Shown here: positions 1 to 64,000 of the stretch, piece after piece | Position numbering within the stretch: position 1 is the stretch's first letter | How the letters are laid out: every line of letters starts with the position of its first letter | From: a bacterium ADurb.Bin157 | GTDB taxonomy: Bacteria; Muiribacteriota; Ozemobacteria; Ozemobacterales; Ozemobacteraceae | Assembly (NCBI GenBank): GCA_002070375.1 | Contig: MWDD01000007.1 | Location: 12,985-76,984 of the forward strand | Length of the DNA stretch: 64,000 nucleotides | Direction: 5' to 3' | Position numbers and translations under genes: made by a program | The notes under the pieces: model-generated | What the model was told of the DNA's origin: nothing | Seen by the model: only the letters and a program-made list of their open reading frames with translations | Databases searched by the model: none

Positions 1-784
1 TAGTAGAAGGAATCTCAACTTTTATCAAACGAGCGGTCTTTTGAAATATACCTAATCGGTCATATTCTTTTTGATCATCCCACTTCTCTAGGTTGATTAT
101 CATATCGACCGACTTCTCATCTGCTGTGGCTGCAATACCAAAAAGAGACCTGATGTCAATTATACCCAAACCTCGAATCTCCATGTGGTGACGAATCATG
201 TCGTCGGGAGAACCCAATATTTTTGAATCGCTTATCTTCATTAGCTGAACAGCATCGTCCGCAACCAATCGATGACCGCGTTTGACCAATTCCAGCGCGC
301 ACTCACTTTTGCCTATTCCCGACGGCCCCATAATCAAAATTCCGACACCGTATACTTCGACAAAAACTCCGTGAACGCTTTTTCGAGGTGCAAAACGATT
401 GTGCAAATAACTGGAAAGCTGATAAACAAACTCTCCGGCCCTAACGGCAGTGCGAAGCAAAGAAATGTTTTTCTTTTCGCAAAGCTCAACCAGATCGTCA
501 GAAACAAGCAGATCATCTGTGATGATGATGCAGGGAATATTAAAAAACAATAGTTGGCGTAATCGTACTTTACGAGTTTCGCCACTTTGCTCGCCCAAAT
601 AAGCTAACTCGGTTCGACCCAACAGAATTACCCGCTCATAACCAAAATGTTCAAAAAAGCCCGCTAATTCCAGTCCCGGTCTGTGAACCTCTGCCGATAT
701 TATTTTGCGATCGAGACCGTCTCTTCCGGCAAGAATTGTCAAATCTTGGTCTTGAACGATTTCTCTAACCAATACTAAAGTCAT
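1..784 (-). CDS. hprK: HPr kinase/phosphorylase (N-terminal about 260 aa; the C-terminus runs off the window start)
   Basis: Hand translation of the reverse strand from ATG at 784..782 (shares ATGA with the lgt stop) gives ...GVGILIMGPSGIGKSECALEL... (P-loop) and ...HHMEIRGLGIIDIRSLFG..., the HprK/P signature. It is missing from the ORF track because the ORF is open at the window edge. The + and - ORFs at 272..585 are antisense or out-of-frame artefacts. Confidence 0.8.
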   Translation of the reverse strand, partial: MTLVLVREIVQDQDLTILAGRDGLDRKIISAEVHRPGLELAGFFEHFGYERVILLGRTELAYLGEQSGETRKVRLRQLLFFNIPCIIITDDLLVSDDLVELCEKKNISLLRTAVRAGEFVYQLSSYLHNRFAPRKSVHGVFVEVYGVGILIMGPSGIGKSECALELVKRGHRLVADDAVQLMKISDSKILGSPDDMIRHHMEIRGLGIIDIRSLFGIAATADEKSVDMIINLEKWDDQKEYDRLGIFQKTARLIKVEIPST

Positions 785-1602
785 TGCAAATGCTCTTTTC
801 TATGTTTTGAGGTTAACAAAATTATTACTCCGGAAATAACAAATAATATTGATACTAACTGACTTGAGCTCATGCCAAAATAATCAAACGGATTAAGCCT
901 TATAAATTCTACGAAAAATCTCGATACGCCAAACCAGGTTAAAAATAGCCCGAATCTGCCGCCCGAACCAATGTTCCATTTACAGAACAAAAGCATCATA
1001 AGTAATACAAAAGTCGATAAAGATTCATAAAGAGGGGTCGGATGAACACTTATATCTGCCGGTAAAAGTTTGCCGGGATTCATCTTCATGTAAAGTTCTG
1101 ACAAAACTTCGTTTGAAGAACTTAATGTCGAAACCACACCGTTCGGAAAAGACATGGCCCATGGCAAATCGCAAGGAATGCCGTAACAACCGTCGCCGGC
1201 CGCAATACAACCCAAACGCCCGATACAATAACCCACGGCCAATCCCGGAGCATATAAATCTGCAAGCTTGAAAAATCCTTCTTCTGACTTGCGTACACGC
1301 CACGCGCATAAACCAAAAGCCATTACATAACCGCCGAGCACGCTAAATCCGGTTGTACTGAAAATCATTGACATAGGATCGCTCATAAAATCTTTGAAGT
1401 TTTCAAGAATAAACATTATTCGTGAGCCGACAAGGCCGCCAAATATAGCCAAAAAATGTAAATCCCATGCCAAATCTATGTCACAGCCGTTTTTTTTGAA
1501 TTGACGATTAACCAGCAAAAAACCGGTCAAAAAAGCCGTGGCTAACAAAATACCGTAACTGCCTATTTTAATTGAACCTATTTGAAATAATATTGGATAC
1601 AT
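781..1602 (-). CDS. lgt: prolipoprotein diacylglyceryl transferase
   Basis: 273-aa polytopic membrane protein MYPILFQIGSIKIGSYGILLATAFL... with GRLGC and the Lgt C-terminal region; its stop overlaps the hprK start. Confidence 0.88.
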   Translation of the reverse strand: MYPILFQIGSIKIGSYGILLATAFLTGFLLVNRQFKKNGCDIDLAWDLHFLAIFGGLVGSRIMFILENFKDFMSDPMSMIFSTTGFSVLGGYVMAFGLCAWRVRKSEEGFFKLADLYAPGLAVGYCIGRLGCIAAGDGCYGIPCDLPWAMSFPNGVVSTLSSSNEVLSELYMKMNPGKLLPADISVHPTPLYESLSTFVLLMMLLFCKWNIGSGGRFGLFLTWFGVSRFFVEFIRLNPFDYFGMSSSQLVSILFVISGVIILLTSKHRKEHLQ

Positions 1603-1671
1603 GCGCTAAAAGTATCACAACCCCATAAAACTTACAATTATATTTCAACCCTTATTGCCAAAGATTTAATC

Positions 1672-2862
1672 ATGAATTATCATTTCCCTATGAGCGATAT
1701 TAAAGCAAACAAATTTTTCTTAATAAAAACCGCCTTTTTCTCATTTTTAATTATTGTTTTAGCTTTGACTGTTTTAACCCTTTACCCCGAAGGACTAATT
1801 AAAATGATAAGCAATACTGATAAACCATCAGTATTATACGAAGATTATGTCGCTTATTATTACCCTTCCGCAAGGGGTATTTTCACTGATAAACCAATAT
1901 TAGAAGGCTTCTTTTATACTCCGACTTGCGCACTGCTCATAAACACCCTGACAACATCCGATATTCGAGAATCATTGACATACTGGCATGCGTTCCAACT
2001 TCTGACGCTTTTATTACTTATTTTTATTCCGGCTGTTTATTTGGCAAAAAAAACACAAAAAATGTCCGCTTATTATACTTATATTACTCTAATGATGTTC
2101 TCTTTTCCCGTATATCACAATTTAAAATGGGGACAACTAAGCATATTCATAACTTTTTGCGCATTTTATTCAATTTTTCTGTTTGAAAAAAAACATGAAT
2201 GGCTCTCGGCACTATTTTTAACAGTCGCAATTTTATGCAAATACTACGCCGCTATTGCACTAATTTATTATCTTGCTCAAAAAAAATACCTATATCTTTC
2301 AAAAGTAATTGTGATGCTAATTGTTTTAGGTTTGATCTTACCGATATACATACTTGGCATTGATAAAACTTTTTTAATATTTAAAGCTGTATTTGACGAA
2401 ATCACCTACGCCTCTGACTGGGTAACTTACTCAATAAACTCTCACTACCTGCCGAACACAATCATAAGACTGACGGGCATAGAAGCCTCAGGCGCGGCGC
2501 GAGGAATACTTTCAATTTTATCTTTGTCTGTTTGTTTCGCATTCTTTTTCAAGTATTTCAGGCAAAAAAACGACAATAACTTCTGCCCCTTTACAGCGGC
2601 TGCAACATTTTTACTTATACCGCTCTTTTTTAACACTTCATGGCCACACTATTTCGTCTATTTACCCTTCTTGATTGTGGCCGCACTATATAAAACAAAC
2701 TCTAAAACCGCTAAAACAACCCTATTTATCGCTGCAATACTGCAAACACCTTTAATTTTTGCAGCCAAAAACTACGTTTTCTTCGGGTTTTATGCTTTTT
2801 TGCTATGGGCAAATCTTTTAATTCTATTGCTGCACTTCAACCACAAAACTGTGCAAAGTTGA
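1672..2862 (+). CDS. polytopic integral membrane protein, possibly a GT-C/DUF2029-like glycosyltransferase; function unknown
   Basis: 396 aa with at least 10 predicted hydrophobic helices; ATG start. Its 3' end overlaps the convergent lysC stop by about 39 nt. Confidence 0.55.
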   Translation: MNYHFPMSDIKANKFFLIKTAFFSFLIIVLALTVLTLYPEGLIKMISNTDKPSVLYEDYVAYYYPSARGIFTDKPILEGFFYTPTCALLINTLTTSDIRESLTYWHAFQLLTLLLLIFIPAVYLAKKTQKMSAYYTYITLMMFSFPVYHNLKWGQLSIFITFCAFYSIFLFEKKHEWLSALFLTVAILCKYYAAIALIYYLAQKKYLYLSKVIVMLIVLGLILPIYILGIDKTFLIFKAVFDEITYASDWVTYSINSHYLPNTIIRLTGIEASGAARGILSILSLSVCFAFFFKYFRQKNDNNFCPFTAAATFLLIPLFFNTSWPHYFVYLPFLIVAALYKTNSKTAKTTLFIAAILQTPLIFAAKNYVFFGFYAFLLWANLLILLLHFNHKTVQS

Positions 2863-3828
2863 AATCGCGCTCAAAGCAAAATTCGAATCAACCAAAATCT
2901 CTAATCTTATACCAAAATGATTAACTTGCTTAACCCACTCGCCGGCAGACGCTGCTATCAGTTTTTGAACTAATGCCGAATCTTCTGCAAGCCCGCTGCC
3001 AACAACACTTATCGCAGTTGTATCGTTGTCTCGCTTTTTAAGAGTAATACTTTTTATGGGAATAAGACGATCGCCGTCCGGTCCTATAACGCTGCCTTCT
3101 TCTTTACTGAAGCTTGAGCGAACATGAATTCTTATTTCCGATTCTTTTGCGGTAGAAATAGCACGCGGGTGCAATATACCGTTACCTGACCTTGCAAGCT
3201 CAAGCATTTCTGAATAATTCAAATGCCAAACCTTTGAAGCATCAGGCAATATTCGCGGGTCGGCTGTATAAATTCCGTCTTCGTCTGTATATTTTTCACA
3301 AACCTTCTGACCGAGTGCGCGTGCCATGACAACAGCTGTCAAATCAGAGCCGCCCCTTCCCAGAGTAGTAAAGTCTCCTTCTCGGGTAATACCCTGAAAA
3401 CCGGCAACAACAGCAACATTACCCTTTTCGCCGTTACGTAAAAAATCACACAGCTCTTGTTTGCGCCCTATATCAACAATATTATAATCTTCGCCCTGCA
3501 GTTCGGTGTAAAGCCCCAGATTAAAAGCGTTGTAAGACTTGGCCTTGATACCCAGATCAGAAAGTGCGCATGCCATTAAAGAAGCGCTTACTATTTCGCC
3601 GGTGGCCATTACGGAATCTAACTCGCGCCTCGACGGATTCGAAGTTATACTGCCCATAAGCGAAATCAAATCATCGGTTGTGTCGCCCATAGCAGAAACA
3701 ACAACAACCATGGGATACCCTTTAAAAGCTCTTTTGGCTATTCTTGCGGCAGCTTTTCTTATGCGCTCTGCAGAACCCATAGATGATCCGCCATACTTTT
3801 GGATAAGGACCTCGCCGTTAGCAAACAT
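2824..3828 (-). CDS. lysC: aspartate kinase (short form with a single C-terminal ACT domain)
   Basis: IQKYGGSSMGS...VVVSAMGDTTDDL...ILHPRAISTAKESEIRIHVRSSF are classic aspartokinase motifs; 334 aa. Confidence 0.85.
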   Translation of the reverse strand: MFANGEVLIQKYGGSSMGSAERIRKAAARIAKRAFKGYPMVVVVSAMGDTTDDLISLMGSITSNPSRRELDSVMATGEIVSASLMACALSDLGIKAKSYNAFNLGLYTELQGEDYNIVDIGRKQELCDFLRNGEKGNVAVVAGFQGITREGDFTTLGRGGSDLTAVVMARALGQKVCEKYTDEDGIYTADPRILPDASKVWHLNYSEMLELARSGNGILHPRAISTAKESEIRIHVRSSFSKEEGSVIGPDGDRLIPIKSITLKKRDNDTTAISVVGSGLAEDSALVQKLIAASAGEWVKQVNHFGIRLEILVDSNFALSAISTLHSFVVEVQQ

Positions 3829-3848
3829 GGTGATTCTTGCCGTTACTG

Positions 3849-5027
3849 TTAAGCACGATTGATATACCTAAAATATGACTTCACAACCGAACCTTTTATA
3901 TTCGCCGAAACTTCTGAAACCAAACTGCTCAAATGCTTTCGCGTTGTGCTTTGAGCAACCGCAACCACAGTAAAGTTACCGTTATTGTCTATTGGTTCCG
4001 AAATTATATTTACCTGCAAAAGATTGATTTTAAACTCGTCAAAACACCTCAAAACAGAAGACAAAACAGAAGTTATATTCTTTAACTCAAAACGTATGTA
4101 AAAATTATCCGCAAATTCGCCTAATTCACTTTCATCTAACAAACGCAAATCCTTTTTGCACGAAGACTCGGATAAATCATACAAATCGTATAACATACCA
4201 TTAATACAGCTGTCATTAGACGTGCCGGGACAACCATAAACCTGAGATAAACCATCGTCTGTTTTAACATAAATAATTTCTGAACCGCCCCTCGCCTGAG
4301 CCAATAAATAAGCTTTCGGAATAAGACAAGGTTCAACGGAAGCGTTAAATTTTTCGCCGCTCTTTTCTGCTATTCCAAGTAATCTTATGGAAAACCCAAG
4401 CTCATGCGCAATTTTTACGTCTTCGGAATCTATATTGTTGATGCCTGCGGTATAAATACTCTCAAAGGGAAGCAATACCCCAAAAATTTCGGCCGTTTGT
4501 AAAATAAACCTGTTACGAGAAACTATGCCGTGTAAATTTTTAAAAGGCTTTTCGTCAGAAATTTTTTCCCATTGAGATTCGTAAATAGCTTCTTCCAAAC
4601 TTTTTTTGCCATATTCGACACGAGAAAGTATGTAACTTATAACCGCATCGTTTTGCACAAGCATTTTAACAGGCTTAGAAACCAAATGCTTTGCGCATAC
4701 TATTTTGTTGAAGGAAAAAGTACTTCCGATTGCCCCGCTAAAAAACGTATCCTTGTATTTTCCTTCGTAAAGCCTCGAAACGGCAAACTCAGAATCTGTG
4801 GTTATAACCTGACGATCAATTTTCTCAAGCCTTTTACCGTCGGCAAAATGTAATACTTTTTTGGCATAAGAATAGAATTCTTCTTGCTCTAAGGTTCTCC
4901 AGGGAGCGTCGACACTTTCTTTACCCAATACCGGAAAAGTAATCATATCACGCAAATCAAGCTCTATAAGCCTACTTTGCAAATAATCGCGCCAACGCGG
5001 CAAATTTATATAACCAATATTATTCAA
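3849..5027 (-). CDS. hom: homoserine dehydrogenase homolog (catalytic and ACT domains clear; N-terminal nucleotide-binding region atypical)
   Basis: TAGINNIDSEDVKIAHELGFSIRLLGIA...VEPCLIPKAYLLAQ...VYGCPGTSNDSCINGMLYDL align to the HSD catalytic domain, and the C-terminus is ACT-like. The track start is a TTG immediately after the lpdA stop. No GxGxxG loop is visible. Confidence 0.65.
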   Translation of the reverse strand: MNNIGYINLPRWRDYLQSRLIELDLRDMITFPVLGKESVDAPWRTLEQEEFYSYAKKVLHFADGKRLEKIDRQVITTDSEFAVSRLYEGKYKDTFFSGAIGSTFSFNKIVCAKHLVSKPVKMLVQNDAVISYILSRVEYGKKSLEEAIYESQWEKISDEKPFKNLHGIVSRNRFILQTAEIFGVLLPFESIYTAGINNIDSEDVKIAHELGFSIRLLGIAEKSGEKFNASVEPCLIPKAYLLAQARGGSEIIYVKTDDGLSQVYGCPGTSNDSCINGMLYDLYDLSESSCKKDLRLLDESELGEFADNFYIRFELKNITSVLSSVLRCFDEFKINLLQVNIISEPIDNNGNFTVVAVAQSTTRKHLSSLVSEVSANIKGSVVKSYFRYINRA

Positions 5028-6404
5028 TCAATGAACACCTAAACCTCTTGCATTCTCAACCGCTTCCGAAAATGCCTCTGAAAGAGTGGGATGCGGGTGT
5101 ATCAGCATTCCGTATTCTTCGCAGCTAAGCTTGAATCCGGCCAAAATTGTTGCTTCGTTTATTATGTTACCGGCTTCAGGGCCCCAAATAACAGCACCCA
5201 AAAGTTTGTCATCGGCAGAAAGAAGAACTTTAACCTGGCCTTCGCCTTCGCCGGCCGTAAGAGCTTTGCCGTTTGCAGAAAACATGCTTCGGCCTGTTTT
5301 GTATTCAATGTTTAATTCTTTAAGGTTGTCTTCGTTTTTGCCGACCCATGCTATTTCGGGGTGAGTGTAAACGCAAGACGGAACCAAAGAATAATCGGCT
5401 TTTATTTTTTTGCTGTCTTCGCATTCATTCCACTGGTTTGACAAAATCATGGCATCATAACTTGCCTTATGTGCAAGCATAGGACCTTTTATAGCATCGC
5501 CTAATGCATAAACACCGGGTTCGCTTGTCCGGTAAAAATCATCAACCTTTATTAAGCCGCGTTCTAACTCTAATTCAATATCGCTGCCTTGAGCAAAACT
5601 CATATTAACGCGACGGCCGACTGAAATAAGAACCTTTTCAAATGTTCTTTCCTTACCGTCTATTACAGCTTTTGCACGACCGTCAACTTCTGTAAGAGAT
5701 TCAACCTTTTTGCCCGTTAATATTTCAAGCCCGCCCTTTTTGAAAACAGGAGTCAAACGCTTAGCTACAGCACTGTCAAGACCTGTTAATATTTGAGGCA
5801 ACATTTCAACTATACAAACCTTGCTTCCAAATTCGCAAAATACTTGTCCCAGTTCTGTCCCGATTACACCGCCTCCGACTATAAGAAGGCTTTCAGGAAC
5901 CTTATCCGCGATCAAAGCTTCGTTGCTGGTCCAAAAAATATTGCGGTTTACAGGAAAAACAGGAGGAACAAACGGAACAGAACCAACGCATAAACAAACT
6001 TTGTCTGCTGTTACAGGCTCTTCGTAACCGGATATTTTTACAATTTTGTTTTTATTAAGAACAGCTTTACCTTTAAAAATAGTTACACCTTTATTTTCAA
6101 GCAGTTTTAATATGCCCTGACGAAGTTGCAAAGTTATATCGTTTTTACGCTTTAAAATTTTCTGCCAATCAAAAGACGGATTATCACAAGAAAGACCAAA
6201 CTCAGAAGCTTTTTTAAGTGATCTAAAAGTAGCGGCCGAGGCCAATAAAGATTTTGTCGGTATGCAACCCCAATTTAAACAAGTTCCGCCTAATTCGGAT
6301 TCGCTTTCAACAAGAGCAATTTTTTTGCCTTTTGAAGCTTCTCTCAGGGCTAATGGGTAACCGCCGGGACCGCCGCCGATAACTATAAGATCAAACTTTT
6401 CCAT
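5028..6404 (-). CDS. lpdA: dihydrolipoyl dehydrogenase (E3)
   Basis: MEKFDLIVIGGGPGGYPLAL...GGTCLNWGCIPTK (redox-active disulfide) and the C-terminal HPHPTLSE dimerisation motif. Confidence 0.9.
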   Translation of the reverse strand: MEKFDLIVIGGGPGGYPLALREASKGKKIALVESESELGGTCLNWGCIPTKSLLASAATFRSLKKASEFGLSCDNPSFDWQKILKRKNDITLQLRQGILKLLENKGVTIFKGKAVLNKNKIVKISGYEEPVTADKVCLCVGSVPFVPPVFPVNRNIFWTSNEALIADKVPESLLIVGGGVIGTELGQVFCEFGSKVCIVEMLPQILTGLDSAVAKRLTPVFKKGGLEILTGKKVESLTEVDGRAKAVIDGKERTFEKVLISVGRRVNMSFAQGSDIELELERGLIKVDDFYRTSEPGVYALGDAIKGPMLAHKASYDAMILSNQWNECEDSKKIKADYSLVPSCVYTHPEIAWVGKNEDNLKELNIEYKTGRSMFSANGKALTAGEGEGQVKVLLSADDKLLGAVIWGPEAGNIINEATILAGFKLSCEEYGMLIHPHPTLSEAFSEAVENARGLGVH

Positions 6405-6415
6405 GATTGCTTTCC

Positions 6416-6922
6416 TTATTCAACCAAAATCAAAACAGCGCCTTTTTCTATGGGCTGACCATTTTTACCAAGAATCGAAACGATTTTTCCGGCTTTGTCT
6501 GTTTGAATTTCATTCATCATTTTCATGGCTTCTACTATGCAAATAGTTTGCCCAACAGAAATAAAATCCCCTTCTTTAACAAAAGGCGCCGCACTTGGCG
6601 ATGGTGAAGAATAAAAAGTGCCGGCCATCGGAGCAACAACTTTTTTAAGATTGGCATCAACAGAATCACTCGAAGTCGTTACACTTTTTTGAGCATTGTC
6701 AGAGGAAACTGTTTTTGAAACAGGCGCAGAATCAATAAAATTCACGCTCTTAGATGGCACAACAGGCTCAAATGAAGTATGATAAACGATATCGCCATGT
6801 TTTCTCAGCTTCATGCTAAAAGCTTCTGTTTCAAGCTCTAATTCTGCCAGTTTGTTTTGCCCCATAAACTTGATAATTTCAGTTACTTCATCTACAATTT
6901 TGTTGTTTGTTTCTGTTTGCAT
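6416..6922 (-). CDS. accB: biotin carboxyl carrier protein (AccB-like biotinyl domain protein)
   Basis: C-terminal GQTICIVEAMKMMNEIQTDKAGKIVSI carries the EAMKM biotinylation motif. The likely start is the internal ATG at 6922 (MQTETNNKIVDEVTEIIKFMG...); the track ORF extends to 7063 through non-coding-looking N/K-rich sequence. Confidence 0.7.
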   Translation of the reverse strand: MQTETNNKIVDEVTEIIKFMGQNKLAELELETEAFSMKLRKHGDIVYHTSFEPVVPSKSVNFIDSAPVSKTVSSDNAQKSVTTSSDSVDANLKKVVAPMAGTFYSSPSPSAAPFVKEGDFISVGQTICIVEAMKMMNEIQTDKAGKIVSILGKNGQPIEKGAVLILVE

Positions 6923-7426
6923 TTTGTTGTTTGTTTCCTTAAAGAGTCCCACTGAGTGTTCGTAATTTTGTTTGCAAAGTATAACACGATTGTTTTGAAA
7001 AATAAAGATTTGTCTGTTTTTGTTTGTTTTGTCTTTTGCACAAAGCTTATTATTAATGTACATTAATTATTAATTAATAAAAGATAGCAGTATTAATAGT
7101 ATGCTCGGTGGATATGTGGAAAACTATGTGTACAACCTTTTATGACTGATTTTTCCTATGTGTAAAACCTTGTGCTTAACTTAATATGTTTTCCACAGTT
7201 TATCCACATTTGTTGTTGTTTGTTCATGTTTATGAGTTATTAACAATTTATCCACACTTTTTCCACTTAGTTTTCCACCGGGTTATCAAAACTTTAGTAT
7301 TAAAAAAACTTGCGATTTAAATTTTTGTCTGATATTATTCGACAATCCAACGGCTCAATAAAAGCTTTTTCAAGGTATTTCTTTTGTTTTGCGGTTGTAC
7401 ACTAATTCTAGCGAGGCAATGTACAT
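6923..7426. other. chromosomal replication origin (oriC): DnaA-box cluster plus AT-rich unwinding element, upstream of dnaA
   Basis: Perfect TTATCCACA boxes at 7200-7208 and 7248-7256. Variant boxes are TGTGGAAAA (7123-7131), TTTTCCACA (7190-7198), TTTTCCAC (7258-7265) and TTTTCCACC (7271-7279). An AT-rich stretch at about 7290-7400 lies immediately 5' of dnaA. Confidence 0.8.
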
Positions 7427-8821
7427 ATGATGGCTGTCGAAACTTTGTGGGAAAAAATTACGTCAGAGATAAAAGAAAGCGATAGCGGAACATCAAAATC
7501 AAAATTTGTGACTTTGTTAAATTCAGTCAAGCCTCTCAAAATAGATAACGATGAACTTGTGTTGGAAGCCATGAACTCGTTTTGTATAACTTTGGTTAAG
7601 ACACATTTTGAGGACAAAATAAACAAGGTTTTACAAAAAGAAAAACCGGCATTGAAATTTAAAATGCTTGTTAAAGCAGGAAAATCTGATACGCAAATTC
7701 CCTGTCAACCTGTATTGCCTTCAATGGAAAAACTTGAAAAAGATAAAAAAGAAACCGTAAAACCCGAAACCAAAACACAATCAAAAGCTGACGGAATGTT
7801 TAACAGCAAATATACCTTCGACTCATTCGTTGTCGGTGCAAGTAATAAGTTTGCTCACGCGGTTTGTCAGGCTGTAAGCAAAAATCCCGGAAACTTGCAT
7901 AACCCGGTTTTTATATATGGCGGCGTGGGATTGGGTAAAACTCATTTGATTCAAGCAATTGGGCAAGATTTAATTAAGAACAATTCTAAAGCGAAAATAG
8001 CTTACGTCTCTTCTGAAGTCTTTATAAATGAGTTTATTTATTCTTTAAAAGATAAAAAAACCGAAGCGTTCAGAGAAAAATACAGAAAAATCGACTTGCT
8101 GCTTATAGATGATGTGCAGTTTTTTAAAGGTAAAGAACAAACACAAGAGGAATTTTTTCATACATTTAATGAATTGTTTCAAAAAAAGAAACAAATTGTT
8201 TTAACATCTGATACAGCGCCTGATAAAATTCATGGCATGGAAAACAGATTGTCGTCGAGGTTTGCTATGGGGGTCGTTGTGGATATTCAACCGCCTGACC
8301 TCGAAATGAGAGCGGCAATCTTAAAAAAATACGCAGATCAGGCCATGGTTAACATACCCGACGAGGTTATAATGTATTTAGCTCAAGGGGTTAATTCTCA
8401 TATAAGAGCTCTTGAAGGTGCTTTCAATACCGTTTTGGTTTACGCCGGAGTCGTAAATAAGCCGGTAAGCAAAGATTTGATTGACCAAGTGCTTAAAGAT
8501 CTTGTTAAAGAAAACGCAGACGGTAAAATCAGCATTTCATGGATACAAAAAAGAGTTTGCGAGTTTTATGAAATCTCTGAAGACGAATTAATAGGAAAAA
8601 GACGATCGCAAAATTTAGTTTTACCGAGACAAATTGCAATGAGGCTTTGTCAGCTTTATACGGATTCCTCTCTTAATCAAATCGGAGAAAAATTTGGCGG
8701 CCGTGATCATACAACAGTTATGCATTCTTGCGAAAAAATTAATAAAATGCTTAAAAATGATAAAGCTTTTATAGATGAATTCGAGAGAGTAAAAAGATTT
8801 GTTGATCCTGATAAGCAATAA
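7427..8821 (+). CDS. dnaA: chromosomal replication initiator protein DnaA
   Basis: Walker A GGVGLGKTHL, AAA+ core, and C-terminal DNA-binding signature IGEKFGGRDHTTVMHSCEKI. Confidence 0.95.
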   Translation: MMAVETLWEKITSEIKESDSGTSKSKFVTLLNSVKPLKIDNDELVLEAMNSFCITLVKTHFEDKINKVLQKEKPALKFKMLVKAGKSDTQIPCQPVLPSMEKLEKDKKETVKPETKTQSKADGMFNSKYTFDSFVVGASNKFAHAVCQAVSKNPGNLHNPVFIYGGVGLGKTHLIQAIGQDLIKNNSKAKIAYVSSEVFINEFIYSLKDKKTEAFREKYRKIDLLLIDDVQFFKGKEQTQEEFFHTFNELFQKKKQIVLTSDTAPDKIHGMENRLSSRFAMGVVVDIQPPDLEMRAAILKKYADQAMVNIPDEVIMYLAQGVNSHIRALEGAFNTVLVYAGVVNKPVSKDLIDQVLKDLVKENADGKISISWIQKRVCEFYEISEDELIGKRRSQNLVLPRQIAMRLCQLYTDSSLNQIGEKFGGRDHTTVMHSCEKINKMLKNDKAFIDEFERVKRFVDPDKQ

Positions 8822-8923
8822 AACAGAAGGTAATCTCACTTTTTAAAGGCAAATAGTTGACCTTGTTTAATAAAGTGGCTATTATGTACTTGCGATTATA
8901 CTTTATAGGGTGGAGATTATTAA

Positions 8924-9781
8924 ATGAAAAAGATTATGCTTTTGTGCTTTTCGATTTTTTTGTGCGTATTGAGTTTTTCTGTAGCCAAGGCAGCAGATAT
9001 TAACAACGGTCTAAACGATCAGGTAGTAGTTAGCGGATTTCCTGAAATTACCGGTGAAGCGGTTGACGGGCACATCAGGATTATTGAATTCATTCTCGGA
9101 ACCAGAATGACCCTAAAACAAAAAGAAGTATTTTTTGAAGCCATTAAAAATGAAACAGCTTCAATGGAGCAAGAGGAACGAGAAAATTTTATTGAAGTTA
9201 TTGAACTGGTAAAATCTCTGAATTTGCTTGATGAAGCAGACCAAGAATCTGTCAGAGCCATGCTTGAAAAAGAATATGTTGCCGGCAGTATAGATCTTAA
9301 AGATGACCCTGCGGCAAGACAGTTTTTGATGTTGCAAAACGATTCACAAAGACCGGTTGTGATTCAGGGCAGTTTTAATGTAACAAGACAAGCAATAGAA
9401 GCTTTTGCCGAATATTTAGCTTTTATATCAAGACCCGATAACCCGATTTGGCCAAATGAAAAAGCAATAGACATGATTGAAACAAGAGTAAAAATTGCTT
9501 TTGCATCACTCGAAGAAGAAGAAAGATTAGCTTTAGAAAGTTTTCATTACAGCTGGTATTTAATGAGAGCCTCTTGGCAACATACAAAAGATGTAAACAC
9601 GAAAAATTCATGGAAATCAGATTTTGCATCAGTAGGCCTCAGACCCGGAAACATTCCCGATGTTAAACAAATTAAGAAAGCCTTGTCTACCGATGTCTAC
9701 GCAGATATGCTGGATATGGCTACAAACAACGGTATAGAGCCAATAGAGTGGTCTTCTGATACCAAAGTAAGAGTATGGTAA
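8924..9781 (+). CDS. secreted hypothetical protein
   Basis: N-terminal signal peptide MKKIMLLCFSIFLCVLSFSVAKA; 285 aa; no recognisable catalytic motif. Confidence 0.55.
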   Translation: MKKIMLLCFSIFLCVLSFSVAKAADINNGLNDQVVVSGFPEITGEAVDGHIRIIEFILGTRMTLKQKEVFFEAIKNETASMEQEERENFIEVIELVKSLNLLDEADQESVRAMLEKEYVAGSIDLKDDPAARQFLMLQNDSQRPVVIQGSFNVTRQAIEAFAEYLAFISRPDNPIWPNEKAIDMIETRVKIAFASLEEEERLALESFHYSWYLMRASWQHTKDVNTKNSWKSDFASVGLRPGNIPDVKQIKKALSTDVYADMLDMATNNGIEPIEWSSDTKVRVW

Positions 9782-9791
9782 GGAGAGAATA

Positions 9792-10373
9792 ATGACATCA
9801 TTAGCCTTTAAAAAAAAGATTATGATTCAAGAGGCTGTGGGAGCAACCAGCCTGAATGAATCTTATTTGGTAACAGATGCTGAAACAGGTTGCGGAATGG
9901 CGGTTGTTGAAGAACATGTTACTACTGCCCAAAAAGTTGCCAAAATGTTTATTGATAAATCTTTGTTGCCGACCAGTTTGACATTGAAAAACTGTGACGG
10001 TGATAAAATTCTTGATCTGTATCAACCGGCCTCTTTCTTTAGATCTGCATTCACGGTAAGAGATGCAAACGGGAAAATATTATGTGTGTTTAAACAAGCT
10101 TTTTCGCTTATTAAACCCTTAATTTATGTGGAAGATGAAAAAGGGCAAATTATAGGTCATATTAAAAGCGATTGGCGTTTCAGAAATTTTGTTTTTACAT
10201 CAGGAAGCGGTGAGACAATTTCTGCAATTAAACACAAGTTTATGGGTATCGCAAAGCATTTGCTCACTTCAGCCGATGATTACGAAGTTGAAATGTCGAA
10301 TACAGATGAAAACATGCTTTTAATTTCTATTGCAGCTGCAATATGTATAGATTTTTTCTATCACGAAAACTAA
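9792..10373 (+). CDS. hypothetical protein, possibly of the LURP-one-related/scramblase-like (DUF567) fold
   Basis: 193 aa; the pattern FTVRDANGKILCVFKQ...IYVEDEKGQIIGHIKSDW...YEVEM resembles the Tubby-like/LOR family; the family assignment is tentative. Followed by an intrinsic terminator. Confidence 0.45.
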   Translation: MTSLAFKKKIMIQEAVGATSLNESYLVTDAETGCGMAVVEEHVTTAQKVAKMFIDKSLLPTSLTLKNCDGDKILDLYQPASFFRSAFTVRDANGKILCVFKQAFSLIKPLIYVEDEKGQIIGHIKSDWRFRNFVFTSGSGETISAIKHKFMGIAKHLLTSADDYEVEMSNTDENMLLISIAAAICIDFFYHEN

Positions 10374-10383
10374 GCTAAATGAA

Positions 10384-10411
10384 AAACGGCGTTTATACGC
10401 CGTTTTTTTTT
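10384..10411 (+). terminator. rho-independent terminator
   Basis: aaacggcg-tttata-cgccgttt hairpin followed by a T9 run. Confidence 0.75.
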
Positions 10412-10531
10412 ACACAGAAAATTGTGCATAATCAATATTACCTTAATTTCGTTAACAAGCTTTAAAATTATATCCCTAACTTTTTTTTATTAAATTTCAA
10501 ACTTGCTTTTGAATCAGATTATAAGTTAATC

Positions 10532-10671
10532 TTAGTATTCATCGAAATTCGCGAATCTGCCGCGATAAAAGATAACAAACTTGCAATGATTGCAGTTTAA
10601 GGTGAAATATGATGTGTGTTGGCCGGAATGTGACTTACGTACCATTGGAGCACTGCATTGTGGGCAAAGCA
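10532..10671 (-). CDS. small zinc-ribbon protein (46 aa), putative
   Basis: MLCPQCSAPMVRKSHSGQHTSYFTLNCNHCKFVIFY... has CxxC-N17-CxxC; a perfect AGGAGG Shine-Dalgarno lies about 10 nt upstream of its ATG on the minus strand (complement of cctcct 10682-10687). The longer track ORF (to 10834) is probably over-extended. Confidence 0.35.
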
Positions 10672-10766
10672 TATATAGAACCTCCTGTTCTTCTGGATAA
10701 CCTTGCGATAATCTTCCCTGTCTATTTTCAATATCGACACAATTGACCCAAAACTTTATACCTAAA

Positions 10767-12095
10767 ATGAAAAAAAATAAAAAAAGTTTAAAAATGTTTG
10801 TAAAGCCCATTATAATGAGCTTTTTGGGAATCATTTGTTTGCTTGCCGCTTATAAAATTTACCAAATGCCCGAAATGATTCTCAAAAACAACTTGGCTTC
10901 TTCAACCGAAACAATACTTAATCTTGCTTCTGAATCAGCATCTAATTATTTTGCGGGAATAAGAAACGAAATAACACTGCTGGCAAAAAAAAGCGAGATA
11001 TATAAAATTAGAAAGTCGGGTTTTGTAAAAAAAATACTTGAAGAATACAAAGAAAATACCGATGTTTTCGCTGCATCATTAGAAGTAGAAATTTCTCTTT
11101 TATTTAATTATATATCTGACTGGAACGAAACTTTCGATTATCTGAAAGATTTGCCTAAAGCATCTGAAAGACTTGTTTATAAAATACTTTCTTTTTATGA
11201 CGAAGATTCGTTTTTAGACGGAACACCGGAAGAAGTCGAAAGTTTTTACAGCTCCGGCGCTGCTTTTGATTATAAATCAGTTTTTGGAATAATAGAATCT
11301 ATTAAAGAGACTTCCGGTTTTATTTTTAACCTGTCTGAGGTATTTGCAGAGTTTGTTGACAAATTTGTGTTTTTATCGAAAAGCCTTCCTAATAATCCCG
11401 ATTTAACAAATCGAGTTTTGGCAATGGGGGTTGATAACGGAAGTATAAAGTCCTTAATAATTAAAGATAAAACCGGAGAAGAAGTGGCATCTTATAATAT
11501 AGATTCGGTGATATGCAACTCAGATAAAGATATAAAGCACATCATGAAAGGTTTTTCATTTTTCGGAGGCGAAGTCTGTTACAATAAAAAGGGTGATCCT
11601 TTTTGGTGGACAGCAGTTTCCTTAAGAGACGAAGAAAGAGAGACAGTAGGTTGTTTGACAGCTTTTGCAGATATGAGTTTTTTGTCAGAAACCGCGAATC
11701 GAAACAATGATTTTTTTGAAATAACATACTTAGACAAAAACGGAATAATAGTAGGCAGTGCAGATAAAACAAAAGTAAAAAATCAAGTTAACGGTTTCGA
11801 TTATTATGGCTTAAATAAAAATGAACCCACTGCATTTTGCCAAAAAATAATTAAAAATAAAGAAGGACAAAAAGTTTTTCAAAATTCAACAGCATTAAAG
11901 ACAAATCAAAAAACTTATGCTCCGAATTTGTTTGTTGTTGTTGAAACATATTTGTTTAAGTATTTGAATGATTTTTATTATACGTGTATACTTAGCGTGA
12001 TTATTCTTTCTTCTGTTGGCATATATTTTTTGTCAGTCGCCGGCTTGGGCTGGCTGGGGTTAGTTTGCCGGGAAACTGGAGTTTATGGGCTTTAA
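10767..12095 (+). CDS. membrane-anchored protein with a periplasmic domain of about 390 aa and a C-terminal TM (sensor-like); function unknown
   Basis: Likely start is MKKNKKSLKMFVKPIIMSFLGIICLLAAYKIY (N-terminal TM); a second TM lies near the C-terminus (ILSVIILSSVGIYFLSVAGL). The track start at 10743 is less likely. Confidence 0.55.
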   Translation: MKKNKKSLKMFVKPIIMSFLGIICLLAAYKIYQMPEMILKNNLASSTETILNLASESASNYFAGIRNEITLLAKKSEIYKIRKSGFVKKILEEYKENTDVFAASLEVEISLLFNYISDWNETFDYLKDLPKASERLVYKILSFYDEDSFLDGTPEEVESFYSSGAAFDYKSVFGIIESIKETSGFIFNLSEVFAEFVDKFVFLSKSLPNNPDLTNRVLAMGVDNGSIKSLIIKDKTGEEVASYNIDSVICNSDKDIKHIMKGFSFFGGEVCYNKKGDPFWWTAVSLRDEERETVGCLTAFADMSFLSETANRNNDFFEITYLDKNGIIVGSADKTKVKNQVNGFDYYGLNKNEPTAFCQKIIKNKEGQKVFQNSTALKTNQKTYAPNLFVVVETYLFKYLNDFYYTCILSVIILSSVGIYFLSVAGLGWLGLVCRETGVYGL

Positions 12096-13566
12096 AATAA
12101 ATTCAAAGATTATTATATTACTTATTGCAGTTGCATACAACGGAGTCGTGTTTGCATCAATTGAAGCAACAAATCTCATGTCAGAAGCCCTTAAACAAAG
12201 AAACACAGGAAACCTTAAAAAGGCCGTTACGCTTCTCAGAAAAGCTACATCACTTTCTGACAAAGGTAAACAGCGGAATTTGTCTATGTTTATGCTTGGG
12301 GACTGTTTTTTAGAAAGTGAAGATTATGAAAATGCTGTTAAAACATATGAAAGTATTTTAATAAATAAACTTACAGCAGAAGAAAAATCCGAAGCATTGT
12401 TTTGTCTCATGAAGGCTTACGCTTCGTTAGGCGATGCTGATAAAGTTACCCATACCTACAATAAAATGATGAAAGAGACACCTTCCGGTTCTTATTCTTC
12501 TTTGGCTAAAACTTTTTACTCAAGGTTTAGTGGTGTGTTTAGCGGGGTTGCCGGCGAAAATAAAAATACCCAACAAAAAACAAAAATTGTTGCAAAACCG
12601 ACTGCTGTAAAAATAAACCAAAAACAACAAAAACAAACAAAAACAAACACGCAAGTAAACAAAAATAAACAAATAAAGACTGATACAAACAAACAGACAA
12701 AACTTACGCAAACAAATATAAACACAAACAAACAATTACAAGAAGCTTTGGCTTTTGAGCCTGTTTCAGACACCAGAAAAGAAGAGCTGGTCAGCGAAAT
12801 ACTGGTGTTGCAAGATAAAATCAAAAATATTGGCGAAACAAAACCGGGTGCAGATGCTTTGTTATTTGAACTGGGAAAAAACACCTCCGACTTTGGAGAA
12901 CTTGTGGAAGCTTGCAAAATTTACGACAAACTTCTTTCTTTGCACCCGAATTCATCTTATGCAGAAAGAGCTTACTACGAAGCAATAAGATTAAGAGCCG
13001 TATTGGGCGTTCACGAAGCGGTAGTAGCTTGGGCAAAAGCTTTTAACGAAGCTTTTCCTTCTTCTGTCTATGCCTCAAAAGTTAAAGTTCTCTCCGAATA
13101 TTCAAAATCAGGCGGAAAAATAGCGGTAGAAAACAAAAAAACTATTTTACAAAAAGATAATTTTAGTCAAATTAAAGATAAAAATCTGTTGGTAAAAGAT
13201 GAAAGCTATATTATTGCATCTAAAAAAATGAAAGATGGTGATTACGAAAGTGCTCTTAAAGATTTTATGGGGTTAACTCGTGAATATTCCCAAGTGCCGC
13301 AACTTTGGTGGGACATTGCTCTTGTAAATGTGCAAACTGAAAACTTTAAGAATGCTTCAATTGCAATAAATAAGATGTTAAAATTAGACCCGGGTAATGA
13401 AGATGCCAGTTCTTTGTCGGGATACATACATTACCGATTAGAAGACTACGAAGAGGCTGCAAATGCCTACGAAAACGCCGGAGAACCGGACGGACAGGGT
13501 GTGAACTTTTACGATACAAAAAGTGCCTTGAAAAGAATGAAAAAATCTGTAAATACAACGTACTGA
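12085..13566 (+). CDS. TPR-repeat protein with an internal K/Q/T/N-rich low-complexity linker
   Basis: Signal/TM N-terminus; TPR-like helices on both sides of a linker KNTQQKTKIVAKPTAVKINQKQQKQTKTNTQVNKNKQIKTDTNKQTK... Confidence 0.65.
   Translation: MGFKINSKIIILLIAVAYNGVVFASIEATNLMSEALKQRNTGNLKKAVTLLRKATSLSDKGKQRNLSMFMLGDCFLESEDYENAVKTYESILINKLTAEEKSEALFCLMKAYASLGDADKVTHTYNKMMKETPSGSYSSLAKTFYSRFSGVFSGVAGENKNTQQKTKIVAKPTAVKINQKQQKQTKTNTQVNKNKQIKTDTNKQTKLTQTNINTNKQLQEALAFEPVSDTRKEELVSEILVLQDKIKNIGETKPGADALLFELGKNTSDFGELVEACKIYDKLLSLHPNSSYAERAYYEAIRLRAVLGVHEAVVAWAKAFNEAFPSSVYASKVKVLSEYSKSGGKIAVENKKTILQKDNFSQIKDKNLLVKDESYIIASKKMKDGDYESALKDFMGLTREYSQVPQLWWDIALVNVQTENFKNASIAINKMLKLDPGNEDASSLSGYIHYRLEDYEEAANAYENAGEPDGQGVNFYDTKSALKRMKKSVNTTY
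12560..12745 (+). repeat. imperfect (AAACAAA)n-type tandem repeat inside the TPR-protein CDS
   Basis: caaaaacaacaaaaacaaacaaaaacaaacacgcaagtaaacaaaaataaacaaataaag... encodes the K/Q/T/N tract. Confidence 0.6.
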
Positions 13567-13586
13567 CCAATTTAAGGAGCGTTTAT

Positions 13587-14645
13587 ATGAATAAAGATGC
13601 ATTGACAGCTGTACAGAAAATTATTGAAATCGGTGATGAAAAAAACGAAATCGGCGAATATGGCTTGGCCAGAAATGAATATTTAAGCGCGGTTTCTGAA
13701 TTAGAAAATACTAAAGAATCATCAAAAGAAAAAGATCAGCTGATGACTACAGTTAAAGATAAACTTAAAGCAATGGACGAAAAACTTGCCAAAGCTAACT
13801 ACGAAAAGGGCAAAGCCGCTGTTTATACAAAATCCTGGGAACTGGCTATAGAACATTTTGAAGAAGCAATAAGACTTGCTCCTGAAGAAAATATCGAGTT
13901 TTTGGAAAGAGCAAAAAAACAATTGGATAAAGCAAAAGCAAAAAGCGGCGATTACCAAATGTATATAGACATAAATTCTTTGGTCGAACGAGGAAACGAT
14001 TTTAAAGAATCCGGAAATTATGCTGAAGCCATTCTTGAATACGAAGCAGCTTATAAAATTATTGCTAATCTTCCGGAAGATCACAAATATGTCGTTTTTC
14101 TGAAAACTTCTTTGACTGAATGCAGAAGAAACATTATAAGACCTTACTTAGCCAAAATTTACAGAGCTTACAATAAAAAGAAATTCTCGCATGCTGCAAC
14201 ATTATTGCAAAAAGCATCTAATCTTATAGATAAAAAAGACAACGTTTATAAAAGGTTCCTTGATAAAATTAATGAAAAAATCGCGATAAACATAGAAGAA
14301 ACAGATGTGCAATCAGACGAAATAGATAATTCGCCGGTCTGGGAAAAAGCAGTAAAAGATTACGAAGAAGCATTAGACCTATATTCTTCTTTTGTGGCTG
14401 TTGATCCGCTGGCTCCGGCTTATAATAATAAAAATATCTACGAAGATAAATTTGTGGAATCAAGAAAAAAGCTGGGTAAACTATATAAAACTCGTGCCGA
14501 TAACTACCGCGACAGCAATAAAATTGATAAGGCAATTAAGAACTACAAAGAAGCTTTAAGACTTCTGCCAAAAACTGATAAGATGTTCCACGAGGCGTTC
14601 AGTGAAATTAAAAAAATGCGAGCGCAAATAACCGAAAATCAATAA
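13587..14645 (+). CDS. hypothetical TPR-like/coiled-coil protein
   Basis: 352 aa, K/E-rich helical repeats (AIRLAPEEN, ALRLLPKTD); no catalytic motifs. Confidence 0.55.
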   Translation: MNKDALTAVQKIIEIGDEKNEIGEYGLARNEYLSAVSELENTKESSKEKDQLMTTVKDKLKAMDEKLAKANYEKGKAAVYTKSWELAIEHFEEAIRLAPEENIEFLERAKKQLDKAKAKSGDYQMYIDINSLVERGNDFKESGNYAEAILEYEAAYKIIANLPEDHKYVVFLKTSLTECRRNIIRPYLAKIYRAYNKKKFSHAATLLQKASNLIDKKDNVYKRFLDKINEKIAINIEETDVQSDEIDNSPVWEKAVKDYEEALDLYSSFVAVDPLAPAYNNKNIYEDKFVESRKKLGKLYKTRADNYRDSNKIDKAIKNYKEALRLLPKTDKMFHEAFSEIKKMRAQITENQ

Positions 14646-14653
14646 TACCTTTC

Positions 14654-16945
14654 ATGAATAGATCTGATAACATTCTAAGCTCCGGTGAAATAATTAAGCT
14701 GGCTGAAAAACCTTCCTCACTGATTCCCTTATGGGAATTCTTGATGGCATTGATTTTTGCTCTTACTTTTTCCTTGTTGTTCTATTTCGGGAAGTTTACA
14801 ACCTTTGAAAATGCAACAATAGACTTTAGGTTTAAGCAAAGGGGAGAGCTTCAGCGAAATCAATACATTGTTTTGGTTAACATAACCGACGACTGCATTA
14901 ATGAGTTGGGTGCCTGGCCATGGAAAAGAGAGCAACACGGAAAACTTCTTTCTGTATTAAATAATGCAGGAGCCAAAACAGTCGCTTTTGATATTATGTT
15001 CACCGAAGACTCACTAATAGGATGTGAGGACGATATTGAATTTGCTAAGCAAATCCAATCGTTTAAAAATGTGGTTTTGCCTTTGGTTATAACCAAAAAG
15101 CATATATTGGATCCCGAAACATTCGAAATGATCGAAAAAATAGTTCCCGATCGACCTTGTAGAGCCTTGCAAAAGGCTATGCCCTATGAAGGATTTATAG
15201 ACTTAGAATATAAGACCCTTAATCCCGACGGAGTAATCAGAAAGCTCTTGCTTTACAAACCGGCGGGTGATTTCGGAAGCTATATTTTTGGAATAGCGGC
15301 GGCTTCAGCTTATTTGAATATAACTCCTTCAATAGAAAAATACGGAATGATGGTTGGTGACAGGCTTTTGCCTTTCCATGAATCTTATGAACCCGAAGCC
15401 GGCGAAACAGTTAAATCTTACATGATAAACTACGCCGGAAGTACACATCACTTCGATGAAATAAGCTACGCAGACGCTCTCAAAGGAAGATTTCCCGACA
15501 GATATTTCGAAAACAGACTGGTATTAATAGGAACCAGAGCAAAAGGAATTTCCGAAGATGTTAAATTTTCACCCTTTGGAGCTATTTCAGGAGTAGAGAT
15601 ACATGCAAATTTACTTCATAATATCTTAAGCCGAAGATTTTTAACAAGAAATTCTACAACAACGACGATTCTTGTTATATTTATCTTTGCTCTGGCTATT
15701 GCTTACGCTTTATGGAAATCCAGACGATTCTTTTTTGATATAATAACTTTGCTTTCTGCCGCCTTATGGGCAGTCTCTGCAATTGTTATGTTTTATTTCG
15801 ATATTGTTATAGAAATAACTCCTGTTCTGTTTATGGTACCTATTCAGTGGGCTTTAACAAGACTTATACAGCAGTTTCAGAGTTTGCGCGAAAAGAACTA
15901 TGATTTAGCCAGAAAAGTCAGAGAATTGGCTATAATAAACGAAGTTACCCAGGCAGTCAGTTTCATGGGAGACCTTGGAAAAACCCTCGATGCAATAGTC
16001 AGCCGGGGAGTTCAAGTGCTTAACGCGCAAAGAGGCTCTATTTTTCTGCTGGATGAAAAATATGAAGAATTGGTAGAAAAATCGGTTATTTACGGGGTTA
16101 ATGGTGAAATTAAAATAGATAACGATTTACGAAATCAGTTTAAAAGCGGCAAAGGCATAGCCGGCGAAGTTTTTAACAGCGGAAAACCAAGATTAATACA
16201 AAACATCAGAAAAGATAAATCTTTTGAATTCAGAGATTCTGAAAGAGATAATCTTAAAAGCATGATTTGTGTACCTCTTGTAATAAACGACATTCCGATA
16301 GGTGTAATGAATGTTGTAAATAGGGTCGAGGGGCGCTTTAATAACGATGATCTTCAAACTGCCCTTACTATGGCTAATCAGGCTGCAGTTGTTATTGAAA
16401 AAGCGAGACTTTATAATTTGGCGACAATTGACGGTTTAACCGGACTTGTTGTCAGGAGACATTTTCAGGCAAAAATTGAGGAAGAGTTCAGACGCGCAAG
16501 ACGTTATGACAAACCCTTATCTTATTTAATGACAGACATTGACCATTTTAAAAAGTTTAACGATACTTATGGCCATCAAACCGGTGATATGGTTTTGAGA
16601 GAAGTTGCCAAAATTGTGATTAAAAGCGTGCGAGATACAGACATCGCGGCTAGATACGGCGGAGAGGAATTTGCTGTAATATTGCCTGAAACTGAACCGG
16701 ATGGTGCTATGCTTTTTGCGGAAAGATTAAGACAAAGTGTTCAAGACGCTGTTTTTAGCGGGCCTACCGGTGATTTAAAGGTTACTGTCAGCGTTGGAGT
16801 CAGTTCTTTTCCCTTAAACAACCCAAATTCAGCGACAGAAATGATAAAGTTGGCAGATGATGCTTTGTATGTTTGTAAGAAAAATGGTCGAAACAGAGTT
16901 GAAATTGCTGTAATCGACGATAAAACAAATAGTTTAAATACTTGA
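14654..16945 (+). CDS. CHASE2-GAF-GGDEF membrane diguanylate cyclase
   Basis: CHASE2 hallmark ...NITDDCINELGAWPWKREQHGKLL...AFDIMF; TM helices; GAF region; GGDEF active site RYGGEEFAVILPE with an upstream RxxD-like I-site. Confidence 0.9.
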   Translation: MNRSDNILSSGEIIKLAEKPSSLIPLWEFLMALIFALTFSLLFYFGKFTTFENATIDFRFKQRGELQRNQYIVLVNITDDCINELGAWPWKREQHGKLLSVLNNAGAKTVAFDIMFTEDSLIGCEDDIEFAKQIQSFKNVVLPLVITKKHILDPETFEMIEKIVPDRPCRALQKAMPYEGFIDLEYKTLNPDGVIRKLLLYKPAGDFGSYIFGIAAASAYLNITPSIEKYGMMVGDRLLPFHESYEPEAGETVKSYMINYAGSTHHFDEISYADALKGRFPDRYFENRLVLIGTRAKGISEDVKFSPFGAISGVEIHANLLHNILSRRFLTRNSTTTTILVIFIFALAIAYALWKSRRFFFDIITLLSAALWAVSAIVMFYFDIVIEITPVLFMVPIQWALTRLIQQFQSLREKNYDLARKVRELAIINEVTQAVSFMGDLGKTLDAIVSRGVQVLNAQRGSIFLLDEKYEELVEKSVIYGVNGEIKIDNDLRNQFKSGKGIAGEVFNSGKPRLIQNIRKDKSFEFRDSERDNLKSMICVPLVINDIPIGVMNVVNRVEGRFNNDDLQTALTMANQAAVVIEKARLYNLATIDGLTGLVVRRHFQAKIEEEFRRARRYDKPLSYLMTDIDHFKKFNDTYGHQTGDMVLREVAKIVIKSVRDTDIAARYGGEEFAVILPETEPDGAMLFAERLRQSVQDAVFSGPTGDLKVTVSVGVSSFPLNNPNSATEMIKLADDALYVCKKNGRNRVEIAVIDDKTNSLNT

Positions 16946-16992
16946 ATTTATCTGATATATTGTTTTAAAAATATCTACCGCGAGGTTTTACT

Positions 16993-17277
16993 TTGGAAAA
17001 CAAAAAAGAACAGGTTGTTATTACGGTCCTGGGAATAAGCAAACCCGGTATCTTGGCCGGCATAACCCGAGCAATAGCAGATTCAAACGTTAACGTAGAA
17101 GATGTGAGCCAAAAAATTATGCAGGGTTATTTTGCTCTTATGATGATGACTGACTTTGCAGGAGCAAATTGCAGCTTCGAAGAGTTTCAAAACAGAATGC
17201 AAGCTGTTTCTGATCGATTGCAGGTGAAGACTTTTATACAGCATGAAGATGTTTTTAGATTCCAGCATAGACTGTGA
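16993..17277 (+). CDS. ACT-domain protein (UPF0237 family)
   Basis: VVITVLGISKPGILAGITRAIADSNVNVEDVSQKIMQGYFALMMM is an ACT fold; TTG start after a GAGG Shine-Dalgarno; forms the conserved pair with the downstream UPF0210 gene. Confidence 0.7.
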   Translation: MENKKEQVVITVLGISKPGILAGITRAIADSNVNVEDVSQKIMQGYFALMMMTDFAGANCSFEEFQNRMQAVSDRLQVKTFIQHEDVFRFQHRL

Positions 17278-17291
17278 CGGAGGAATAAAAA

Positions 17292-18653
17292 ATGCTTTTC
17301 TCTTTAGAAGAAGTAATTGACACCATTAGTGCGGTAGGTGTCGAAACATTTGATATTCGTACTATCACATGTGGAATCAATATAATGAGTTGCGCTGATT
17401 CTGATGTTAATAGGTGTGCCGATAAAGTTTACGAAAAAGTCGTGAGAGTGGCCCGTGATATAGTGCCTACTGCGCGAATCCTCGAAAAACGTTATGGTAT
17501 TCCTATTGTAAACAAAAGAATTTCAGTGACTCCCGTGTCTTTTTTGGCATCTGCTTTTACCGAACCTACTGCGGTACCGATTGCAAAAGCACTCGACAGA
17601 GCAGCAAAAGAGCTTGGCATAGATTACGTTGCCGGTTTTTCTGCGCTTATTCAAAAAGGGTTTTCTCGCGGAGACCAAATACTTATTAATTCAATTGCAG
17701 ACGCTTTATGTAACACAGAAAGAGTTTGCTCAAGCGTTAATATTGGCACCTCTCAAGCCGGAATAAACATGGATGGTGTTTATCGAATGGCTGAAGTTGT
17801 TAAAGAAGCTGCCCAAAGATCTGCCGATAAAAACGGCCTAGCTTGCGCTAAGTTGGTAGTTTTCTGTAACGCGGTTGAAGATAACCCCTTTATTGCAGGC
17901 TCGTTTTTAGGGCCGGGTGAAGCCGAAGCTATTTTAAATGTGGGTATCTCAGGCCCCGGAGTAGTAAGAGCAGCACTGGAAAACTCTGAAAACCTTTCTA
18001 TTGGCGAACTTTCCGAATTAATTAAAAAAATCAGCTTTAAAATTACCAGAACAGGCGAACTGGTTGGCCGCGAAGCTTCAAAAATGACAGGAATCCCATT
18101 CGGGATAATTGACTTGTCATTGGCTCCGACTCCTGCTCAGGGCGATTCAATAGCGGATATTCTCGAACTTATGGGCTTAGAGAGAACCGGCTGTCATGGT
18201 ACAACTGCATGTCTGGCCATGCTCAACGACGCTGTTAAAAAAGGCGGTATGATGGGGGCCACTTATGCGGGCGGTTTATCCGGAGCTTTTATTCCTTTAA
18301 CCGAAGACGCGGGAATGTGCAGAGCAGTAAGTGAAGGCGCTTTAAATATCCAAAAACTTGAAGCTATGACTTGTGTTTGTTCTGTTGGCCTCGATATGGT
18401 GGCTATCCCCGGAGACACCTCAGTAGATGTAATCGCCGGTATTATAGCTGATGAAGCGGCAATAGGAATGATAAATCATAAAACTACGGCGTGCCGATTG
18501 ATTCCCGTTCCCGGAATGAAAGCCGGCGACGAAGTTGATTTTGGCGGCTTATTGGGTAAAGGACCAATAATCGCTGTCGGAAAACAATCTCCGAAAAAGT
18601 TTGTGACAAGAGGCGGCAGAATTCCCGCTCCTGTGCACAGTATGAAGAATTGA
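17292..18653 (+). CDS. UPF0210 (DUF711) family protein
   Basis: 453 aa, G-rich soluble protein; conserved partnership with the upstream ACT protein. Confidence 0.7.
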   Translation: MLFSLEEVIDTISAVGVETFDIRTITCGINIMSCADSDVNRCADKVYEKVVRVARDIVPTARILEKRYGIPIVNKRISVTPVSFLASAFTEPTAVPIAKALDRAAKELGIDYVAGFSALIQKGFSRGDQILINSIADALCNTERVCSSVNIGTSQAGINMDGVYRMAEVVKEAAQRSADKNGLACAKLVVFCNAVEDNPFIAGSFLGPGEAEAILNVGISGPGVVRAALENSENLSIGELSELIKKISFKITRTGELVGREASKMTGIPFGIIDLSLAPTPAQGDSIADILELMGLERTGCHGTTACLAMLNDAVKKGGMMGATYAGGLSGAFIPLTEDAGMCRAVSEGALNIQKLEAMTCVCSVGLDMVAIPGDTSVDVIAGIIADEAAIGMINHKTTACRLIPVPGMKAGDEVDFGGLLGKGPIIAVGKQSPKKFVTRGGRIPAPVHSMKN

Positions 18654-18655
18654 CT

Positions 18656-18683
18656 TGTAACAAATATTCTCTCAATAACGTAT
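18656..18683 (+). promoter_or_regulatory. ECF-type promoter candidate (GTAAC-N17-CGTA) upstream of the ECF sigma gene
   Basis: tGTAACaaatattctctcaataaCGTAtt matches the AAC...CGT ECF consensus architecture; possibly autoregulatory. Confidence 0.35.
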
Positions 18684-18701
18684 TATTAGTGGTGAGCTCA
18701 A

Positions 18702-19256
18702 ATGCTGAAAAGAAATAAGCCCGACTGCGCCGATTTGATTGCCAAAGCAAAATTAGGTAATTCTGACGCTTTCGCCGACATTATTAAACAGTATTATGGG
18801 CTTGTCATGCACTATCTTTTAGGTATGGGCGTAAAGCATTCGGATGCGGAAGATGTGGCTCAGGAAGCTTTTATAACATTGTTTCGTAAGATTGATCAGG
18901 TAACGAATCCGGCTACTTTTACCGCTTGGTTATTGAGGATTTCACGCAATCTGTTCATTGACAAAATTCGAAAAGAAAAAAAGATAGATGTCTCCGGCAA
19001 TCAATTTGAACTTGAATTATTGACCTCTAACTTGACTCCTGAGTCTGAGGTTGTTTCTAATTCTGAGGTAAGCGATATATTTGCGGGTCTTAAGTCCAGA
19101 GAACGCGTTATTCTTGAACTGAGAGTTTTTCAGAATATGTCCTTTGCTGAAATAGGCGAGGTTCAGGGAATGACCGAAGGTAATGTCAGATTGGTTTTTC
19201 ATAGGTTGATTTCTAAGTTGCGAGACAGGTTAGCAAAAGAATTTGGTAGGTTATAA
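18702..19256 (+). CDS. RNA polymerase sigma-70 family, ECF subfamily sigma factor
   Basis: Region 2 (YYGLVMHYLLGMG...DAEDVAQEAFITLFRK) and region 4 (ELRVFQNMSFAEIGEVQGMTEGNVRLVFHR). Confidence 0.9.
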   Translation: MLKRNKPDCADLIAKAKLGNSDAFADIIKQYYGLVMHYLLGMGVKHSDAEDVAQEAFITLFRKIDQVTNPATFTAWLLRISRNLFIDKIRKEKKIDVSGNQFELELLTSNLTPESEVVSNSEVSDIFAGLKSRERVILELRVFQNMSFAEIGEVQGMTEGNVRLVFHRLISKLRDRLAKEFGRL

Positions 19257-19258
19257 GC

Positions 19259-19732
19259 ATGGACGAAAAAGAATGCAAAAACATAACTGAACAGTTAACC
19301 GATCCTCAAAATATAAATGAGGCCGGTAAAAAGCACATTAAAGTTTGTAAAAAATGTGCGTCAACCGTTTCTTTGCTTCTAACCTTAAAAGCAGGCCCTG
19401 CGCCCACTGCCGGGCTTGTACCGTCTCCGGCTTTTATTAATTCTGTATTAGCCAGAATCGGCATTAAAAGCGCCGTAGCGTCTTCTGCCGCCACGGCAGC
19501 GGTTACTTCAAAATCTGTTGTGGCAGCAATAGTTGCTTTGGGTGTGGCGGTGGTATTAGGCCTAGGATTAACTCTCGGCACAGACGATTCTTTCAACAAT
19601 ATTCTCAAAAGTCAAAAAAGCGAGTCTGCTAAAAGAAATATAATAGAAATAGAATTATTAGAACTGGAAGCGCTTAAAAATATAAAGTCTCCTGTTTTGA
19701 AATTTGATTCTCCTGCCAATGAAACAAAATAA
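19259..19732 (+). CDS. putative anti-sigma factor (zinc-finger, single TM)
   Basis: Starts 3 nt after the sigma gene; HIKVCKKCAS zf-HC2-like motif; A/V-rich TM helix. Confidence 0.55.
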   Translation: MDEKECKNITEQLTDPQNINEAGKKHIKVCKKCASTVSLLLTLKAGPAPTAGLVPSPAFINSVLARIGIKSAVASSAATAAVTSKSVVAAIVALGVAVVLGLGLTLGTDDSFNNILKSQKSESAKRNIIEIELLELEALKNIKSPVLKFDSPANETK

Positions 19733-20915
19733 AAAATTTAAAAAGGGATCCGCACTGCTCATTACGATGCTGGTCGCCGTTAGCGTAGGCACAATCGCCG
19801 TATCTTATTTTAGATACTCAAGAATAACCGCCAAAAATCAAATAAGAACAATAAACAAAGATCTTATTCGAGAAATAGCACAAATGGCTTCAGACGAAAT
19901 ATTTGCGCGTACCTGTAAAGATGCCGTAGATATTAAAAGCAAAATATTTTGGTTTTTAAAAGGCTCGGCCCCCGGTACCGTATACCGCATCGACACTCCT
20001 TTTACAAAAGAAAACAGTAAACACTTTCTTTCGGAAGGTTATTCGTGCGAGGTTGCCGGCAGAATAAGAATAGTCAGGTTCAGAAAAACTGCCCCGAATA
20101 ATTCTAAATACTTCGGAGCGTATGAGGGGCATGGAATAATTGCCATAGAAACCAAAGCATTATTATACAGGCATACCGGCGAAAAACGTTCCGTGGCATT
20201 TTCCCATGAAATAGAATCGCATTTTGATTATTTTCTTGTGTCGACTGTTTGCATGAGCGAAAAGGGCTCGATGATGACAAATCCGCTTGTTATACGCAAA
20301 GATCGCGAGGCGGGAAACACTAATGTGATTAAATCAGATAATGCGGCTGTGTTAACTCTGCACAACGGTATGAATTCGTTTCAGCCGGTTATACCCGACA
20401 GTTATGTTTTATACGATAAATACTCGCTTTGGAGTAAGAGAAACCTGAGCATAGAAGACTTATACAAATATGAAATAATCGACCGAAAAGCTAAGACTAT
20501 TAATTTGAACGGCATTGTTCATTGCAAAGATTCTGTGACCCTCGAAGGTGACTATAAGGTTGCCGGGCAGGGGGTTATAATTGCCGACAGTTTTAATATC
20601 AACGGCGCTATCGAAAAGTCTGACAACACCTCTCTGTGTGTACTTTATGCCAACAAAGGAAAGATTGTGACGAACACAGAAAAAGAGATAAACGCGGCAT
20701 TGATAGCTTCAAATCGTAATTTTACCGGTACAGTAGAGGCTTTAAAGGCTCTGAAAATTAATGGCCTGATGGTTGTTGACACGCTTGATTTAAATGCTTG
20801 GGCAGAAAAAGATCATAAGATTTATTATGATATGGCTTTTAAAGACGGTGAAAAAGCAAACAGAGCGGTAATTTCAAAATGGGTAACTTACAGAAGAACA
20901 AATGAAAAGATTTAA
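19719..20915 (+). CDS. GspK/PilX-like minor pseudopilin (large)
   Basis: Likely start MKQNKKFKKGSALLITMLVAVSVGTIAVSYF has the charged N-terminus plus GSALL hydrophobic helix typical of the GspK/PilX N-domain. Overlaps the anti-sigma gene by 14 nt. Confidence 0.45.
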   Translation: MKQNKKFKKGSALLITMLVAVSVGTIAVSYFRYSRITAKNQIRTINKDLIREIAQMASDEIFARTCKDAVDIKSKIFWFLKGSAPGTVYRIDTPFTKENSKHFLSEGYSCEVAGRIRIVRFRKTAPNNSKYFGAYEGHGIIAIETKALLYRHTGEKRSVAFSHEIESHFDYFLVSTVCMSEKGSMMTNPLVIRKDREAGNTNVIKSDNAAVLTLHNGMNSFQPVIPDSYVLYDKYSLWSKRNLSIEDLYKYEIIDRKAKTINLNGIVHCKDSVTLEGDYKVAGQGVIIADSFNINGAIEKSDNTSLCVLYANKGKIVTNTEKEINAALIASNRNFTGTVEALKALKINGLMVVDTLDLNAWAEKDHKIYYDMAFKDGEKANRAVISKWVTYRRTNEKI

Positions 20916-21357
20916 TAATAAACGCTTAAAATCAGGATTCTCGCTAATAGAGGCCCTTATCGGGATATTAATTATCGGTGTTGTAGGTATTTCGGTTTTT
21001 ATGCTTATTTCAACCTCTAACAGAACTAATTTGGCGGATTATTATCGTATGACAGGCGAAAGTATTGCAAAAGAGGCGATAGAAGTTTTTCAATGTTTGG
21101 GTTACGAAGAAATCTCAGGCAGAAAAAACACAACATTGGCCGGTTATGCCCTCGATGTTTGGCAGCCGGTTGAAGTAAGTATAAAAGACGGGATAAAAAG
21201 GTCGGAAAATTCTTCTGCTTTTTTACGAAAAATTGTGTTAGAACCTGTCGAAAATGACGGAATAATGGGCGTTTTAGTTAAGGTTGAGGTTAAGTCTAAG
21301 GGCTTCTTTTCAGGTCTGGGAAAAATCGAAGCTAAAACCATGGTGATAAAAAAGTAA
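20902..21357 (+). CDS. prepilin-type N-terminal cleavage/methylation domain pseudopilin (GspI/PilV-like)
   Basis: KSGFSLIEALIGILIIGVVGI has the canonical G-F-[ST]-L-[IL]-E class-III signal. Confidence 0.75.
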   Translation: MKRFNNKRLKSGFSLIEALIGILIIGVVGISVFMLISTSNRTNLADYYRMTGESIAKEAIEVFQCLGYEEISGRKNTTLAGYALDVWQPVEVSIKDGIKRSENSSAFLRKIVLEPVENDGIMGVLVKVEVKSKGFFSGLGKIEAKTMVIKK

Positions 21358-21358
21358 A

Positions 21359-22075
21359 ATGAAAAAAATAAGCATAAAAACCGGTGTGACTATGATTGAG
21401 CTGATTGTTGCGATTGCAATAACCTCAATAATCGGCACGGGAGCGTTAATGCTTCATCAAAACAGCGTCAAGATTGCATCGGCCGGTATGGCAAACGTCG
21501 AAATGATGCGAGAAGGTAAACTTATACTTGAAACAATAAGAGAAGACCTTAAACATGCTTGTGTTCCTTATAAAGATTCTTTTTCAATCAGTTTTGACAA
21601 TATAGTTCAAGTCGAGTTCTCAAAGAACAAAGGTTTAGAGGGTGCCGAATTTTCTTTCTTGAGATTTAAAAACAAACCTGATTTTGCCGTAATGGGGTAT
21701 TACGAGAAAGATTATATGTTGAGGGCTTTAACAAAAATAACCTATAGATTAGAAAAAATCGAAGATTCGGAGTTGCTAAAGCTTGTCAGAGAAGCTGCGG
21801 AACATAAAGGCGAAACGACTGTGGCAACTTTAACCGAAAGACTTAACTTTTTTAACATAAAACCGGTAGAAATTAAAACAGAAACAGCTGATAGATGGCT
21901 TTGGAACATCAGTTTGCAGCTGTCGCATAAATCCGACAAGAGCTCGGTCGTTTTGCGCGGAGAGAACTGTTTAAGTTTTTATGATTTGGTTTTTTCCGAG
22001 TTTTATCAATCTGTTTCGCTGTTCCCTGACTCACCCAGAAATTGGAACACGGGCATGACATTTTCACCCAAATAG
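21359..22075 (+). CDS. prepilin-type pseudopilin (GspJ/PilW-like)
   Basis: KTGVTMIELIVAIAITSIIGTGAL class-III signal; 238 aa. Confidence 0.7.
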   Translation: MKKISIKTGVTMIELIVAIAITSIIGTGALMLHQNSVKIASAGMANVEMMREGKLILETIREDLKHACVPYKDSFSISFDNIVQVEFSKNKGLEGAEFSFLRFKNKPDFAVMGYYEKDYMLRALTKITYRLEKIEDSELLKLVREAAEHKGETTVATLTERLNFFNIKPVEIKTETADRWLWNISLQLSHKSDKSSVVLRGENCLSFYDLVFSEFYQSVSLFPDSPRNWNTGMTFSPK

Positions 22076-22101
22076 TTTTTTGCAAAAATAAAACAAAAAC
22101 A

Positions 22102-22131
22102 TTGAATAATTTATCTCCTTTATGGTATAAT
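22102..22131 (+). promoter_or_regulatory. sigma-70 promoter for tRNA-Leu (TTGAAT-N18-TATAAT)
   Basis: -35 at 22102-22107; consensus -10 TATAAT at 22126-22131; the tRNA begins about 12 nt downstream. Confidence 0.6.
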
Positions 22132-22142
22132 ACACTTCGCTA

Positions 22143-22227
22143 GCCGGAATGGCGGAATTGGCAGACGCACGGGACTCAAAATCCCGCGCCCCTTAAAGGC
22201 GTGTCGGTTCGACCCCGACTTCCGGCA
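22143..22227 (+). tRNA. tRNA-Leu (anticodon CAA), long variable arm
   Basis: Acceptor stem gccggaa/ttccggc; anticodon loop gactCAAaatc; T-arm ggttcgacccc; 85 nt; CCA not encoded; followed by a terminator. Confidence 0.88.
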
Positions 22228-22231
22228 CCGA

Positions 22232-22263
22232 AAGCCCCGTTTTCATACGGGGCTTTTTGTTTT
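22232..22263 (+). terminator. rho-independent terminator after tRNA-Leu
   Basis: aagccccg-ttttcata-cggggctt hairpin followed by a T-run. Confidence 0.75.
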
Positions 22264-22314
22264 AGCCCCATTGACTTTAATGATTAAATTAAGTTAAACT
22301 TTGTTTTGAATAAA

Positions 22315-22345
22315 ACTAAACGAACTGAGTTTTTTGGTCGATACG
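22315..22345 (+). promoter_or_regulatory. sigma-28 (FliA)-like promoter candidate upstream of flgM
   Basis: TAAA-N16-GTCGATAC compared with the consensus TAAA-N15-GCCGATAA. Confidence 0.35.
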
Positions 22346-22417
22346 AATTTTGGAGGCGTCCTCCGCTTATTAAAATAGATATATGGGGGAAGACGTTTTA
22401 GGGAGTCAGGAGGAACC

Positions 22418-22810
22418 ATGAAGGTTTCCAGTAACATTAATGTAACTACTATTTATCAGAATCAGCTCAAAAAGCTTCAAGAAGCCAAATCCGGCGACTT
22501 TGACAAGATGCTGCACGGTGCTTCATCTGACGAAAGCGTTGCGGGAGCAGATTCAAAAGGGCTGTCCGGTTTGAAAAGTAACAAAACGGACAAGGTTGAC
22601 TTGGTCAGTCTCGAAAGAGTCGAAATACCCGAGAAAACCCAGGAAGAAAAGCTTGTGTTCGCAGCAAAAGCCGTTGCGATGGAAGCTGAAATCAGATATG
22701 AGAAGGTTAATCATATCAAAGCTCTTGTTGATGCGGGGCAATACAACGTTTCACCTGAAGCGGTCGCTGAAAAACTTTGGTCTTCGGGCGTTGTAAGACA
22801 CGTTTGGTAA
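22418..22810 (+). CDS. flgM: anti-sigma-28 factor FlgM
   Basis: C-terminal EIRYEKVNHIKALVDAGQYNVSPEAVAEKLW matches the FlgM sigma-28-binding helix region; AGGAGG Shine-Dalgarno. Confidence 0.7.
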   Translation: MKVSSNINVTTIYQNQLKKLQEAKSGDFDKMLHGASSDESVAGADSKGLSGLKSNKTDKVDLVSLERVEIPEKTQEEKLVFAAKAVAMEAEIRYEKVNHIKALVDAGQYNVSPEAVAEKLWSSGVVRHVW

Positions 22811-22822
22811 GGAATTCTTATT

Positions 22823-23311
22823 TTGCGGCAAGTTGTCGAGGAACTTAAAAATATTTTAAATGAAGAACTGGCGATTTATCGCAGGATTCTTGAATTAGGA
22901 AAATCTAAGGGTAAGTTGCTGGTCGAAAAGTTTTCTTCTGAACTACAGAATATAGTTTCTTTGGAAGAGCAGCTTGTTCAACAGTTAGTTGACTTAGAAC
23001 CTCGAAGAAAAGATTGTGTCGGAATACTGACCGGAGACCCCGAAGCAAAGCTTGATTCGGTAACTGATCAAGTTGCAGAATCAGACGGGAAGTCAGATCT
23101 ATGGATCATATCAGATAACCTGTTGTCTGTAATCGAAGAAATAAAGAAGGTTAATGATACAAACCAACGATTAGTCGAACAGGCATTAGAGTTAACTCAA
23201 TATTCTATAAAACTGATAACCCGCGCTCCGAAGCCGGTTACTTATGGGCCGGGCGGAAAGTCTTCTTCGCAATTGCCTCAATCTCGTTCTCTTATCAATC
23301 GTAAGGCTTAA
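22823..23311 (+). CDS. flgN: flagellar export chaperone FlgN-like
   Basis: C-terminal NDTNQRLVEQALELTQYSIKLITRA resembles the FlgN C-terminus; TTG start after an AAGGAA Shine-Dalgarno. Confidence 0.6.
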   Translation: MRQVVEELKNILNEELAIYRRILELGKSKGKLLVEKFSSELQNIVSLEEQLVQQLVDLEPRRKDCVGILTGDPEAKLDSVTDQVAESDGKSDLWIISDNLLSVIEEIKKVNDTNQRLVEQALELTQYSIKLITRAPKPVTYGPGGKSSSQLPQSRSLINRKA

Positions 23312-23323
23312 AAAACACGATAA

Positions 23324-23360
23324 AAAGACCGTTTCGAATAGTTTCGAGACGGTCTTTTTA
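23324..23360 (+). terminator. rho-independent terminator
   Basis: agaccgtttcgaa-tagt-ttcgagacggtct followed by a T-run. Confidence 0.7.
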
Positions 23361-23495
23361 TATTTCGGATAAATCATTAAATACTCTAAATTTACTTGAA
23401 AAACAAAGAATCTTGTGATACGCTGAAGGGTACATCCCTGCTTCTGCTTGTGAAATAGCAGAGGCTTGAAATTATCCGAAGGGAGGTTTTCTATA

Positions 23496-23783
23496 GTGAA
23501 ACCTTACGAAACTTTGTTCTTCACCGAACCGGGCATTGAAACCGATGCTCTTGACACGCTTATCGGTAAAGTCGAAACTGCTATCACCAAAAATGGTGGT
23601 CAGATCGAAAAAATCGATAAATGGGGCCGCCGCCCCTTGGCTTATCCCGTAGACAAAAACATTGAAGGAAATTATGTTCTTGTTAATTTTCAGGCAACCG
23701 GAGAAGCTTTGAAGGAACTCGAAAGAACTTATCTGATCAATCAGACTATTCTTCGCTTCATGACTACTGCGCGCGGTCAATAA
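23496..23783 (+). CDS. rpsF: 30S ribosomal protein S6
   Basis: VKPYETLFFTEPGIE...KIDKWGRRPLAYPVDKNIEGNYVLVNF; GTG start 6 nt after a GGGAGG Shine-Dalgarno. The track ORF from 23466 uses an upstream TTG. Confidence 0.9.
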   Translation: MKPYETLFFTEPGIETDALDTLIGKVETAITKNGGQIEKIDKWGRRPLAYPVDKNIEGNYVLVNFQATGEALKELERTYLINQTILRFMTTARGQ

Positions 23784-23786
23784 GTT

Positions 23787-24215
23787 ATGGCCGGAAATTT
23801 AAACAAGGTTTTTTTGCTCGGCAATCTCACAAGAGATCCCGAATTAAGACACACAGCCCAGGGCACTTCTATTGCCAATTTTGCTGTTGCGGTTAATCGT
23901 AATTTCAAAGGCAATGACGGAGAATGGAAAAAAGAAACAAACTTTTTTAATATTGTGGTCTGGGGTAAAGCCGGCGAAAATTGTGCAAAATACCTGACAA
24001 AGGGACGCCCCGTTTTGGTTGAAGGTCGTTTACAAAACAGATCTTATGAGACTCAAGACGGCCAGAAACGCACTGTAACCGAAATAATCGGAGATAATAT
24101 TCAATTCTTGTCCGGCGCGAATGAACGCGGCGGAATGCAAGATGAATCCTCTGATACCGGCTTTAGTGCAGATTTTAGTCCCGTTGGCAGTGATGATGAT
24201 TCTGTTCCGTTCTAA
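23787..24215 (+). CDS. ssb: single-stranded DNA-binding protein
   Basis: OB-fold [18 protein letters not shown]...[12 protein letters not shown]...[18 protein letters not shown] and an acidic C-terminal tail DDDSVPF. Confidence 0.92.
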
Positions 24216-24253
24216 ATCGGAAATATTGTTTACAAGTTATTCGGAGGAATAAA

Positions 24254-24481
24254 ATGGCTGAATTTAAAAGACATAGACACAGAAAAGTGTGTCATTTCTG
24301 CAAAGATAAAGTATCTTTCATCGACTATAAAGACGTATCTCGCTTAAGAAGATATATCAATGATCGCGGCAAAATCACCAGCCGCAGATCTACCGGCACC
24401 TGCACAGCTCACCAGAAACATTTGACCACTGCGATTAAACGCGCAAGAAATATGGCTCTGCTTCCCTTTGCAAACGTATAA
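24254..24481 (+). CDS. rpsR: 30S ribosomal protein S18
   Basis: [60 protein letters not shown]. Confidence 0.92.
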
Positions 24482-24484
24482 CAA

Positions 24485-25495
24485 ATGAATAAGTTTGCCA
24501 TAAGATGGCTTGAATTGGCTTTTATGGTTTTAATAACCGTTACCGGCCACTATCTAACAGTAAAGTTTCCTCTTATCGGCATGTTTACTCTTTCGTTAGG
24601 CGGTGTTCCCGCATTTGTTCTTTTGGTTTCCCGAGGTAAACTGTTTTTGCCTTATGCGGCTTTAACTTTTATAACCTCTTGGAACTTGGTGTCTTTACCG
24701 GCAGCTTTGATGCTGATACCTCTTGTTTTTATGCCCGCGGTATTTATGTCCTCGGCGTTGAAATTGGGGTTAAAGCCATTACAGGCTGTTTGTGTGGCAT
24801 TGCTGTCGGCAACGCTGTTTTCGACGGGAATGTGGACAATAGTTAACGGCTCTTTTGCCGGTGACAAAGGTCCGATACCCATAAAAGAACATTTGGCTCA
24901 GCAAGTTCAGCTTGTTGAAAAACAACTGGATGAAATAGAAGCGAAGAATCCGGATAGCTATGAGGCTGTTCATGCGGCGAGAAAAAATGTTCTTGATTTG
25001 TATGAATTTTCACAGCTTTTGGTTCCTGCAACGTTTTTATTCGTCTGGCACGTATTGACTCTTTCTGTCTTTTACATGGGAGCTTATAAACTCTCGGCAA
25101 AACTGGATTACAAACTTTCTGAATTTCCGGCCTTTACAGAATGGCAATTTGATTGGCGAATAATCTGGTTTTATATGACAGGTTTGCTTTTGTATCACTT
25201 TTTATCAGGTTTGGAACAAATATCGGTTCCTTGGTTGATAAGAGTATTGGGGGCAAATTTGTTGGCCATAAGCAGTATGATTTATTACATCGCCGGGTTA
25301 TCTGTGTTGTTCTTTATGTTTGATAAATATAAAGCGGGAATGTTTACAAGGCTCTTAATGTCACTTCTTGCACTGATTTTTACACAAGCTATTGTTTGGT
25401 TCGGCATAATAGATGTTTGGGCCGACTTCAGAAAGCCAAGATCAGTGTCTTTACAATCGGATTCCGATGATTCTGATTCCGATATATTTAATTGA
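24485..25495 (+). CDS. DUF2232/YybS-like integral membrane protein
   Basis: Polytopic; sits in the conserved rpsR-(yybS)-rplI-dnaB position. Confidence 0.55.
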   Translation: MNKFAIRWLELAFMVLITVTGHYLTVKFPLIGMFTLSLGGVPAFVLLVSRGKLFLPYAALTFITSWNLVSLPAALMLIPLVFMPAVFMSSALKLGLKPLQAVCVALLSATLFSTGMWTIVNGSFAGDKGPIPIKEHLAQQVQLVEKQLDEIEAKNPDSYEAVHAARKNVLDLYEFSQLLVPATFLFVWHVLTLSVFYMGAYKLSAKLDYKLSEFPAFTEWQFDWRIIWFYMTGLLLYHFLSGLEQISVPWLIRVLGANLLAISSMIYYIAGLSVLFFMFDKYKAGMFTRLLMSLLALIFTQAIVWFGIIDVWADFRKPRSVSLQSDSDDSDSDIFN

Positions 25496-25515
25496 AACAC
25501 CTAGGAGAAATATAA

Positions 25516-25970
25516 TGGAAGTTCTGATGATCAATACTGTTCCCCGGGTTGGCAGAAAAGGTGAATTCAAAACTGTTGCAGAAGGTTTTGCTCGCAATTA
25601 CCTGTTCCCGAGAAATTTTGCTATTCCCGCTACAGAAGGTGCTAAAAAGCATTTCAATCTTATGAAAGATTCATGGGAAAAACAAATTTTGCGCGAAAAA
25701 CAAATGTTTGCCGAATTGGCTCAAAAAATTGAAGGTACTACTGTTACCATCACAAGAAGAGCCGGAGATAAAGGCAGACTGTTTGGTTCTGTAACAAGCG
25801 CCGAATTAGCCGAAGAAATCAAAAAAGCCAGCGGCGTTGAAATTGACAAGAAACTCGTTGTTGCCGACCATATCAAAGAAGTTGGCGAACACGATGTTAC
25901 TATAAGATTCACCGGCGAAGTTAAAGCTGCTTTGAAAATAGTTGTTGTTGCAGAAGTAAAAAAAGACTAA
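25516..25970 (+). CDS. rplI: 50S ribosomal protein L9
   Basis: MEVLMINTVPRVGRKGEFKTVAEGFARNYLFPRNFAIPATEG; TAGGAG Shine-Dalgarno upstream. The track ORF start at 25413 is over-extended. Confidence 0.9.
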
Positions 25971-25995
25971 TATTTTTAGCAGTTATTGATAATTT

Positions 25996-26027
25996 AATTC
26001 GGGGGTTGATTAAAACCCCCGAATTTA
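25996..26027 (+). terminator. terminator-like hairpin after rplI
   Basis: attcggggg-ttgattaaaa-cccccgaat followed by T-rich sequence. Confidence 0.55.
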
Positions 26028-26070
26028 TTTTAATTATATGTTTTTGAATTATAAATAAGGAGCCTTCAAA

Positions 26071-27423
26071 ATGTCAGATATTTTTCAGAAAGTCCCTCCG
26101 CACAGTATTGAAGCAGAACAGAGTTTAATCGGTTCTATGATGTTAAGTGAAGATGCAATAGTTGCGGCAATGGAATTGGTTTCTTCTTCTGACTTTTATC
26201 AAAGCGCCCACAGAACTATTTATGAAGGTATTTTTTCTTTGTATTCAGAGCATAAACCGTGCGATTTGGTAACTTTGCAGGAACAATTAAGGTCTCAGGG
26301 TAAACTGGCCGAAGTCGGCGGAGTAAGCTATATTTCTCAGATGTTGAATGTGGTTCCGACATCAAAGAATGCCGAGCATTATGCTAAAATTGTGAAGGAT
26401 AAGGCAATGCTCAGACAGCTTATAAGCCTTACGGGAGAGATTTCCGACAAAGCCTACGACCCGTCAACAAAAACCGAATTGATTTTAGATGAGACAGAGC
26501 AAAAGGTTTTAAAATTAAGCCAATTTAAATCCACAAAATCATTTCACGAATTAAAAGATTTAGTAAAAGAAACTTTTGCTCATCTTGAACAGCTTTATGA
26601 AAATAAACAACCGGTAACAGGTATTCCCAGTGGTTTTATCGACTTAGACGCTTACACCGCAGGCTTTCAAAAATCGGACTTAGTAATTTTGGCGGCCAGA
26701 CCTTCTATGGGCAAAACTGCATTTTGTTTGAATTTAGCGCAAAATGCCGCTTATAAAACTAAGACCCCTATTATGTTTTTTTCTCTCGAAATGTCCCACA
26801 CTCAGCTTGTAACAAGGCTTTTGTGTTCTGAAGCGCGTGTTAACGGGAACAAGCTCAGAACAGGTATGGTAGACGAAGAAGATTGGGGTAAAATTATTTA
26901 CGCTGCCGGGATACTTGAAGATACTCCCTTGCTGATTGACGATACGGCAAACGCTTCTTTGCTTGAAATTAGAAGTAAGGCAAGAAAAGCCTACGCTCAG
27001 CATAAAATCGGGATGATTATAATAGATTATTTGCAGCTTATCACTTATTCCGGCACCGACAAAGCGGAAAGCCGGCAGCAGGAGGTTAGCGCCATTTCAA
27101 GAAGCTTAAAGGGGCTTGCGAGAGAATTGGATATTCCTGTAATATGCCTGTCTCAGCTTTCCCGTGAAGTCGAGAAAAGAACCGACAAAAGACCTCAGCT
27201 TTCTGATTTGCGTGAATCAGGGGCAATCGAACAAGACGCCGACGTGGTTATGTTTTTATACAGAGATTATTATTATAATAAACAACGTGAAGAAAATAGG
27301 GGTAAAGGCGAAGTTATTATTGCAAAACAAAGAAATGGCGGCTTAGGCTCTGTAGAACTTGCTTTTAACGAAAATTTCGCAAAATTTGAAAATCTGGACA
27401 GAATACACAGAGAAGATTATTGA
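26071..27423 (+). CDS. dnaB: replicative DNA helicase DnaB
   Basis: Walker A ARPSMGKTAF and the DnaB C-terminal RecA-like domain; 450 aa. Confidence 0.95.
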   Translation: MSDIFQKVPPHSIEAEQSLIGSMMLSEDAIVAAMELVSSSDFYQSAHRTIYEGIFSLYSEHKPCDLVTLQEQLRSQGKLAEVGGVSYISQMLNVVPTSKNAEHYAKIVKDKAMLRQLISLTGEISDKAYDPSTKTELILDETEQKVLKLSQFKSTKSFHELKDLVKETFAHLEQLYENKQPVTGIPSGFIDLDAYTAGFQKSDLVILAARPSMGKTAFCLNLAQNAAYKTKTPIMFFSLEMSHTQLVTRLLCSEARVNGNKLRTGMVDEEDWGKIIYAAGILEDTPLLIDDTANASLLEIRSKARKAYAQHKIGMIIIDYLQLITYSGTDKAESRQQEVSAISRSLKGLARELDIPVICLSQLSREVEKRTDKRPQLSDLRESGAIEQDADVVMFLYRDYYYNKQREENRGKGEVIIAKQRNGGLGSVELAFNENFAKFENLDRIHREDY

Positions 27424-27432
27424 GTAAAATTT

Positions 27433-29520
27433 ATGAAAATACTCTTTGTTATCAATGCTCTCACTGTCGGTGGCGCACAGTCTGTATTGGGCGATTTGGT
27501 CAAAAAGGCTGTGGCAGATGACTGCTCGGTAGAGGTTGCCTGCTTTAAAGGGGGCTACCTCGAAGATTCGTTTGCGCAATTGGGCGTAAAGGTGCATTTG
27601 TTAAATGAGTCATTTTTTGATATTTTCGGTTTTATTAAACTCATAAAAATCATGCGGTCTTTTAAACCCGATGTTGTTCATTCACATCTTTTTAGAGCCA
27701 CTTTTTGGGCCCGTGCCGCTCATTTGTTTTTTCTGAATTCTGTTTTGATATCAACGATTCATGGCACTGAAACAGATTATTACAGCGTGCTGGAACGGGT
27801 TATGAGCGGTTGCTCGGACAAGATTATATTCAGCAGCCGATTCTTGAGCAATTGGTATGACAAAAATATCGTTAAACTTGATAAAAACAGCGTTTGCATT
27901 TATCCGGGGGTTTCTGTTCAAGCTGAAAAAAGCGATGCAAAAAAAAACAGCGATGCAATACTGACCATCGGAACCCTTTCCCGCTTACATAGAATTAAGG
28001 GAATTGATTGCCTTTTAAAAGCGTGCGCGCTGTTAGATAAACAGGGCGTTAACTTTAAATTGTATATTGGCGGTGGAGGCAAGCAAAAGGTCGAATTGAC
28101 ACAATTGGCAAATGCTTTGAATATTGCCGATAAATGTGAGTTTGTGGGAACAATAGTTGAGAAAAACGCGTTTTTAGAGAGGCTTGATGTGTTTGTGGCG
28201 CCTTCAAGGTCTGAAGCTTTCGGAATACATATTTGCGAGGCAATGGAACGCTCGTTGCCGGTTATTGCTGCGAAAGTGGGTGGAATTCCCGAAATTGTGA
28301 TACAAAATGAAACCGGATTATTTTTTGAACCCGACGATCACAAAATGCTTGCAGAGCAAATAAAGCAAATTGCCGGCGGCAGAATTGAAGCCGAGTCCAT
28401 GGGGAAAAGAGGCCGCAGAAGAGTTGAAGAGCTTTTTGTCAGAGAAAATTTGCTCAAAGCACATTTTGATGTTTATAAAAAGCAGGTTTTCGAAAAAAGG
28501 CGGAAAATACATTTTGTAATCTCGTCAGGCGAGATGGGCGGGGGAGAGCGGTTGGCATTAGGTTTAATAAAACGGCTTGAGCAAAGAGGTTACAGCGTTT
28601 CTGTAACCTGTGCAGGGCAGCCGTTGGCCGGGGTTTTAAAAGACTTAAAAATAAATTCAGGTTTTGTTTCGATGGCTTTTGAAGGTTTGATTTTTGCTTT
28701 TAAAACAGTTTTTGATCTATTAAAAATCAGACCTGCTTATATCAGCTCTCATCTTAATAAGGCGGGGTTAATTTCGGGAAAAGCGGGCAAATTATTTGGT
28801 ATTTACACTTTATCTCATATTCATGGGCTTAACAGGCTAAGTTATTACAAGGGAAGCGATTGTCTTATAGCCGTTTCAAAAGCCGTTGAAAAGCATTTGC
28901 TCGATCAGGGGGCAAACCCCGACACATTGTGTGTTATACCAAACTGCGTAGACAAGCCTGTCTTAAATGAGTCAAGAGAAATCAAAGATAAAATCAGAAT
29001 AGGCATCACGGCAAAATTGCACGCGAATAAAGGCCATGAATGGGCTTTAAAGTCTATAGCCAAAAACATTGATATATTGCCGGTAAGTAAGATACATATA
29101 TTGGGAGACGGGCCGGAAAAAGAACGATTGCACAAGCTTTGCGAGGATTCACCCTTAAATGAGCTTGTTGTTTTTCACGGTTACGTTGAAGATACCGATA
29201 AATACGCTTCTGAAATAGATTTGGCGCTGCTTCCGTCTGCCGGTGAGGGTATTCCTTTGAGTTTGCTTGAAACAATGAGGTTCGGAATCCCTTGTGTGGC
29301 CACCGACAGAGGGGGTATTCCCGAAATAGTCACAAGCGGCGAAAACGGAATTCTGATACCATATAAAGATGAAAACAAACTTGTTGAGGCAATTATAAAA
29401 ATTTCCGAACCTAGCGTTTATAAAAAGTATTCTGAGTCGTGTATCGAGTCTTTTAAAAGATTGAATGATTACGAAAAAATGGTAGATAATTTTGAAAACC
29501 TGCTTAAAAAGTTCAAATAA
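27433..29520 (+). CDS. tandem double GT4 (group 1) glycosyltransferase
   Basis: Two complete GT-B halves, each ending in the EX7E-type motif: EAFGIHICEAMERSLPVIAAKVGGIPEIV and EGIPLSLLETMRFGIPCVATDRGGIPEIV. Confidence 0.8.
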   Translation: MKILFVINALTVGGAQSVLGDLVKKAVADDCSVEVACFKGGYLEDSFAQLGVKVHLLNESFFDIFGFIKLIKIMRSFKPDVVHSHLFRATFWARAAHLFFLNSVLISTIHGTETDYYSVLERVMSGCSDKIIFSSRFLSNWYDKNIVKLDKNSVCIYPGVSVQAEKSDAKKNSDAILTIGTLSRLHRIKGIDCLLKACALLDKQGVNFKLYIGGGGKQKVELTQLANALNIADKCEFVGTIVEKNAFLERLDVFVAPSRSEAFGIHICEAMERSLPVIAAKVGGIPEIVIQNETGLFFEPDDHKMLAEQIKQIAGGRIEAESMGKRGRRRVEELFVRENLLKAHFDVYKKQVFEKRRKIHFVISSGEMGGGERLALGLIKRLEQRGYSVSVTCAGQPLAGVLKDLKINSGFVSMAFEGLIFAFKTVFDLLKIRPAYISSHLNKAGLISGKAGKLFGIYTLSHIHGLNRLSYYKGSDCLIAVSKAVEKHLLDQGANPDTLCVIPNCVDKPVLNESREIKDKIRIGITAKLHANKGHEWALKSIAKNIDILPVSKIHILGDGPEKERLHKLCEDSPLNELVVFHGYVEDTDKYASEIDLALLPSAGEGIPLSLLETMRFGIPCVATDRGGIPEIVTSGENGILIPYKDENKLVEAIIKISEPSVYKKYSESCIESFKRLNDYEKMVDNFENLLKKFK

Positions 29521-29533
29521 AACGAATGTTTTT

Positions 29534-30586
29534 ATGCTTTCGCCCGTTCGTTTTAACGGGCTTTGGCAGCGTCATCAGGCGTTTGCGGCAGAGTTGGCAA
29601 AGCGTGGTTATCTTGTGTTCTTTATAGAGCCCTTTTTGACCGGGGGGCTTGGACTAAATATTGCAGAGCCAAAAGAGTTTTTGGGCAATTTAAAGGTTAT
29701 AACGGTGAAAGTGCCTTTTAAAGCTTCTTCTTTTCCGGCGTTGCAGAAAATTGCAGTAAAATTTGCAATGATGCAGGTTTTAAAAAATGTTAAAACCGAT
29801 GAGTGTTTGTTGTGGGTGGCCGAGCCATCTATGGCCGAATTTACCGCAACACGCTGGAAACAAATACTTTACGATAGATGCGATCGGCACGGGTTTTTTC
29901 CGGGACAAAGAACGTCTGCGTGGCGCAATTACGAGGCCGAATTATATGAAAAGGCTGATTTTGTGAGTGTTTCGCACCCTTATTTGTTAAAAGATGTTCC
30001 GCCTATTTTGGGTAAAACCCTTATTGTAAAAAATGCTGTTTCCGATAAATATCTAAAGCGCGTAAAGCAAAATTGTAAGCCTGTCAGCGTGCAAGATAAC
30101 GTTTTAAGGCCGCTTGAACTGGTTTCTGCAGGCGCTCATTTTGAATGGACTGATTTTAGCTGGCTTGAATGGCTTATAAATAACGAAAGTTCTTGCCGGC
30201 CGATTCGCCTGCATATCGCGGGGGCAGGTAGGGGCAGAGACTTTGAACGTTTGATAAATGCTCCGAATGTAATTTTCCATAAAAAACTTTCTCATGATAA
30301 ATTATTTGAATTATTGAGAACTTGCGATGTGGGATTGGTGCCGTTTGCCGATACAGAGCTAATAAGAGGAGTTGACCCGATAAAAGTCTATGAATACGTC
30401 GCTTGCGGTTTGCAGGTTTGGGCGCCCGATGTGTCGTCATTGCGTGAAAACCCCTATATAACCCATTTTGTGGGCAAAGGAGATGGATTGCAGGATTTAA
30501 ACAGGTCTTGTTTTGAGCAGCCTCTCGATTTGCCTACTTGGGCAGACCGGATTGAGGTGTTACTTGATGAAGTGAGGTTGTTATGA
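29534..30586 (+). CDS. glycosyltransferase-like protein (GT-B C-terminal half recognisable)
   Basis: FADTELIRGVDPIKVYEYVACGLQVWAP. The track start at 29492 is a TTG inside the upstream gene; ATG at 29534 is preferred. Its stop overlaps the cyclase start (ATGA). Confidence 0.5.
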   Translation: MLSPVRFNGLWQRHQAFAAELAKRGYLVFFIEPFLTGGLGLNIAEPKEFLGNLKVITVKVPFKASSFPALQKIAVKFAMMQVLKNVKTDECLLWVAEPSMAEFTATRWKQILYDRCDRHGFFPGQRTSAWRNYEAELYEKADFVSVSHPYLLKDVPPILGKTLIVKNAVSDKYLKRVKQNCKPVSVQDNVLRPLELVSAGAHFEWTDFSWLEWLINNESSCRPIRLHIAGAGRGRDFERLINAPNVIFHKKLSHDKLFELLRTCDVGLVPFADTELIRGVDPIKVYEYVACGLQVWAPDVSSLRENPYITHFVGKGDGLQDLNRSCFEQPLDLPTWADRIEVLLDEVRLL

Positions 30587-32214
30587 GTAATGATGTTGTT
30601 GCCGGGAAGGCATCTTTTTTTAAATTCATTGTGATTCCGTTTTTTGTTATATCTATTTTTGCGCAGTCTTATTCTAATGCCTTTTTGAATGCCTTTTTAG
30701 TCGATAACTCAAAAGCAGTGGAACTTGCGAGAACTAACAAAATAAGCGACTCACGAGAAGTGTCGTTGATTCTGCAAAATGTGGAAAAGTATAATGAAAA
30801 AGTGCAAGGCAATATTTCTGTCACTCAAACGAACGGTAAAGCCGATATAACCGTGACCGGAGAGTTTTGGTCTGCCGGCTTGAGGCTTTTTTCAATTATT
30901 GTGCTTTATTTTTGGCTGCGTCCTTTTTTTGCATATTTAAAAAAGCGAAATGAAAAACACAAAATTCAGGCTTTAAACAGATATAATAATTTTTACAGAG
31001 GAATTTTTTCATATTTATTGGCTGTGCATGTTATTTGGTTTTTTACAGCTACCTTAAAAACTTATTTGCCCGGTGATTTTTGGCGTGCAATCGTTTATCA
31101 CTCAGTTTGGTGGTTGTGTGAATGCTATTTATTCTATTCGTTTTTAGAGCCTTCTTTGTTTATGTTCGTGAGCGGAGCGTTTTTGCAGCCCGGGGTAATT
31201 GCTCCAAACCGCTCAAGTTTAAGCATATATGGCAGACTTTTAACTATGCTGATTTTTTTGGTGTTGGTTCCTATGGGTATTTTGGCCGCTTATATTTATA
31301 AGGATTATTTTTTGCTTTACGATTTTAAATATAACGCACTGCTTTTGCTGACTACCTCTATTGTTTTTTTGGTGGGAAACATGCAATTGTTGTATAAGTC
31401 GGTTCAAGAGCCTATTGATGTTCTGGCCGAAAAAATGCAAAAACTGGCCGAAGGGGACTACAGTGTCAGCACTTCAGTTCTTTTTAACGACGAAATCGGG
31501 CGTTTGAAGGCAAACTTCAACAGTATGGTCGAACAGCTTAAAGAGCGAGAAGAAATGAAAGATATTTTCGGCAAATATGTTTCTATCGAAATAGCAAAGC
31601 ATCTGATCAAAAATCATAAGGTTGATTTGGGCGGCGAAAATATTATCGCAACGGTATTATTTTCTGATATCAGAAATTTCACTTCTATGAGCGAAAAAAT
31701 GTCACCCGAAGAAGTTGTAACTATGTTAAATACATATTTTGCTTATATTACCGAACCGATAATGGCTAATAACGGCGTAATTAACAAGTTTATCGGTGAC
31801 GCGGTAATGGCTGTTTTCACCCCGCACTTAGGCTCAGAAAACCATGTCGAAGACGCCATAAAAGCAGCAAAAGAAATGCGCGAAAGACTCGCTAATCTAA
31901 ACAATTCAAAAGAGCTCAAATCAGAGATAAAGTTCGGCATAGGTCTCAATACAGGCCCTCTTATTGCCGGCAACATCGGAACACAAAAGCGATTCGAATA
32001 CACGGTCATCGGAGACACGGTTAATGTCGCTTCCCGCATGGAATCTCTTTCAAAAGCTCTTGAGCACGATATCATATTGAGCGAATCAACGGCAGAAAAA
32101 ATCGACAAAGAGTTCGCAAAAACTCTCATATTAGAAAAATCTGACCCCGTGCAGATTAAAGGCAAAAGCCTGCCTATGCCGGTTTACAAGCTGATAGGTT
32201 TTAAAACTGATTAA
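30583..32214 (+). CDS. membrane-bound class III adenylate/guanylate cyclase with HAMP domain
   Basis: TM region, HAMP (IDVLAEKMQKLAEGDYSV), and cyclase catalytic motifs VLFSDIRNFTSMSE, KFIGDAVMAVF, GLNTGPLIAGNIGTQKRFEYTVIGDTVNVASRME. Confidence 0.85.
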   Translation: MSNDVVAGKASFFKFIVIPFFVISIFAQSYSNAFLNAFLVDNSKAVELARTNKISDSREVSLILQNVEKYNEKVQGNISVTQTNGKADITVTGEFWSAGLRLFSIIVLYFWLRPFFAYLKKRNEKHKIQALNRYNNFYRGIFSYLLAVHVIWFFTATLKTYLPGDFWRAIVYHSVWWLCECYLFYSFLEPSLFMFVSGAFLQPGVIAPNRSSLSIYGRLLTMLIFLVLVPMGILAAYIYKDYFLLYDFKYNALLLLTTSIVFLVGNMQLLYKSVQEPIDVLAEKMQKLAEGDYSVSTSVLFNDEIGRLKANFNSMVEQLKEREEMKDIFGKYVSIEIAKHLIKNHKVDLGGENIIATVLFSDIRNFTSMSEKMSPEEVVTMLNTYFAYITEPIMANNGVINKFIGDAVMAVFTPHLGSENHVEDAIKAAKEMRERLANLNNSKELKSEIKFGIGLNTGPLIAGNIGTQKRFEYTVIGDTVNVASRMESLSKALEHDIILSESTAEKIDKEFAKTLILEKSDPVQIKGKSLPMPVYKLIGFKTD

Positions 32215-32229
32215 TCGGTTAAGAGATTC

Positions 32230-33198
32230 TTATTTAGAGCAAAGCCCGTTTTCACACACGTTTTCGGTCGGGCAATTTTCGCAGGTGCGCTCTAATTGTA
32301 TTGTTGAATGGGAAATGCCTAACCCTTTTAAGCCTTCGTTCGCTGCCTTTATCACTTCGTCGTCGTTTTCTGAAGAGGGTTTAACCAAATGAACGGTTAA
32401 AGCTATCTCTGTGGTGCTCATGCCCCATATGTGCAGGTCATGAGTTTCTTCAACGCCGGGCAATGATTTTAAAAAATCGTTAACTTTGTCCGGGTCGACG
32501 CTCTCGGGAACAGCATGAAGAGCCAGATTTAATGATTCCTTCAACAGATTCCAAGTGCCCATAAATATTACAATGGCTATGATAATACTCACTATAGGGT
32601 CAATTATGCTGATGCCGCTATATTTTATAATGAAGCCCGAAACCACAACACCGGCTGATACAGCCGCATCTGCAACCATATGCAGATAAGCGCCGCGAAT
32701 GTTTAAATCTTTCTTTTGGTCTTTCATAAACAACATAGCTGTAAAGGCATTGATAATGATGCCGACCGTGGCAACGAAAATTATTGTGTTACCTTCCAGT
32801 GCTACCGGAGCGCTAAATCGCTTGATAGCTTCAATGATAATGCCGCCAACCGCGAGCATAAGAATCAAAGAGTTAAAAAGTGCCGCGAGAATAGAAGAGC
32901 TCTTAAGACCATAGGTGCGGCGCTTTGAAGTGTTCTTTTGTGCCAGGTAATGTGCGCCCCAAGCCAAAAGCAAACCTAGTATGTCGCTTAAATTGTGCCC
33001 GGCGTCGGCTAATAATGAAAGCGAGTTTGTTAAAAAGCCGTAGCCGCCCTCAACTATAACGTAAATAATGTTTAAAGAAATACCTATGGCAAAAATTTTA
33101 TTGTAGTTAGCGGGCCCATGGCTGTGCCCGTGACTGTGACTGTGACTGTGTCCATGGCCATGTGAGCACTCACTGTGGCTATGATTGGTCTCTGGCAT
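32230..33198 (-). CDS. cation diffusion facilitator (CzcD/ZitB-like) metal efflux transporter with His-rich N-terminus and Cys-rich C-terminus
   Basis: MPETNHSHSECSHGHGHSHSHSHGHSHG..., six TM helices, HxxxD motifs, C-terminal CENCPTENVCENGLCSK. The start was chosen at the ATG with a GGAG Shine-Dalgarno (the track ORF extends 17 codons further). Confidence 0.85.
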   Translation of the reverse strand: MPETNHSHSECSHGHGHSHSHSHGHSHGPANYNKIFAIGISLNIIYVIVEGGYGFLTNSLSLLADAGHNLSDILGLLLAWGAHYLAQKNTSKRRTYGLKSSSILAALFNSLILMLAVGGIIIEAIKRFSAPVALEGNTIIFVATVGIIINAFTAMLFMKDQKKDLNIRGAYLHMVADAAVSAGVVVSGFIIKYSGISIIDPIVSIIIAIVIFMGTWNLLKESLNLALHAVPESVDPDKVNDFLKSLPGVEETHDLHIWGMSTTEIALTVHLVKPSSENDDEVIKAANEGLKGLGISHSTIQLERTCENCPTENVCENGLCSK

Positions 33199-33374
33199 GA
33201 TGATAATCTCCGAAATTTGTGAGTTAAGAACAACAAAAGATACTACCATAAAAGACTCTTAAACAAAATACTCAAACTATGAACATAGAAAAATAAAATA
33301 ACTTGCAAATTTAAGTAAAAATCTGTACACTGTTTGCTCTGAAATTACGCCGGATAATCGGCTGGAGCTATTTA

Positions 33375-35198
33375 GTGAAAAGACACATTATTGAACCGGA
33401 AAAGATAAGAAACGTAGCAATTATTGCACACGTTGACCATGGCAAGACGACTTTGGTAGATGCCATGATTAAACAATCAGGTCTATTTAGAGACAATCAG
33501 CGCATAGAAGAGCGCTTTATGGACAGCAACGACATCGAAAGAGAAAGAGGAATTACCATTTTATCCAAAAATCTTTCTCTTGAATACAACGGTTATCGCA
33601 TTAACCTTGTAGACACTCCGGGTCACGTTGATTTCGGCGGTGAAGTAGAGCGAGTTTTACATATGGCAAACGGTTGTTTGCTTCTTGTTGATTCCTTTGA
33701 AGGCCCCATGCCTCAAACACGTTTTGTTTTGAAAAAAGCTTTGGCGGCAGGATTAAGACCTGTTGTGGTTATAAACAAAATTGACAGGCCCGATGCTCGT
33801 GTTGAGGCCGTACAAGATGAAATTCTTGACTTATTCATAGATGTAGGTGTTTCTGAAGATATTCTTGACTGCCCTATCCTTTATGCCTCGGGAAGAGGCG
33901 GATACGCCATCAGAAATATGAGCGACGAAAGGCAAGACATAAGACCTTTGTTAGAAGAAATAATCAAACAAGTTCCTCCGCCCAAAGGAGAGCTTGAAGG
34001 CCCCGCTAAAATGCAAATTACAAGCCTTGACTATAATGACTACGTCGGAAGAATAGGCGTAGGCAGAATATTGCAGGGAGTATTGAAGGGCAAAGCCGAT
34101 GTTTTCAGGCTACATCCGGATCAGGTTCCCGAAAAAAATAAAATTTTGCGATTATACTCATTTAGAGGTATTCAAAGAATAGAAGTTGAAGAAGCGGGTG
34201 CCGGAGACATTGTAGCTATCTGCGGTATAGATGATCTTTCTATCGGAGATACTGTCTGCACAGAATTATGTGACGCAGAACCGGTTATAGCTGTAGACCA
34301 GCCTGTTATTTCAATGACATTTACTGCAAATACGAGCCCGTTCTCCGGAAAAAGCAAGGCAAGTAAATTTCTTACTTCCAGACAAATTTTGTCACGCTTA
34401 CAAAGAGAATTAGAAACCAACGTTTCTATGCGTGTAGAAATAGCCTCTGCCGAAAATGATATGTTTTTGGTTTCGGGGCGCGGCGAATTACATCTGGGTA
34501 TTTTAATAGAAAATATGCGACGTGAAGGTTACGAACTTCAGGTGAGCAAGCCTAGTGCAATCATGAAGCGAGACGAAAACGGAAACTTGGTTGAGCCGAT
34601 AGAAGAACTCGCAATAGATATACCCGATTCGTATATGGGCACAATAATGGAAGTGTTAGGGCCTCGCAGAGCCATCTTAGAAGACACTAAACGTCTTTTG
34701 GACAACTACTTGAGATTGATTTTTTCTGTTCCGGCAAGAGGACTGTTGGGCTTTCGTTCAATGTTTTTAACCTTAACAAACGGAACCGGCATAATGAATC
34801 AATGTTTCAGAGGCTATGAACCCCATAGAGGCGATATTCCCGAAAGCAGAAACGGGGTTATGGTCGCAACTGAAGGCGGAATTGCGACAGGATACGCAAT
34901 TAAGAACCTCTCTGAACGAGGAACGCTTTTTTACGGCCCGGGCGAAGAAATATATGAAGGTCTTGTTGTCGGAGAACGACCCCTCGCAACAGATTTAAAA
35001 GTAAATATAGTAAAAAAGAGACATGTTACCAATCACCGTTCCGCAACTTCTGAAGAACTTGAAAAGCTTCAAGCCCCAAGAAGAATGACTCTTGATCAGG
35101 CGTTGGAATATGTTGGCGATGACGAGTGGGTAGAAATTACTCCGGAAGCAGTAAGATTGAGAAAAAAAGGTGATACGGTAGTCGGACAAAAAAGATGA
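33375..35198 (+). CDS. typA: translational GTPase TypA/BipA
   Basis: AIIAHVDHGKTTLVD...DTPGHVDFGGEVERVL...NKIDRP; 607 aa, EF-G-like domain order. Confidence 0.95.
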   Translation: MKRHIIEPEKIRNVAIIAHVDHGKTTLVDAMIKQSGLFRDNQRIEERFMDSNDIERERGITILSKNLSLEYNGYRINLVDTPGHVDFGGEVERVLHMANGCLLLVDSFEGPMPQTRFVLKKALAAGLRPVVVINKIDRPDARVEAVQDEILDLFIDVGVSEDILDCPILYASGRGGYAIRNMSDERQDIRPLLEEIIKQVPPPKGELEGPAKMQITSLDYNDYVGRIGVGRILQGVLKGKADVFRLHPDQVPEKNKILRLYSFRGIQRIEVEEAGAGDIVAICGIDDLSIGDTVCTELCDAEPVIAVDQPVISMTFTANTSPFSGKSKASKFLTSRQILSRLQRELETNVSMRVEIASAENDMFLVSGRGELHLGILIENMRREGYELQVSKPSAIMKRDENGNLVEPIEELAIDIPDSYMGTIMEVLGPRRAILEDTKRLLDNYLRLIFSVPARGLLGFRSMFLTLTNGTGIMNQCFRGYEPHRGDIPESRNGVMVATEGGIATGYAIKNLSERGTLFYGPGEEIYEGLVVGERPLATDLKVNIVKKRHVTNHRSATSEELEKLQAPRRMTLDQALEYVGDDEWVEITPEAVRLRKKGDTVVGQKR

Positions 35199-35743
35199 TG
35201 AAGACTGTTTGTGTTTTTTGTTCTTCTTCAAATGAAGTATGCGATTTAATTAAAGACGACGGAGCACGGTTGGGTCGGCTATTAGCCGAGCAAGGCCGTG
35301 CTTTGCTTTATGGCGGAACTTCTTGCGGCCTTATGAAGATTGTTGCAGATGCCCATAAAAGCTCAAACGGGTATTTAATAGGTGTGATACCGGGCTATAT
35401 GAAAGATTGCGGCAAGCTTTATGATGGCTTAGACGAGATAATTGAGGTGGAAGATCTAAGGCCCAGAAAACAGGTTATGCTTGATCGATCTGATTTTATT
35501 GTAGCTTTGCCCGGCGGAATAGGGACTTATGATGAATTTTTTGACTTATTGTCACTAAAAATGATAAACAGACATAACAAGCCCATGTATTTATTAAATA
35601 CAGATGAATTTTACGAACCTTTTTTGCAGTTAATAAAGCATGGAATAAAAAACAGAACCATTAAACCGGATTGTATAGAATTGTTTAAGGTTTTTAAGAC
35701 ACCGGAAGAACTGGTGAGAGAAATAAAGGATTACTTGAGTTAA
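35195..35743 (+). CDS. LOG-family protein (cytokinin riboside 5'-monophosphate phosphoribohydrolase-like, TIGR00730)
   Basis: VFCSSS...GGTSCGLMKIVADA...ALPGGIGTYDEFFDLLSL (PGGxGTxxE motif); ATGA overlap with typA. Confidence 0.8.
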   Translation: MMKTVCVFCSSSNEVCDLIKDDGARLGRLLAEQGRALLYGGTSCGLMKIVADAHKSSNGYLIGVIPGYMKDCGKLYDGLDEIIEVEDLRPRKQVMLDRSDFIVALPGGIGTYDEFFDLLSLKMINRHNKPMYLLNTDEFYEPFLQLIKHGIKNRTIKPDCIELFKVFKTPEELVREIKDYLS

Positions 35744-35753
35744 GGAGATTTTT

Positions 35754-36806
35754 ATGGAACTATCTGCTATTCTTGCTCTTTCTATGCAAAGAAACGCTTC
35801 TGACATTATATTAACAGTCGGAAGACCCCCAATGTTCAGAATTAACGGTTCTCTTGTGCCCGATACAAGTGCTGTATTATCCTCAGAGGATACAGAAAAA
35901 TTGATTTTTTCTGTATTAAACGATTCTCAGGTTAAAGAATTTAATGAAAAAAACGAATTAGATTTAGCTGTTTTTTTCCCTGATTCGGGGCGCTTCAGAG
36001 TTAATGTTTTCAGACAACAAAATTTTGTTGGAGCTGCTTTTAGACCTATTTTAAGCAAAATTCCCACATTTGAATCTCTCGCACTTTCGCAAACTATTTC
36101 CAATTTTTGTAATATGCCAAGCGGTTTAATCTGCGTTACAGGGCCGACCGGAAGCGGTAAATCAACAACCTTGGCGGCCATGATAAACCACATAAATATG
36201 CATAGGCAGTCACATATAATAACCATAGAAGACCCGATAGAGTTTGTTCATTCCCATATTAGGTCTGTTATCGAACAGCGTGAGGTAGGTAAAGACACAG
36301 AAACCTATACAACAGCTCTTAAATATGTATTAAGACAATGCCCGGATGTTATTTTAATTGGCGAAATGCGTGACTTAGAAACTATAGCAGCAGCAATAAC
36401 AATAGCAGAAACGGGGCACTTGGTGTTTGCAACTTTGCATACACAATCAGCGGCAAAAACTATTGACCGTATAATCGACGTTTTTCCCCCTTATCAGCAG
36501 CAACAAATAAGAGCTCAATTGGCAAGCACCTTGAAAGGTGTTGTTTCGCAAATTCTGTTGCCGAGAAAAGACGGAATGGGAAGAGTTGCAGCGAGAGAAA
36601 TAATGGTTGTAACGCCGGGGATATCAAATCTTATCAGAGAAGGCAAAGTATTCCAGATTCCAACTGCGCTTCAAACGGGAGCTTCAGTAGGAATGATTTC
36701 AATGGATCAGTCTTTGTTGCAACTGAAAAATGCAGGCGTTATATCTGAAGAAGTCTATCAAACAAGGGTTACTCCCAAGCTAGGCGCCGCGCCTTATGGA
36801 AATTAA
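35754..36806 (+). CDS. pilT: type IV pilus retraction ATPase PilT
   Basis: Walker A GPTGSGKSTT, IITIEDPIE, Asp box and GEMRD; about 350 aa, typical of PilT/PilU. Confidence 0.85.
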   Translation: MELSAILALSMQRNASDIILTVGRPPMFRINGSLVPDTSAVLSSEDTEKLIFSVLNDSQVKEFNEKNELDLAVFFPDSGRFRVNVFRQQNFVGAAFRPILSKIPTFESLALSQTISNFCNMPSGLICVTGPTGSGKSTTLAAMINHINMHRQSHIITIEDPIEFVHSHIRSVIEQREVGKDTETYTTALKYVLRQCPDVILIGEMRDLETIAAAITIAETGHLVFATLHTQSAAKTIDRIIDVFPPYQQQQIRAQLASTLKGVVSQILLPRKDGMGRVAAREIMVVTPGISNLIREGKVFQIPTALQTGASVGMISMDQSLLQLKNAGVISEEVYQTRVTPKLGAAPYGN

Positions 36807-36820
36807 GGGAGGAAGATAAA

Positions 36821-37810
36821 ATGAAAGTAACATTAGAACAAATCGAATCGTTTCAGTTGTTTAGTAAACTTTCTAAAACAGAACTGGAAGAATTGATGCC
36901 CATGTTTGAAACAGTAACTTTTAAAGCAGGCGACAGGGTTTTCAAAGAGTGCGAAGAAGGCGATTCTATGTATCTTATACTTAGCGGGAGCGTAGATATA
37001 AGAAAATGTATCGATTTTGAATGTGGCACAGAAAAATCATTGGCAACTTTGCCAAAAGGGGACTTTTTTGGCGAAATGTCTTTGTTGACAGGCGAAAGCA
37101 GGTCTGCATCTGTTTTGGTTTTAGAAGACGCTTTGTTGCTTAAAATTTTGAGAGACAAATATATTGACCTGATGACTAAGAATCCTAGCATGACTTCGCT
37201 TCTTCTAGGCGGTTTGGTTAGCTCTATCTCAAAGCGATTAAGAGCAACAAGCCTCGAATCGGTGACCCTTTATGAAACCGGCAGAATTATCAGTAATACA
37301 AAAAATGTAAAAGATTTGTCCGCTAAAATTTTAGACAGACTTATTAAGTCAACCGGTGCAGAAGCCGGCGTTATTCTTTTTTGGAATGAAATTGTAGAAT
37401 GTTTCGAGATAGAAACCATACTAGGGAATAAAAATGAAACATTGGCTACGGCTTTTAATGGACACAGTAAGTTTTCAGAGTTTTTGCTTGGACTTAAAGA
37501 CCCCTTTGTTACCGATGAAAATCACAAGTTTGTCGAAATTAAAGAAACCGGATTAGACTGCAAAGGAATGGTTTATGTACCGTTACTTACCGATTTGCTA
37601 GACTTAAATGACCCGTATAAATATGTTAAAAAAGTAACCGGAGTTATAATTTTGGGCCACTCAAACCTAAATCATTTTACCCTTTCGAACTTAACTTTGA
37701 TGAAAGGTGTGGCAGAGCAGGTTGCTCAAGCTTTGCTTAATGCGAAGTTATTGCAGGAGAATGAGTCTAGACGAGCCTATGAACAGGTGTATGTAACTCC
37801 CGGGTTTTAA
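36821..37810 (+). CDS. cyclic nucleotide-binding domain protein with C-terminal GAF-like domain
   Basis: cNMP-binding signature FGEMSLLTGESRSASVLVLEDALLLKI; GGAGG Shine-Dalgarno. Confidence 0.75.
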   Translation: MKVTLEQIESFQLFSKLSKTELEELMPMFETVTFKAGDRVFKECEEGDSMYLILSGSVDIRKCIDFECGTEKSLATLPKGDFFGEMSLLTGESRSASVLVLEDALLLKILRDKYIDLMTKNPSMTSLLLGGLVSSISKRLRATSLESVTLYETGRIISNTKNVKDLSAKILDRLIKSTGAEAGVILFWNEIVECFEIETILGNKNETLATAFNGHSKFSEFLLGLKDPFVTDENHKFVEIKETGLDCKGMVYVPLLTDLLDLNDPYKYVKKVTGVIILGHSNLNHFTLSNLTLMKGVAEQVAQALLNAKLLQENESRRAYEQVYVTPGF

Positions 37811-37824
37811 AATAGTTCGTTCGA

Positions 37825-37859
37825 AAAAAGCTATAATTGTAATAAATTATAGCTTTTTT
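37825..37859. terminator. bidirectional rho-independent terminator between convergent genes
   Basis: aaaaagctataatt-gtaataa-aattatagcttttt, with A-run and T-run on either side. Confidence 0.7.
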
Positions 37860-38700
37860 AGTTGTTATAATTAGTTTTATACTTGCCTTCAAGCCAATAA
37901 GCTTCTTTTTCAAGGGGTATTTCAAAAGATTTGTCCTTGTGTCTGATGTCGGCCCAAGCACATTGCAGACCCCAATTGGCAGTCCAGCCGGTGTCATCAA
38001 ACCACAAATCACCGATTCTTTCTCTGAATCTTGGTATGACGTTGCTGAGTTTTAACGGAGACATCATGTCTCTGCGATATTGAAATGTATGAGTTAATTC
38101 GTGTCCTGCGTGTTCACCGTCGGAATTGGTGGTAATTATATTCGCGTTACTGTATGCAAGAGCACTTGAGCCCAATAAAGTCCCGTCTTTGTTGCATTTC
38201 TTTTCGAAAGCAAAGGTGCCGTATTTGAAACTTCGTTTAAAGTCTATTCTGGAGCCTTCAATAAAATGTGATAAAACAACTACCGTAGAGTTCAATCCCA
38301 ATTGATATTTGACTTTGTTATCTTTAAAGGTTAACCAAACCGGCCCCATATCCATTCTGAAGACCGTGTCTTTGCTTCCTGCGCACTCTGCCAGAGAAGA
38401 GCCTATATTAAAAATTATTTTATTGCGCCAAGCGTATCCGCTAGATTTGTTTTCGGCATTCGCAATTCCTTTAAGACCTTCTTGCATCATGAATCCCCCG
38501 AATGCGCCCTGAAAAAAAGCTCTTGGAATTGGGGTTCCCTCATAATAAGCTTTTATTGCACCTAATACTGCGGGAATAGCCATGTTGGTAATGTAAAAAT
38601 TCTTCTCGCTGTAAGCATAAGTACACTTTGCAAATCTTAGAAAAAGAAAAGCAATAATTATCAAACAAGAGAAAAACATTGTTGATTTTTTGGCGACCAT
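37858..38700 (-). CDS. secreted/anchored hypothetical protein with HExxH motif (putative zinc metallopeptidase)
   Basis: N-terminal signal/TM MVAKKSTMFFSCLIIIAFLFL; ...SDGEHAGHELTHTFQYRRDM contains HELTH. Confidence 0.45.
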   Translation of the reverse strand: MVAKKSTMFFSCLIIIAFLFLRFAKCTYAYSEKNFYITNMAIPAVLGAIKAYYEGTPIPRAFFQGAFGGFMMQEGLKGIANAENKSSGYAWRNKIIFNIGSSLAECAGSKDTVFRMDMGPVWLTFKDNKVKYQLGLNSTVVVLSHFIEGSRIDFKRSFKYGTFAFEKKCNKDGTLLGSSALAYSNANIITTNSDGEHAGHELTHTFQYRRDMMSPLKLSNVIPRFRERIGDLWFDDTGWTANWGLQCAWADIRHKDKSFEIPLEKEAYWLEGKYKTNYNN

Positions 38701-38817
38701 AGGATTAAGCTACTCAAAAATACCATTTAATCAAGTTGTTTTTGGTTGTGTTTTTAGGGGAAAAAGCATACACTTGTCTGAAAGCAATTTAGCAAAATAA
38801 TAGGTTTAGAAGAAAAA

Positions 38818-39516
38818 ATGACACAACAATTAAAAGCAATCAAAGAAATATTCAGCAATTTATTCGGCGCATTAATGGCCTTTGCATTAGAACAAGAATT
38901 TTTGCAAGATTTAGGCGAATCTTTAGAAGTGTTTTATAATCTCAAAGAAGGCGAAGAATACGAGTTTAGGCCGACTGAAGAGTTTTTATTCCTAACTTGG
39001 TTTTTGGTTGACGACACCACACCCGATGGTTTTTGCCTAATGGATGAGTTTCTAAAACGCCATTCTGACAATCTTTCATTGACAGAAACGCAAGTTTGTA
39101 AAGCTTTGAAAGAAACTCATTTAAGTCTTTTTCAGGTTAAAAAAGTTGTAAACAACGTTTCGATGAGCCTGAGAGATGTTTTCACCGGTGAATCATTTGA
39201 TGTTGCTGAGTCAACAGGGGCGGAAGATGTTGCAGAAGATACTCTTTTGTTTTCCAGAATCTTAAGATTGGGCGAAGAGAGGTTTTTGGTCGGTGCCGGC
39301 ATATTTATGGACCCCTCTGTTACAGAGCCTATTACTGCTTTTATCACAGAACAATATCGCGAATGCTGTGAAGAAGGTTATACAAAAAGCTTTAAAGATT
39401 TTCTCAAAGAAAACGGAGAGCTTATTAATTGGTGGATTCGCTCATTTGACAAGGGTGAATTAACTGAAGACGAAAACGAAGACGAGGACGAAGATAAGCC
39501 GGATAACAAATCATAA
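38818..39516 (+). CDS. hypothetical protein with acidic C-terminal tail
   Basis: 232 aa, C-terminus EDENEDEDEDKPDNKS; no motifs. Confidence 0.5.
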   Translation: MTQQLKAIKEIFSNLFGALMAFALEQEFLQDLGESLEVFYNLKEGEEYEFRPTEEFLFLTWFLVDDTTPDGFCLMDEFLKRHSDNLSLTETQVCKALKETHLSLFQVKKVVNNVSMSLRDVFTGESFDVAESTGAEDVAEDTLLFSRILRLGEERFLVGAGIFMDPSVTEPITAFITEQYRECCEEGYTKSFKDFLKENGELINWWIRSFDKGELTEDENEDEDEDKPDNKS

Positions 39517-39527
39517 GAGGATAGCCG

Positions 39528-42389
39528 ATGCCTAAGAATACCGACTCTAATGTTCATAAAGAGATTGAAGATTTAGTTACGGATTTACGTTCTACTCTTG
39601 TTACAAAGCGACTTAAAGCAGTTAAAGAATTAGGAAAACTTAAAACCGACTTGGCGGTTGAGCCGTTGGTTTATACATTGAACGATCGTTCAAAAGAGGT
39701 TCGGTGTGCGGCTGTTGAGGCCATTGGTTTAATAAACCCCGCCAATTTGGCAGATTTAATTGTTTATTTAGCCAAAGATAAATCTGCCGATGTTCGTTTG
39801 CGGGTGGCTCACGCTTTAGGTTCAAATACAACAGATTTGTCGGTTGATACTCTGATGATTTTGGTCAGAGATCAAAAAGACGAAGTTGCTAATATGGCTG
39901 CAAAAAGCTTGTCAAAGAACCCGACAGGCAGCTTGGCTTTATTGATAAGGCTTTTTGCCGATAATTCTTGGAAGTTGCGTTCAAGGGCTGCTGCCGCTGT
40001 TACGAGAATGGGCAAAGTCGCTACAGAAGCTTTGAAAGTTGCACTTGAAGACAGCGATTCAAATATTCGTTTTTGGGCGATAACCTGCCTGGGTCATCTT
40101 CGTGACAGATCTAACAGCAAGCTTTTGGTAACAGGATTAAACGATAAAGACCCCGGAGTAAGAATAGCTGCTCTCAGGGCTTTACGAGAACTTGGCGACC
40201 CAAATATCGCATCTATGTTGTTTGAAGCTCTTTCTCAACCGTCAGATCGCGTCAGAGACCTTGTTTATGAGATTTTAAAAGATTTTGGCACACATTCGAT
40301 CCCCTATTTAATGGATTCGCTGTCTAATGAGTTTTGGATGGGGCGTTCGTTAGCGGCCCAAGCCTTAACCGACATGGGTGCTGATGCGGTTGCCCCTTTA
40401 GTAAGCGCCTTAGAAAGCCAAGACAAAGAAAGACGATATTGGGCAATAAAAATACTCGGAAAAATGCGGGAAAAAACGGCTTATGCCGCGATAAAAAAGT
40501 TTCTCAGCGACCCTGACCCCGAAATAAGAATGGCGGCCCTCGAATCTATGGGCTATTATCTTGATACCGAGTCTATACCAAACCTTATAGAGCGGTTTAT
40601 GGACCCCGCTTGGGTTGTTAGAAAGCACGCGGCAAGGGCTGTTACCGCATTTGCTCATAAGGCGGTTCCGTTTTTGATAAAGTCGCTCAAATCAGAAGAA
40701 GAAGATGTCAGATATTGGGCTTTGCGTTCTCTTGGGGATCTTAAGCCAATAGGAATTTTTCCGGTATTGGTTAAGCTTTTTACAGACCGTTCATGGACAA
40801 TAAGAAAAACTACTTCTGATGTTTTATCTGAATACGGGGAAGACGCTTTGATGGAGTTAACGGCTTTGGCGGCAGATTCAATTGAGTCGGAAACCAAATA
40901 TTGGGTTTTGCGTTCACTCGGAAAAATTAAATCAAAGATATCTTTGCCGTTGCTGTTCAGGGCACTTGACGATGAATCAGAATCTATTATGGATGCTGCT
41001 CAGAAAGCTTTGTCAAATTATGGTGAAGAAATAATAGACGATCTGTTTGCTTTGTTTAAAAGTGAAAAACGCAGATTATTAGAGAGTGTGTGCAATACTT
41101 TTCAGCGTATGGACGCAAAGATCGTTGTTCCGAAGTTGTGCCGTAATCTCGGAAAATTTGATGAGCAAATAAGCTATTGGATACGCAGAACTCTTTGCGG
41201 GTTTAAAAAAGACTCGCGCGAAGAGATTTTAAAGCTATTGCAAAGCAAATCTGAAGAAATTAGGCGCCAGGCTGTTATATGCTTAGGACAATTTGGCTTT
41301 GAAGAAGACGCTAAACACGTTTTGCCTTTGTTAAAAGATGAATCATGGCCGACGAGAATCGCGGCAGCAGAGGCTTTGGGTGAATTGGGCGACCCCATTT
41401 CTGTTTCCCATTTAACAGAATCATTAGAAGACGAAGACGAAGATTTGGCCATGGCTTCCATGATTTCGCTTGGTAAAATAGGCGATGAACGGGCTGTTCC
41501 CGGTCTTATATCAACTCTTCACCACGAATCTTGGGCATTAAAGTTTCAGGCAATCAGAATATTAGGTGAAATGCGAGTAAACAGGGCCTTTATAGATCTT
41601 TTAAGATTACTGGACGAAGACACATTAGATCTTAAAACCCATATTATAGGAGCTTTATCGCGTATTTCTCACGCAAAATGCTATGATGAATTAAAGAAAA
41701 GGTTTGAAAAAGAGAAAGATTCAGAAGTCAAAATGGCTTACATTGAAGCTTTTGCAGAAATCGGAAACAAAGACATTCTTTCTTTGATTGTTAAACTGGC
41801 GAGAGAAGGCAACGAAAACCGCGAAGAGCGGCGCGCAGCAATTAGAGCATTAGGTAAAATGCACGCTATTGAAGGAAAAAATGTTTTGTTGGCGGCCTTG
41901 CGCGAAAAAGACGCGGTAATAAACAGAGAGGCGCTTTCTGCGTTAGAGCTTATTCTTGATCGCGACGAGTTTAACAGAACAGAAAAAGCGATTACTGAGG
42001 CAAGAAAAAAGCAAGAGGCTTTTACTGTGGCGTTTAATACGGGAATGAGCAATATGCGCACAAACAATTACACAGAAGCGGAAAAGCATTTAAAAGAGGC
42101 TGTTAAAATTAATCCTAGAGCGTCTTATGTGTATTCGGCTCTGGGAAATCTTTATTACAAAACAGGACGCTTGATAGATTCGACAAAAGCTTATGTTATG
42201 GCAACCGGCTTATCCCCGCAAGATGTGACTTTGAAATTGAATCTGGGAATGGTGTATTATCGAAGAAGAGCTTATAAAGAAGCTGTCGGCATGTTTGAGT
42301 CTGTTTTGTCGGTAGCAGGGCCGAAGTCGCAGCAGGGCGATTATTCTGCAAAAATGATAAATAAAATCAAAAGTGAAATTAAAAAATAA
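39528..42389 (+). CDS. HEAT-repeat (PBS-lyase type) protein with C-terminal TPR
   Basis: At least 15 repeats of the ...VRxxAxxALGxxGDxxAxxxL... unit (for example VRCAAVEAIGLI, VRIAALRALRELGDP, TRIAAAEALGELGDP); C-terminal TPR (SALGNLYYKTGRLIDSTKAY). Confidence 0.8.
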   Translation: MPKNTDSNVHKEIEDLVTDLRSTLVTKRLKAVKELGKLKTDLAVEPLVYTLNDRSKEVRCAAVEAIGLINPANLADLIVYLAKDKSADVRLRVAHALGSNTTDLSVDTLMILVRDQKDEVANMAAKSLSKNPTGSLALLIRLFADNSWKLRSRAAAAVTRMGKVATEALKVALEDSDSNIRFWAITCLGHLRDRSNSKLLVTGLNDKDPGVRIAALRALRELGDPNIASMLFEALSQPSDRVRDLVYEILKDFGTHSIPYLMDSLSNEFWMGRSLAAQALTDMGADAVAPLVSALESQDKERRYWAIKILGKMREKTAYAAIKKFLSDPDPEIRMAALESMGYYLDTESIPNLIERFMDPAWVVRKHAARAVTAFAHKAVPFLIKSLKSEEEDVRYWALRSLGDLKPIGIFPVLVKLFTDRSWTIRKTTSDVLSEYGEDALMELTALAADSIESETKYWVLRSLGKIKSKISLPLLFRALDDESESIMDAAQKALSNYGEEIIDDLFALFKSEKRRLLESVCNTFQRMDAKIVVPKLCRNLGKFDEQISYWIRRTLCGFKKDSREEILKLLQSKSEEIRRQAVICLGQFGFEEDAKHVLPLLKDESWPTRIAAAEALGELGDPISVSHLTESLEDEDEDLAMASMISLGKIGDERAVPGLISTLHHESWALKFQAIRILGEMRVNRAFIDLLRLLDEDTLDLKTHIIGALSRISHAKCYDELKKRFEKEKDSEVKMAYIEAFAEIGNKDILSLIVKLAREGNENREERRAAIRALGKMHAIEGKNVLLAALREKDAVINREALSALELILDRDEFNRTEKAITEARKKQEAFTVAFNTGMSNMRTNNYTEAEKHLKEAVKINPRASYVYSALGNLYYKTGRLIDSTKAYVMATGLSPQDVTLKLNLGMVYYRRRAYKEAVGMFESVLSVAGPKSQQGDYSAKMINKIKSEIKK

Positions 42390-42434
42390 AATAATTTTAA
42401 AATAGCTTGACTTTTTAAATGCTATTGTGATAGG

Positions 42435-43543
42435 ATGAATCTGTTAAGCGAGATCATTGAAAATTAAATCGACAGCCAAAAGTGTCTACTTCTGAACTCA
42501 GGTAGAAACCGGACGGTTATCCAAAGATGAGTGGTGTTACCCGGTGACGGGCAAACAACTCTGAGGAGAAAAAAATAATCCAGGGTAGCGCGGGATCGAA
42601 GAAGAAGTGACAACCAAGGCACAAATTCCATAGGGGGAGGCTCTCCGAGTAATCGGAAACGCCAACTTTTGTAGCAGTAAGACTCTAAGAGGGTAGAAAC
42701 CCTGAAAGAGGAAGTGCGTAAGCACAGGGCGACAGAAGCCTGATACCCCAAAGGACAGAAGGTCAAGAGAGTTATGTTTCGTTTTTGAAGGAGTGAAATC
42801 TGACAAAATACGATCTGCTCTGCACCATGGGATAAAAGCTCCATGGCTGGCCAAATCTCAAAACGGGAACCGGCTGCTTGCAGCGAGGGGCTTGGGTAAG
42901 TTATAGTCGCAACAGATGTAAGTCTGGCGGTTGAGCGGAGGGATCCGCAAATGAGTCCAAGAAGAAATCCGTATAGAGATGGTAACAGCGAAGAAGCAAG
43001 GCAATCAGAAACGATTCGCCGATCATTGCAGTGTTAAACTCTGAAGACCCTGACCCCGCGAGTGCTTGCAGGATGGAATAAGCCTGCGAATCATCTGGGA
43101 TGTAAGTTCTGCTGAAAGGTTGAGAAAACCTATGAGCGGAGTGCGACAGGGCCGGAATCCTGTTTGTCGCAGCCCTTTGATTATAGCGCTGAAGGGGAAA
43201 AAACCTAGAGAGGCGTTGGTGTATCGCAACCAATGAAGATGTGTGAAAGAGCCTTGAAGTCGAACATAAGTTTGAAAGAGGACAGAAAAACTTGATTAAC
43301 CTCAGTTCGGTGATTGTATGAGGGCCTTAAGGACGACGAACGTTTAAAGGCTTTACGTAACCAAATGCGCGTAATAGTGCAATCATGTTAAAACTCTATG
43401 AAAAGTGTAACGACAAGAAGGTGTAGGCGATACCGGTGACGGTATTGACGAACCGCATATCGAAAGTCTCTGAGAAGGCACGTCGATTTCAATGAAACCT
43501 AGCTTAATAAAAAGACCTCTGAGTAATCAGGGGTCTTTTTTTT
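42435..43543 (+). ncRNA. candidate large structured non-coding RNA (about 1.1 kb, class unknown)
   Basis: No + strand ORF of at least 60 aa across 42390-43726 in a window that is otherwise about 90% coding. It is locally GC-enriched and purine-rich. An upstream TTGACT (42407-42412) plus a -10-like element precedes it and an intrinsic terminator at 43512-43543 follows. GNRA-capped hairpins include cccg-GTGA-cggg (42540-42551), ataccg-GTGA-cggtat (43430-43445) and ggg-tagaaa-ccc (42691-42702); the GGTAGAAACC motif is repeated at 42501 and 42691. Confidence 0.5.
43512..43543 (+). terminator. rho-independent terminator ending the candidate ncRNA
   Basis: gacctctga-gtaa-tcaggggtc (GNRA loop) followed by T8. 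Confidence 0.75.
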
Positions 43544-43653
43544 GCTAAATTTTTGTACATTGCTGCTCAATTTTTAGCAAATACAATTTTTTTGCATTGC
43601 GATGATTGTGGTGAAACCCTCTTTATTTCGGGTTTTCGTGAAATTTTTAAAGT

Positions 43654-43669
43654 TGGCACAAAAAATGCT
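43654..43669 (+). promoter_or_regulatory. sigma-54-type -24/-12 promoter candidate
   Basis: TGGCACaaaaaatGCtt: GG (43655-56) and GC (43667-68) lie at the canonical 11-nt register of TGGCAC-N5-TTGC, about 55 nt upstream of the ATG at 43727. Confidence 0.4.
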
Positions 43670-43726
43670 TTGACTTAGACATCCGATATGTCGATAAGAT
43701 TATAAGTTTTATTAGGAGTAATTAAA

Positions 43727-44107
43727 ATGCGTAAAGTAATTCTTGTTTCTGCCCTTTCTCTTGTTTTGAGCGCTGCCCCTTTGTTTGCCGGTCCTTCTAA
43801 CAGCCAATCTTCACAGACTTCACAGCAGTCTTCTCAATGTTCACAGCAATCTGGTAATTGTTGCCAAAAACCCGGAGCTTTCTCTAAAATAAAAGATTCT
43901 TTCAAAAAGGGTTTTCAGGCAGGCAAAAAAGTTGGAACAAAAGCTCATGACAGCATTCAGAACAAAGTTATGGACGGCGGAGTTTGTGTAAAAGAAAAAC
44001 TTACCGGGAATAAAGACAAAACTTTTGTTAAAGGTTACTATACAAAAGATGGTAAGCATGTAAAAGGCCATTGGAGAAACTTAGAAACCAAAAAAGGCAA
44101 AAGATAA
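43727..44107 (+). CDS. small secreted Q/S-rich, lysine-rich protein
   Basis: Signal peptide MRKVILVSALSLVLSAAPLFA; SQSSQTSQQSSQCSQQSGNCCQKPG tract; GGAG Shine-Dalgarno; followed by a terminator. Confidence 0.6.
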   Translation: MRKVILVSALSLVLSAAPLFAGPSNSQSSQTSQQSSQCSQQSGNCCQKPGAFSKIKDSFKKGFQAGKKVGTKAHDSIQNKVMDGGVCVKEKLTGNKDKTFVKGYYTKDGKHVKGHWRNLETKKGKR

Positions 44108-44132
44108 TTTCTTAAAACAAGAATAATTATAA

Positions 44133-44171
44133 AAGAACGGTGCAGAAATAGATACTGCACCGTTCTTTTAT
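44133..44171 (+). terminator. rho-independent terminator
   Basis: aaagaacggtgcag-aaatagata-ctgcaccgttcttt followed by a T-run. Confidence 0.75.
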
Positions 44172-44230
44172 GTCAAAACATAAACTTTTGGTTAAACTTT
44201 TAAAGCTTATTTCCGATAGCGGGTACTGCT

Positions 44231-45217
44231 ATGAATATACTAAAATTACGCTTGTTTTTTATATTGTTCGCAGTCTGTTTTATTTTACCCGCGTATGGAA
44301 TGGCAGATACGCTTGTTTCAGACGCTATTTCTTTATTTCCGAATGAGGAACCTTATACCGCAGAAAAAACAGAGCCGGAATATACCGAGACTTTTTTAAA
44401 TTATAACGGGGAGCATTTTGTACCCGCCCACTTGAAAGCCTTGCTAAGCAAAACAAACAGAATAGTATTAACATTTGACGATGGCCCTCACCCTAATGCA
44501 ACGCCGCATATTTTAAAAGTTTTGAAACAGTATAATGTGCGTGCTGTGTTTTTTGTTTTGGGGTTGCAAGTCGAAAAATATCCCGAGTTGGTAAAAATGA
44601 TTTATGACGACGGTCATATAATAGGAAATCATACCTACAGTCATAAGCGTTTACCGGATTTGTCAGAAGAAGAAATAAGAACCGAAATAAGAAGAACCGG
44701 TAACTTAGTAGCTTCTATAACCGGCAAAAAACCCACACTACTGAGACCTCCATACGGTATCGGGGTAAAAAACAGAACGCTGCAAAAAATAGCTGCGGAA
44801 GAAGGGCTAAAATTCTTTTTATGGACAGTTGATTCAAGAGATTGGAAAAATAAGAATTCAAAAGCCATATTGACTTCTGTGGAAAAACAGCTTGGAATAG
44901 GCAAGAAAAACAAAGTTGGCGGGGCTGTGCTTTTGCATGATATATATTCAACTACCGCAAACGCTATTGAATATATAATCAAAAGCGCATCTTCTTCGGA
45001 TTATGTTTTTATTGATCCTTATGAAATGAATCTTACAAACCAAGAACTTATGGCTTCTCGAATGAAAAATGAATACAGATCTTTCGATCCCGCTTTAAGT
45101 GGCAATGATCTTCTCGTTACAGTGCTGACAAAAGAAAAAAAGGAAATTAAAACCATCGATATAATAAGAGCTCATCGCCAAGGTAATTTAATGCTTTTTC
45201 TTGCTCTAAATAAATAA
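44231..45217 (+). CDS. polysaccharide deacetylase (NodB-homology, CE4 family)
   Basis: IVLTFDDGPHPNATPHILKVLKQYNVRAVFFVLG...GHIIGNHTYSH...LLRPPYG (CE4 motifs 1-3); signal peptide. Confidence 0.85.
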   Translation: MNILKLRLFFILFAVCFILPAYGMADTLVSDAISLFPNEEPYTAEKTEPEYTETFLNYNGEHFVPAHLKALLSKTNRIVLTFDDGPHPNATPHILKVLKQYNVRAVFFVLGLQVEKYPELVKMIYDDGHIIGNHTYSHKRLPDLSEEEIRTEIRRTGNLVASITGKKPTLLRPPYGIGVKNRTLQKIAAEEGLKFFLWTVDSRDWKNKNSKAILTSVEKQLGIGKKNKVGGAVLLHDIYSTTANAIEYIIKSASSSDYVFIDPYEMNLTNQELMASRMKNEYRSFDPALSGNDLLVTVLTKEKKEIKTIDIIRAHRQGNLMLFLALNK

Positions 45218-45296
45218 CTCAGTCAGGGTATTTTCTTCTCTTGACAATGAGCAGATTCCGTTTTAATCTGTACAAAGAAACGTAACGGGAGGGCTT

Positions 45297-46226
45297 ATGA
45301 AGCATAAATCTACTTTGGCTTTGGTTTTTTTGTTTGCTTTTGTTTGCGCATCGTCTTTTGCGGCAGAACTACTGTCTCTTGTGCCGCATGATGCAAACTT
45401 AGTCGTTAACCTTGGTTTAAATAAAGTTGTTAACAGACCCGAATTACGATCAGTTCTGGATGCTCTTTTGCCTGCTTACGAGGCATCATTTGATAGTGTT
45501 TTTACTAAAGCCGGAATAAATCCGGTTTATGACATTCACAACGTACTTTTCTTCATAGATAAAGACGATAAATTTGCAGTTTTGGCAGACGGCAGCTTTG
45601 ATGCTATTAAAACTTGCGAACTTGCTCAAACAGACCCCGATATTTCTCGTGCTTTTACTCTGACTGCAATTGGCGGGCTTCCTGCTCTTAAAAGTGAGCT
45701 TGATTCAAATGCAAATGTTGTGTTTGTAGATCAACAAACTTTAGCCTTTGGTGATATGTCGGTTCTTGAAAAAATTGGCGAAATGTCTGCCAACAAAAAT
45801 ATTAAAAGTATACAATCGAACAGAATGTTTACATATATGTTACGAAAGCTTGATACAGATACTCCTCAACTTTGGGGTGCTGCCATGAGCGGCAAAAAAT
45901 GGTTTACAGCCATTAATACTCCAAAAAGCGGGATTGATAACGTGAGAATCACATTTTTTGGTTTAACTTACGATGAAGATTTTATACTTGACTTTACTTC
46001 TCTTGTCGCTCGAAACAGTCAACTCCAAGAGCTCGTAGACAGCCTTAGCGAACTGCTTGGCGGTTTCAAAGCATATGTCGCTTCTGTTGAAGGAATGAGC
46101 AAAATATTAGATAACGCCGTAATTCAAGATAACAGAGAAAACTTAGCCCGAGTTGTAATAAAAATGCCCATAGAAAAATTTACAGCTTCTTTGCTGAGCA
46201 TTGGAGCTTACTTAGATAAGAAATAA
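45297..46226 (+). CDS. secreted hypothetical protein
   Basis: Signal peptide MKHKSTLALVFLFAFVCASSFAAE; GGGAGGG Shine-Dalgarno; 309 aa. Confidence 0.55.
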   Translation: MKHKSTLALVFLFAFVCASSFAAELLSLVPHDANLVVNLGLNKVVNRPELRSVLDALLPAYEASFDSVFTKAGINPVYDIHNVLFFIDKDDKFAVLADGSFDAIKTCELAQTDPDISRAFTLTAIGGLPALKSELDSNANVVFVDQQTLAFGDMSVLEKIGEMSANKNIKSIQSNRMFTYMLRKLDTDTPQLWGAAMSGKKWFTAINTPKSGIDNVRITFFGLTYDEDFILDFTSLVARNSQLQELVDSLSELLGGFKAYVASVEGMSKILDNAVIQDNRENLARVVIKMPIEKFTASLLSIGAYLDKK

Positions 46227-46447
46227 TGCTCTACTATTACGCTATTCCCTTCGCCCTCACTCTTTTGTTTGCTTTTGCGTATTTGCTCGTGCAGATTATG
46301 CTTGTGCTCTTTGACCTCTTAAACCCCTTCTGGGATTATTGGGACACCATACGCAAAAAGTATTCAATCCTGATAGGCTTTGAGTTTATTTATTTTGCCG
46401 CGATATTGTATTATATCGTCTATTACGAATTGTCCGGCAGTTTCTAA
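46226..46447 (+). CDS. small membrane protein (73 aa)
   Basis: Two hydrophobic helices; tightly packed between neighbours (TAATG overlap). Confidence 0.4.
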   Translation: MLYYYAIPFALTLLFAFAYLLVQIMLVLFDLLNPFWDYWDTIRKKYSILIGFEFIYFAAILYYIVYYELSGSF

Positions 46448-48181
46448 ATGGAATCTTTGCAACAAGCATTTGTTTTGTCTGCGGCTTTTGCCTTTGTAAT
46501 GTGTCTTGCGGGTATGTATCTTACCCGCCGCATACTTTTTAAGCTTGGTCGGGGAAGTTACTGCGGTGCCTTCCCCTTTTTCGGCGGATTGTTAGGCAGT
46601 GCTATTGCCTTGAATATATTGCCTCACCCCGATTTTTTACCTGTGTTTTTGGGCTTTTTATCTCTGGCTGTAATTGGCTTTTTGAGAGACTTTGATTCTT
46701 TGTCTTATTCCTCGCTGATCCCATATTCTCTTTTAATCGTATCTTTTACGCTAATAGGCATTCTTCCCCCCGGTTTTGCTTTCGTAGAATTTCTTACCGC
46801 ATTTTTGTGGGTTGCGATGATTATGTTTTGTTTAAAATTATCGGCGCTCGTATACGAAATGCCATTTTTGTTAATAAGTCTCACTTCTTTAAGCTCGTTT
46901 TTGTTTTTTTTGCATAATCCGCCCGCTTCAAGTTTGAGCATGCCAATAATCTCCTCGCTTTGCGTGTGCGGTTTCGGGCTTCTTTTTGCCGGTAAGCTAA
47001 AAGAAAAATCTGCCGATTCCCTAAAACTCCCGAATAAGCGTTTTTTACTCGGTTCTTCCGGTATTTTTTCAGGCGGCTTTTTATTGGGAATCGTCACCGT
47101 ATCGGAACAATCTCCCGGTTTGGTGCTTTTAGGGCTTTGCATACCCTCTGTGGTGATATTCCTTCCCTTTATTATGATAACAGGAATGATTGTGTTCTCA
47201 TATATCGGAAATAAGCTGCATATGCCCGAAAATAACATCGAAAGCCGCGCTTATTCTTGGTCATTAAAGCGCGAAAAAACAGTTTTATTTGCGGGCTTAG
47301 TGTTTTTGTGCCTAAATTTTGCCTGGCTAATTTTATCTCTTAAGACACCTTTAATTGCTTTAGTTATGTTGTTACTTCTTTTGAGTATGACCATTGGCGG
47401 TTTTTTAAATACTTTTATTCGCAAAAAAAAGTCTTGCGAAGTTTTACCGAACCGAATTAATATTATGGGAATAAGCATAGATGCTTTGAGCCCCTCTTTG
47501 GTCGTTGATAAAATCGCTGCCTTTGTTGCCGCCCAAAAATTTGCTCACGTCATTACCGCCGATTCCTTAGCCCTTGTAAGAGCTGATGAAGACAACGCGT
47601 TTAAAGCGGTATTCGAAAAAGCGGAACTTGTGGTTCCCGACGGCGCCGGAATAGTTTGGGCCTCTGACTTTTTGGGGCTTCCCTTGCCGGGAAGAGTTCC
47701 CGGAGTTGCTCTTGTTTCTCAAATATGTGAAAGAGCCGCAAAAGAGAAATACCGAATATTTTTTGTGGGCGGAAAACCCGGTGTTGCAGATAAGGCTGTG
47801 GATGTTTTGAAAGAAAACAATAATATTGATGTCTGCGGCGTGTCTCATGGCTTTTTTAAAAAGAATTCGGCCGATGAAGAAAAAATCATAAGAAAAATTA
47901 TCGAAACTAAGGCTCAAATAGTCTTTGTGGCGCTTGGGGTTCCTCGCCAGGAATGGTTTATAACAAAATTGCGCGAATACAACGCTAATTTAGTTGCAAT
48001 CGGCGTCGGAGGCAGTTTTGACGTTATTTCGAAAGAGTTGCCAAGAGCCCCGATATTTATGCAAAGATTTGCACTTGAATGGTTATTCAGACTCTGCTTA
48101 GAACCTTCAAGATTTTCGCGAATGATTAAAATTCCGCTATTTGTTCTCAAGGTTTTGAGGCAAAAATGGAATAGTGATTAA
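46448..48181 (+). CDS. fusion of a polytopic membrane domain with a WecG/TagA/CpsF-family (GT26) glycosyltransferase
   Basis: Residues 1-330 contain 9-10 TM helices. The C-terminal roughly 240 aa, INIMGISIDALSPSLVVDKIAA...LVVPDGAGIVWAS...RVPGVALVSQICERAAKEKYRIFFVGG...IVFVALGVPRQEWFI, is a canonical GT26 domain. Confidence 0.75.
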   Translation: MESLQQAFVLSAAFAFVMCLAGMYLTRRILFKLGRGSYCGAFPFFGGLLGSAIALNILPHPDFLPVFLGFLSLAVIGFLRDFDSLSYSSLIPYSLLIVSFTLIGILPPGFAFVEFLTAFLWVAMIMFCLKLSALVYEMPFLLISLTSLSSFLFFLHNPPASSLSMPIISSLCVCGFGLLFAGKLKEKSADSLKLPNKRFLLGSSGIFSGGFLLGIVTVSEQSPGLVLLGLCIPSVVIFLPFIMITGMIVFSYIGNKLHMPENNIESRAYSWSLKREKTVLFAGLVFLCLNFAWLILSLKTPLIALVMLLLLLSMTIGGFLNTFIRKKKSCEVLPNRINIMGISIDALSPSLVVDKIAAFVAAQKFAHVITADSLALVRADEDNAFKAVFEKAELVVPDGAGIVWASDFLGLPLPGRVPGVALVSQICERAAKEKYRIFFVGGKPGVADKAVDVLKENNNIDVCGVSHGFFKKNSADEEKIIRKIIETKAQIVFVALGVPRQEWFITKLREYNANLVAIGVGGSFDVISKELPRAPIFMQRFALEWLFRLCLEPSRFSRMIKIPLFVLKVLRQKWNSD

Positions 48182-48190
48182 GGGTTTTTA

Positions 48191-48970
48191 ATGAAAAATA
48201 TAGTAATATTAGGCCAAATTCAGCACGAATTGCAGCAGCAGCACCTTAAAAATCTTATTAGTGCCGTAAAAGAAGATGTTAAAAGGGATTGCTTGATTTT
48301 TTGCAATTCCGGAGGGTTGTTTTCTTCAGCTCCCGAATTGGAAAACCAAGTGGATAAACTCTTTAATTCGGGAATAGATGTGCTATTTTTGGGTGAACAA
48401 GCTATAACACGCTGCGCAGGAAGAAATATTTTAGAAAAAAATAACTTTAATATAGTTAGGCCCGCTAATTTATCGCCGTTAGCTCCTGGAGCAGGAATAA
48501 AGCGCTTTAAATTAGACGGTTATGAGTTTTGGGCCATAAGCTTAGTTGATCACAGCGGTAAGATTCCGGCAAATCCCGCATACATAGAATTAGATAATTT
48601 TTTTACCAACAAAACCGACGACTTACCCGTATATATTAACGTGAACGGAACCGATATGCGTTATAAAGAAGCCATGACCTGGAAAATAAGCGCTTATAAC
48701 TTTAAAACCCTCGTTTTCGGAAGCGGATTAGGTTATTTGATTGCTTCAGAACCATACTCGAATTCTTGCTCATTTATACCCGACGCGGGAGCTGTAGTAA
48801 CTCAAAAAACAATCGGAGGCATAAAACCCGAATCTTGGTGGCGTAAAAATATTGATAAAATTCCTATTACCGTTTTCCCCGAATGGGGAACTCTAAAATG
48901 TGATTACAGCGTTATTTCTTACGATAATGAAAAATCGCAAAAAATTTTACACAAAACGATAAAAATCTGA
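48191..48970 (+). CDS. YmdB-like (TIGR00282 metallophosphoesterase fold) protein with degenerate active site
   Basis: Collinear with YmdB (FNIVRPANLSPLAPGAGIKRFKLDGYEFWAISLVDHSG vs PNLVRPANFPEGTPGKGITYVKANGKELAVINLQGRTF), but GD->GQ, GNH->GEQ and FHAE->VNGT. Confidence 0.5.
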   Translation: MKNIVILGQIQHELQQQHLKNLISAVKEDVKRDCLIFCNSGGLFSSAPELENQVDKLFNSGIDVLFLGEQAITRCAGRNILEKNNFNIVRPANLSPLAPGAGIKRFKLDGYEFWAISLVDHSGKIPANPAYIELDNFFTNKTDDLPVYINVNGTDMRYKEAMTWKISAYNFKTLVFGSGLGYLIASEPYSNSCSFIPDAGAVVTQKTIGGIKPESWWRKNIDKIPITVFPEWGTLKCDYSVISYDNEKSQKILHKTIKI

Positions 48971-49020
48971 TAGAATGTGACTGTTTATTATATTGTTTTA
49001 AACATAAGGAGACCACGAAA

Positions 49021-50733
49021 GTGGCAGAAAATCCTATAACAGGCTTTCAGAGCATATTATTTGAGGCTCAGAGGCAAATATTGGCCAATGGTAAAAACAT
49101 TGATGCCATTTTGAGAATATTAGCCCAAACTTCATGTGACCTTTTTGACGTCAAAGGTTTGGCGGTAATTTTCTATGACCAATCTTCGCAAACCACTCGA
49201 ATTCGTTTTAATGACGGTTTTGAAGAACATATATTAAACGAGTATTGCATCTACTTCACCAAAAACAAAGCAGATAAAGCTGTTTTTGAAAGATCTATGC
49301 TCGAACAATGCGGTTCGAACAACTATTTTGTCCCCCTTGGAAAAAAAGAAGAGCCTTTTGGGGCAATACTTTTGAAGCCTATTGATGAGTCTCTTTATCC
49401 AATAGGTGATAGTTTTATAGAATTAGCTGCTACCGCACTCGGAACCTTTTTAGAATTAGAACTTGTTCATCTTAGAATGGAAGAAATGAACGCTTTGCTT
49501 GAAGTTGGCAGAGTTGTCAGTTCAACACTTGACTTAAAAGAGCTGTTGACTAAAATTATGAGCACAGCGACAAAGGTTATGCGTTGCGAAACTTCTACTG
49601 TTTACTTAGTTGACCAAAATTCAAATGAACTTTATTTTCATATTGTAAGCGGTGATTCCAATATCAGCGCTAAACTCCAAGAAATACGACTCCCCATGGG
49701 AACCGGCTTGGCAGGGTGGTGCGCACAGAATAATGCTCCCGTAATTGTGCCTGATACATCTAAAGACCCAAGGTTCTTTAAAGGTGCCGACAAAAAATCA
49801 GGCTTTGTTACGAGGTCGATGCTTTGTGTGCCTATGTGTCACAAAGATACTGTTGTTGGGGTTTTGCAGGTTTTAAACAGAACCGGAGACATTCCTTTTA
49901 ACGATCATGATCTCGAAACTCTTGTGAATGTGGCTAATCAAGCTGTCTCAGCTATTGAAAATGCTAGATTATACGAAAATATACAAAAAATATATCTTTC
50001 AACAATTGAAGTCTTGGCAACGGCAATAGATGCTAAAGACCCCTATACTCAGGGTCATTCTCGCAGAGTTACACAATATTCGGTAGCTATAGCAGAACAA
50101 ATGGGGCTCGCACAAACAGAAGTCGAAAATATCAGATACGCCGGTCTTTTGCACGATGTCGGTAAAATCGGTATAAAAGACAGTATTATACGTAAGCCCG
50201 GACGTTTAACCGATGAAGAATATGCCATAATCAAAATGCACCCGTCAATTGGCGCGAGAATTTTAAGACCTGTTGATTTCTTGGCAGACAAGATTCCGGG
50301 AGTTCTTCACCATCACGAATATTATGACGGGCGCGGATATCCTGACCACCTTATCGGAACAGATATACCGCTTGCCGGTCGTATAATTTGTGTGGCAGAC
50401 GCTTTCGATGCAATGACTACCAATCGCCCATACCGAAAAGGACTTTCTGTAAACACAGTTATTGCCGAACTTAAAAAATTCTCAGGCAAACAATTTGATC
50501 CTGAATGTGTTCAAGCCTTTTTAAATGCTTTCGATGAAAAAATTTCTCAGTATTTTGAACCGACAGATGACGGGGCAGATATGGTTCTTATTGATGATGA
50601 AACCGGTAAAGAAGCCCCTGAAGACGAAATGATAACAGAAGGAACCCCTTCTTCCCAGCCTTACCCTCCTATGGCTCACCCCGACGAAGAGAAAAAAACA
50701 GATTCACAGCCATTTCCTCCTATAAAGTGTTGA
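49021..50733 (+). CDS. GAF-GAF-HD-GYP cyclic-di-GMP phosphodiesterase
   Basis: HD-GYP core GHSRRVTQYSVAIAE...LLHDVGKIGI...HHHEYYDGRGYP; two GAF-like regions upstream; proline-rich C-terminus; GTG start after an AAGGAGA Shine-Dalgarno. Confidence 0.85.
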   Translation: MAENPITGFQSILFEAQRQILANGKNIDAILRILAQTSCDLFDVKGLAVIFYDQSSQTTRIRFNDGFEEHILNEYCIYFTKNKADKAVFERSMLEQCGSNNYFVPLGKKEEPFGAILLKPIDESLYPIGDSFIELAATALGTFLELELVHLRMEEMNALLEVGRVVSSTLDLKELLTKIMSTATKVMRCETSTVYLVDQNSNELYFHIVSGDSNISAKLQEIRLPMGTGLAGWCAQNNAPVIVPDTSKDPRFFKGADKKSGFVTRSMLCVPMCHKDTVVGVLQVLNRTGDIPFNDHDLETLVNVANQAVSAIENARLYENIQKIYLSTIEVLATAIDAKDPYTQGHSRRVTQYSVAIAEQMGLAQTEVENIRYAGLLHDVGKIGIKDSIIRKPGRLTDEEYAIIKMHPSIGARILRPVDFLADKIPGVLHHHEYYDGRGYPDHLIGTDIPLAGRIICVADAFDAMTTNRPYRKGLSVNTVIAELKKFSGKQFDPECVQAFLNAFDEKISQYFEPTDDGADMVLIDDETGKEAPEDEMITEGTPSSQPYPPMAHPDEEKKTDSQPFPPIKC

Positions 50734-50806
50734 GTTGTTAGGAGTATACTTATAGTATTAAAAGTGTTATGCAGTACATCATATCAAGGAAGCCAACACA
50801 CCATTC

Positions 50807-53131
50807 ATGGAACTTAATGTAAAATATCGTGACTACATATTAGATGATTTTCAAATTCAAGCTATCACCGAAATTGAGAACGGTCATTCACTTGTTTTAT
50901 CAGCGCCTACCGGCTCAGGTAAAACTCTTGTGGCCGAATACCTTATTGAAAAAGTCTTAAAATCGGACAAAAGAATTATTTATACTTCTCCGATTAAAGC
51001 TTTGTCGAATCAAAAATACCGCGATTTTTCGCGCCTTTACGGTGATAAAGTTGGTATTTTGACAGGCGACGTCGTTATAAATCGAGACGCGCAGGCATTG
51101 ATTGTTACGACTGAAGTATACAGAAACATGGCCATGGAAGACCCCGAGGCAATAGCTGATGTTTCTTATGTGATATTCGATGAAATTCACTATTTAGGTG
51201 ATATTGAACGCGGAACCGTCTGGGAAGAATCTATAATTTTTTCTCCAAAAACAGTTCGTTTCCTTGCGTTATCGGCGACCATACCGAACTGTGACGAATT
51301 GGCCGGTTGGATAGAATCTGTGATTGACCACCAAGTTAAGGTTATCAGTCATAACAATCGTGCTGTGCCGCTCTCGTTCTTGTTTCATTATAAAAAACAG
51401 CTCATAACTTTTAAAGAGTTGAAAAAGAAGGTTACAGGTAAGGGCGCTCTTGATGAGGCTTTTGAAGATCACAAAAGAGGAAGAAGGGGCAAAAAAGAAA
51501 CAGAGTTTAGACATTTAGATATAATAAAAAATTTGCGCAACCTTGATCGACTTCCTTTGTTGTATTTTGTCTTTTCTCGTGCATTAGCCGACAAATTCTC
51601 GTATGAAACGTCCCGAAAAATGGACTTTACCACGCCAAAAGATAAGGCAGAAATAGAAGAAATTGTCGATTCCTGCTTAGAAAAATATCAATTACAAAAC
51701 CTCGAAACAGCTCAAAGACTGCGTGAGGAACTTTTAAAAGGCGTGGGCCGCCATCATGCGGGTTTGATGCCTCAACTCAAGGAATTAGTTGAAATTTTAT
51801 TTGCTAAAAAGTTTTTAAAAGTTTTGTTTGTTACCGAGACTTTTGCGGTTGGAATTAATATGCCCGCAAGAAGCGTCGGGTATGATGCTTTAAAAAAATA
51901 TGACGGGCGCAGTTTTCGGCCGATGCAATCGTTAGAGTTTACACAAATATCCGGCAGAGCCGGCAGGCGTGGTATCGATACCACCGGTTGGGTCGTTGTT
52001 CCTCACATTCCGAGCGACTTATCAATTATAGAATTGCAAAACTTAGTCTATGGTGATATCGAACATCTCGAGAGCCGCTTTGACTTATCATTTAACAGTG
52101 TTCTAAACCTATATTCCGGGCATAAAACCGAAGAAGTGCGAACAATTTTGAAACGTAATTTCGCTCAGTTTCAGGCAAATAAAAAATTGCCCGAGTTGAC
52201 TTCCAAAGTTAATAAAATTCGCGCTGAAATAGAAGCTATAATGCCTAGATGCCCCGAAAAAAAGAATGATTTCGAAGACTATATGGTGTTTTATAAAAGA
52301 AAACAACAACAAGAAGACACCATGAACAGGCAGCTGAACAACATCAGATTCGGTATGCGCGGCCGAAATAAAAATAACCACTTTGAAATGGAAGACTTGA
52401 TGAAAAAGTTTTCTAAAAACAGAGAACAGCTTACCGAAAAAGAAAATACTTTTATTTGCGGGAAATGCAAAACAAAGAATAAGTGTATCTCTAAATATCA
52501 GCAAACTGTCAAACTGCAGAAAAAACTCGATTATTGGCGCGAATTGCTTGAAGAACAGGGTGAATTGCAGCTGCCCCTATATGAGCGAAAACTTGAAATA
52601 TTACGTTCGTTAGGCTACATAGATGCGAACGGATTATTGCCAAGAGGCGAGTTTGCAAGCAGAATACACACAGAAGAAATAACAGTGACAGAACTAATGT
52701 TTCACGGATATTTTCACGAGTGCACAGAACACGAGATAAACGCGATCGCCCTTTCCCTTGTTTATGAATACAGAAGACGGGGTGGAGCAGCAAATAACGA
52801 TCAGAGCAGAGTGTTAAGCAAATTGCCCGAAAAGCTTAAAAGCGCAAAAGGGTTCGTGAATAGTTTGGCAAGACAACATTCTTTTGTAAAACCTCTTGAA
52901 AACAAAATTTGCCACTTAATGCTTGCCTGGAGCGCCGGAGCGACTTTTGAAGAGATAATGGATATGACAGATATTCCGGAAGGCGACATTATAAGAGCTT
53001 TCAGACAGGTAATAGACCTGCTTAGACAAATAAGAGACGCAGTAAAAGATATGAGCTTGCGAGATAAGCTTCTGACTTGTTTGGCTTGTATAAACAGAGA
53101 TATTGTATTGGCAACGGAGCTAAGAGATTAA
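50807..53131 (+). CDS. Ski2/HelY-like superfamily-2 DExH helicase with DSHCT-like C-terminal domain
   Basis: Motif I SAPTGSGKT, motif II FDEIHY, motif III LSATIPN; C-terminus ...FEEIMDMTDIPEGDIIRAFRQVIDLLRQI. Confidence 0.85.
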   Translation: MELNVKYRDYILDDFQIQAITEIENGHSLVLSAPTGSGKTLVAEYLIEKVLKSDKRIIYTSPIKALSNQKYRDFSRLYGDKVGILTGDVVINRDAQALIVTTEVYRNMAMEDPEAIADVSYVIFDEIHYLGDIERGTVWEESIIFSPKTVRFLALSATIPNCDELAGWIESVIDHQVKVISHNNRAVPLSFLFHYKKQLITFKELKKKVTGKGALDEAFEDHKRGRRGKKETEFRHLDIIKNLRNLDRLPLLYFVFSRALADKFSYETSRKMDFTTPKDKAEIEEIVDSCLEKYQLQNLETAQRLREELLKGVGRHHAGLMPQLKELVEILFAKKFLKVLFVTETFAVGINMPARSVGYDALKKYDGRSFRPMQSLEFTQISGRAGRRGIDTTGWVVVPHIPSDLSIIELQNLVYGDIEHLESRFDLSFNSVLNLYSGHKTEEVRTILKRNFAQFQANKKLPELTSKVNKIRAEIEAIMPRCPEKKNDFEDYMVFYKRKQQQEDTMNRQLNNIRFGMRGRNKNNHFEMEDLMKKFSKNREQLTEKENTFICGKCKTKNKCISKYQQTVKLQKKLDYWRELLEEQGELQLPLYERKLEILRSLGYIDANGLLPRGEFASRIHTEEITVTELMFHGYFHECTEHEINAIALSLVYEYRRRGGAANNDQSRVLSKLPEKLKSAKGFVNSLARQHSFVKPLENKICHLMLAWSAGATFEEIMDMTDIPEGDIIRAFRQVIDLLRQIRDAVKDMSLRDKLLTCLACINRDIVLATELRD

Positions 53132-53132
53132 A

Positions 53133-53591
53133 ATGGGTGGGAAAAAGGTTTTTCGCAGTATTTCACCCGAAGCTACTGTTGAATTTGCTAAGAAGCTTGC
53201 AGCTGAGTATCCTAATGCTTTGGTTTTGTTGCACGGTGATCTTGGTGCCGGCAAAACTTTATTTGCAAAAGGGTTTACCTTTGGATTGGGCATTGATGCA
53301 AATGTTTCGAGTCCAAGTTATACTTTGATGAATGAATACAGGGGCAATTCAACTTCTGTGTATCATTTGGACCTTTATCGTTTAAATTGTTTTGAAGAGG
53401 TCGTTGATATCGGTTTATTCGACATTCTTGAGTCCGGTCACCCCTGTTTAATAGAATGGGCCGAGAGAGTAGAAGAACTTGAAAAACTTGCTCACCTCGC
53501 TGTAAATATTTCGCATTCGGAATACGATCTAACCGAAGAAAGCTTTGAAAGTCGCGAAATAACCTGGGAATGGAAAGAAGCAAAAAAATGA
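53133..53591 (+). CDS. tsaE: tRNA threonylcarbamoyladenosine biosynthesis protein TsaE
   Basis: LVLLHGDLGAGKTLFAKGF...SSPSYTLMNEY...YHLDLYRL. Confidence 0.85.
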   Translation: MGGKKVFRSISPEATVEFAKKLAAEYPNALVLLHGDLGAGKTLFAKGFTFGLGIDANVSSPSYTLMNEYRGNSTSVYHLDLYRLNCFEEVVDIGLFDILESGHPCLIEWAERVEELEKLAHLAVNISHSEYDLTEESFESREITWEWKEAKK

Positions 53592-54241
53592 AATATTTAT
53601 TTATCGATGCCTCTGAAAGCAAAATGACTTATGCGCAAATAGGCGACGATAGTTCTTTTCAGACACAAATATTTGAGACAGACCGTGATTTTGCTTCAAA
53701 AATTACAGCGATATGTGATGAAATGTTCGAATTAGCGGGTTTTACCCCTGAACAAGCAGATGTCATGGCTTTTGGCACAGGGCCCGGAAGTCTCACAGGA
53801 ATACGTGTTGCCGGATCATTTTTCCGAACGTTGGCAATGATAAAATCATGTGAGTTGGTTGGAGTAAATTCTTTCGTCTGGGCTTTAAAAAGCCTTTCAG
53901 AAGCAGGTATAAACGGAAAAGTCAAAGTAGTTGCGCCCACATTGATTGATAAAGCTTTTGAAGTCGAGGCCACGCTGCCCGCGCTGAGTTTTGAGCCGCC
54001 TAAGCTTATAGAGCGAACCGATATCGGTAAAGACGGTCTAAAAACCTACGGTATTAACTTCTCTTATGATGCTATCGAAAAAGTTGAGCTTTCCGGACAA
54101 GCGTTGCATGATCTGATCTTGAACGATAAAAATAATGTCGAGCGTGCAAATGATATGGCCGGAATTCTTAAAATTTTGCCGTTTTATGTTATTCCGTCTC
54201 AGGCTGAACGCAATTTTAAGCAAAATAACAAGGACCGATAA
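53588..54241 (+). CDS. tsaB: tRNA threonylcarbamoyladenosine biosynthesis protein TsaB
   Basis: MKYLFIDASE...AFGTGPGSLTGIRVAGSFFRTLAM; ATGA overlap with the tsaE stop. The track start at 53570 is over-extended. Confidence 0.85.
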   Translation: MKYLFIDASESKMTYAQIGDDSSFQTQIFETDRDFASKITAICDEMFELAGFTPEQADVMAFGTGPGSLTGIRVAGSFFRTLAMIKSCELVGVNSFVWALKSLSEAGINGKVKVVAPTLIDKAFEVEATLPALSFEPPKLIERTDIGKDGLKTYGINFSYDAIEKVELSGQALHDLILNDKNNVERANDMAGILKILPFYVIPSQAERNFKQNNKDR

Positions 54242-55242
54242 TGATTACTTTAGGTATTGAATCCTCTTGTGACGATACTTCGATTGCTATTATTAAAGAT
54301 GGCATCACAATTCTTACGAGTATGGTTTCATCGCAAATAGAAATTCATAAGCGATTTGGCGGTGTTGTTCCTGAAGTTGCCTCAAGAAAGCATCTTGAAG
54401 CTATTTTGCCTCTGTTGAATGAAGCTTTAAATGCGGCAAGCATCACATTAAACGACATAGATCAAATTGCTGTTACATCAGGCCCCGGGCTGTTAGGACC
54501 ATTGCTTATAGGTCTTACAACAGCAAAAGCTTTAGCTTGGTATTTAAAAAAACCGCTGATTCCCGTTAATCATATAGAGGCACATTTAACAGCGTCATTT
54601 TTGGCAGCATCAAAAAAACCTGAATATCCATTTATAGGTTTAATAGTTTCGGGCGGGCACTCAAATTTAGTTTATGCCACAGGGCCCCGAAAATTTGAAT
54701 GTTTGGCCAGAACATTAGATGACGCACCCGGAGAACTCTTCGATAAAATTGCAAGGCATCTGGGATTAGGTTATCCCGGCGGCCCGGTTATTCAAAAAGA
54801 GGGCGAAAACGGAGACCCGCATAGGTATACTCTGCCTATGCCCATGCGAAAAAAAGGTTATGTTTTTAGCTTTTCAGGTTTAAAAACAGCTGTAATAAGA
54901 ATAACCCAACAAGAGGGCAAAAACTTGAATTGTGCTGATTTATGCGCCGCTTTGCAATATGTTGTGGCAGAAATATTTGCCGAAAAAATTGAAATGGCTC
55001 TAAAAGACAGACCTGCAAAAACTATTGCTATGGCAGGGGGGGTTGCTGCTAACAAGGTTTTGCGCGAACGAATTAAAAAACTTGCGGATAAGCATAGGGT
55101 TGATTTGTTGCTTCCTACAATACATCTTTGCACGGATAATGCGGCAATGATTGCGGCGCACGGCTATTTTTCGGCAAATACAGTTAGCGGAAACCCGCTT
55201 GAGGTTAATGCCGTTGCTAACTGGGAAATGGGCGAAGGTTGA
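54241..55242 (+). CDS. tsaD: tRNA N6-adenosine threonylcarbamoyltransferase TsaD
   Basis: MITLGIESSCDDTSIAII...HIEAHL...GGVAAN; Kae1/YgjD family. Confidence 0.95.
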   Translation: MITLGIESSCDDTSIAIIKDGITILTSMVSSQIEIHKRFGGVVPEVASRKHLEAILPLLNEALNAASITLNDIDQIAVTSGPGLLGPLLIGLTTAKALAWYLKKPLIPVNHIEAHLTASFLAASKKPEYPFIGLIVSGGHSNLVYATGPRKFECLARTLDDAPGELFDKIARHLGLGYPGGPVIQKEGENGDPHRYTLPMPMRKKGYVFSFSGLKTAVIRITQQEGKNLNCADLCAALQYVVAEIFAEKIEMALKDRPAKTIAMAGGVAANKVLRERIKKLADKHRVDLLLPTIHLCTDNAAMIAAHGYFSANTVSGNPLEVNAVANWEMGEG

Positions 55243-55247
55243 AAATT

Positions 55248-57083
55248 ATGCAGAATACTAAAATTAGAGTATTGGACGATGATGTTATTTGCAGAATTGC
55301 CGCGGGTGAAGTTGTAGAAAGGCCATCGTCAGTTGTTAAAGAACTTATAGAAAACTCAATTGATGCAAAGGCAAGCAGAATCGAAGTCGAAATTAAAGAC
55401 GGTGGGCAAAAACTGATAGAAGTTACCGACAACGGTGAAGGAATGACAAGAGCAGATGCGGTGCTTGCCTTTACGCCACATGCCACAAGCAAAATTTATA
55501 GCGACGAACAGCTCGAAAACATTATAACACTGGGGTTCAGAGGCGAGGCTTTGCCAACAATTGCGGCCGTTTCAAGAGTTTCACTCTTTACTAAGCATAA
55601 CTCTGAAGAAACCGGAACAAGAGTTAATATAGATGGCGGTGTTATGAGTAGTGTAGAGTCAGACGCTTTCCCGGGCGGAACTCGTATTCAAATAAAAAAC
55701 CTCTTTTATAACACGCCGGCGAGGCGAAAATTTTTAAAAAGCGTGCAAAGCGAAATGGCACAAATATCAGATATAGTTTGCCATTACATGATGGGTTACC
55801 CTGAAATAGCATTTAAGTTTACAAAATCTAATGTGGCAATAGCAAGCACAAACGGTTCGGGTAATTTAAGCGATTCGGTGCTCGCCATTTATGGGCCCGA
55901 AGTGACAAAAGGTCTGATTCCATTAAAAGAACCTTCTTCAATTGCGGGAACTGGTATGTCTTTGCGTGGTTATATATCGCCGCCTAATCAGGCGCGACCG
56001 TCTTCGAGATATATGACAACACTTATAAACAGAAGAGTTGTTAAAACAAAACTGCTTGTTCAGGCTATAAATAAAGCTTGTTCTGCTTTCTTTCCCAAAG
56101 GAAAATACCCTGTTTTAATTTTAGACCTTAGAATTCCTCCCGATATGATAGATGTGAACGTGCATCCTCAAAAAACCGAAATACGATTCAAGGATGAACA
56201 TTGGATTTTCGGGCTAATATGGGAGACAGTGAAAACAAGTTTGTCGGGTTTAAAGATGATAGCAGATATAGAACCCACAATAGAAAAAAAAGAGTCGCAA
56301 GGCGATTTTTCACAAATTCAATCTTCCGGTATTTTTTCTGCAATGACCCCAAAGTTAGTCAATATACCATCTTTAACCGGAACTATTCCATCCAATAATT
56401 TCGATGCAGATCGAGCATATGTTGTTGGCGAAGAAAAACTGGTCAGTGATATTGCCCCCGAAACTGTTAAAAACAACGCAAAAAACCCTCTTTCGCCTGT
56501 TATGCAGCTGAGTAAGCCGAAAATCTTGGCACAGCTTAAAAATACATATTTACTGGGTGAAGATGATGAAGGATTGTTCATCATTGATCAGCACGTTGCG
56601 CACGAACGAGTTTTATTCGACCAATACCTGCAAACATATAAAGATACGCCGATAACAACACAAACTTTGCTGTTTCCGGTTCCTTTAAAGTTATTGCCAT
56701 CTGAGCGTCTTATAATAAGAGATCACTTAGATGACATGAAAAGTTTGGGTTTTTCAATTTATCAGGAAGAAGATGGGCAATTTTATATAACAGCAATTCC
56801 TGTTTCTGATAAAAAATCTGATCAGAAAAACATTCAAGATATGTTGTCGCAAGTTTTAAACGGTTGGGAAAGCCGAACTCTTGATGAAATTAAAGTTGAA
56901 CTTCTTAAATCTATGGCTTGTAAAGCAGCAGTAAAAGCCGGAGACCCTTTATCTTCATCAGAGTGGAACAGTTTGCTTGCTCAGCTTTTAAAAACCGAAA
57001 ACCCATTTACTTGTCCACACGGAAGACCTATTGTTGTAAGACTTTCTGTTCGGCAAATTGAAACCGGATTTTTAAGAACATAG
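55248..57083 (+). CDS. mutL: DNA mismatch repair protein MutL
   Basis: IRVLDDDVICRIAAGEVVERPSSVVKELIENSIDA (GHKL ATPase N-terminus) and C-terminal dimerisation domain; ATG at 55248 is preferred over the track TTG at 55239. Confidence 0.9.
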   Translation: MQNTKIRVLDDDVICRIAAGEVVERPSSVVKELIENSIDAKASRIEVEIKDGGQKLIEVTDNGEGMTRADAVLAFTPHATSKIYSDEQLENIITLGFRGEALPTIAAVSRVSLFTKHNSEETGTRVNIDGGVMSSVESDAFPGGTRIQIKNLFYNTPARRKFLKSVQSEMAQISDIVCHYMMGYPEIAFKFTKSNVAIASTNGSGNLSDSVLAIYGPEVTKGLIPLKEPSSIAGTGMSLRGYISPPNQARPSSRYMTTLINRRVVKTKLLVQAINKACSAFFPKGKYPVLILDLRIPPDMIDVNVHPQKTEIRFKDEHWIFGLIWETVKTSLSGLKMIADIEPTIEKKESQGDFSQIQSSGIFSAMTPKLVNIPSLTGTIPSNNFDADRAYVVGEEKLVSDIAPETVKNNAKNPLSPVMQLSKPKILAQLKNTYLLGEDDEGLFIIDQHVAHERVLFDQYLQTYKDTPITTQTLLFPVPLKLLPSERLIIRDHLDDMKSLGFSIYQEEDGQFYITAIPVSDKKSDQKNIQDMLSQVLNGWESRTLDEIKVELLKSMACKAAVKAGDPLSSSEWNSLLAQLLKTENPFTCPHGRPIVVRLSVRQIETGFLRT

Positions 57084-57085
57084 TT

Positions 57086-57673
57086 ATGTTTATAAAAAAG
57101 CATTCACAAATAGAGTTTGAGTTTGAAAAAAATCAAGATGTTTTCAGAACAAAAAAAATAACATTTACCATTGCATTTGTTTTCTATTTTTTTATTTGTG
57201 CTTACTTTGGCTTTCAGCCTTTTTTAACAAGTCTCCTCGCATTGGTGATTTTGATTCAACTGATTTGGCTATGCCTGCTTTGCGCATACACAAAAGGAGG
57301 CGTGGTTTTTGATAATGAAACTCAAAAAGTTTATTCAAAAGCTTCTTTTTTTATGATTTCAAATTCTGATATTATAGCAGGCTTTGATGATATTGCAGCC
57401 GTTTTTGTTTCTTCAGATCATCTAACAAAAGATGACTTAGCAGAATTCGGTGCCGAGCAAAAATATAAATACGCTGCGCATATTCTTTTAAAAAATAGCG
57501 AAATTATAAGAATAAGTCGTTGGAATCCCGCTTTTGACAAACTAAGAAAAATGGCTTTTGCATGTCATGAAATGTCGGGGTGTAGATTTTTTGAAACCGA
57601 AGAAGGTGAATCTGTTTATATTGAAAAAGGAAATGATGATTTATTAAAGGTTTTGAAAAAGAAAATGGATTGA
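57086..57673 (+). CDS. hypothetical membrane protein
   Basis: 195 aa, two TM helices near the N-terminus; no motifs. Confidence 0.5.
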   Translation: MFIKKHSQIEFEFEKNQDVFRTKKITFTIAFVFYFFICAYFGFQPFLTSLLALVILIQLIWLCLLCAYTKGGVVFDNETQKVYSKASFFMISNSDIIAGFDDIAAVFVSSDHLTKDDLAEFGAEQKYKYAAHILLKNSEIIRISRWNPAFDKLRKMAFACHEMSGCRFFETEEGESVYIEKGNDDLLKVLKKKMD

Positions 57674-57681
57674 ATAAGAAA

Positions 57682-57722
57682 AAGCCTTCGAATGTAATTT
57701 CGAAGGCTTTTTGTCTTTTTTA
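57682..57722. terminator. bidirectional terminator between convergent genes
   Basis: aaagccttcgaa-tgtaat-ttcgaaggcttt followed by T-rich sequence. Confidence 0.7.
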
Positions 57723-57730
57723 AGAGAGTT

Positions 57731-59185
57731 TTACTCTCGTTCGGTGGTCGGATCTTCAGAAGATTTTTTTTCTTTAACAGCAACAACCGCGTTGTTTTTT
57801 TGTTCTGCTTTGTTTTCTTCTTCGTTTATTTCTATTTTTCCCACTACTTTAAAGTTGGCACAGAATTCTTTGTCGTCGTCTTTTCCAAGTTCGGCAGATA
57901 TGTCGTCGCCTTTTTCGAAAGAGCCTTTGAGTATTTGTTCCGCAAGAGGGTTTTCGATATATCTTTGAATGGTTCTGCGCAACGGTCGAGCACCATACTT
58001 AAGGTCAGTTCCTTTGTCTACCAAGAAAGTTTTAAGTTCATCGGTAAAAGTAATTCTCATGTTGAGCGCTGAAACTCTTTCGGCAACTTCTTCAACAAGA
58101 ATATTCAGAATTTGGAGGTTATCGTTTTTGTCTAATGCTCTGAAAACAATTACATCGTCAATTCTGTTTAGAAATTCGGGCGGGAACTTCTTTTCGAGGC
58201 TTTTTCTGGTGATTTTAACTTTTTTCTCATGAGAAAGGTCGTCGAGCTTTTCGGTTGTTTTGGTCGAAGAATCTTCGATTCTGAAACCGGGTTTGGTTTC
58301 TTCGGTTGTTATATCCGCAACACCGATATTTGTTGTAAGAATGATTACGCATTCTCTGAAGCTTACTGTTTCGCCCTTGCTGTCGGTTAGAATTCCTTCG
58401 TCAAGAAGCTGAAGAAGTAGGTTATGCACTTTTTCGTGCGCTTTTTCTATTTCGTCGAAAACAACAACTCCGTTTGGTTTGTTCTTAACAGATTCGGTAA
58501 GATAACCACCTTCGTTGTGCCCGATGTAGCCGGGAGGGGCTCCGATCAGTTTGGCGTATTCGTGGCTCATGGCAAATTCAGAGCAGTCGATTCTGACTAA
58601 GTCAATTTCGCTTCCGGTCATAAATTCACAAAGAGCTTTTGCCAACTCTGTTTTGCCTACACCTGTTTGACCTACGAAAATAAAGCTTCCGACCGGTCTG
58701 CGCGGATTTTTCAGCCCGACTCTGGCTTTTCTGATTGCTTGAGCTACAGCGGTAACAGGTTCATCTTGCCCAATTATTCTTTTGCGCAAGTGATTCTCTA
58801 TTTCCATGTATTTTTGCTGAGCTGCTTTGGCTTCGTCAGATTCAGAGGTAGGAACAGCGTTTCCGGTTGCGGTTGCTTCGTCTACTTGAATTGTAACTTC
58901 TTTTATATCAAGAGACGGGTTAACCTTCACGCATAGGTTGTAAAGCTCCTGTTCGATGATTTCGCCAAGGAGCGGGTATTCGTTGTTCCCGAAAACTAAA
59001 GGTGCAATTTCTTCAGAATAATTAACTACGGCCGATTTGATGATAAGCTTTTTGTATGACTTTTTATCGGTGATTTTAATATTCTTGAAGAGTTGTTGCT
59101 TTTGTTCGGGAGTGTATGATCTTATTGCAACAAAACGATCAAGAGATTCACAAAATTTCATCTTGATTCCTAGTGTGGAATCCAT
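57731..59185 (-). CDS. Clp/Hsp100-family ATPase with only the second (D2) AAA+ module
   Basis: IIGQDEPVTAVAQAIRKARVGLKNPRRPVGSFIFVGQTGVGKTELAKAL...LIGAPPGYIGHNEGGYLTE...VVVFDEIEKAH...YGARPLRRTIQ match ClpA/B/C D2. There is no D1, N-domain or ClpP-loop tripeptide; the unique N-terminus is about 115 aa and the C-terminal tail is K/E-rich. AGGAGGG Shine-Dalgarno. Confidence 0.8.
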   Translation of the reverse strand: MDSTLGIKMKFCESLDRFVAIRSYTPEQKQQLFKNIKITDKKSYKKLIIKSAVVNYSEEIAPLVFGNNEYPLLGEIIEQELYNLCVKVNPSLDIKEVTIQVDEATATGNAVPTSESDEAKAAQQKYMEIENHLRKRIIGQDEPVTAVAQAIRKARVGLKNPRRPVGSFIFVGQTGVGKTELAKALCEFMTGSEIDLVRIDCSEFAMSHEYAKLIGAPPGYIGHNEGGYLTESVKNKPNGVVVFDEIEKAHEKVHNLLLQLLDEGILTDSKGETVSFRECVIILTTNIGVADITTEETKPGFRIEDSSTKTTEKLDDLSHEKKVKITRKSLEKKFPPEFLNRIDDVIVFRALDKNDNLQILNILVEEVAERVSALNMRITFTDELKTFLVDKGTDLKYGARPLRRTIQRYIENPLAEQILKGSFEKGDDISAELGKDDDKEFCANFKVVGKIEINEEENKAEQKNNAVVAVKEKKSSEDPTTERE

Positions 59186-59285
59186 GGGAAACCCTCCTGT
59201 TAGGGTGCTTTTTTACCATTGACAGTGATTATGCCGTTGGTGTATAGATATTGTAACACTAATTATATCGGCAAGGCAACACTTA

Positions 59286-60698
59286 ATGATTATACAAACA
59301 AAAGCTTTTGAGGATTTATTTGACAGAGGGATAAATTATTTTCGGGCAGGCTTTTATTCATCGGCGTTGGCTGAGTTTAATCAATTAAAAAAACTTTGCC
59401 CTGATTATCCAAACATTGACCATACAATCGAAGCTACCAAAAAGAAAAACGAAGAAATTAATGGTCAGCTTTCTAATTTTATAGAAGAGAACTTTGATGA
59501 CGAAGTTGTGAGTCTCTCTGAAGAATTGTCAGTAGAGAACTCTTCAAATCTGGCTCCTGTAGTTAAATCTTTTTTAACCAAAGGAAAATATTCTCAGGCT
59601 CTTGAAAAGCTGAAACAAGCAGAGGCGATAGTTCCCGAATCAAGATCTTTGTTACTTTTGATGGGTAATACACAAAGACGTTTAGGGCACCTTAAAGAGG
59701 CTGAAAAAACTTTATTGCGAGCTTCACACCTTTTTCCGAATGATCCGGATATTTTGAATAATTTAGGAAATATTTATCTGTTGCTCGGTATGTACCACGA
59801 AGCGGAAGACGTTTTACGTGCAGCTATGCGCCTTTCACCCGATAATGCCCGTCTTTTTAATAATTTGGGCTCTCTTCGCATGCAGACGCATAATTTAGAT
59901 GATGCCGAGAGGCTTTTTAGAAAAGCTCTAAAACTTGAGCCCGGACGCTACATTCTCGCAAAGAATTTAAAAAACCTGCAAACAAGAATGGTTGCATTAG
60001 ACGAAGAAATAGAAAGACTTCGCGAAGAATACTCTTTGCACCCAACATATCTCGATATAGGATTAAGCTTGGCTAAAACTTTGTTTTTCAGAGGTTACCA
60101 TGCGGAGTCTAAAAATGTTTTGAGGGGTCTTTTGAAGAAAAATTCAGGTCTCTCTAATGCTTGGTTTTATCTGGCTATTATTTATGAGATTGTTGACGAT
60201 AAAGATAACGCCTGTGAGTGCTATGAAAATTTGGTAATACACAGCGGAAAAGACAACGCGCCTGAATTTTTGAATTATAAGCGATTATTTAATCAAGGTT
60301 TTATAGAAGAAGCATTGGTCGAAATTAAGAAAATTGCTGTATTAGAACTTGATATTGCCTCGAGCAGAATAAATTTAGGCATTAAATATTTTGAAGATTG
60401 CCTATGGGAAGAAGCCTTAAGACATTTTGAAGAAGCGACCGAAATAAATGATTCTTACCCGGATGCTTATTATTGGAAAGCACTTGCCCTGATTCAATTG
60501 AAGAAAACTGCATTAGCGAAAAAAAACTTAGTAAAAGCTTTGGAGTTAAATCCAAAATATGCCGATGCACATTTTCAGATGGGTCTTTTGATTCGTTCAA
60601 AATCGGCAAAAAAAGCAAAAGAACATTTCAGCGAGGCTTTATCGCTAAATCTGAGGCCTTCTTTCGCGAGAATTGCAGAACGCTTATTAAACGAGTAA
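59286..60698 (+). CDS. TPR-repeat protein
   Basis: Multiple 34-residue TPR units (ALKLEPGRY, AMRLSPDNARLFNNLG, ALELNPKYADAHFQMG). Confidence 0.75.
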   Translation: MIIQTKAFEDLFDRGINYFRAGFYSSALAEFNQLKKLCPDYPNIDHTIEATKKKNEEINGQLSNFIEENFDDEVVSLSEELSVENSSNLAPVVKSFLTKGKYSQALEKLKQAEAIVPESRSLLLLMGNTQRRLGHLKEAEKTLLRASHLFPNDPDILNNLGNIYLLLGMYHEAEDVLRAAMRLSPDNARLFNNLGSLRMQTHNLDDAERLFRKALKLEPGRYILAKNLKNLQTRMVALDEEIERLREEYSLHPTYLDIGLSLAKTLFFRGYHAESKNVLRGLLKKNSGLSNAWFYLAIIYEIVDDKDNACECYENLVIHSGKDNAPEFLNYKRLFNQGFIEEALVEIKKIAVLELDIASSRINLGIKYFEDCLWEEALRHFEEATEINDSYPDAYYWKALALIQLKKTALAKKNLVKALELNPKYADAHFQMGLLIRSKSAKKAKEHFSEALSLNLRPSFARIAERLLNE

Positions 60699-60706
60699 AA
60701 TAATAG

Positions 60707-63700
60707 ATGGATAAAAAAGTTTTTAAAAAATTTTTCCCGGCTTTTCCGATTGACAATGAATCTCTCGAAAAGTTGCATAAAATTTTGGTTGTGGGCGGGT
60801 GTGTTGATGCAAAAGTCTGGGAAGGCTTTGAAAACACTTGTACAAGCCCCCTTGCTTTTATTGAAAAAGTTGCGGAATTGAAAGAAGTCACTACAGAAGT
60901 GCTTGCATCAGCCGAAGCTGATATTCTTAATGTTCCCTTTATTAAAGTTGACCAAATTGAGATTTCTCAAGATGCTTTTAAGCTTATTGACAGTAAAATT
61001 ATTGTTGAGAAGCAAATTATTCCAATTAAAATAAATGGGCCTGAATTGGTTGTGGGTACAATTCAACCCGGTGATCCGGCAGTGTTTGACGGAATAAAGC
61101 TTACCATGGCAATAAAACCGGCAAAAGTTTTGGCTGATGCACTCGAAGAAAAAATAGCCCAAATGACCGGGGTTAAACAGGTTAAAAAAGGCCCTCAGCA
61201 ACGTAAACGCCTCGGAGACATACTTGTTGATTTAAAATATTGTAAGCCCGAACAACTTGACGAGGCTTTTAAAGGTGCTCGTGATCAAAAACTTCGTTTG
61301 GGTGCGTACCTTGTAAAACAAGGAATAATTACCAATAAACAGCTTTCGGTGGCCTTGTCGAAACAGTTCAATATTCCTTATATAGATCTGGATGAAAGTT
61401 TAGTAGACCCGGTTTTGGCAACCTTGTTGCCCCAAAAGCTATGTTATGAACATTTGCTTTGCCCGGTTAAACGCGAAAACAACAAGCTGGTTGTGGCGAT
61501 GCATGACCCTACAGATATTATTACGATAGACCACATCGAAATGATGACGGGGATGCGTATTTCGCCGGTAGTCAGCTCTGAACTTACAATTATGGCTTCA
61601 CTTGATAATCTTTACGGAGACAGCATAGATTCTTTGTCTGACTCTATAGGTGGTGAAGACAAGCAAGAAGATGTGCTTGACGGCATGGAAATGGGTGAAA
61701 ACGACGCGCCTATTATTAAGTTAGTCAATCTTATACTGACTCAAGCAGTCGTTTTGAATGTTTCGGATATTCACGTCGAAGTCTACGAAAGTGAGTTCAG
61801 AATAAGATTTAGACAAGACGGAACGATGAAGCTTTTTATGACACCCGCCAAAGCGGCTCATACTGCCTTGGTCAGCAGAATAAAGGTTATGGCGAACCTA
61901 GATATAGCTGAAACAAGAAGACCCCAAGACGGCAGAATAAAAATGAACATGCAAAACAGAAAAATTGACTTGCGTGTTTCTTGTATACCCTGTGTTTGGG
62001 GTGAAAAAATTGTTATGAGAATTTGCGACCAAGGTAACTTAAAGGTTGACTTAAAAGACCTTGGTTTTGAGCCTTTTGTGCTTGAAAAATTTATGGGCGG
62101 CGTTGAATCGGCAAACGGAATAGTTCTGGTTACCGGTCCTACCGGTTCCGGTAAAACAACGACTCTTTATTCATCATTGTTTTTGTTGAATAATCCGGCT
62201 GTAAATATTATGACAGCGGAAGACCCGGTCGAATACAATTTGATGGGTATAAATCAGGTACAGTGTCATGCAGATATCGGTTTAGATTTCTCGGCGGCAT
62301 TGAGATCATTTTTGAGACAAGACCCCGATGTTATAATGTTAGGTGAAATTCGTGATTTTGAAACAGCCAGTATAGCCATTAAAGCGGCTATGACGGGACA
62401 CCTTGTTATCTCGACTTTGCATACAAACGATGCGCCGGCAACGGTCGCCCGTTTGCTAAACATGGGTATAGAGCCGTTCAGTCTATCGACCTCATTGAGA
62501 GTTGTGCAGGCACAAAGACTTGTTAAAAAAATATGCAAAACTTGCGCAGAAGAATATAAACCCGACAAAGATCTTTTGCAGTCTCTCGATATAAATGAAA
62601 AAACCTTAAAAAGATTGCATCTTGATGATCAATTTTCAATGGATACATTGGTTTTTAAAAAGGGCGGCGGCTGTCCCGATTGTGACAATAGCGGCTTAAA
62701 AGGCAGACAGGGAATATACGAAGTCCTTGAAATGACACCCGGTTTCAGAGAATTGGTCGAAAGGCGTGCAACAACAGAAGAAATGAGACGACATGCCATA
62801 CAAGACGGTATGTTGAGCTTAAGAGAGTCTGCATTGTATAAACTAATTACAGGCAGAACAACTGTTTCAGAGGTCGTAGGAACAACTGTCGACTCAGGCG
62901 GACACGAGGAAGAAGAGGAAGAAAAGAAGCCAAAAATGGCTGAAGAGTCTTCAGATGCAGAAGTTGAAAGATTAAAACAAGAAGAAGCAAAGCAAAAAGC
63001 AATAGAAGAAGCGGCAAGGCAAAGAGAAGTTGTTACCATAGGCTCTTCTGTAGGCTTAAAAGACTTAACAGCGGAGCTTCACGAGTTTAACTGCTTGCTT
63101 AACAAAATGGCAAAAACCTCTTCTGCCGTTTCCGGAAGTGCTTCGAATGTTTTGAATTCCGAAATTTTGAAAGCTAACATAGTTGTGCCTCTTCAGACAA
63201 TAAAAGCATACGCATCAAAATCGGAGGACGCTTCAAAAATGCTTCCTGCAATTAAGGCGCAGGGGCAAAAGATGGAACACAATATTAAAAACCTTGTGAG
63301 CCACTTCTCTGAGTTTTCACCGAAATTTGCAAAAGCACAACTTAATCAATTAGTGGAAAAAGAAATTTTTGCCGCCCTTAAAGACCATGTTGTTACTGCA
63401 AGATTAGTTTCCGGTATAAAAGACATCGGTAAAAACCTTAAGCTTTCGAAAAACCTTTCTGTAGATCTGCCTCTTGTTAAAATAGACAACACAGCCTTTT
63501 CTACCATTGCTTCTAACGTTTTTATTAATGCGTTAATAGGTCTGGGCGAAAAAGGCGGCGAAGTCAAAGTCGTAACGAGAATTAAGCCAAAATCCGACAA
63601 AATAGTTGAATTGATAATATTTGACAGCGGTTCAGGTATTCCTGCAAATGTGCAAACGAAATTATTTGAACCTTTTAACGGTAAAAAGACTTTGGGACTC

Positions 63701-63811
63701 GGTCTTTCGGTTGTAAAAAAGCTTTTAAAAGAACTTGGGGGAGAGATTTCAATCAAAAGTGTTCCCGGTAAGAGTACAATGGTTACAATGGAGTTTCCGA
63801 TAATTAAATAA
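60707..63811 (+). CDS. GspE/PilB-type secretion ATPase fused to a C-terminal histidine-kinase-like (HATPase_c) module
   Basis: Two T2SSE_N/MshEN-like N-domains (LGDILVDLKYCKPEQLDEAFK...LGAYLVKQGIITNKQLSVALSKQFNIPYIDL); Walker A GPTGSGKTTT (about 62135), Asp/His boxes and tetracysteine CKTC...CPDC; an E/K-rich linker; then a candidate H-box AELHEFNCLLNKM (about 63071) and HATPase_c N/G1/F/G2 boxes VFINALIGLG, DSGSGIP, FEPF, GLGLSVVKK (about 63520-63760). Confidence 0.85.
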   Translation: MDKKVFKKFFPAFPIDNESLEKLHKILVVGGCVDAKVWEGFENTCTSPLAFIEKVAELKEVTTEVLASAEADILNVPFIKVDQIEISQDAFKLIDSKIIVEKQIIPIKINGPELVVGTIQPGDPAVFDGIKLTMAIKPAKVLADALEEKIAQMTGVKQVKKGPQQRKRLGDILVDLKYCKPEQLDEAFKGARDQKLRLGAYLVKQGIITNKQLSVALSKQFNIPYIDLDESLVDPVLATLLPQKLCYEHLLCPVKRENNKLVVAMHDPTDIITIDHIEMMTGMRISPVVSSELTIMASLDNLYGDSIDSLSDSIGGEDKQEDVLDGMEMGENDAPIIKLVNLILTQAVVLNVSDIHVEVYESEFRIRFRQDGTMKLFMTPAKAAHTALVSRIKVMANLDIAETRRPQDGRIKMNMQNRKIDLRVSCIPCVWGEKIVMRICDQGNLKVDLKDLGFEPFVLEKFMGGVESANGIVLVTGPTGSGKTTTLYSSLFLLNNPAVNIMTAEDPVEYNLMGINQVQCHADIGLDFSAALRSFLRQDPDVIMLGEIRDFETASIAIKAAMTGHLVISTLHTNDAPATVARLLNMGIEPFSLSTSLRVVQAQRLVKKICKTCAEEYKPDKDLLQSLDINEKTLKRLHLDDQFSMDTLVFKKGGGCPDCDNSGLKGRQGIYEVLEMTPGFRELVERRATTEEMRRHAIQDGMLSLRESALYKLITGRTTVSEVVGTTVDSGGHEEEEEEKKPKMAEESSDAEVERLKQEEAKQKAIEEAARQREVVTIGSSVGLKDLTAELHEFNCLLNKMAKTSSAVSGSASNVLNSEILKANIVVPLQTIKAYASKSEDASKMLPAIKAQGQKMEHNIKNLVSHFSEFSPKFAKAQLNQLVEKEIFAALKDHVVTARLVSGIKDIGKNLKLSKNLSVDLPLVKIDNTAFSTIASNVFINALIGLGEKGGEVKVVTRIKPKSDKIVELIIFDSGSGIPANVQTKLFEPFNGKKTLGLGLSVVKKLLKELGGEISIKSVPGKSTMVTMEFPIIK

Positions 63812-63821
63812 GTTTTATTAA

Positions 63822-63868
63822 AGTGCCGGAGGTTTATTAAAAAAGCCTTCGGCACTTTTTTTATATTT
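63822..63868 (+). terminator. terminator-like hairpin followed by a T-run
   Basis: aagtgccggagg...ccttcggcactttttt. Confidence 0.5.
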
Positions 63869-64000
63869 TTTTTGGTTTTTTTATTAAAAGTACTAAGGTC
63901 AACAATTCAGCTCGCCGATAGTGAATATAGGGGAAAATAGATATTCCTCTTGAGACGGAAATAAAACAAACAAACTCAAATCCAACCGTCTCGTTACAAG

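Follow-up and report, generated by a model that had tools for sequence, protein, structure and literature searches.

A structured RNA gene of about 1.1 kb, without a described family, in Candidatus Rifleibacteriota

Positions 42443 to 43543 (+ strand) of the window, as we call the whole 64,000-nucleotide stretch of DNA analyzed here, almost certainly hold a real, new, and free-standing structured RNA gene that belongs to no described family. The preliminary description had proposed a large structured noncoding RNA (ncRNA) of undescribed class that has a promoter and a terminator of its own, and the proposal stands: the RNA is Rfam negative, its base pairs covary, and both transcription signals are conserved. 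The RNA falls within what we operationally call a large ornate bacterial ncRNA, being about 1,100 nt long (more than 500 nt), noncoding, and folded into a structure backed by covariation. The best explanation of the locus as a whole is probably that such a gene is joined to a proposed scaffold role in trans. Start and end were placed 7 nt past the -10 element and at the terminator U tract, respectively. The features of the locus, with the evidence for each, are the following.

42390-42406, + strand: A/T-rich tract preceding the -35 element, a possible UP element (alignment of homologs)
42407-42436, + strand: sigma-70-type promoter with -35 TTGACT, an 18-nt spacer with TG, and -10 TAGGAT (promoter scan)
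42443-43543, + strand: RNA gene, predicted primary transcript of ~1,100 nt (alignment, consensus fold, covariation counts)
42443-42449, + strand: helix 1, 5' strand (GUUAAGC), closing the molecule by pairing with 43502-43508 (covariation)
42466-42473, + strand: helix 3, 5' strand, the second closing helix, which pairs with 43482-43489 (covariation)
42475-42620, + strand: Domain 1, helices 4 to 10, including the GUGA-capped hairpin 42540-42551 (covariation)
42627-42755, + strand: Domain 2, helices 11 to 17, including the hairpin 42691-42702 (covariation)
42761-43049, + strand: Domain 3, the largest, helices 18 to 30 (covariation)
43051-43204, + strand: Domain 4, the conserved core domain (domain alignment and model)
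43209-43471, + strand: Domain 5, helices 39 to 50, including the GUGA hairpin 43430-43445 (covariation)
43482-43508, + strand: 3' strands of closing helices 3 (43482-43489) and 1 (43502-43508) (covariation)
43513-43543, + strand: intrinsic terminator with a 10-bp stem, a GUAA loop, and a U tract (sequence, RNAfold, covariation)
43545-43726, + strand: intergenic spacer outside the RNA (82 to 84% identity and a 22-nt indel between strains)

The gene lies in a 1,337-nt gap between the stop codon of a HEAT-repeat gene (42389) and the next coding sequence (43727); no other ORF-free stretch of the window comes close to it in length. As first described, the gap contains no + strand ORF of at least 60 amino acids, the longest having 56, and the window is otherwise about 90% coding, ORFs of at least 100 amino acids covering 91% of it. 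The RNA interval is also richer in G+C and purines than its surroundings, as had been noticed, with the highest GC content of all 1.1-kb segments (0.462; mean, 0.390; standard deviation, 0.028) and a purine fraction (0.60) in the top 1%. Across all homologs the purine fraction stays between 0.575 and 0.615, independently of GC content. Public annotations of the locus are either empty or lay hypothetical proteins over the RNA.

An alignment of 16 sequences gave a consensus fold of 281 base pairs in 51 helices, laid out as five domains, two helices that close the molecule by pairing its 5' end with its 3' end, and one terminator. Compensatory changes were found at 140 of the 281 pairs among these 16 sequences, and double changes at 234 of them among 95 nonredundant sequences; conservation among homologs is compensatory and not of the coding type. 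Paired cells amounted to 96.8%, against 35 to 43% in controls with the pairing partners slid; the same controls contained 25 to 35 covarying pairs, against the 140 observed, and none of 500 shuffles reached the observed values. Both closing helices take part in this pattern. Helix 1 (alignment columns 6 to 12 versus 1113 to 1119) has four of its seven pairs compensated and occurs in the variants GUUGAAC/GUUCAAC, GUUGAGU/ACUCAAC, and GUUAAGC/GCUUAAU, and helix 3 (columns 32 to 39 versus 1080 to 1087) has five of eight pairs compensated and 100% of its cells paired.

Of the GNRA-capped and other hairpins that had been singled out beforehand, all exist at the positions given for them, but they differ in their support: the hairpins 42540-42551 (helix 9, six of six pairs compensated) and 43430-43445 (helix 50, six of eight) covary, whereas 42691-42702 (helix 16) shows zero compensatory changes and is nested within the covarying helix 15. 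Elsewhere in Domain 2, seven of the nine pairs of helix 14 are compensated. Domain 3 carries a GUGAAA loop (42793-42798) that is identical in all 16 sequences and an additional GUAA-capped hairpin, within 42909-42928, that was seen among loop variants. Domain 4 combines an invariant hairpin, AGGUU-GNGAA-AACCU (43117-43131), with a GCGCU..GGG strand, and Domain 5 has an invariant AACCAAUGC-type loop at 43359-43368; both domains fold more stably than shuffled sequences (z = -3.5 and -3.0, respectively). Several loops and junction strands remain invariant (GUGAAA, GNGAA, AACCAAUGC, and GCGCU..GGG) among sequences that are only 52 to 60% identical. A mutual-information scan of the 95 sequences for pseudoknots and tertiary pairs returned helix extensions only (e.g., columns 75-76/161-162, 242/308, and 794/1074) and no clear pseudoknot. 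The recurrence of short sequence modules had been taken to suggest duplicated structural domains, a suggestion that did not survive self-BLAST, which found no internal repeat. Internal domain duplication was rejected on that ground; short words such as GGTAGAAACC mark no duplicated domains, and the first GGTAGAAACC copy is not conserved in homologs and forms no hairpin there.

Selection keeps base pairs and not a reading frame, and five independently folding domains radiate from the two closing helices that join both ends of the RNA. In the reading that we favor, the folded molecule would be a stable scaffold working in trans, be it the RNA core of a ribonucleoprotein (RNP) or a higher-order assembly made only of RNA, and would be neither a cis-regulator nor an mRNA. 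We put this trans-acting mechanism forward tentatively, as somewhat short of an even bet, on the analogy of OLE, ROOL, and GOLLD and on the closed multidomain architecture; no partner protein, ligand, or target of the RNA was identified. The resemblance to OLE lies in a large bacterial ncRNA, restricted in lineage, whose intricate covarying structure is set among invariant nucleotides. OLE is hosted by Gram-positive extremophiles and anaerobes, in which it forms a membrane RNP with Oap proteins (PMC9723947, PMC10898510), whereas the RNA described here belongs to Candidatus Rifleibacteriota, has no conserved partner gene and no oap association, and has neighbors that vary. The OLE model finds no match, and the two RNAs differ in length (~600 nt versus ~1,100 nt here). 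At ~1.1 kb the window RNA is indeed longer than the described ornate classes, as had been anticipated, OLE being ~600 nt long (PMC9723947) and GOLLD members often exceeding 800 nt (PMC12286853). GOLLD and ROOL are likewise very large, ornate, multidomain RNAs with many capped hairpins, but their models do not match either. Both are carried by phages and prophages, frequently in the neighborhood of tRNA islands, and their nanocages are a 14-mer and an 8-mer (PMC12286853), whereas the window RNA is chromosomal and has no match in collections of viruses, phages, and plasmids, and the tRNA nearest to it, the sole one that Rfam finds in the window (22143-22227), is 20 kb away. Loops that covary from palindrome to palindrome are the signature of symmetric kissing loops, as in OLE and GOLLD (PMC12286853). 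No covarying palindromic loops were found in the window RNA: in the homolog alignment no loop palindrome switches to another, and the palindromes present (CCGG, GAUC, GCGC, and GGCC) are fixed and lie mostly in stems. Other kinds of intermolecular bridge are compatible with that result. The raiA-motif RNA (ModT) is also an abundant, widespread structured ncRNA with its own promoter and terminator, but at ~200 nt it is far smaller than the window RNA, in which Rfam finds no match to it. Its known occurrence is in Bacillota and Actinomycetota (PMC11706538).

The alternative that fares best, unlikely as we judge it to be, is that the RNA performs chemistry instead of acting as a scaffold, either as a ribozyme of a new kind or as the catalytic subunit of an RNP enzyme. 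The invariant loops and junction strands speak for it, large ribozymes resemble the RNA in size and in closed multidomain layout, and the conservation of the core domain over a wider superfamily (see below) points the same way. Against catalysis, there was no match to any Rfam ribozyme, and we found no substrate, no signature of a processing site, and no associated enzyme gene; the environmental contigs that end near helix 1, which might suggest processing, are explicable by loss at assembly edges. Rather less likely still is a regulatory or sequestering RNA that works in trans as a protein sponge or as a decoy for an RNA-binding protein. Such a role would suit the purine richness, the strong promoter and apparent abundance, and three conserved hairpin loops with GGA (GGGA, UGGAA, and YGGAA). 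The known sponge RNAs, however, are short molecules in which simple sites recur many times, whereas nearly the whole 1.1 kb of the window RNA is engaged in covarying helices, each motif is present in a single copy, and there are no repeated modules.

Comparison with all 4,227 families of Rfam 15 (cmscan), at the gathering threshold and at permissive cutoffs, bears on whether the RNA is a very divergent member of a housekeeping class, namely, RNase P RNA, tmRNA, 6S RNA, SRP RNA, or a fragment of rRNA. Nothing in the window reached the gathering threshold over this RNA, and nothing matched positions 42300-43750 even at an E value of ≤10, in line with the preliminary description, which had not recognized it as rRNA, RNase P RNA, tmRNA, 6S RNA, or a group II intron. 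Four close and 13 distant homolog loci (E ≤ 1, E ≤ 0.1) gave no family match, and the searches of window and homolog loci taken together yielded only tRNAs and terminator-like noise. A single copy found phylum-wide in variable surroundings is what a housekeeping RNA would present, and the molecule shares with 23S rRNA and RNase P RNA its paired 5' and 3' ends (helices 1 and 3), radiating autonomous domains, purine richness, and GNRA-capped helices. The resemblance is one of layout only, though, with no model match even at E ≤ 10 in the region or at the cutoffs used for the 17 homolog loci, and inspection of the consensus revealed no RNase P P4 or CR-I motif, tRNA-like end, or tag ORF. We therefore regard a divergent housekeeping RNA as very improbable. 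In open-access full texts we came across no description of the RNA and no paper on Riflebacteria or Ozemobacter ncRNAs; an earlier description is possible.

Full-length copies of 1.10 to 1.13 kb, 56 to 97% identical, are present in 15 other Rifleibacteriota genomes, one in each, and metagenome contigs add at least 92 more of full length; the motif for the genome scan was taken from Domain 5. The copies of Ozemobacter sibiricus and of locus L021 can be aligned from the promoter through the 3' end. The window contains one copy, each matching genome has one locus, and divergence of the RNA (74% and 57% identity) parallels that of the HEAT protein (71% and 59%). The RNA is chromosomal and appears to be vertically inherited, and it appears to be conserved throughout the candidate phylum Rifleibacteriota. 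Between the same strains, the RNA is 97 to 100% identical, flanking genes are 94 to 98% identical, and the spacer is 82 to 84% identical with a 22-nt indel; because identity in the RNA exceeds that in both flanking genes and spacer, we infer that selection acts on the RNA within the species. The neighbors in the window are the HEAT/TPR protein, a small ORF without a family match, and a polysaccharide deacetylase; the HEAT/TPR protein, encoded at 39528-42389, is identical to one of bacterium ADurb.Bin157. It had been asked whether homologs keep the HEAT-repeat and small-secreted-protein neighbors, and outside close relatives these are not kept. Adjacency of the HEAT gene to the RNA is confined to the window lineage and L021; in Ozemobacter the gene lies ~2.3 kb from the RNA, which is on the opposite strand; within 6 kb of the remaining HEAT orthologs there is no RNA, and the other RNA loci have unrelated neighbors. 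A conserved gene neighborhood or partner protein was thus rejected as a candidate, the neighbors varying between lineages and no partner being identified.

In one clade, the RNA lies downstream of a tyrosine-recombinase gene and of a gene for a ~1,070-amino-acid protein without a family match. This recombinase and the tandem arrangement of distant relatives are what could be cited for a mobile or selfish origin, in which the RNA would belong to a group II intron that lacks an ORF, to a retroelement, or, as GOLLD and ROOL do, to a phage or prophage. The evidence is nevertheless strongly against such an origin: there is one locus per genome, divergence follows the HEAT protein, and searches of IMG/VR and of phage and plasmid collections all returned no match, on which ground a mobile, phage, or plasmid origin was rejected. 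As for an intron, Rfam reports none, no reverse transcriptase domain is encoded nearby, and the RNA is bounded by a promoter and a terminator instead of exons.

The promoter scan recovered the TTGACT-N18-TAGGAT element noted in the preliminary description, with the -35 hexamer at 42407-42412 and the -10 hexamer at 42431-42436. In the alignment, an invariant TTGAC(A/T) and a -10 element fitting TAnnnT occupy the same position in 15 of 15 homologs, and each of the 15 genomic homologs that extend far enough, Ozemobacter relatives of 60% GC among them, has an A-rich tract directly 5' of TTGAC. The tract at 42390-42406 possibly acts as an UP element. At the other end, the terminator consists of the hairpin AGACCUCUGA-GUAA-UCAGGGGUCU followed by a U tract (43513-43543). 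A simple terminator scan missed it; RNAfold and covariation of helix 51 (five of eight pairs compensated) reveal it, and every homolog has a GC-rich hairpin with a U-rich tail after it, so that the strong intrinsic terminator with a GNRA loop described at the outset is well founded.

Environmental contigs match this layout. Seventy-seven JGI contigs of 1.0 to 1.2 kb match the RNA end to end and carry no flanking coding sequence; 68 of them start inside a 9-nt interval (42450-42455), and the ends of about 60 fall at ~43502-43526. They begin 6 to 12 nt inside the predicted start and stop 20 to 40 nt short of the U tract, a shortfall at both ends that may reflect assembly-edge loss or processing. 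Because these contigs coincide with the predicted RNA, a discrete transcript is likely: to judge from contig geometry, the RNA is likely to accumulate as a discrete species of ~1.05 to 1.1 kb. It also seems to be abundant or highly expressed, given the strong promoter and the contigs, for which RNA and DNA samples alike are possible sources. These results leave hardly any room for a cis-acting part of an mRNA, either the 3' untranslated region of the HEAT mRNA or a giant leader ahead of the gene that follows. The RNA does lie on the same strand as both neighbors, with no terminator between the HEAT stop codon and the RNA, but the conserved promoter sits in that interval, the next gene is set apart by a strong terminator and by ~180 nt of fast-evolving spacer, the neighbors differ in other lineages, with the RNA on the opposite strand in Ozemobacter, and the short contigs are devoid of flanking coding sequence.

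No conserved ORF was found on either strand among the homologs, whose longest ORFs differ in strand and size, and the homolog alignment lacks codon 3-periodicity of substitutions. The minus-strand ORFs of the window, dismissed beforehand as spurious, have no family match, which together with the lack of any ORF conserved among homologs supports their dismissal. A degraded or unusual protein gene is effectively refuted: relatives do carry an ORF of 240 to 305 amino acids without a Pfam match at the equivalent position after the HEAT gene, and gene callers do put ORFs over GC-rich RNA homologs (e.g., one of 401 amino acids in L018), but tblastx detected no similarity between the RNA and the ORF following HEAT in relatives, and the missing periodicity, the inconstant ORFs, the matchless antisense frames, and the conservation of base pairs speak against a coding gene and a pseudogene alike.

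Beyond the full-length homologs, the 155-nt core domain also occurs on more distant noncoding contigs, some of them tandem or up to 3.5 kb long. Its model gives one match in the window (143 bits), every distant relative has the domain at full length, and 36 of its 45 pairs are compensated. With evenly divided confidence, we suggest that a giant bacterial ncRNA superfamily, undescribed and defined by the ~155-nt core, has the window RNA as its genome-anchored founding member and is diverse and apparently abundantly transcribed in the environmental samples searched. Its members would be, with the same balance of confidence, single units of ~1.05 to 1.1 kb, contigs on which two or three diverged units stand in tandem, and noncoding contigs of at least 2.9 to 3.5 kb. 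If this is true, the superfamily would comprise the largest bacterial ncRNAs after rRNA and possibly the RNA core of a cellular machine or an RNA assembly. For L087, the sole gene-bearing contig of a distant relative, the best non-self protein matches were 66% (ABC-F) and 49% (FkbH-like) identical, and its protein searches gave few named matches, spread over mixed phyla.

Large, intricately folded bacterial RNAs are rare, and those with known roles are fundamental: rRNAs, RNase P RNA, tmRNA, SRP RNA, and self-splicing introns. An RNA of ~1.1 kb with 51 helices and covariation along its whole length would widen the size range of orphan structured RNAs, and it would offer structural biologists a well-aligned target for cryo-electron microscopy. 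Orphan classes (OLE, GOLLD, ROOL, and raiA) have lately yielded unexpected biology, including nanocages made of RNA only (PMC12286853), and the RNA described here would point to an RNA-based function in an uncultivated phylum. Judging by the titles of papers, this phylum turns up in studies of wastewater reactors and subsurface aquifers.

No + strand ORF longer than 56 aa lies between the HEAT/TPR stop codon (42389) and the next CDS (43727). ORFs of 100 aa or more cover 91% of the window, and no other ORF-free stretch in it comes near this 1,337-nt gap in length. GC content at 42443-43545 (0.462) is unsurpassed among 1.1-kb windows, for which the mean is 0.390 (sd, 0.028), and the purine fraction of 0.60 falls in the top 1% of such windows; in homologs the purine fraction is 0.575-0.615, independent of GC content. 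The preliminary description of an ORF-free, GC- and purine-rich interval was thereby borne out, and its promoter-like element, its terminator with a GNRA loop, and three named hairpins were all found in place. The locus comprises the following features.

Upstream of the RNA, + strand: promoter-like element TTGACT-N18-TAGGAT (promoter scan)
42443-49 with 43502-08, + strand: closing helix (RNAalifold)
42466-73 with 43482-89, + strand: closing helix (RNAalifold)
42475-42620, + strand: domain 1 (consensus fold)
42627-42755, + strand: domain 2 (consensus fold)
42761-43049, + strand: domain 3 (consensus fold)
43054-43197, + strand: domain 4 (consensus fold)
43209-43471, + strand: domain 5 (consensus fold)
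3' end of the RNA, + strand: terminator hairpin with GUAA loop and U tract (sequence, RNA folding)

RNAalifold applied to a 16-sequence full-length alignment predicted 281 pairs in 51 helices, with the terminator lying 3' of the five domains and closing helices. Standard pairs occupy 96.8% of cells, compared with 35-43% when partners are slid by 1-3 columns, and compensatory double changes occur in 140 of the 281 pairs, compared with 25-35 covarying pairs in slid controls; none of 500 shuffles reached the observed pairing or covariation values. In a set enlarged by 92 environmental sequences (95 nonredundant sequences at 97% identity), 91.5% of cells pair and double changes affect 234/281 pairs. 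The loops GUGAAA, GNGAA, AACCAAUGC, and GGGA are invariant or nearly so and several hairpins carry GNRA caps, in agreement with the earlier view of a large structured RNA with GNRA-capped helices. The + strand folds with an energy of -350 kcal/mol, compared with -297 for its complement, and two domains folded singly beat shuffled controls (z = -3.5 and -3.0).

Conservation among homologs is compensatory rather than of coding type, substitutions showing no 3-periodicity. The longest ORFs vary in strand and length from homolog to homolog, and the antisense ORFs at 42464-42844 (-) and 42901-43233 (-) have no Pfam match, consistent with their having been regarded as spurious. Gene callers place hypothetical ORFs over GC-rich homologs, and a 401-aa hypothetical ORF is annotated antisense to the Ozemobacter RNA (11331-12536, +, of locus L018); in the public records of the window genome (L011, L012), the RNA locus carries no annotation. 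Between strains, per-100-nt identity is 97-100% in the RNA and 94-98% in coding genes, so that constraint on the RNA is stronger than on its protein-coding neighbors, and the true spacer between terminator and next gene (43545-43726) is hypervariable (82-84% identity, with a 22-nt indel). Within this spacer lies another promoter-like site, TAGACA-N16-GATTAT (43676-43703). Public short-read assemblies with an identical downstream gene or protein (L001-L010) all end inside the RNA, at window positions 42685, 43230, 43306, and 43355, because the RNA is more conserved than its flanks between co-occurring strains; in assembly graphs it behaves like rRNA.

The RNA was compared with Rfam 15 (4,227 families), at gathering threshold for the window and at E<=10 for the region. 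The sole match in the window is a tRNA gene (22143-22227, +), 20 kb from the RNA; the region itself gave only terminator look-alikes, so that the novelty proposed for it was upheld at E<=10. Four close homolog loci gave no match and 13 distant loci gave one tRNA only, and none of the known-family membership tests placed the RNA in a family. Neither phage and plasmid records nor IMG/VR, the latter scanned with a core-domain motif, contained a match, and a full-text search of open-access papers found no description of the RNA. At ~1.1 kb it is, as had been anticipated, longer than GOLLD RNAs, which often exceed 800 nt (PMC12286853), and OLE RNAs, of ~600 nt (PMC9723947). As far as the open-access literature shows, we rate it a new RNA class. 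Other ORF-free gaps in the window, of 340-370 nt, lie at 7064-7426, 10374-10742, 16946-17291, and 22076-22417; the last holds the tRNA, and an Rfam scan of the other three gave no match.

Scanning GTDB, one genome for each species, with a 19-base motif yielded 16 loci. Fifteen are in MAGs, each having a single full-length copy of 1.10-1.13 kb; eight of these MAGs carry the label Rifleibacteriota, Ozemobacteraceae, or similar, and the remaining seven are named just "uncultured bacterium." A Kapaibacterium locus, the sixteenth, was a chance match. Pairwise RNA identity ranges from 56% to 97%, defining four clades. Every copy reaching the 5' flank keeps the promoter (TTGAC(A/T), a TAnnnT -10, and an upstream A-rich tract), and all homologous copies finish with a GC-rich hairpin and a U-rich tail. 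Neighbors differ between clades, including a tyrosine recombinase with a ~1,070-aa protein without family match, a sulfatase, and a CHASE2-SpoIIE protein, among others. Given its conserved promoter and terminator and these unrelated neighbors, the RNA is a free-standing gene and not part of an operon. In one clade (L027, L026, L024, L084, L099, L126, L128), it always lies downstream of, and on the same strand as, a XerC-like tyrosine-recombinase gene (297 aa) and the gene for a ~1,040-1,090-aa protein without Pfam match; in L126, an additional 386-aa ORF intervenes.

Retention of the HEAT-repeat neighbor, raised in the preliminary description, did not hold outside close relatives, since neighbors are unrelated between clades and no RNA lies within 6 kb of other HEAT orthologs. 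The HEAT/TPR protein (39528-42389, +; 953 aa, HEAT plus C-terminal TPR) shows 100% identity to a protein from "bacterium ADurb.Bin157" and has orthologs 53-75% identical, labeled Candidatus Riflebacteria, Rifleibacteriota, or Ozemobacteraceae; they are confined to Rifleibacteriota-labeled or unnamed sequences, the next-best proteins being <=28% identical, with other, mostly archaeal, labels. In L014-L019, from other Rifleibacteriota, what lies downstream of the gene is a 240-305-aa ORF, without Pfam match or similarity to the window RNA region, and two HSP20 genes. The HEAT/TPR gene and the RNA are direct neighbors in the window lineage and in L021, whose HEAT ortholog is 71% identical and whose RNA, directly 3' of it, is ~75% identical to the window RNA; in Ca. 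Ozemobacter sibiricus the RNA lies on the opposite strand, ~2.3 kb downstream. Because of this proximity in three lineages, the protein is, speculatively, a candidate partner of the RNA, but the proximity may be merely residual synteny.

At least 120 JGI contigs contain a 23-base split motif that was taken from domain 4 and matches all known copies. Among the matches listed, 77 contigs are only 1.0-1.2 kb long and align with the RNA end to end, and others have long flanks on both sides. Starts of 68/77 short contigs fall within a single 9-nt span (window 42450-42455), and ~60/77 end at ~43502-43526, just before or in the 5' arm of the terminator. Such bimodal lengths, with ends within conserved sequence, would be expected if a discrete, abundant RNA had been assembled from metatranscriptomes, and the RNA therefore likely accumulates as such a species. 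The short contigs stop 6-12 nt short of the predicted start and 20-40 nt short of the U tract, which may reflect sequence lost at assembly edges or RNA processing beside helix 1. Independent compensations in helix 1 itself imply that its 5' strand is transcribed.

The RNA gene is independent and noncoding, and its fold is closed, multidomain, and under selection. By analogy with OLE, ROOL, and GOLLD (PMC12286853, PMC9723947), it could work as a stable trans-acting scaffold, either within an RNP or as part of an assembly made of RNA alone, a tentative reading; searches of the RNA for covarying palindromic kissing loops and for pseudoknots brought no result to strengthen it.

Among the matches listed, ~30 further contigs align by nhmmer only in the central domain. 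A covariance model of this 155-nt core (domain 4) detected a single copy in the window, at 143 bits, and full-length copies in all distant contigs, with scores of 56-88 bits and E values of 1e-13 to 1e-21. In the core, compensatory changes occur in 36/45 pairs, and 90% of cells are paired, compared with 33-45% when slid. The distant relatives, all from metagenome collections, are as follows.

L050, L053, L055, L064, L067, L072, L077, L080, L081, L087, L093, L100, L108, L111: core-domain matches
L116, L124, L127, L129, L137, L139, L140, L143, L144, L146, L150-L152: core-domain matches

They share with the window RNA only the core and partly the 5' domains, and none has a match to an Rfam family. 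Three (L146, L151, L124) are again ~1.03-1.09 kb long. L053, L064, L108, L140, and L143 (also L116 and L111) contain 2-3 units per noncoding contig, ~70% identical, with a spacing of 1.0-1.09 kb. The units are paralogs in tandem and not concatemers made by assembly; L064 (3.66 kb) has no ORF of >114 aa. The long contigs L055, L067, L100, L137, L152, and L127 (2.3-3.5 kb, one group reaching 2.9-3.5 kb; GC, 0.62-0.64) nearly all share one 5' end, L152 beginning ~200 nt in, and carry a single core domain at ~560-715 followed by a further 2-2.8 kb, with neither codon periodicity nor long ORFs. Their 3' extension shows tentative covariation (19 compensated pairs, compared with 1-3 when slid, in three sequences), and they may be giant noncoding RNAs related to the family.

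Follow-up and report, generated by a model that had tools for sequence, protein, structure and literature searches.

The window analysed here, a 64,000-nt stretch of contig MWDD01000007.1, carries a single ORF whose 1034-aa product joins a PilB-type motor ATPase to a C-terminal module with the fold of a histidine kinase. The gene, its neighbours and its parts are as follows.

57731–59185, minus strand: divergent gene for a single-ring AAA+ protein (AAA_2 + ClpB_D2-small), a conserved neighbour at 28 loci
59286–60698, plus strand: cytoplasmic TPR protein of 470 aa (Pfam TPR), predicted to be co-operonic, 8 nt upstream of the fusion gene
60707–63811, plus strand: PilB paralogue with C-terminal DHp–CA module; 1034 aa plus stop, ATG start, one uninterrupted ORF
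60707–61171, plus strand: extra MshEN/T2SSE_N-like domain, aa 1–155 (second Pfam MshEN stretch), absent from plain PilBs
61199–61621, plus strand: MshEN domain, aa 165–305 (Pfam MshEN; NF053729)
61208–61366, plus strand: putative tandem c-di-GMP-binding motif RLGDILV...Q / RLGAYLVKQGIITNKQLSVALSKQ, aa 168–220 (NF053729)
61697–62878, plus strand: PilB-type ATPase (N2D + CTD), aa 331–724 (Pfam T2SSE, 1.6e-130)
62135–62164, plus strand: Walker A motif, aa 477–486
62534–62545 and 62672–62683, plus strand: Zn tetracysteine motif, CKTC at aa 610–613 and CPDC at aa 656–659
62894–63157, plus strand: flexible tether, aa 730–817 (from pLDDT, column identity and the end points of plain PilBs)
63080–63082, plus strand: His792 codon, within the tether helix at aa 782–804
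63158–63307, plus strand: DHp-like helical hairpin, aa 818–867 (alignment, AF2, Foldseek)
63167–63205, plus strand: degenerate H-box LKANIVVPLQTIK, aa 821–833 (alignment with 33 HisKA kinases)
63173–63175, plus strand: Ala823 at the phospho-His position (same alignment)
63329–63808, plus strand: CA (HATPase_c) domain, aa 875–1034 (Pfam, 58.2 bits)
63515–63547, plus strand: N-box motif, aa 937–947
63623–63643, plus strand: G1 box motif, aa 973–979
63665–63676, plus strand: F box motif, aa 987–990
63695–63709, plus strand: G2 box motif, aa 997–1001
63820–63868, plus strand: intrinsic terminator, a 16-bp stem followed by a T-run, starting 9 nt past the stop codon

The product thus reads, from its N terminus, as an extra MshEN-like domain, an MshEN domain with a c-di-GMP motif, a PilB-type ATPase, a tether of about 90 aa and the DHp and CA domains. 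Pfam assigned MshEN in two stretches (best at aa 221–305, 5e-31), T2SSE with 435.5 bits against a gathering score of 24.9, and HATPase_c at aa 927–1031 (1.3e-15, against a cut-off of 26.4 bits). A first-pass annotation, made from the letters alone, had proposed a motor fused to a kinase-type ATPase; Pfam, orthologous loci, Foldseek and protein clusters all bear this architecture out, every motif quoted lies where it was placed in the translation, and the doubt it raised about a HATPase_c fold at the C terminus is settled in favour of the fold by the Pfam score. The TPR gene that it noted upstream is present, as are its separate pilT (a PilT-like gene at 35754–36806) and its pseudopilins (two N-methyl pseudopilin genes at 20902–22075) elsewhere in the window. 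The 8-nt gap and the strong terminator behind the fusion gene indicate that this gene and the TPR gene form an operon. The TPR gene occupies the same position at 36 related loci, mostly at gaps of 6–30 nt, and the order AAA+, TPR, fusion gene is shared among related loci; the link of the AAA+ gene to the fusion gene is positional only.

The motor core contains the Walker A, Asp box, Walker B, His box and Zn tetracysteine motifs; Walker A is identical in 41/41 orthologues, and the other ATPase boxes are nearly so. The NCBIfam PilB profile TIGR02538 scored 656.2 bits over aa 169–728, narrowly below its equivalog cut-off of 675.65 and above the GspE profile (546.7 bits). These scores, with Pfam, agree with the secretion-type ATPase bearing two MshEN-type N-domains that had been read from the sequence. 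In the PDB, the core matched 3jc8, 5zfr and 5tsg at 520–530 bits, with M. xanthus and Geobacter PilB closest. With the c-di-GMP-binding type IVa pilus and MSHA extension ATPases (M. xanthus and Geobacter PilB, V. cholerae MshE and T. thermophilus PilF) the protein shares the tandem RLGxx(L/V)(L/V) motif, the ATPase boxes and the Zn tetracysteine. The hexameric-motor ATPase core is intact, and by homology it would assemble as a hexamer, hydrolyse ATP and power pilus extension.

The N-terminal region is longer than that of plain PilBs: without its 305-aa C-terminal extension the fused protein would have about 729 aa, compared with 573–628 aa for plain PilBs, and PDB PilB matches begin at around residue 160. 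Residues 1–155 were modelled by AF2 as a helical bundle plus an alpha/beta fold (pLDDT about 80–87); T. thermophilus PilF, matched through 6f8l, likewise carries multiple MshEN/GSPII-type N-domains. In the following domain, to which the MshE N-domain structure 5htl aligns at aa 165–275, the MshE-related c-di-GMP motif model NF053729 scored 48 bits (cut-off 38) over aa 168–220. Judged against the tandem 24-residue pattern RLGxx(L/V/I)(L/V/I)xxG...LxxxLxxQ, the second repeat fits the consensus and the first departs from it, with K177 in place of Gly and the Q-ending moved by 3 residues; both repeats are kept in every orthologue covering the region. On this motif evidence the domain is a putative c-di-GMP receptor.

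We considered whether adjacent pilB and kinase genes might have been fused by a sequencing or assembly error, an explanation apparently favoured by a related metagenome contig (L001) that carries the gene as two overlapping ORF calls. However, the lesion in L001 is a deletion plus frameshift within the PilB C-terminal domain, away from the joint, and the joint itself is in frame through L001, L002 and L003. The region 62900–63050, where the first-pass annotation had placed a possible false junction, is free of stops and frameshifts. The same architecture, which it had suggested seeking in other genomes, is encoded by one ORF at 40/40 loci from species-level genomes spanning GC contents of 32–68% (1012–1056 aa where the contig allows). 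About 100 full-length protein clusters bear MshEN, T2SSE and HATPase_c; one cluster at 99% identity to the protein comprises 95 sequences, and an identical protein lies on an independent NCBI MAG contig (GCA_022704895.1). An artefact is therefore rejected as vanishingly improbable: the MshEN–PilB–DHp–CA architecture is real, unusual and conserved.

Nearly all carriers belong to Candidatus Riflebacteria, an uncultured phylum. An exhaustive search with the module against 1.84 billion representatives returned only 6 clusters at E<1e-30; the four that reach upstream of the module all have PilB sequence there. Neither that search nor the best 120 full-length matches contained a T2SSE–HATPase_c fusion outside the family. 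This distribution marks the fusion as ancient. A plain PilB, in a pilB-pilT-pilin-pilin cluster, occurs in the same MAG as a fused copy (L058 and L041, respectively), and one 5.2-Mb chromosome bears both plain and fused copies (P0303 and P0273). Compared with known PilBs, the fusion gene lies away from pilT and pilin genes, beside the TPR gene, and coexists with plain PilB; the genomic evidence marks its product as a second PilB paralogue.

Plain PilBs terminate at aa 728–731, exactly where the tether starts, so the fused protein adds a 305-aa tether and DHp–CA module where characterized PilB, MshE and PilF proteins end. The tether comprises an acidic run with a KPKMAEES island, a variable E/K helix, a helix at 782–804 and an S/G/A-rich spacer that is disordered and variable in length. 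Column identity is 0.22–0.57, and pLDDT falls below 50 at 730–752, 767–782 and 804–814 and is about 58–65 in the 782–804 helix. In the AF2 model of the full-length monomer (pTM 0.44, no PAE) the tether is disordered, and the model fixes neither the placement of domains nor a docking of the module on the motor. Within the module the structure check proposed at first pass recovered a DHp hairpin with helices at 818–837 and 842–867 and a CA domain mostly at pLDDT 85–98, its Bergerat-type fold above 90. Foldseek matched the module to DivL, ZraS and HK853 (TM 0.73–0.75, r.m.s.d. 3.3–3.5 Å), the HK853 and DivL matches spanning about 237–257 columns.

The ATP pocket of the CA domain is strictly conserved. 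All 71 orthologues share N941, D973, G975, G977, F990, G997 and G999, and N937 and F987 are kept in 70/71. Because of this conservation, some ATP-dependent activity of the module is plausible, perhaps as a kinase acting on another acceptor; such complete retention of the ATP-binding residues is commoner in active kinases than in the pseudokinases described so far. The nearest sequence relatives of the module are ordinary NtrB/ZraS-type kinases, and with class I NtrB, ZraS and AtoS kinases and HK853 it has in common the DHp–CA fold and intact N, G1, F and G2 boxes. On these relationships the DHp and CA core derives from NtrB/ZraS/AtoS-type kinases. Unlike those kinases, the fused protein has no sensor, transmembrane or PAS domain, and the motor ATPase stands in the place of an input.

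What the module lacks is the phosphoacceptor. Alignment with 33 HisKA kinases placed the H-box at 821–833 (LKANIVVPLQTIK, core LKANIVVPL), where the class I Pro and the hydrophobic pattern xx-I-xx-P-L-xx-I are kept (P828 matches Pro in 33/33 ordinary kinases) and Ala823 replaces the phospho-His (His in 32/33) and Asn824 the catalytic Glu (Glu/Asp in 33/33). Across 71 orthologues, position 823 is S in 21, Q in 14, K in 14, A in 8 and H in 6, with others including N, whereas 61 orthologues carry N at position 824. Where ordinary kinases have the phosphatase Asn/Thr, the family has Val, Ala or Asp. No Pfam HisKA, HisKA_2, HisKA_3 or HWE match to the protein was found even at E<=1, and precomputed Pfam assignments over all family members give PF02518 alone for the module and no HisKA-type domain. 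The protein has the DHp hairpin of a class I sensor histidine kinase and lacks its acceptor His.

The segment previously called H-box-like, AELHEFNCLLNKM, contains His792 and does not align with the H-box of ordinary kinases; its equivalent there is the His-less 821–833 segment. His792 could still serve a bona fide sensor kinase in which the CA domain phosphorylates it (or His858) according to motor or c-di-GMP state and signals to an unlinked response regulator. Such a scheme would draw on the invariant ATP pocket, the HK853-like DHp–CA fold and the H-E context of His792-Glu793, which is kept in 46–49 of 71 orthologues inside an otherwise variable linker, a retention that points to selection in part of the family, the source protein included; orphan kinases are common, and phosphotransfer to an unlinked regulator is compatible with the gene context. 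However, His792 (with E790, E793 and F794 in ELHEF, 790–794) sits on a low-confidence helix separate from the DHp hairpin and behind the variable, disordered spacer. Position 792 is H in 46 of the orthologues, Q in 14 and other residues in the rest; the two closest relatives (78–79% identical) have Gln, and in a rough NJ tree the residue changes state at least 9 times. His858, an idea that arose from a weak phmmer sub-alignment to LvrB, was rejected as an H-box: the residue belongs to the second DHp helix, is separated from the N-box by only 83 aa, and gives way to Phe or Tyr in other orthologues. In 23/71 orthologues there is no His at 792, 823 or 858.

Partner genes point the same way. No REC domain was found in the 49 window ORFs of at least 150 aa or among recurrent neighbours of the 40 related loci, and where a cognate response regulator had been suggested beyond the window end, the source genome has flgK directly downstream, and no REC gene there. 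A conserved downstream gene, 'cluster 2', was rejected as a partner, being absent downstream in the source genome; its product is secreted and has no Pfam match. The first-pass idea is thus upheld for the kinase-fold module, while its functional part, phosphotransfer from the candidate His as a kinase-type readout, is not supported as the conserved function, because A823 and N824 replace the canonical His and Glu, His792 is unconserved, 23/71 orthologues have no candidate His, and neither HisKA nor REC was found. The module is probably not a classical two-component kinase, and we regard the sensor-kinase scheme as unlikely.

A kinase fold without the canonical acceptor His is a feature of pseudo-histidine kinases, and DivL of Caulobacter, which shares it, is the best structural match of the module (4q20, E 5e-17); RetS of Pseudomonas, also without this His, was matched too. 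This likeness suggests, by analogy, signalling by protein–protein contact rather than phosphotransfer. The ATP sites of both DivL and RetS are impaired; the kinase activity of DivL is dispensable, and RetS is not known to bind ATP normally. In the module, by contrast, the ATP-binding residues are invariant, the fusion partner is different, and there is no sequence-level orthology to either protein.

An invariant ATP pocket despite loss of the acceptor His might instead mark a histidine-kinase-derived Ser/Thr (or Tyr) kinase, comparable with PDK/BCKDK or SpoIIAB/RsbW, that switches the motor by modifying PilB, the TPR protein or another target. Mitochondrial PDK/BCKDK retain a DHp-like bundle without the His, and SpoIIAB-type anti-sigma kinases have the same ATPase fold. 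Yet the nearest sequence relatives of the module are of NtrB/ZraS type, not Ser kinases; at aa 740–870, which covers most of the tether and the DHp, not one Ser, Thr, Tyr, His or Asp is invariant in the orthologue alignment; and the neighbourhood contains neither a STAS gene nor any other gene of a known substrate type. We consider this possibility distinctly improbable.

We favour, at a probability of roughly 0.6, a second PilB paralogue of Riflebacteria with an ATP-binding, kinase-derived regulatory module and no canonical His-to-Asp phosphorelay. The module would bind ATP, dimerize and act on the motor as a regulatory appendage, either a pseudokinase or an atypical kinase. Speculatively, the six modules of a hexamer could pair into three DHp dimers, through which subunits would be coupled or gated, or partners such as the TPR protein recruited; alternatively, an atypical kinase might phosphorylate a target other than a DHp histidine. 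Either way, a c-di-GMP-responsive pilus motor would gain a second nucleotide-dependent input or output. In the source sublineage, His792-Glu793 may be an accessory, non-canonical phospho-site that is dispensable for the family. That the module is an active kinase, with autophosphorylation of the tethered His792 gated by hexamer or c-di-GMP state, or with Ser/Thr phosphorylation of the motor or TPR partner, is a doubtful proposition; if true, a kinase built into a secretion or pilus motor ATPase would be seen here for the first time.

Coupling of a ring ATPase's state to a kinase-type module has a conceptual parallel, as a functional analogy only, in KaiC–SasA/CikA. The Kai system consists of separate proteins, uses a canonical His and is unrelated in sequence to the fused protein. 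Histidine-kinase signalling is also tied to pilus function in PilS–PilR and Chp (ChpA–PilG/PilH); PilS partners the NtrC-type regulator PilR, and the module's nearest ordinary relatives partner regulators of the same type. Those kinases, in contrast, have a canonical His, act on transcription or cAMP and are unfused to the motor. PilB-type motors are controlled by separate factors (c-di-GMP, PilZ/FimX and polar recruitment proteins), and PilS and ChpA are likewise separate proteins. A kinase-shaped, ATP-binding module on each subunit of a Riflebacteria-wide second PilB would imply a direct, stoichiometric link between motor and signalling, and its invariant ATP pocket beside a decayed H-box offers a natural test case for the function of an ex-histidine-kinase core.

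The architecture was not described in the literature we searched on Riflebacteria pili, PilB/T2SSE/MshEN kinase fusions and pseudo-histidine kinases, and a review of PilB regulation mentions no fusion (PMC11656802). In databases it carries automatic annotation only. Existing labels misdescribe the MshEN–PilB–DHp–CA proteins: they currently appear as 'PilB', 'TadA', 'histidine kinase' or 'hypothetical', none of which describes the fusion.

Pfam assigned the 1034-aa product of the fused gene to three families, with MshEN in two stretches (best 221–305), T2SSE at 331–724 (E 1.6e-130) and HATPase_c at 927–1031 (58.2 bits against a gathering score of 26.4); the motifs quoted in a first-pass annotation of this DNA each lay at the residue it had assigned. 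That annotation had also described an upstream TPR neighbour and, elsewhere in the window, a separate pilT and pseudopilins, all of which were recovered:

60707–63811, + strand: uninterrupted fused ORF, 1034 aa
ending 8 nt before the fused start codon: co-operonic TPR gene
after the fused stop codon: intrinsic terminator with a 16-bp stem
35754–36806: PilT-like gene, elsewhere in the window
20902–22075: two N-methyl pseudopilin genes, elsewhere in the window

Among NCBIfam models, type IV-A PilB scored 656 bits over 169–728, narrowly missing its equivalog cut-off of 675.65 and ahead of GspE (547 bits); the MshE-related c-di-GMP motif NF053729 scored above its cut-off at 168–220, and the C-terminus gave weak, partial matches to AtoS, ZraS and NtrB-type kinases. 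Two AF2 models, one of the C-terminal 315 aa and one of the full-length protein with an 81-sequence alignment, together with alignments, gave the following layout:

aa 1–155: extra MshEN/T2SSE_N-like domain (AF2, pLDDT about 80–87)
aa 165–305: MshEN with tandem c-di-GMP motif (AF2 and alignments)
aa 335–728: ATPase N2D and CTD (AF2 and alignments)
aa 730–817: tether, mostly disordered (AF2 and alignments)
aa 818–837 and 842–867: helical hairpin, DHp (AF2)
aa 875–1034: ATP-binding CA domain (AF2, confident)

The tether begins exactly where, within the same phylum, plain PilBs terminate (window residue 728–731), and comprises an acidic run, a KPKMAEES island, a variable E/K helix, a helix at 782–804 and a spacer rich in S/G/A that differs in length between orthologues. 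PilBs in the PDB align only from around residue 160 onwards, indicating that the aa 1–155 domain is also an addition; Thermus thermophilus PilF provides a precedent for multiple N-terminal domains. The N-terminal two-thirds of the protein would be expected to work in the manner of c-di-GMP-binding PilB/MshE. The PilB catalytic boxes are invariant or nearly so across orthologues, and the c-di-GMP motif is kept in all sequences that cover it. Foldseek comparison of the C-terminal model with the PDB returned DHp–CA kinase cores, led by DivL (E 5e-17) and followed by ZraS and HK853 (TM 0.73–0.75, rmsd 3.3–3.5 Å), with RetS also matched. The C-terminus thus has the fold of NtrB/ZraS-type kinase cores, bearing out the proposed GHKL/HATPase_c fold and adding a DHp to it.

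The fusion is of ancient origin, extends across the phylum and has been kept under selection. When only the non-PilB part (aa 730–1034) served as query, a word-indexed search of 5.8 billion proteins yielded only 14 close relatives before scores fell to those of ordinary kinases, and an exhaustive HMMER scan covering 1.84 billion representative sequences yielded only 6 clusters at <1e-30, one of them a full-length 1029-aa fused homologue; PilB sequence was present in every relative that reached far enough N-terminally. When one genome was scanned for each species, about 40 loci matched over the full length, labelled almost exclusively Candidatus Riflebacteria, Rifleibacteriota or Ozemobacteraceae, and in 40/40 the module and a Walker-A-bearing PilB formed one ORF, 1012–1056 aa long wherever the contig permitted, in host genomes ranging from 32% to 68% GC. 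Full-length searching recovered about 100 clusters with MshEN, T2SSE and HATPase_c, separated by a score step from at least 807 bits (fused) to 670 bits (plain PilBs of 573–628 aa). That two genes had been joined by error, a concern raised at first pass, might seem to draw support from one metagenome contig (L001, 3100–3800), on which the gene was called as two overlapping ORFs. However, the break there is a ~30-codon deletion plus frameshift within the C-terminal domain of PilB, where the second Cys pair is lost (FKK|...|FRELIE), reflecting a pseudogene or else an assembly error, and the PilB-to-linker joint runs in a single frame through this locus and two others (L002 and L003). The position of this break, the 40/40 single ORFs, the roughly 100 clusters and an identical protein on the NCBI MAG GCA_022704895.1 refute the artefact explanation, to which we assign almost no weight. 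Four MAG contigs labelled Avigastranaerophilus, Erysipelotrichia or Methylomirabilis (L006, L008, L022 and L027) carry the gene with Riflebacteria synteny and are probably mis-binned or mis-labelled.

The lineage has more than one PilB, the fused gene being a paralogue. The MAG carrying one fused locus (L041) also encodes a plain 582-aa PilB within a pilB–pilT–pilin–pilin cluster (L058), and a complete 5.2-Mb chromosome encodes both fused and plain forms (protein clusters P0273 and P0303). Databases hold automatic names only ('PilB', 'TadA', 'ATPase T2SS/T4P/T4SS family', 'hypothetical' and one UniRef 'histidine kinase'). A PilB–kinase fusion was not described in the literature covered by full-text searching, nor mentioned in a 2024 review of PilB regulation (PMC11656802). 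The domain architecture is conserved and specific to this lineage, and its degenerate kinase-type module is unexpected.

Pfam detected no HisKA-type domain in the product, and the register of the H-box was set by alignment with 33 ordinary HisKA kinases. Their invariant 'xAHE(l)xNPLxxI' aligned with 'LKANIVVPLQTI', so that Ala823 takes the place of the His (32/33 kinases), Asn824 that of the catalytic Glu/Asp (33/33) and Val827 that of the phosphatase Asn/Thr, and Pro828 coincides with the invariant Pro; phmmer independently set HK853 in the same register. Ala823 precedes the N-box Asn941 by 118 residues, much as His260 precedes Asn380 by ~120 residues in HK853. Across 71 orthologues, position 823 was Ser in 21, Gln and Lys in 14 each, Ala in 8, His in 6 and Asn in 3, with others in the remainder, and position 824 was Asn in 61. 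The defining acceptor His of class I histidine kinases is thus lacking, and we did not file the protein as one; DivL and RetS likewise have no acceptor His.

His792, the candidate phosphoacceptor put forward at first pass, is not the H-box residue, lying 31 residues upstream of the H-box equivalent on a different helix, the low-confidence 782–804 helix of the tether. A true kinase acting through His792 in the window's sublineage would be consistent with the local conservation of the His–Glu pair and with a pristine ATP site, but we consider it unlikely given that His792 is off the H-box register and has repeatedly been lost. Position 792 was His in 46/71 orthologues, but the window protein's two closest relatives (78–79% identical overall) have Gln, and among the more divergent members (55–60%-identical, Ozemobacteraceae-type) most have Gln, Glu, Ser, Lys or Arg; the position changes state at least 9 times on a rough NJ tree. 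At the third candidate position, 858, His alternates with Phe and Tyr; 23/71 proteins lack His at all of 792, 823 and 858, and no invariant Ser, Thr, Tyr, His or Asp was present within aa 740–870 of the orthologue alignment. Within the ATP pocket of the CA domain, by contrast, N941, D973, G975, G977, F990, G997 and G999 were conserved in 71/71 and N937 and F987 in 70/71. Known pseudokinases tend to lose the ATP pocket, and an invariant ATP pocket without a conserved acceptor is the most puzzling feature of this family.

Partner searches returned no two-component partner among window ORFs of at least 150 aa, recurrent neighbours at 40 loci or the next genes downstream. The scanned window ORFs (≥150 aa) included no receiver (REC) gene, the recurrent neighbours in 40 loci had no REC domain, and beyond the window end, where a cognate response regulator had been envisaged, the source genome has flgK and a 242-aa gene. 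A cytoplasmic TPR gene precedes the fused gene across related loci with a gap of mostly 6–30 nt, suggesting a two-gene operon, which in the window is closed by the strong terminator. The other recurrent neighbours were an AAA_2/ClpB-D2 protein, a secreted protein that matches no Pfam family, and S4/pseudouridine synthase, CHASE2-cyclase, PBP2, LysM and LPG-synthase-type proteins. The AAA_2/ClpB-D2 gene (57731–59185, − strand) encodes a 484-aa single-ring AAA+ protein (AAA_2 and ClpB_D2-small) whose N-terminal ~160 aa have no Pfam match; it is divergent from the TPR/PilB operon, a position that it holds in 28 Riflebacteria loci. In 38 loci (for example, L004 11060–11812, L011 11032–11607 and L029 10969–12693), the gene following the PilB–kinase gene, after only 24–58 nt, encodes the signal-peptide protein without a Pfam match, in two size classes (190–250 aa and 565–655 aa) sharing a C-terminal FFxxGxYxDxKxGRxMxFxV motif; in the genome from which the window comes, this gene is missing here and flgK comes next.

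The first-pass proposal of a motor joined to a kinase-type module therefore held for the architecture, a PilB-type motor in which the c-di-GMP motif is conserved and to which a DHp–CA core is flexibly tethered, whereas a kinase output was not supported as the conserved function: although the ATP pocket is intact, the H-box is degenerate, His792 is repeatedly lost and no receiver was found among the neighbouring genes covered. We infer, with a probability of about 0.6, that the module is no longer a canonical His–Asp kinase and is instead either an ATP-binding, dimerising regulatory appendage of the motor or an atypical kinase with a non-DHp acceptor. As an appendage present six times per hexamer, the module could pair into three DHp dimers; these might couple or gate adjacent subunits, link one hexamer to another, or bring in partners, the TPR protein among them. 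By analogy with PDK/BCKDK or SpoIIAB, the module might be a histidine kinase-derived Ser/Thr kinase, which we regard as rather improbable.

Two further stretches stood out in the alignments. KPKMAEES (62927–62950; aa 741–748) is kept in the Rifleibacter-type clade within an otherwise variable acidic tether and is not conserved in the Ozemobacteraceae-type clade; it is a possible short linear motif, conceivably one bound by the co-operonic TPR protein. The block K.HVVTARL.SG.K.IGK.LK.SK (aa 891–915; 63377–63451), in the first CA helices, is nearly invariant family-wide, although its counterpart in histidine kinases is normally variable, and may form an interaction surface peculiar to the family. 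On the tether helix, E790 and F794 are invariant, and together with this block they hint at conserved protein–protein surfaces.

Cyclic-nucleotide signalling genes are dense in the window (14654–16945, 30583–32214, 35754–37810 and 49021–50733), encoding a CHASE2–GAF–GGDEF diguanylate cyclase, a HAMP–adenylate/guanylate cyclase and a GAF–HD-GYP (HD_5) phosphodiesterase, with a cNMP-binding protein gene immediately 3′ of the PilT-like ATPase gene; this richness fits a c-di-GMP-responsive motor without proving one. A further set of genes (18702–22075 and 22823–23311 in the window, and L063 13305–16041) includes an ECF sigma factor gene, after which come two ORFs lacking Pfam matches and then two N-methyl pseudopilin genes. 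With FlgN also in the window and flgK just past its end, flagellar genes apparently coexist in this organism with pilus or pseudopilus genes. Both dnaA (7427–8821) and dnaB lie in the window (7064–8821 and 26071–27423), and the 364-nt gap upstream of dnaA could be a candidate oriC site. A 953-aa HEAT-repeat and TPR protein with 9 HEAT_2 stretches is encoded at 39528–42389.
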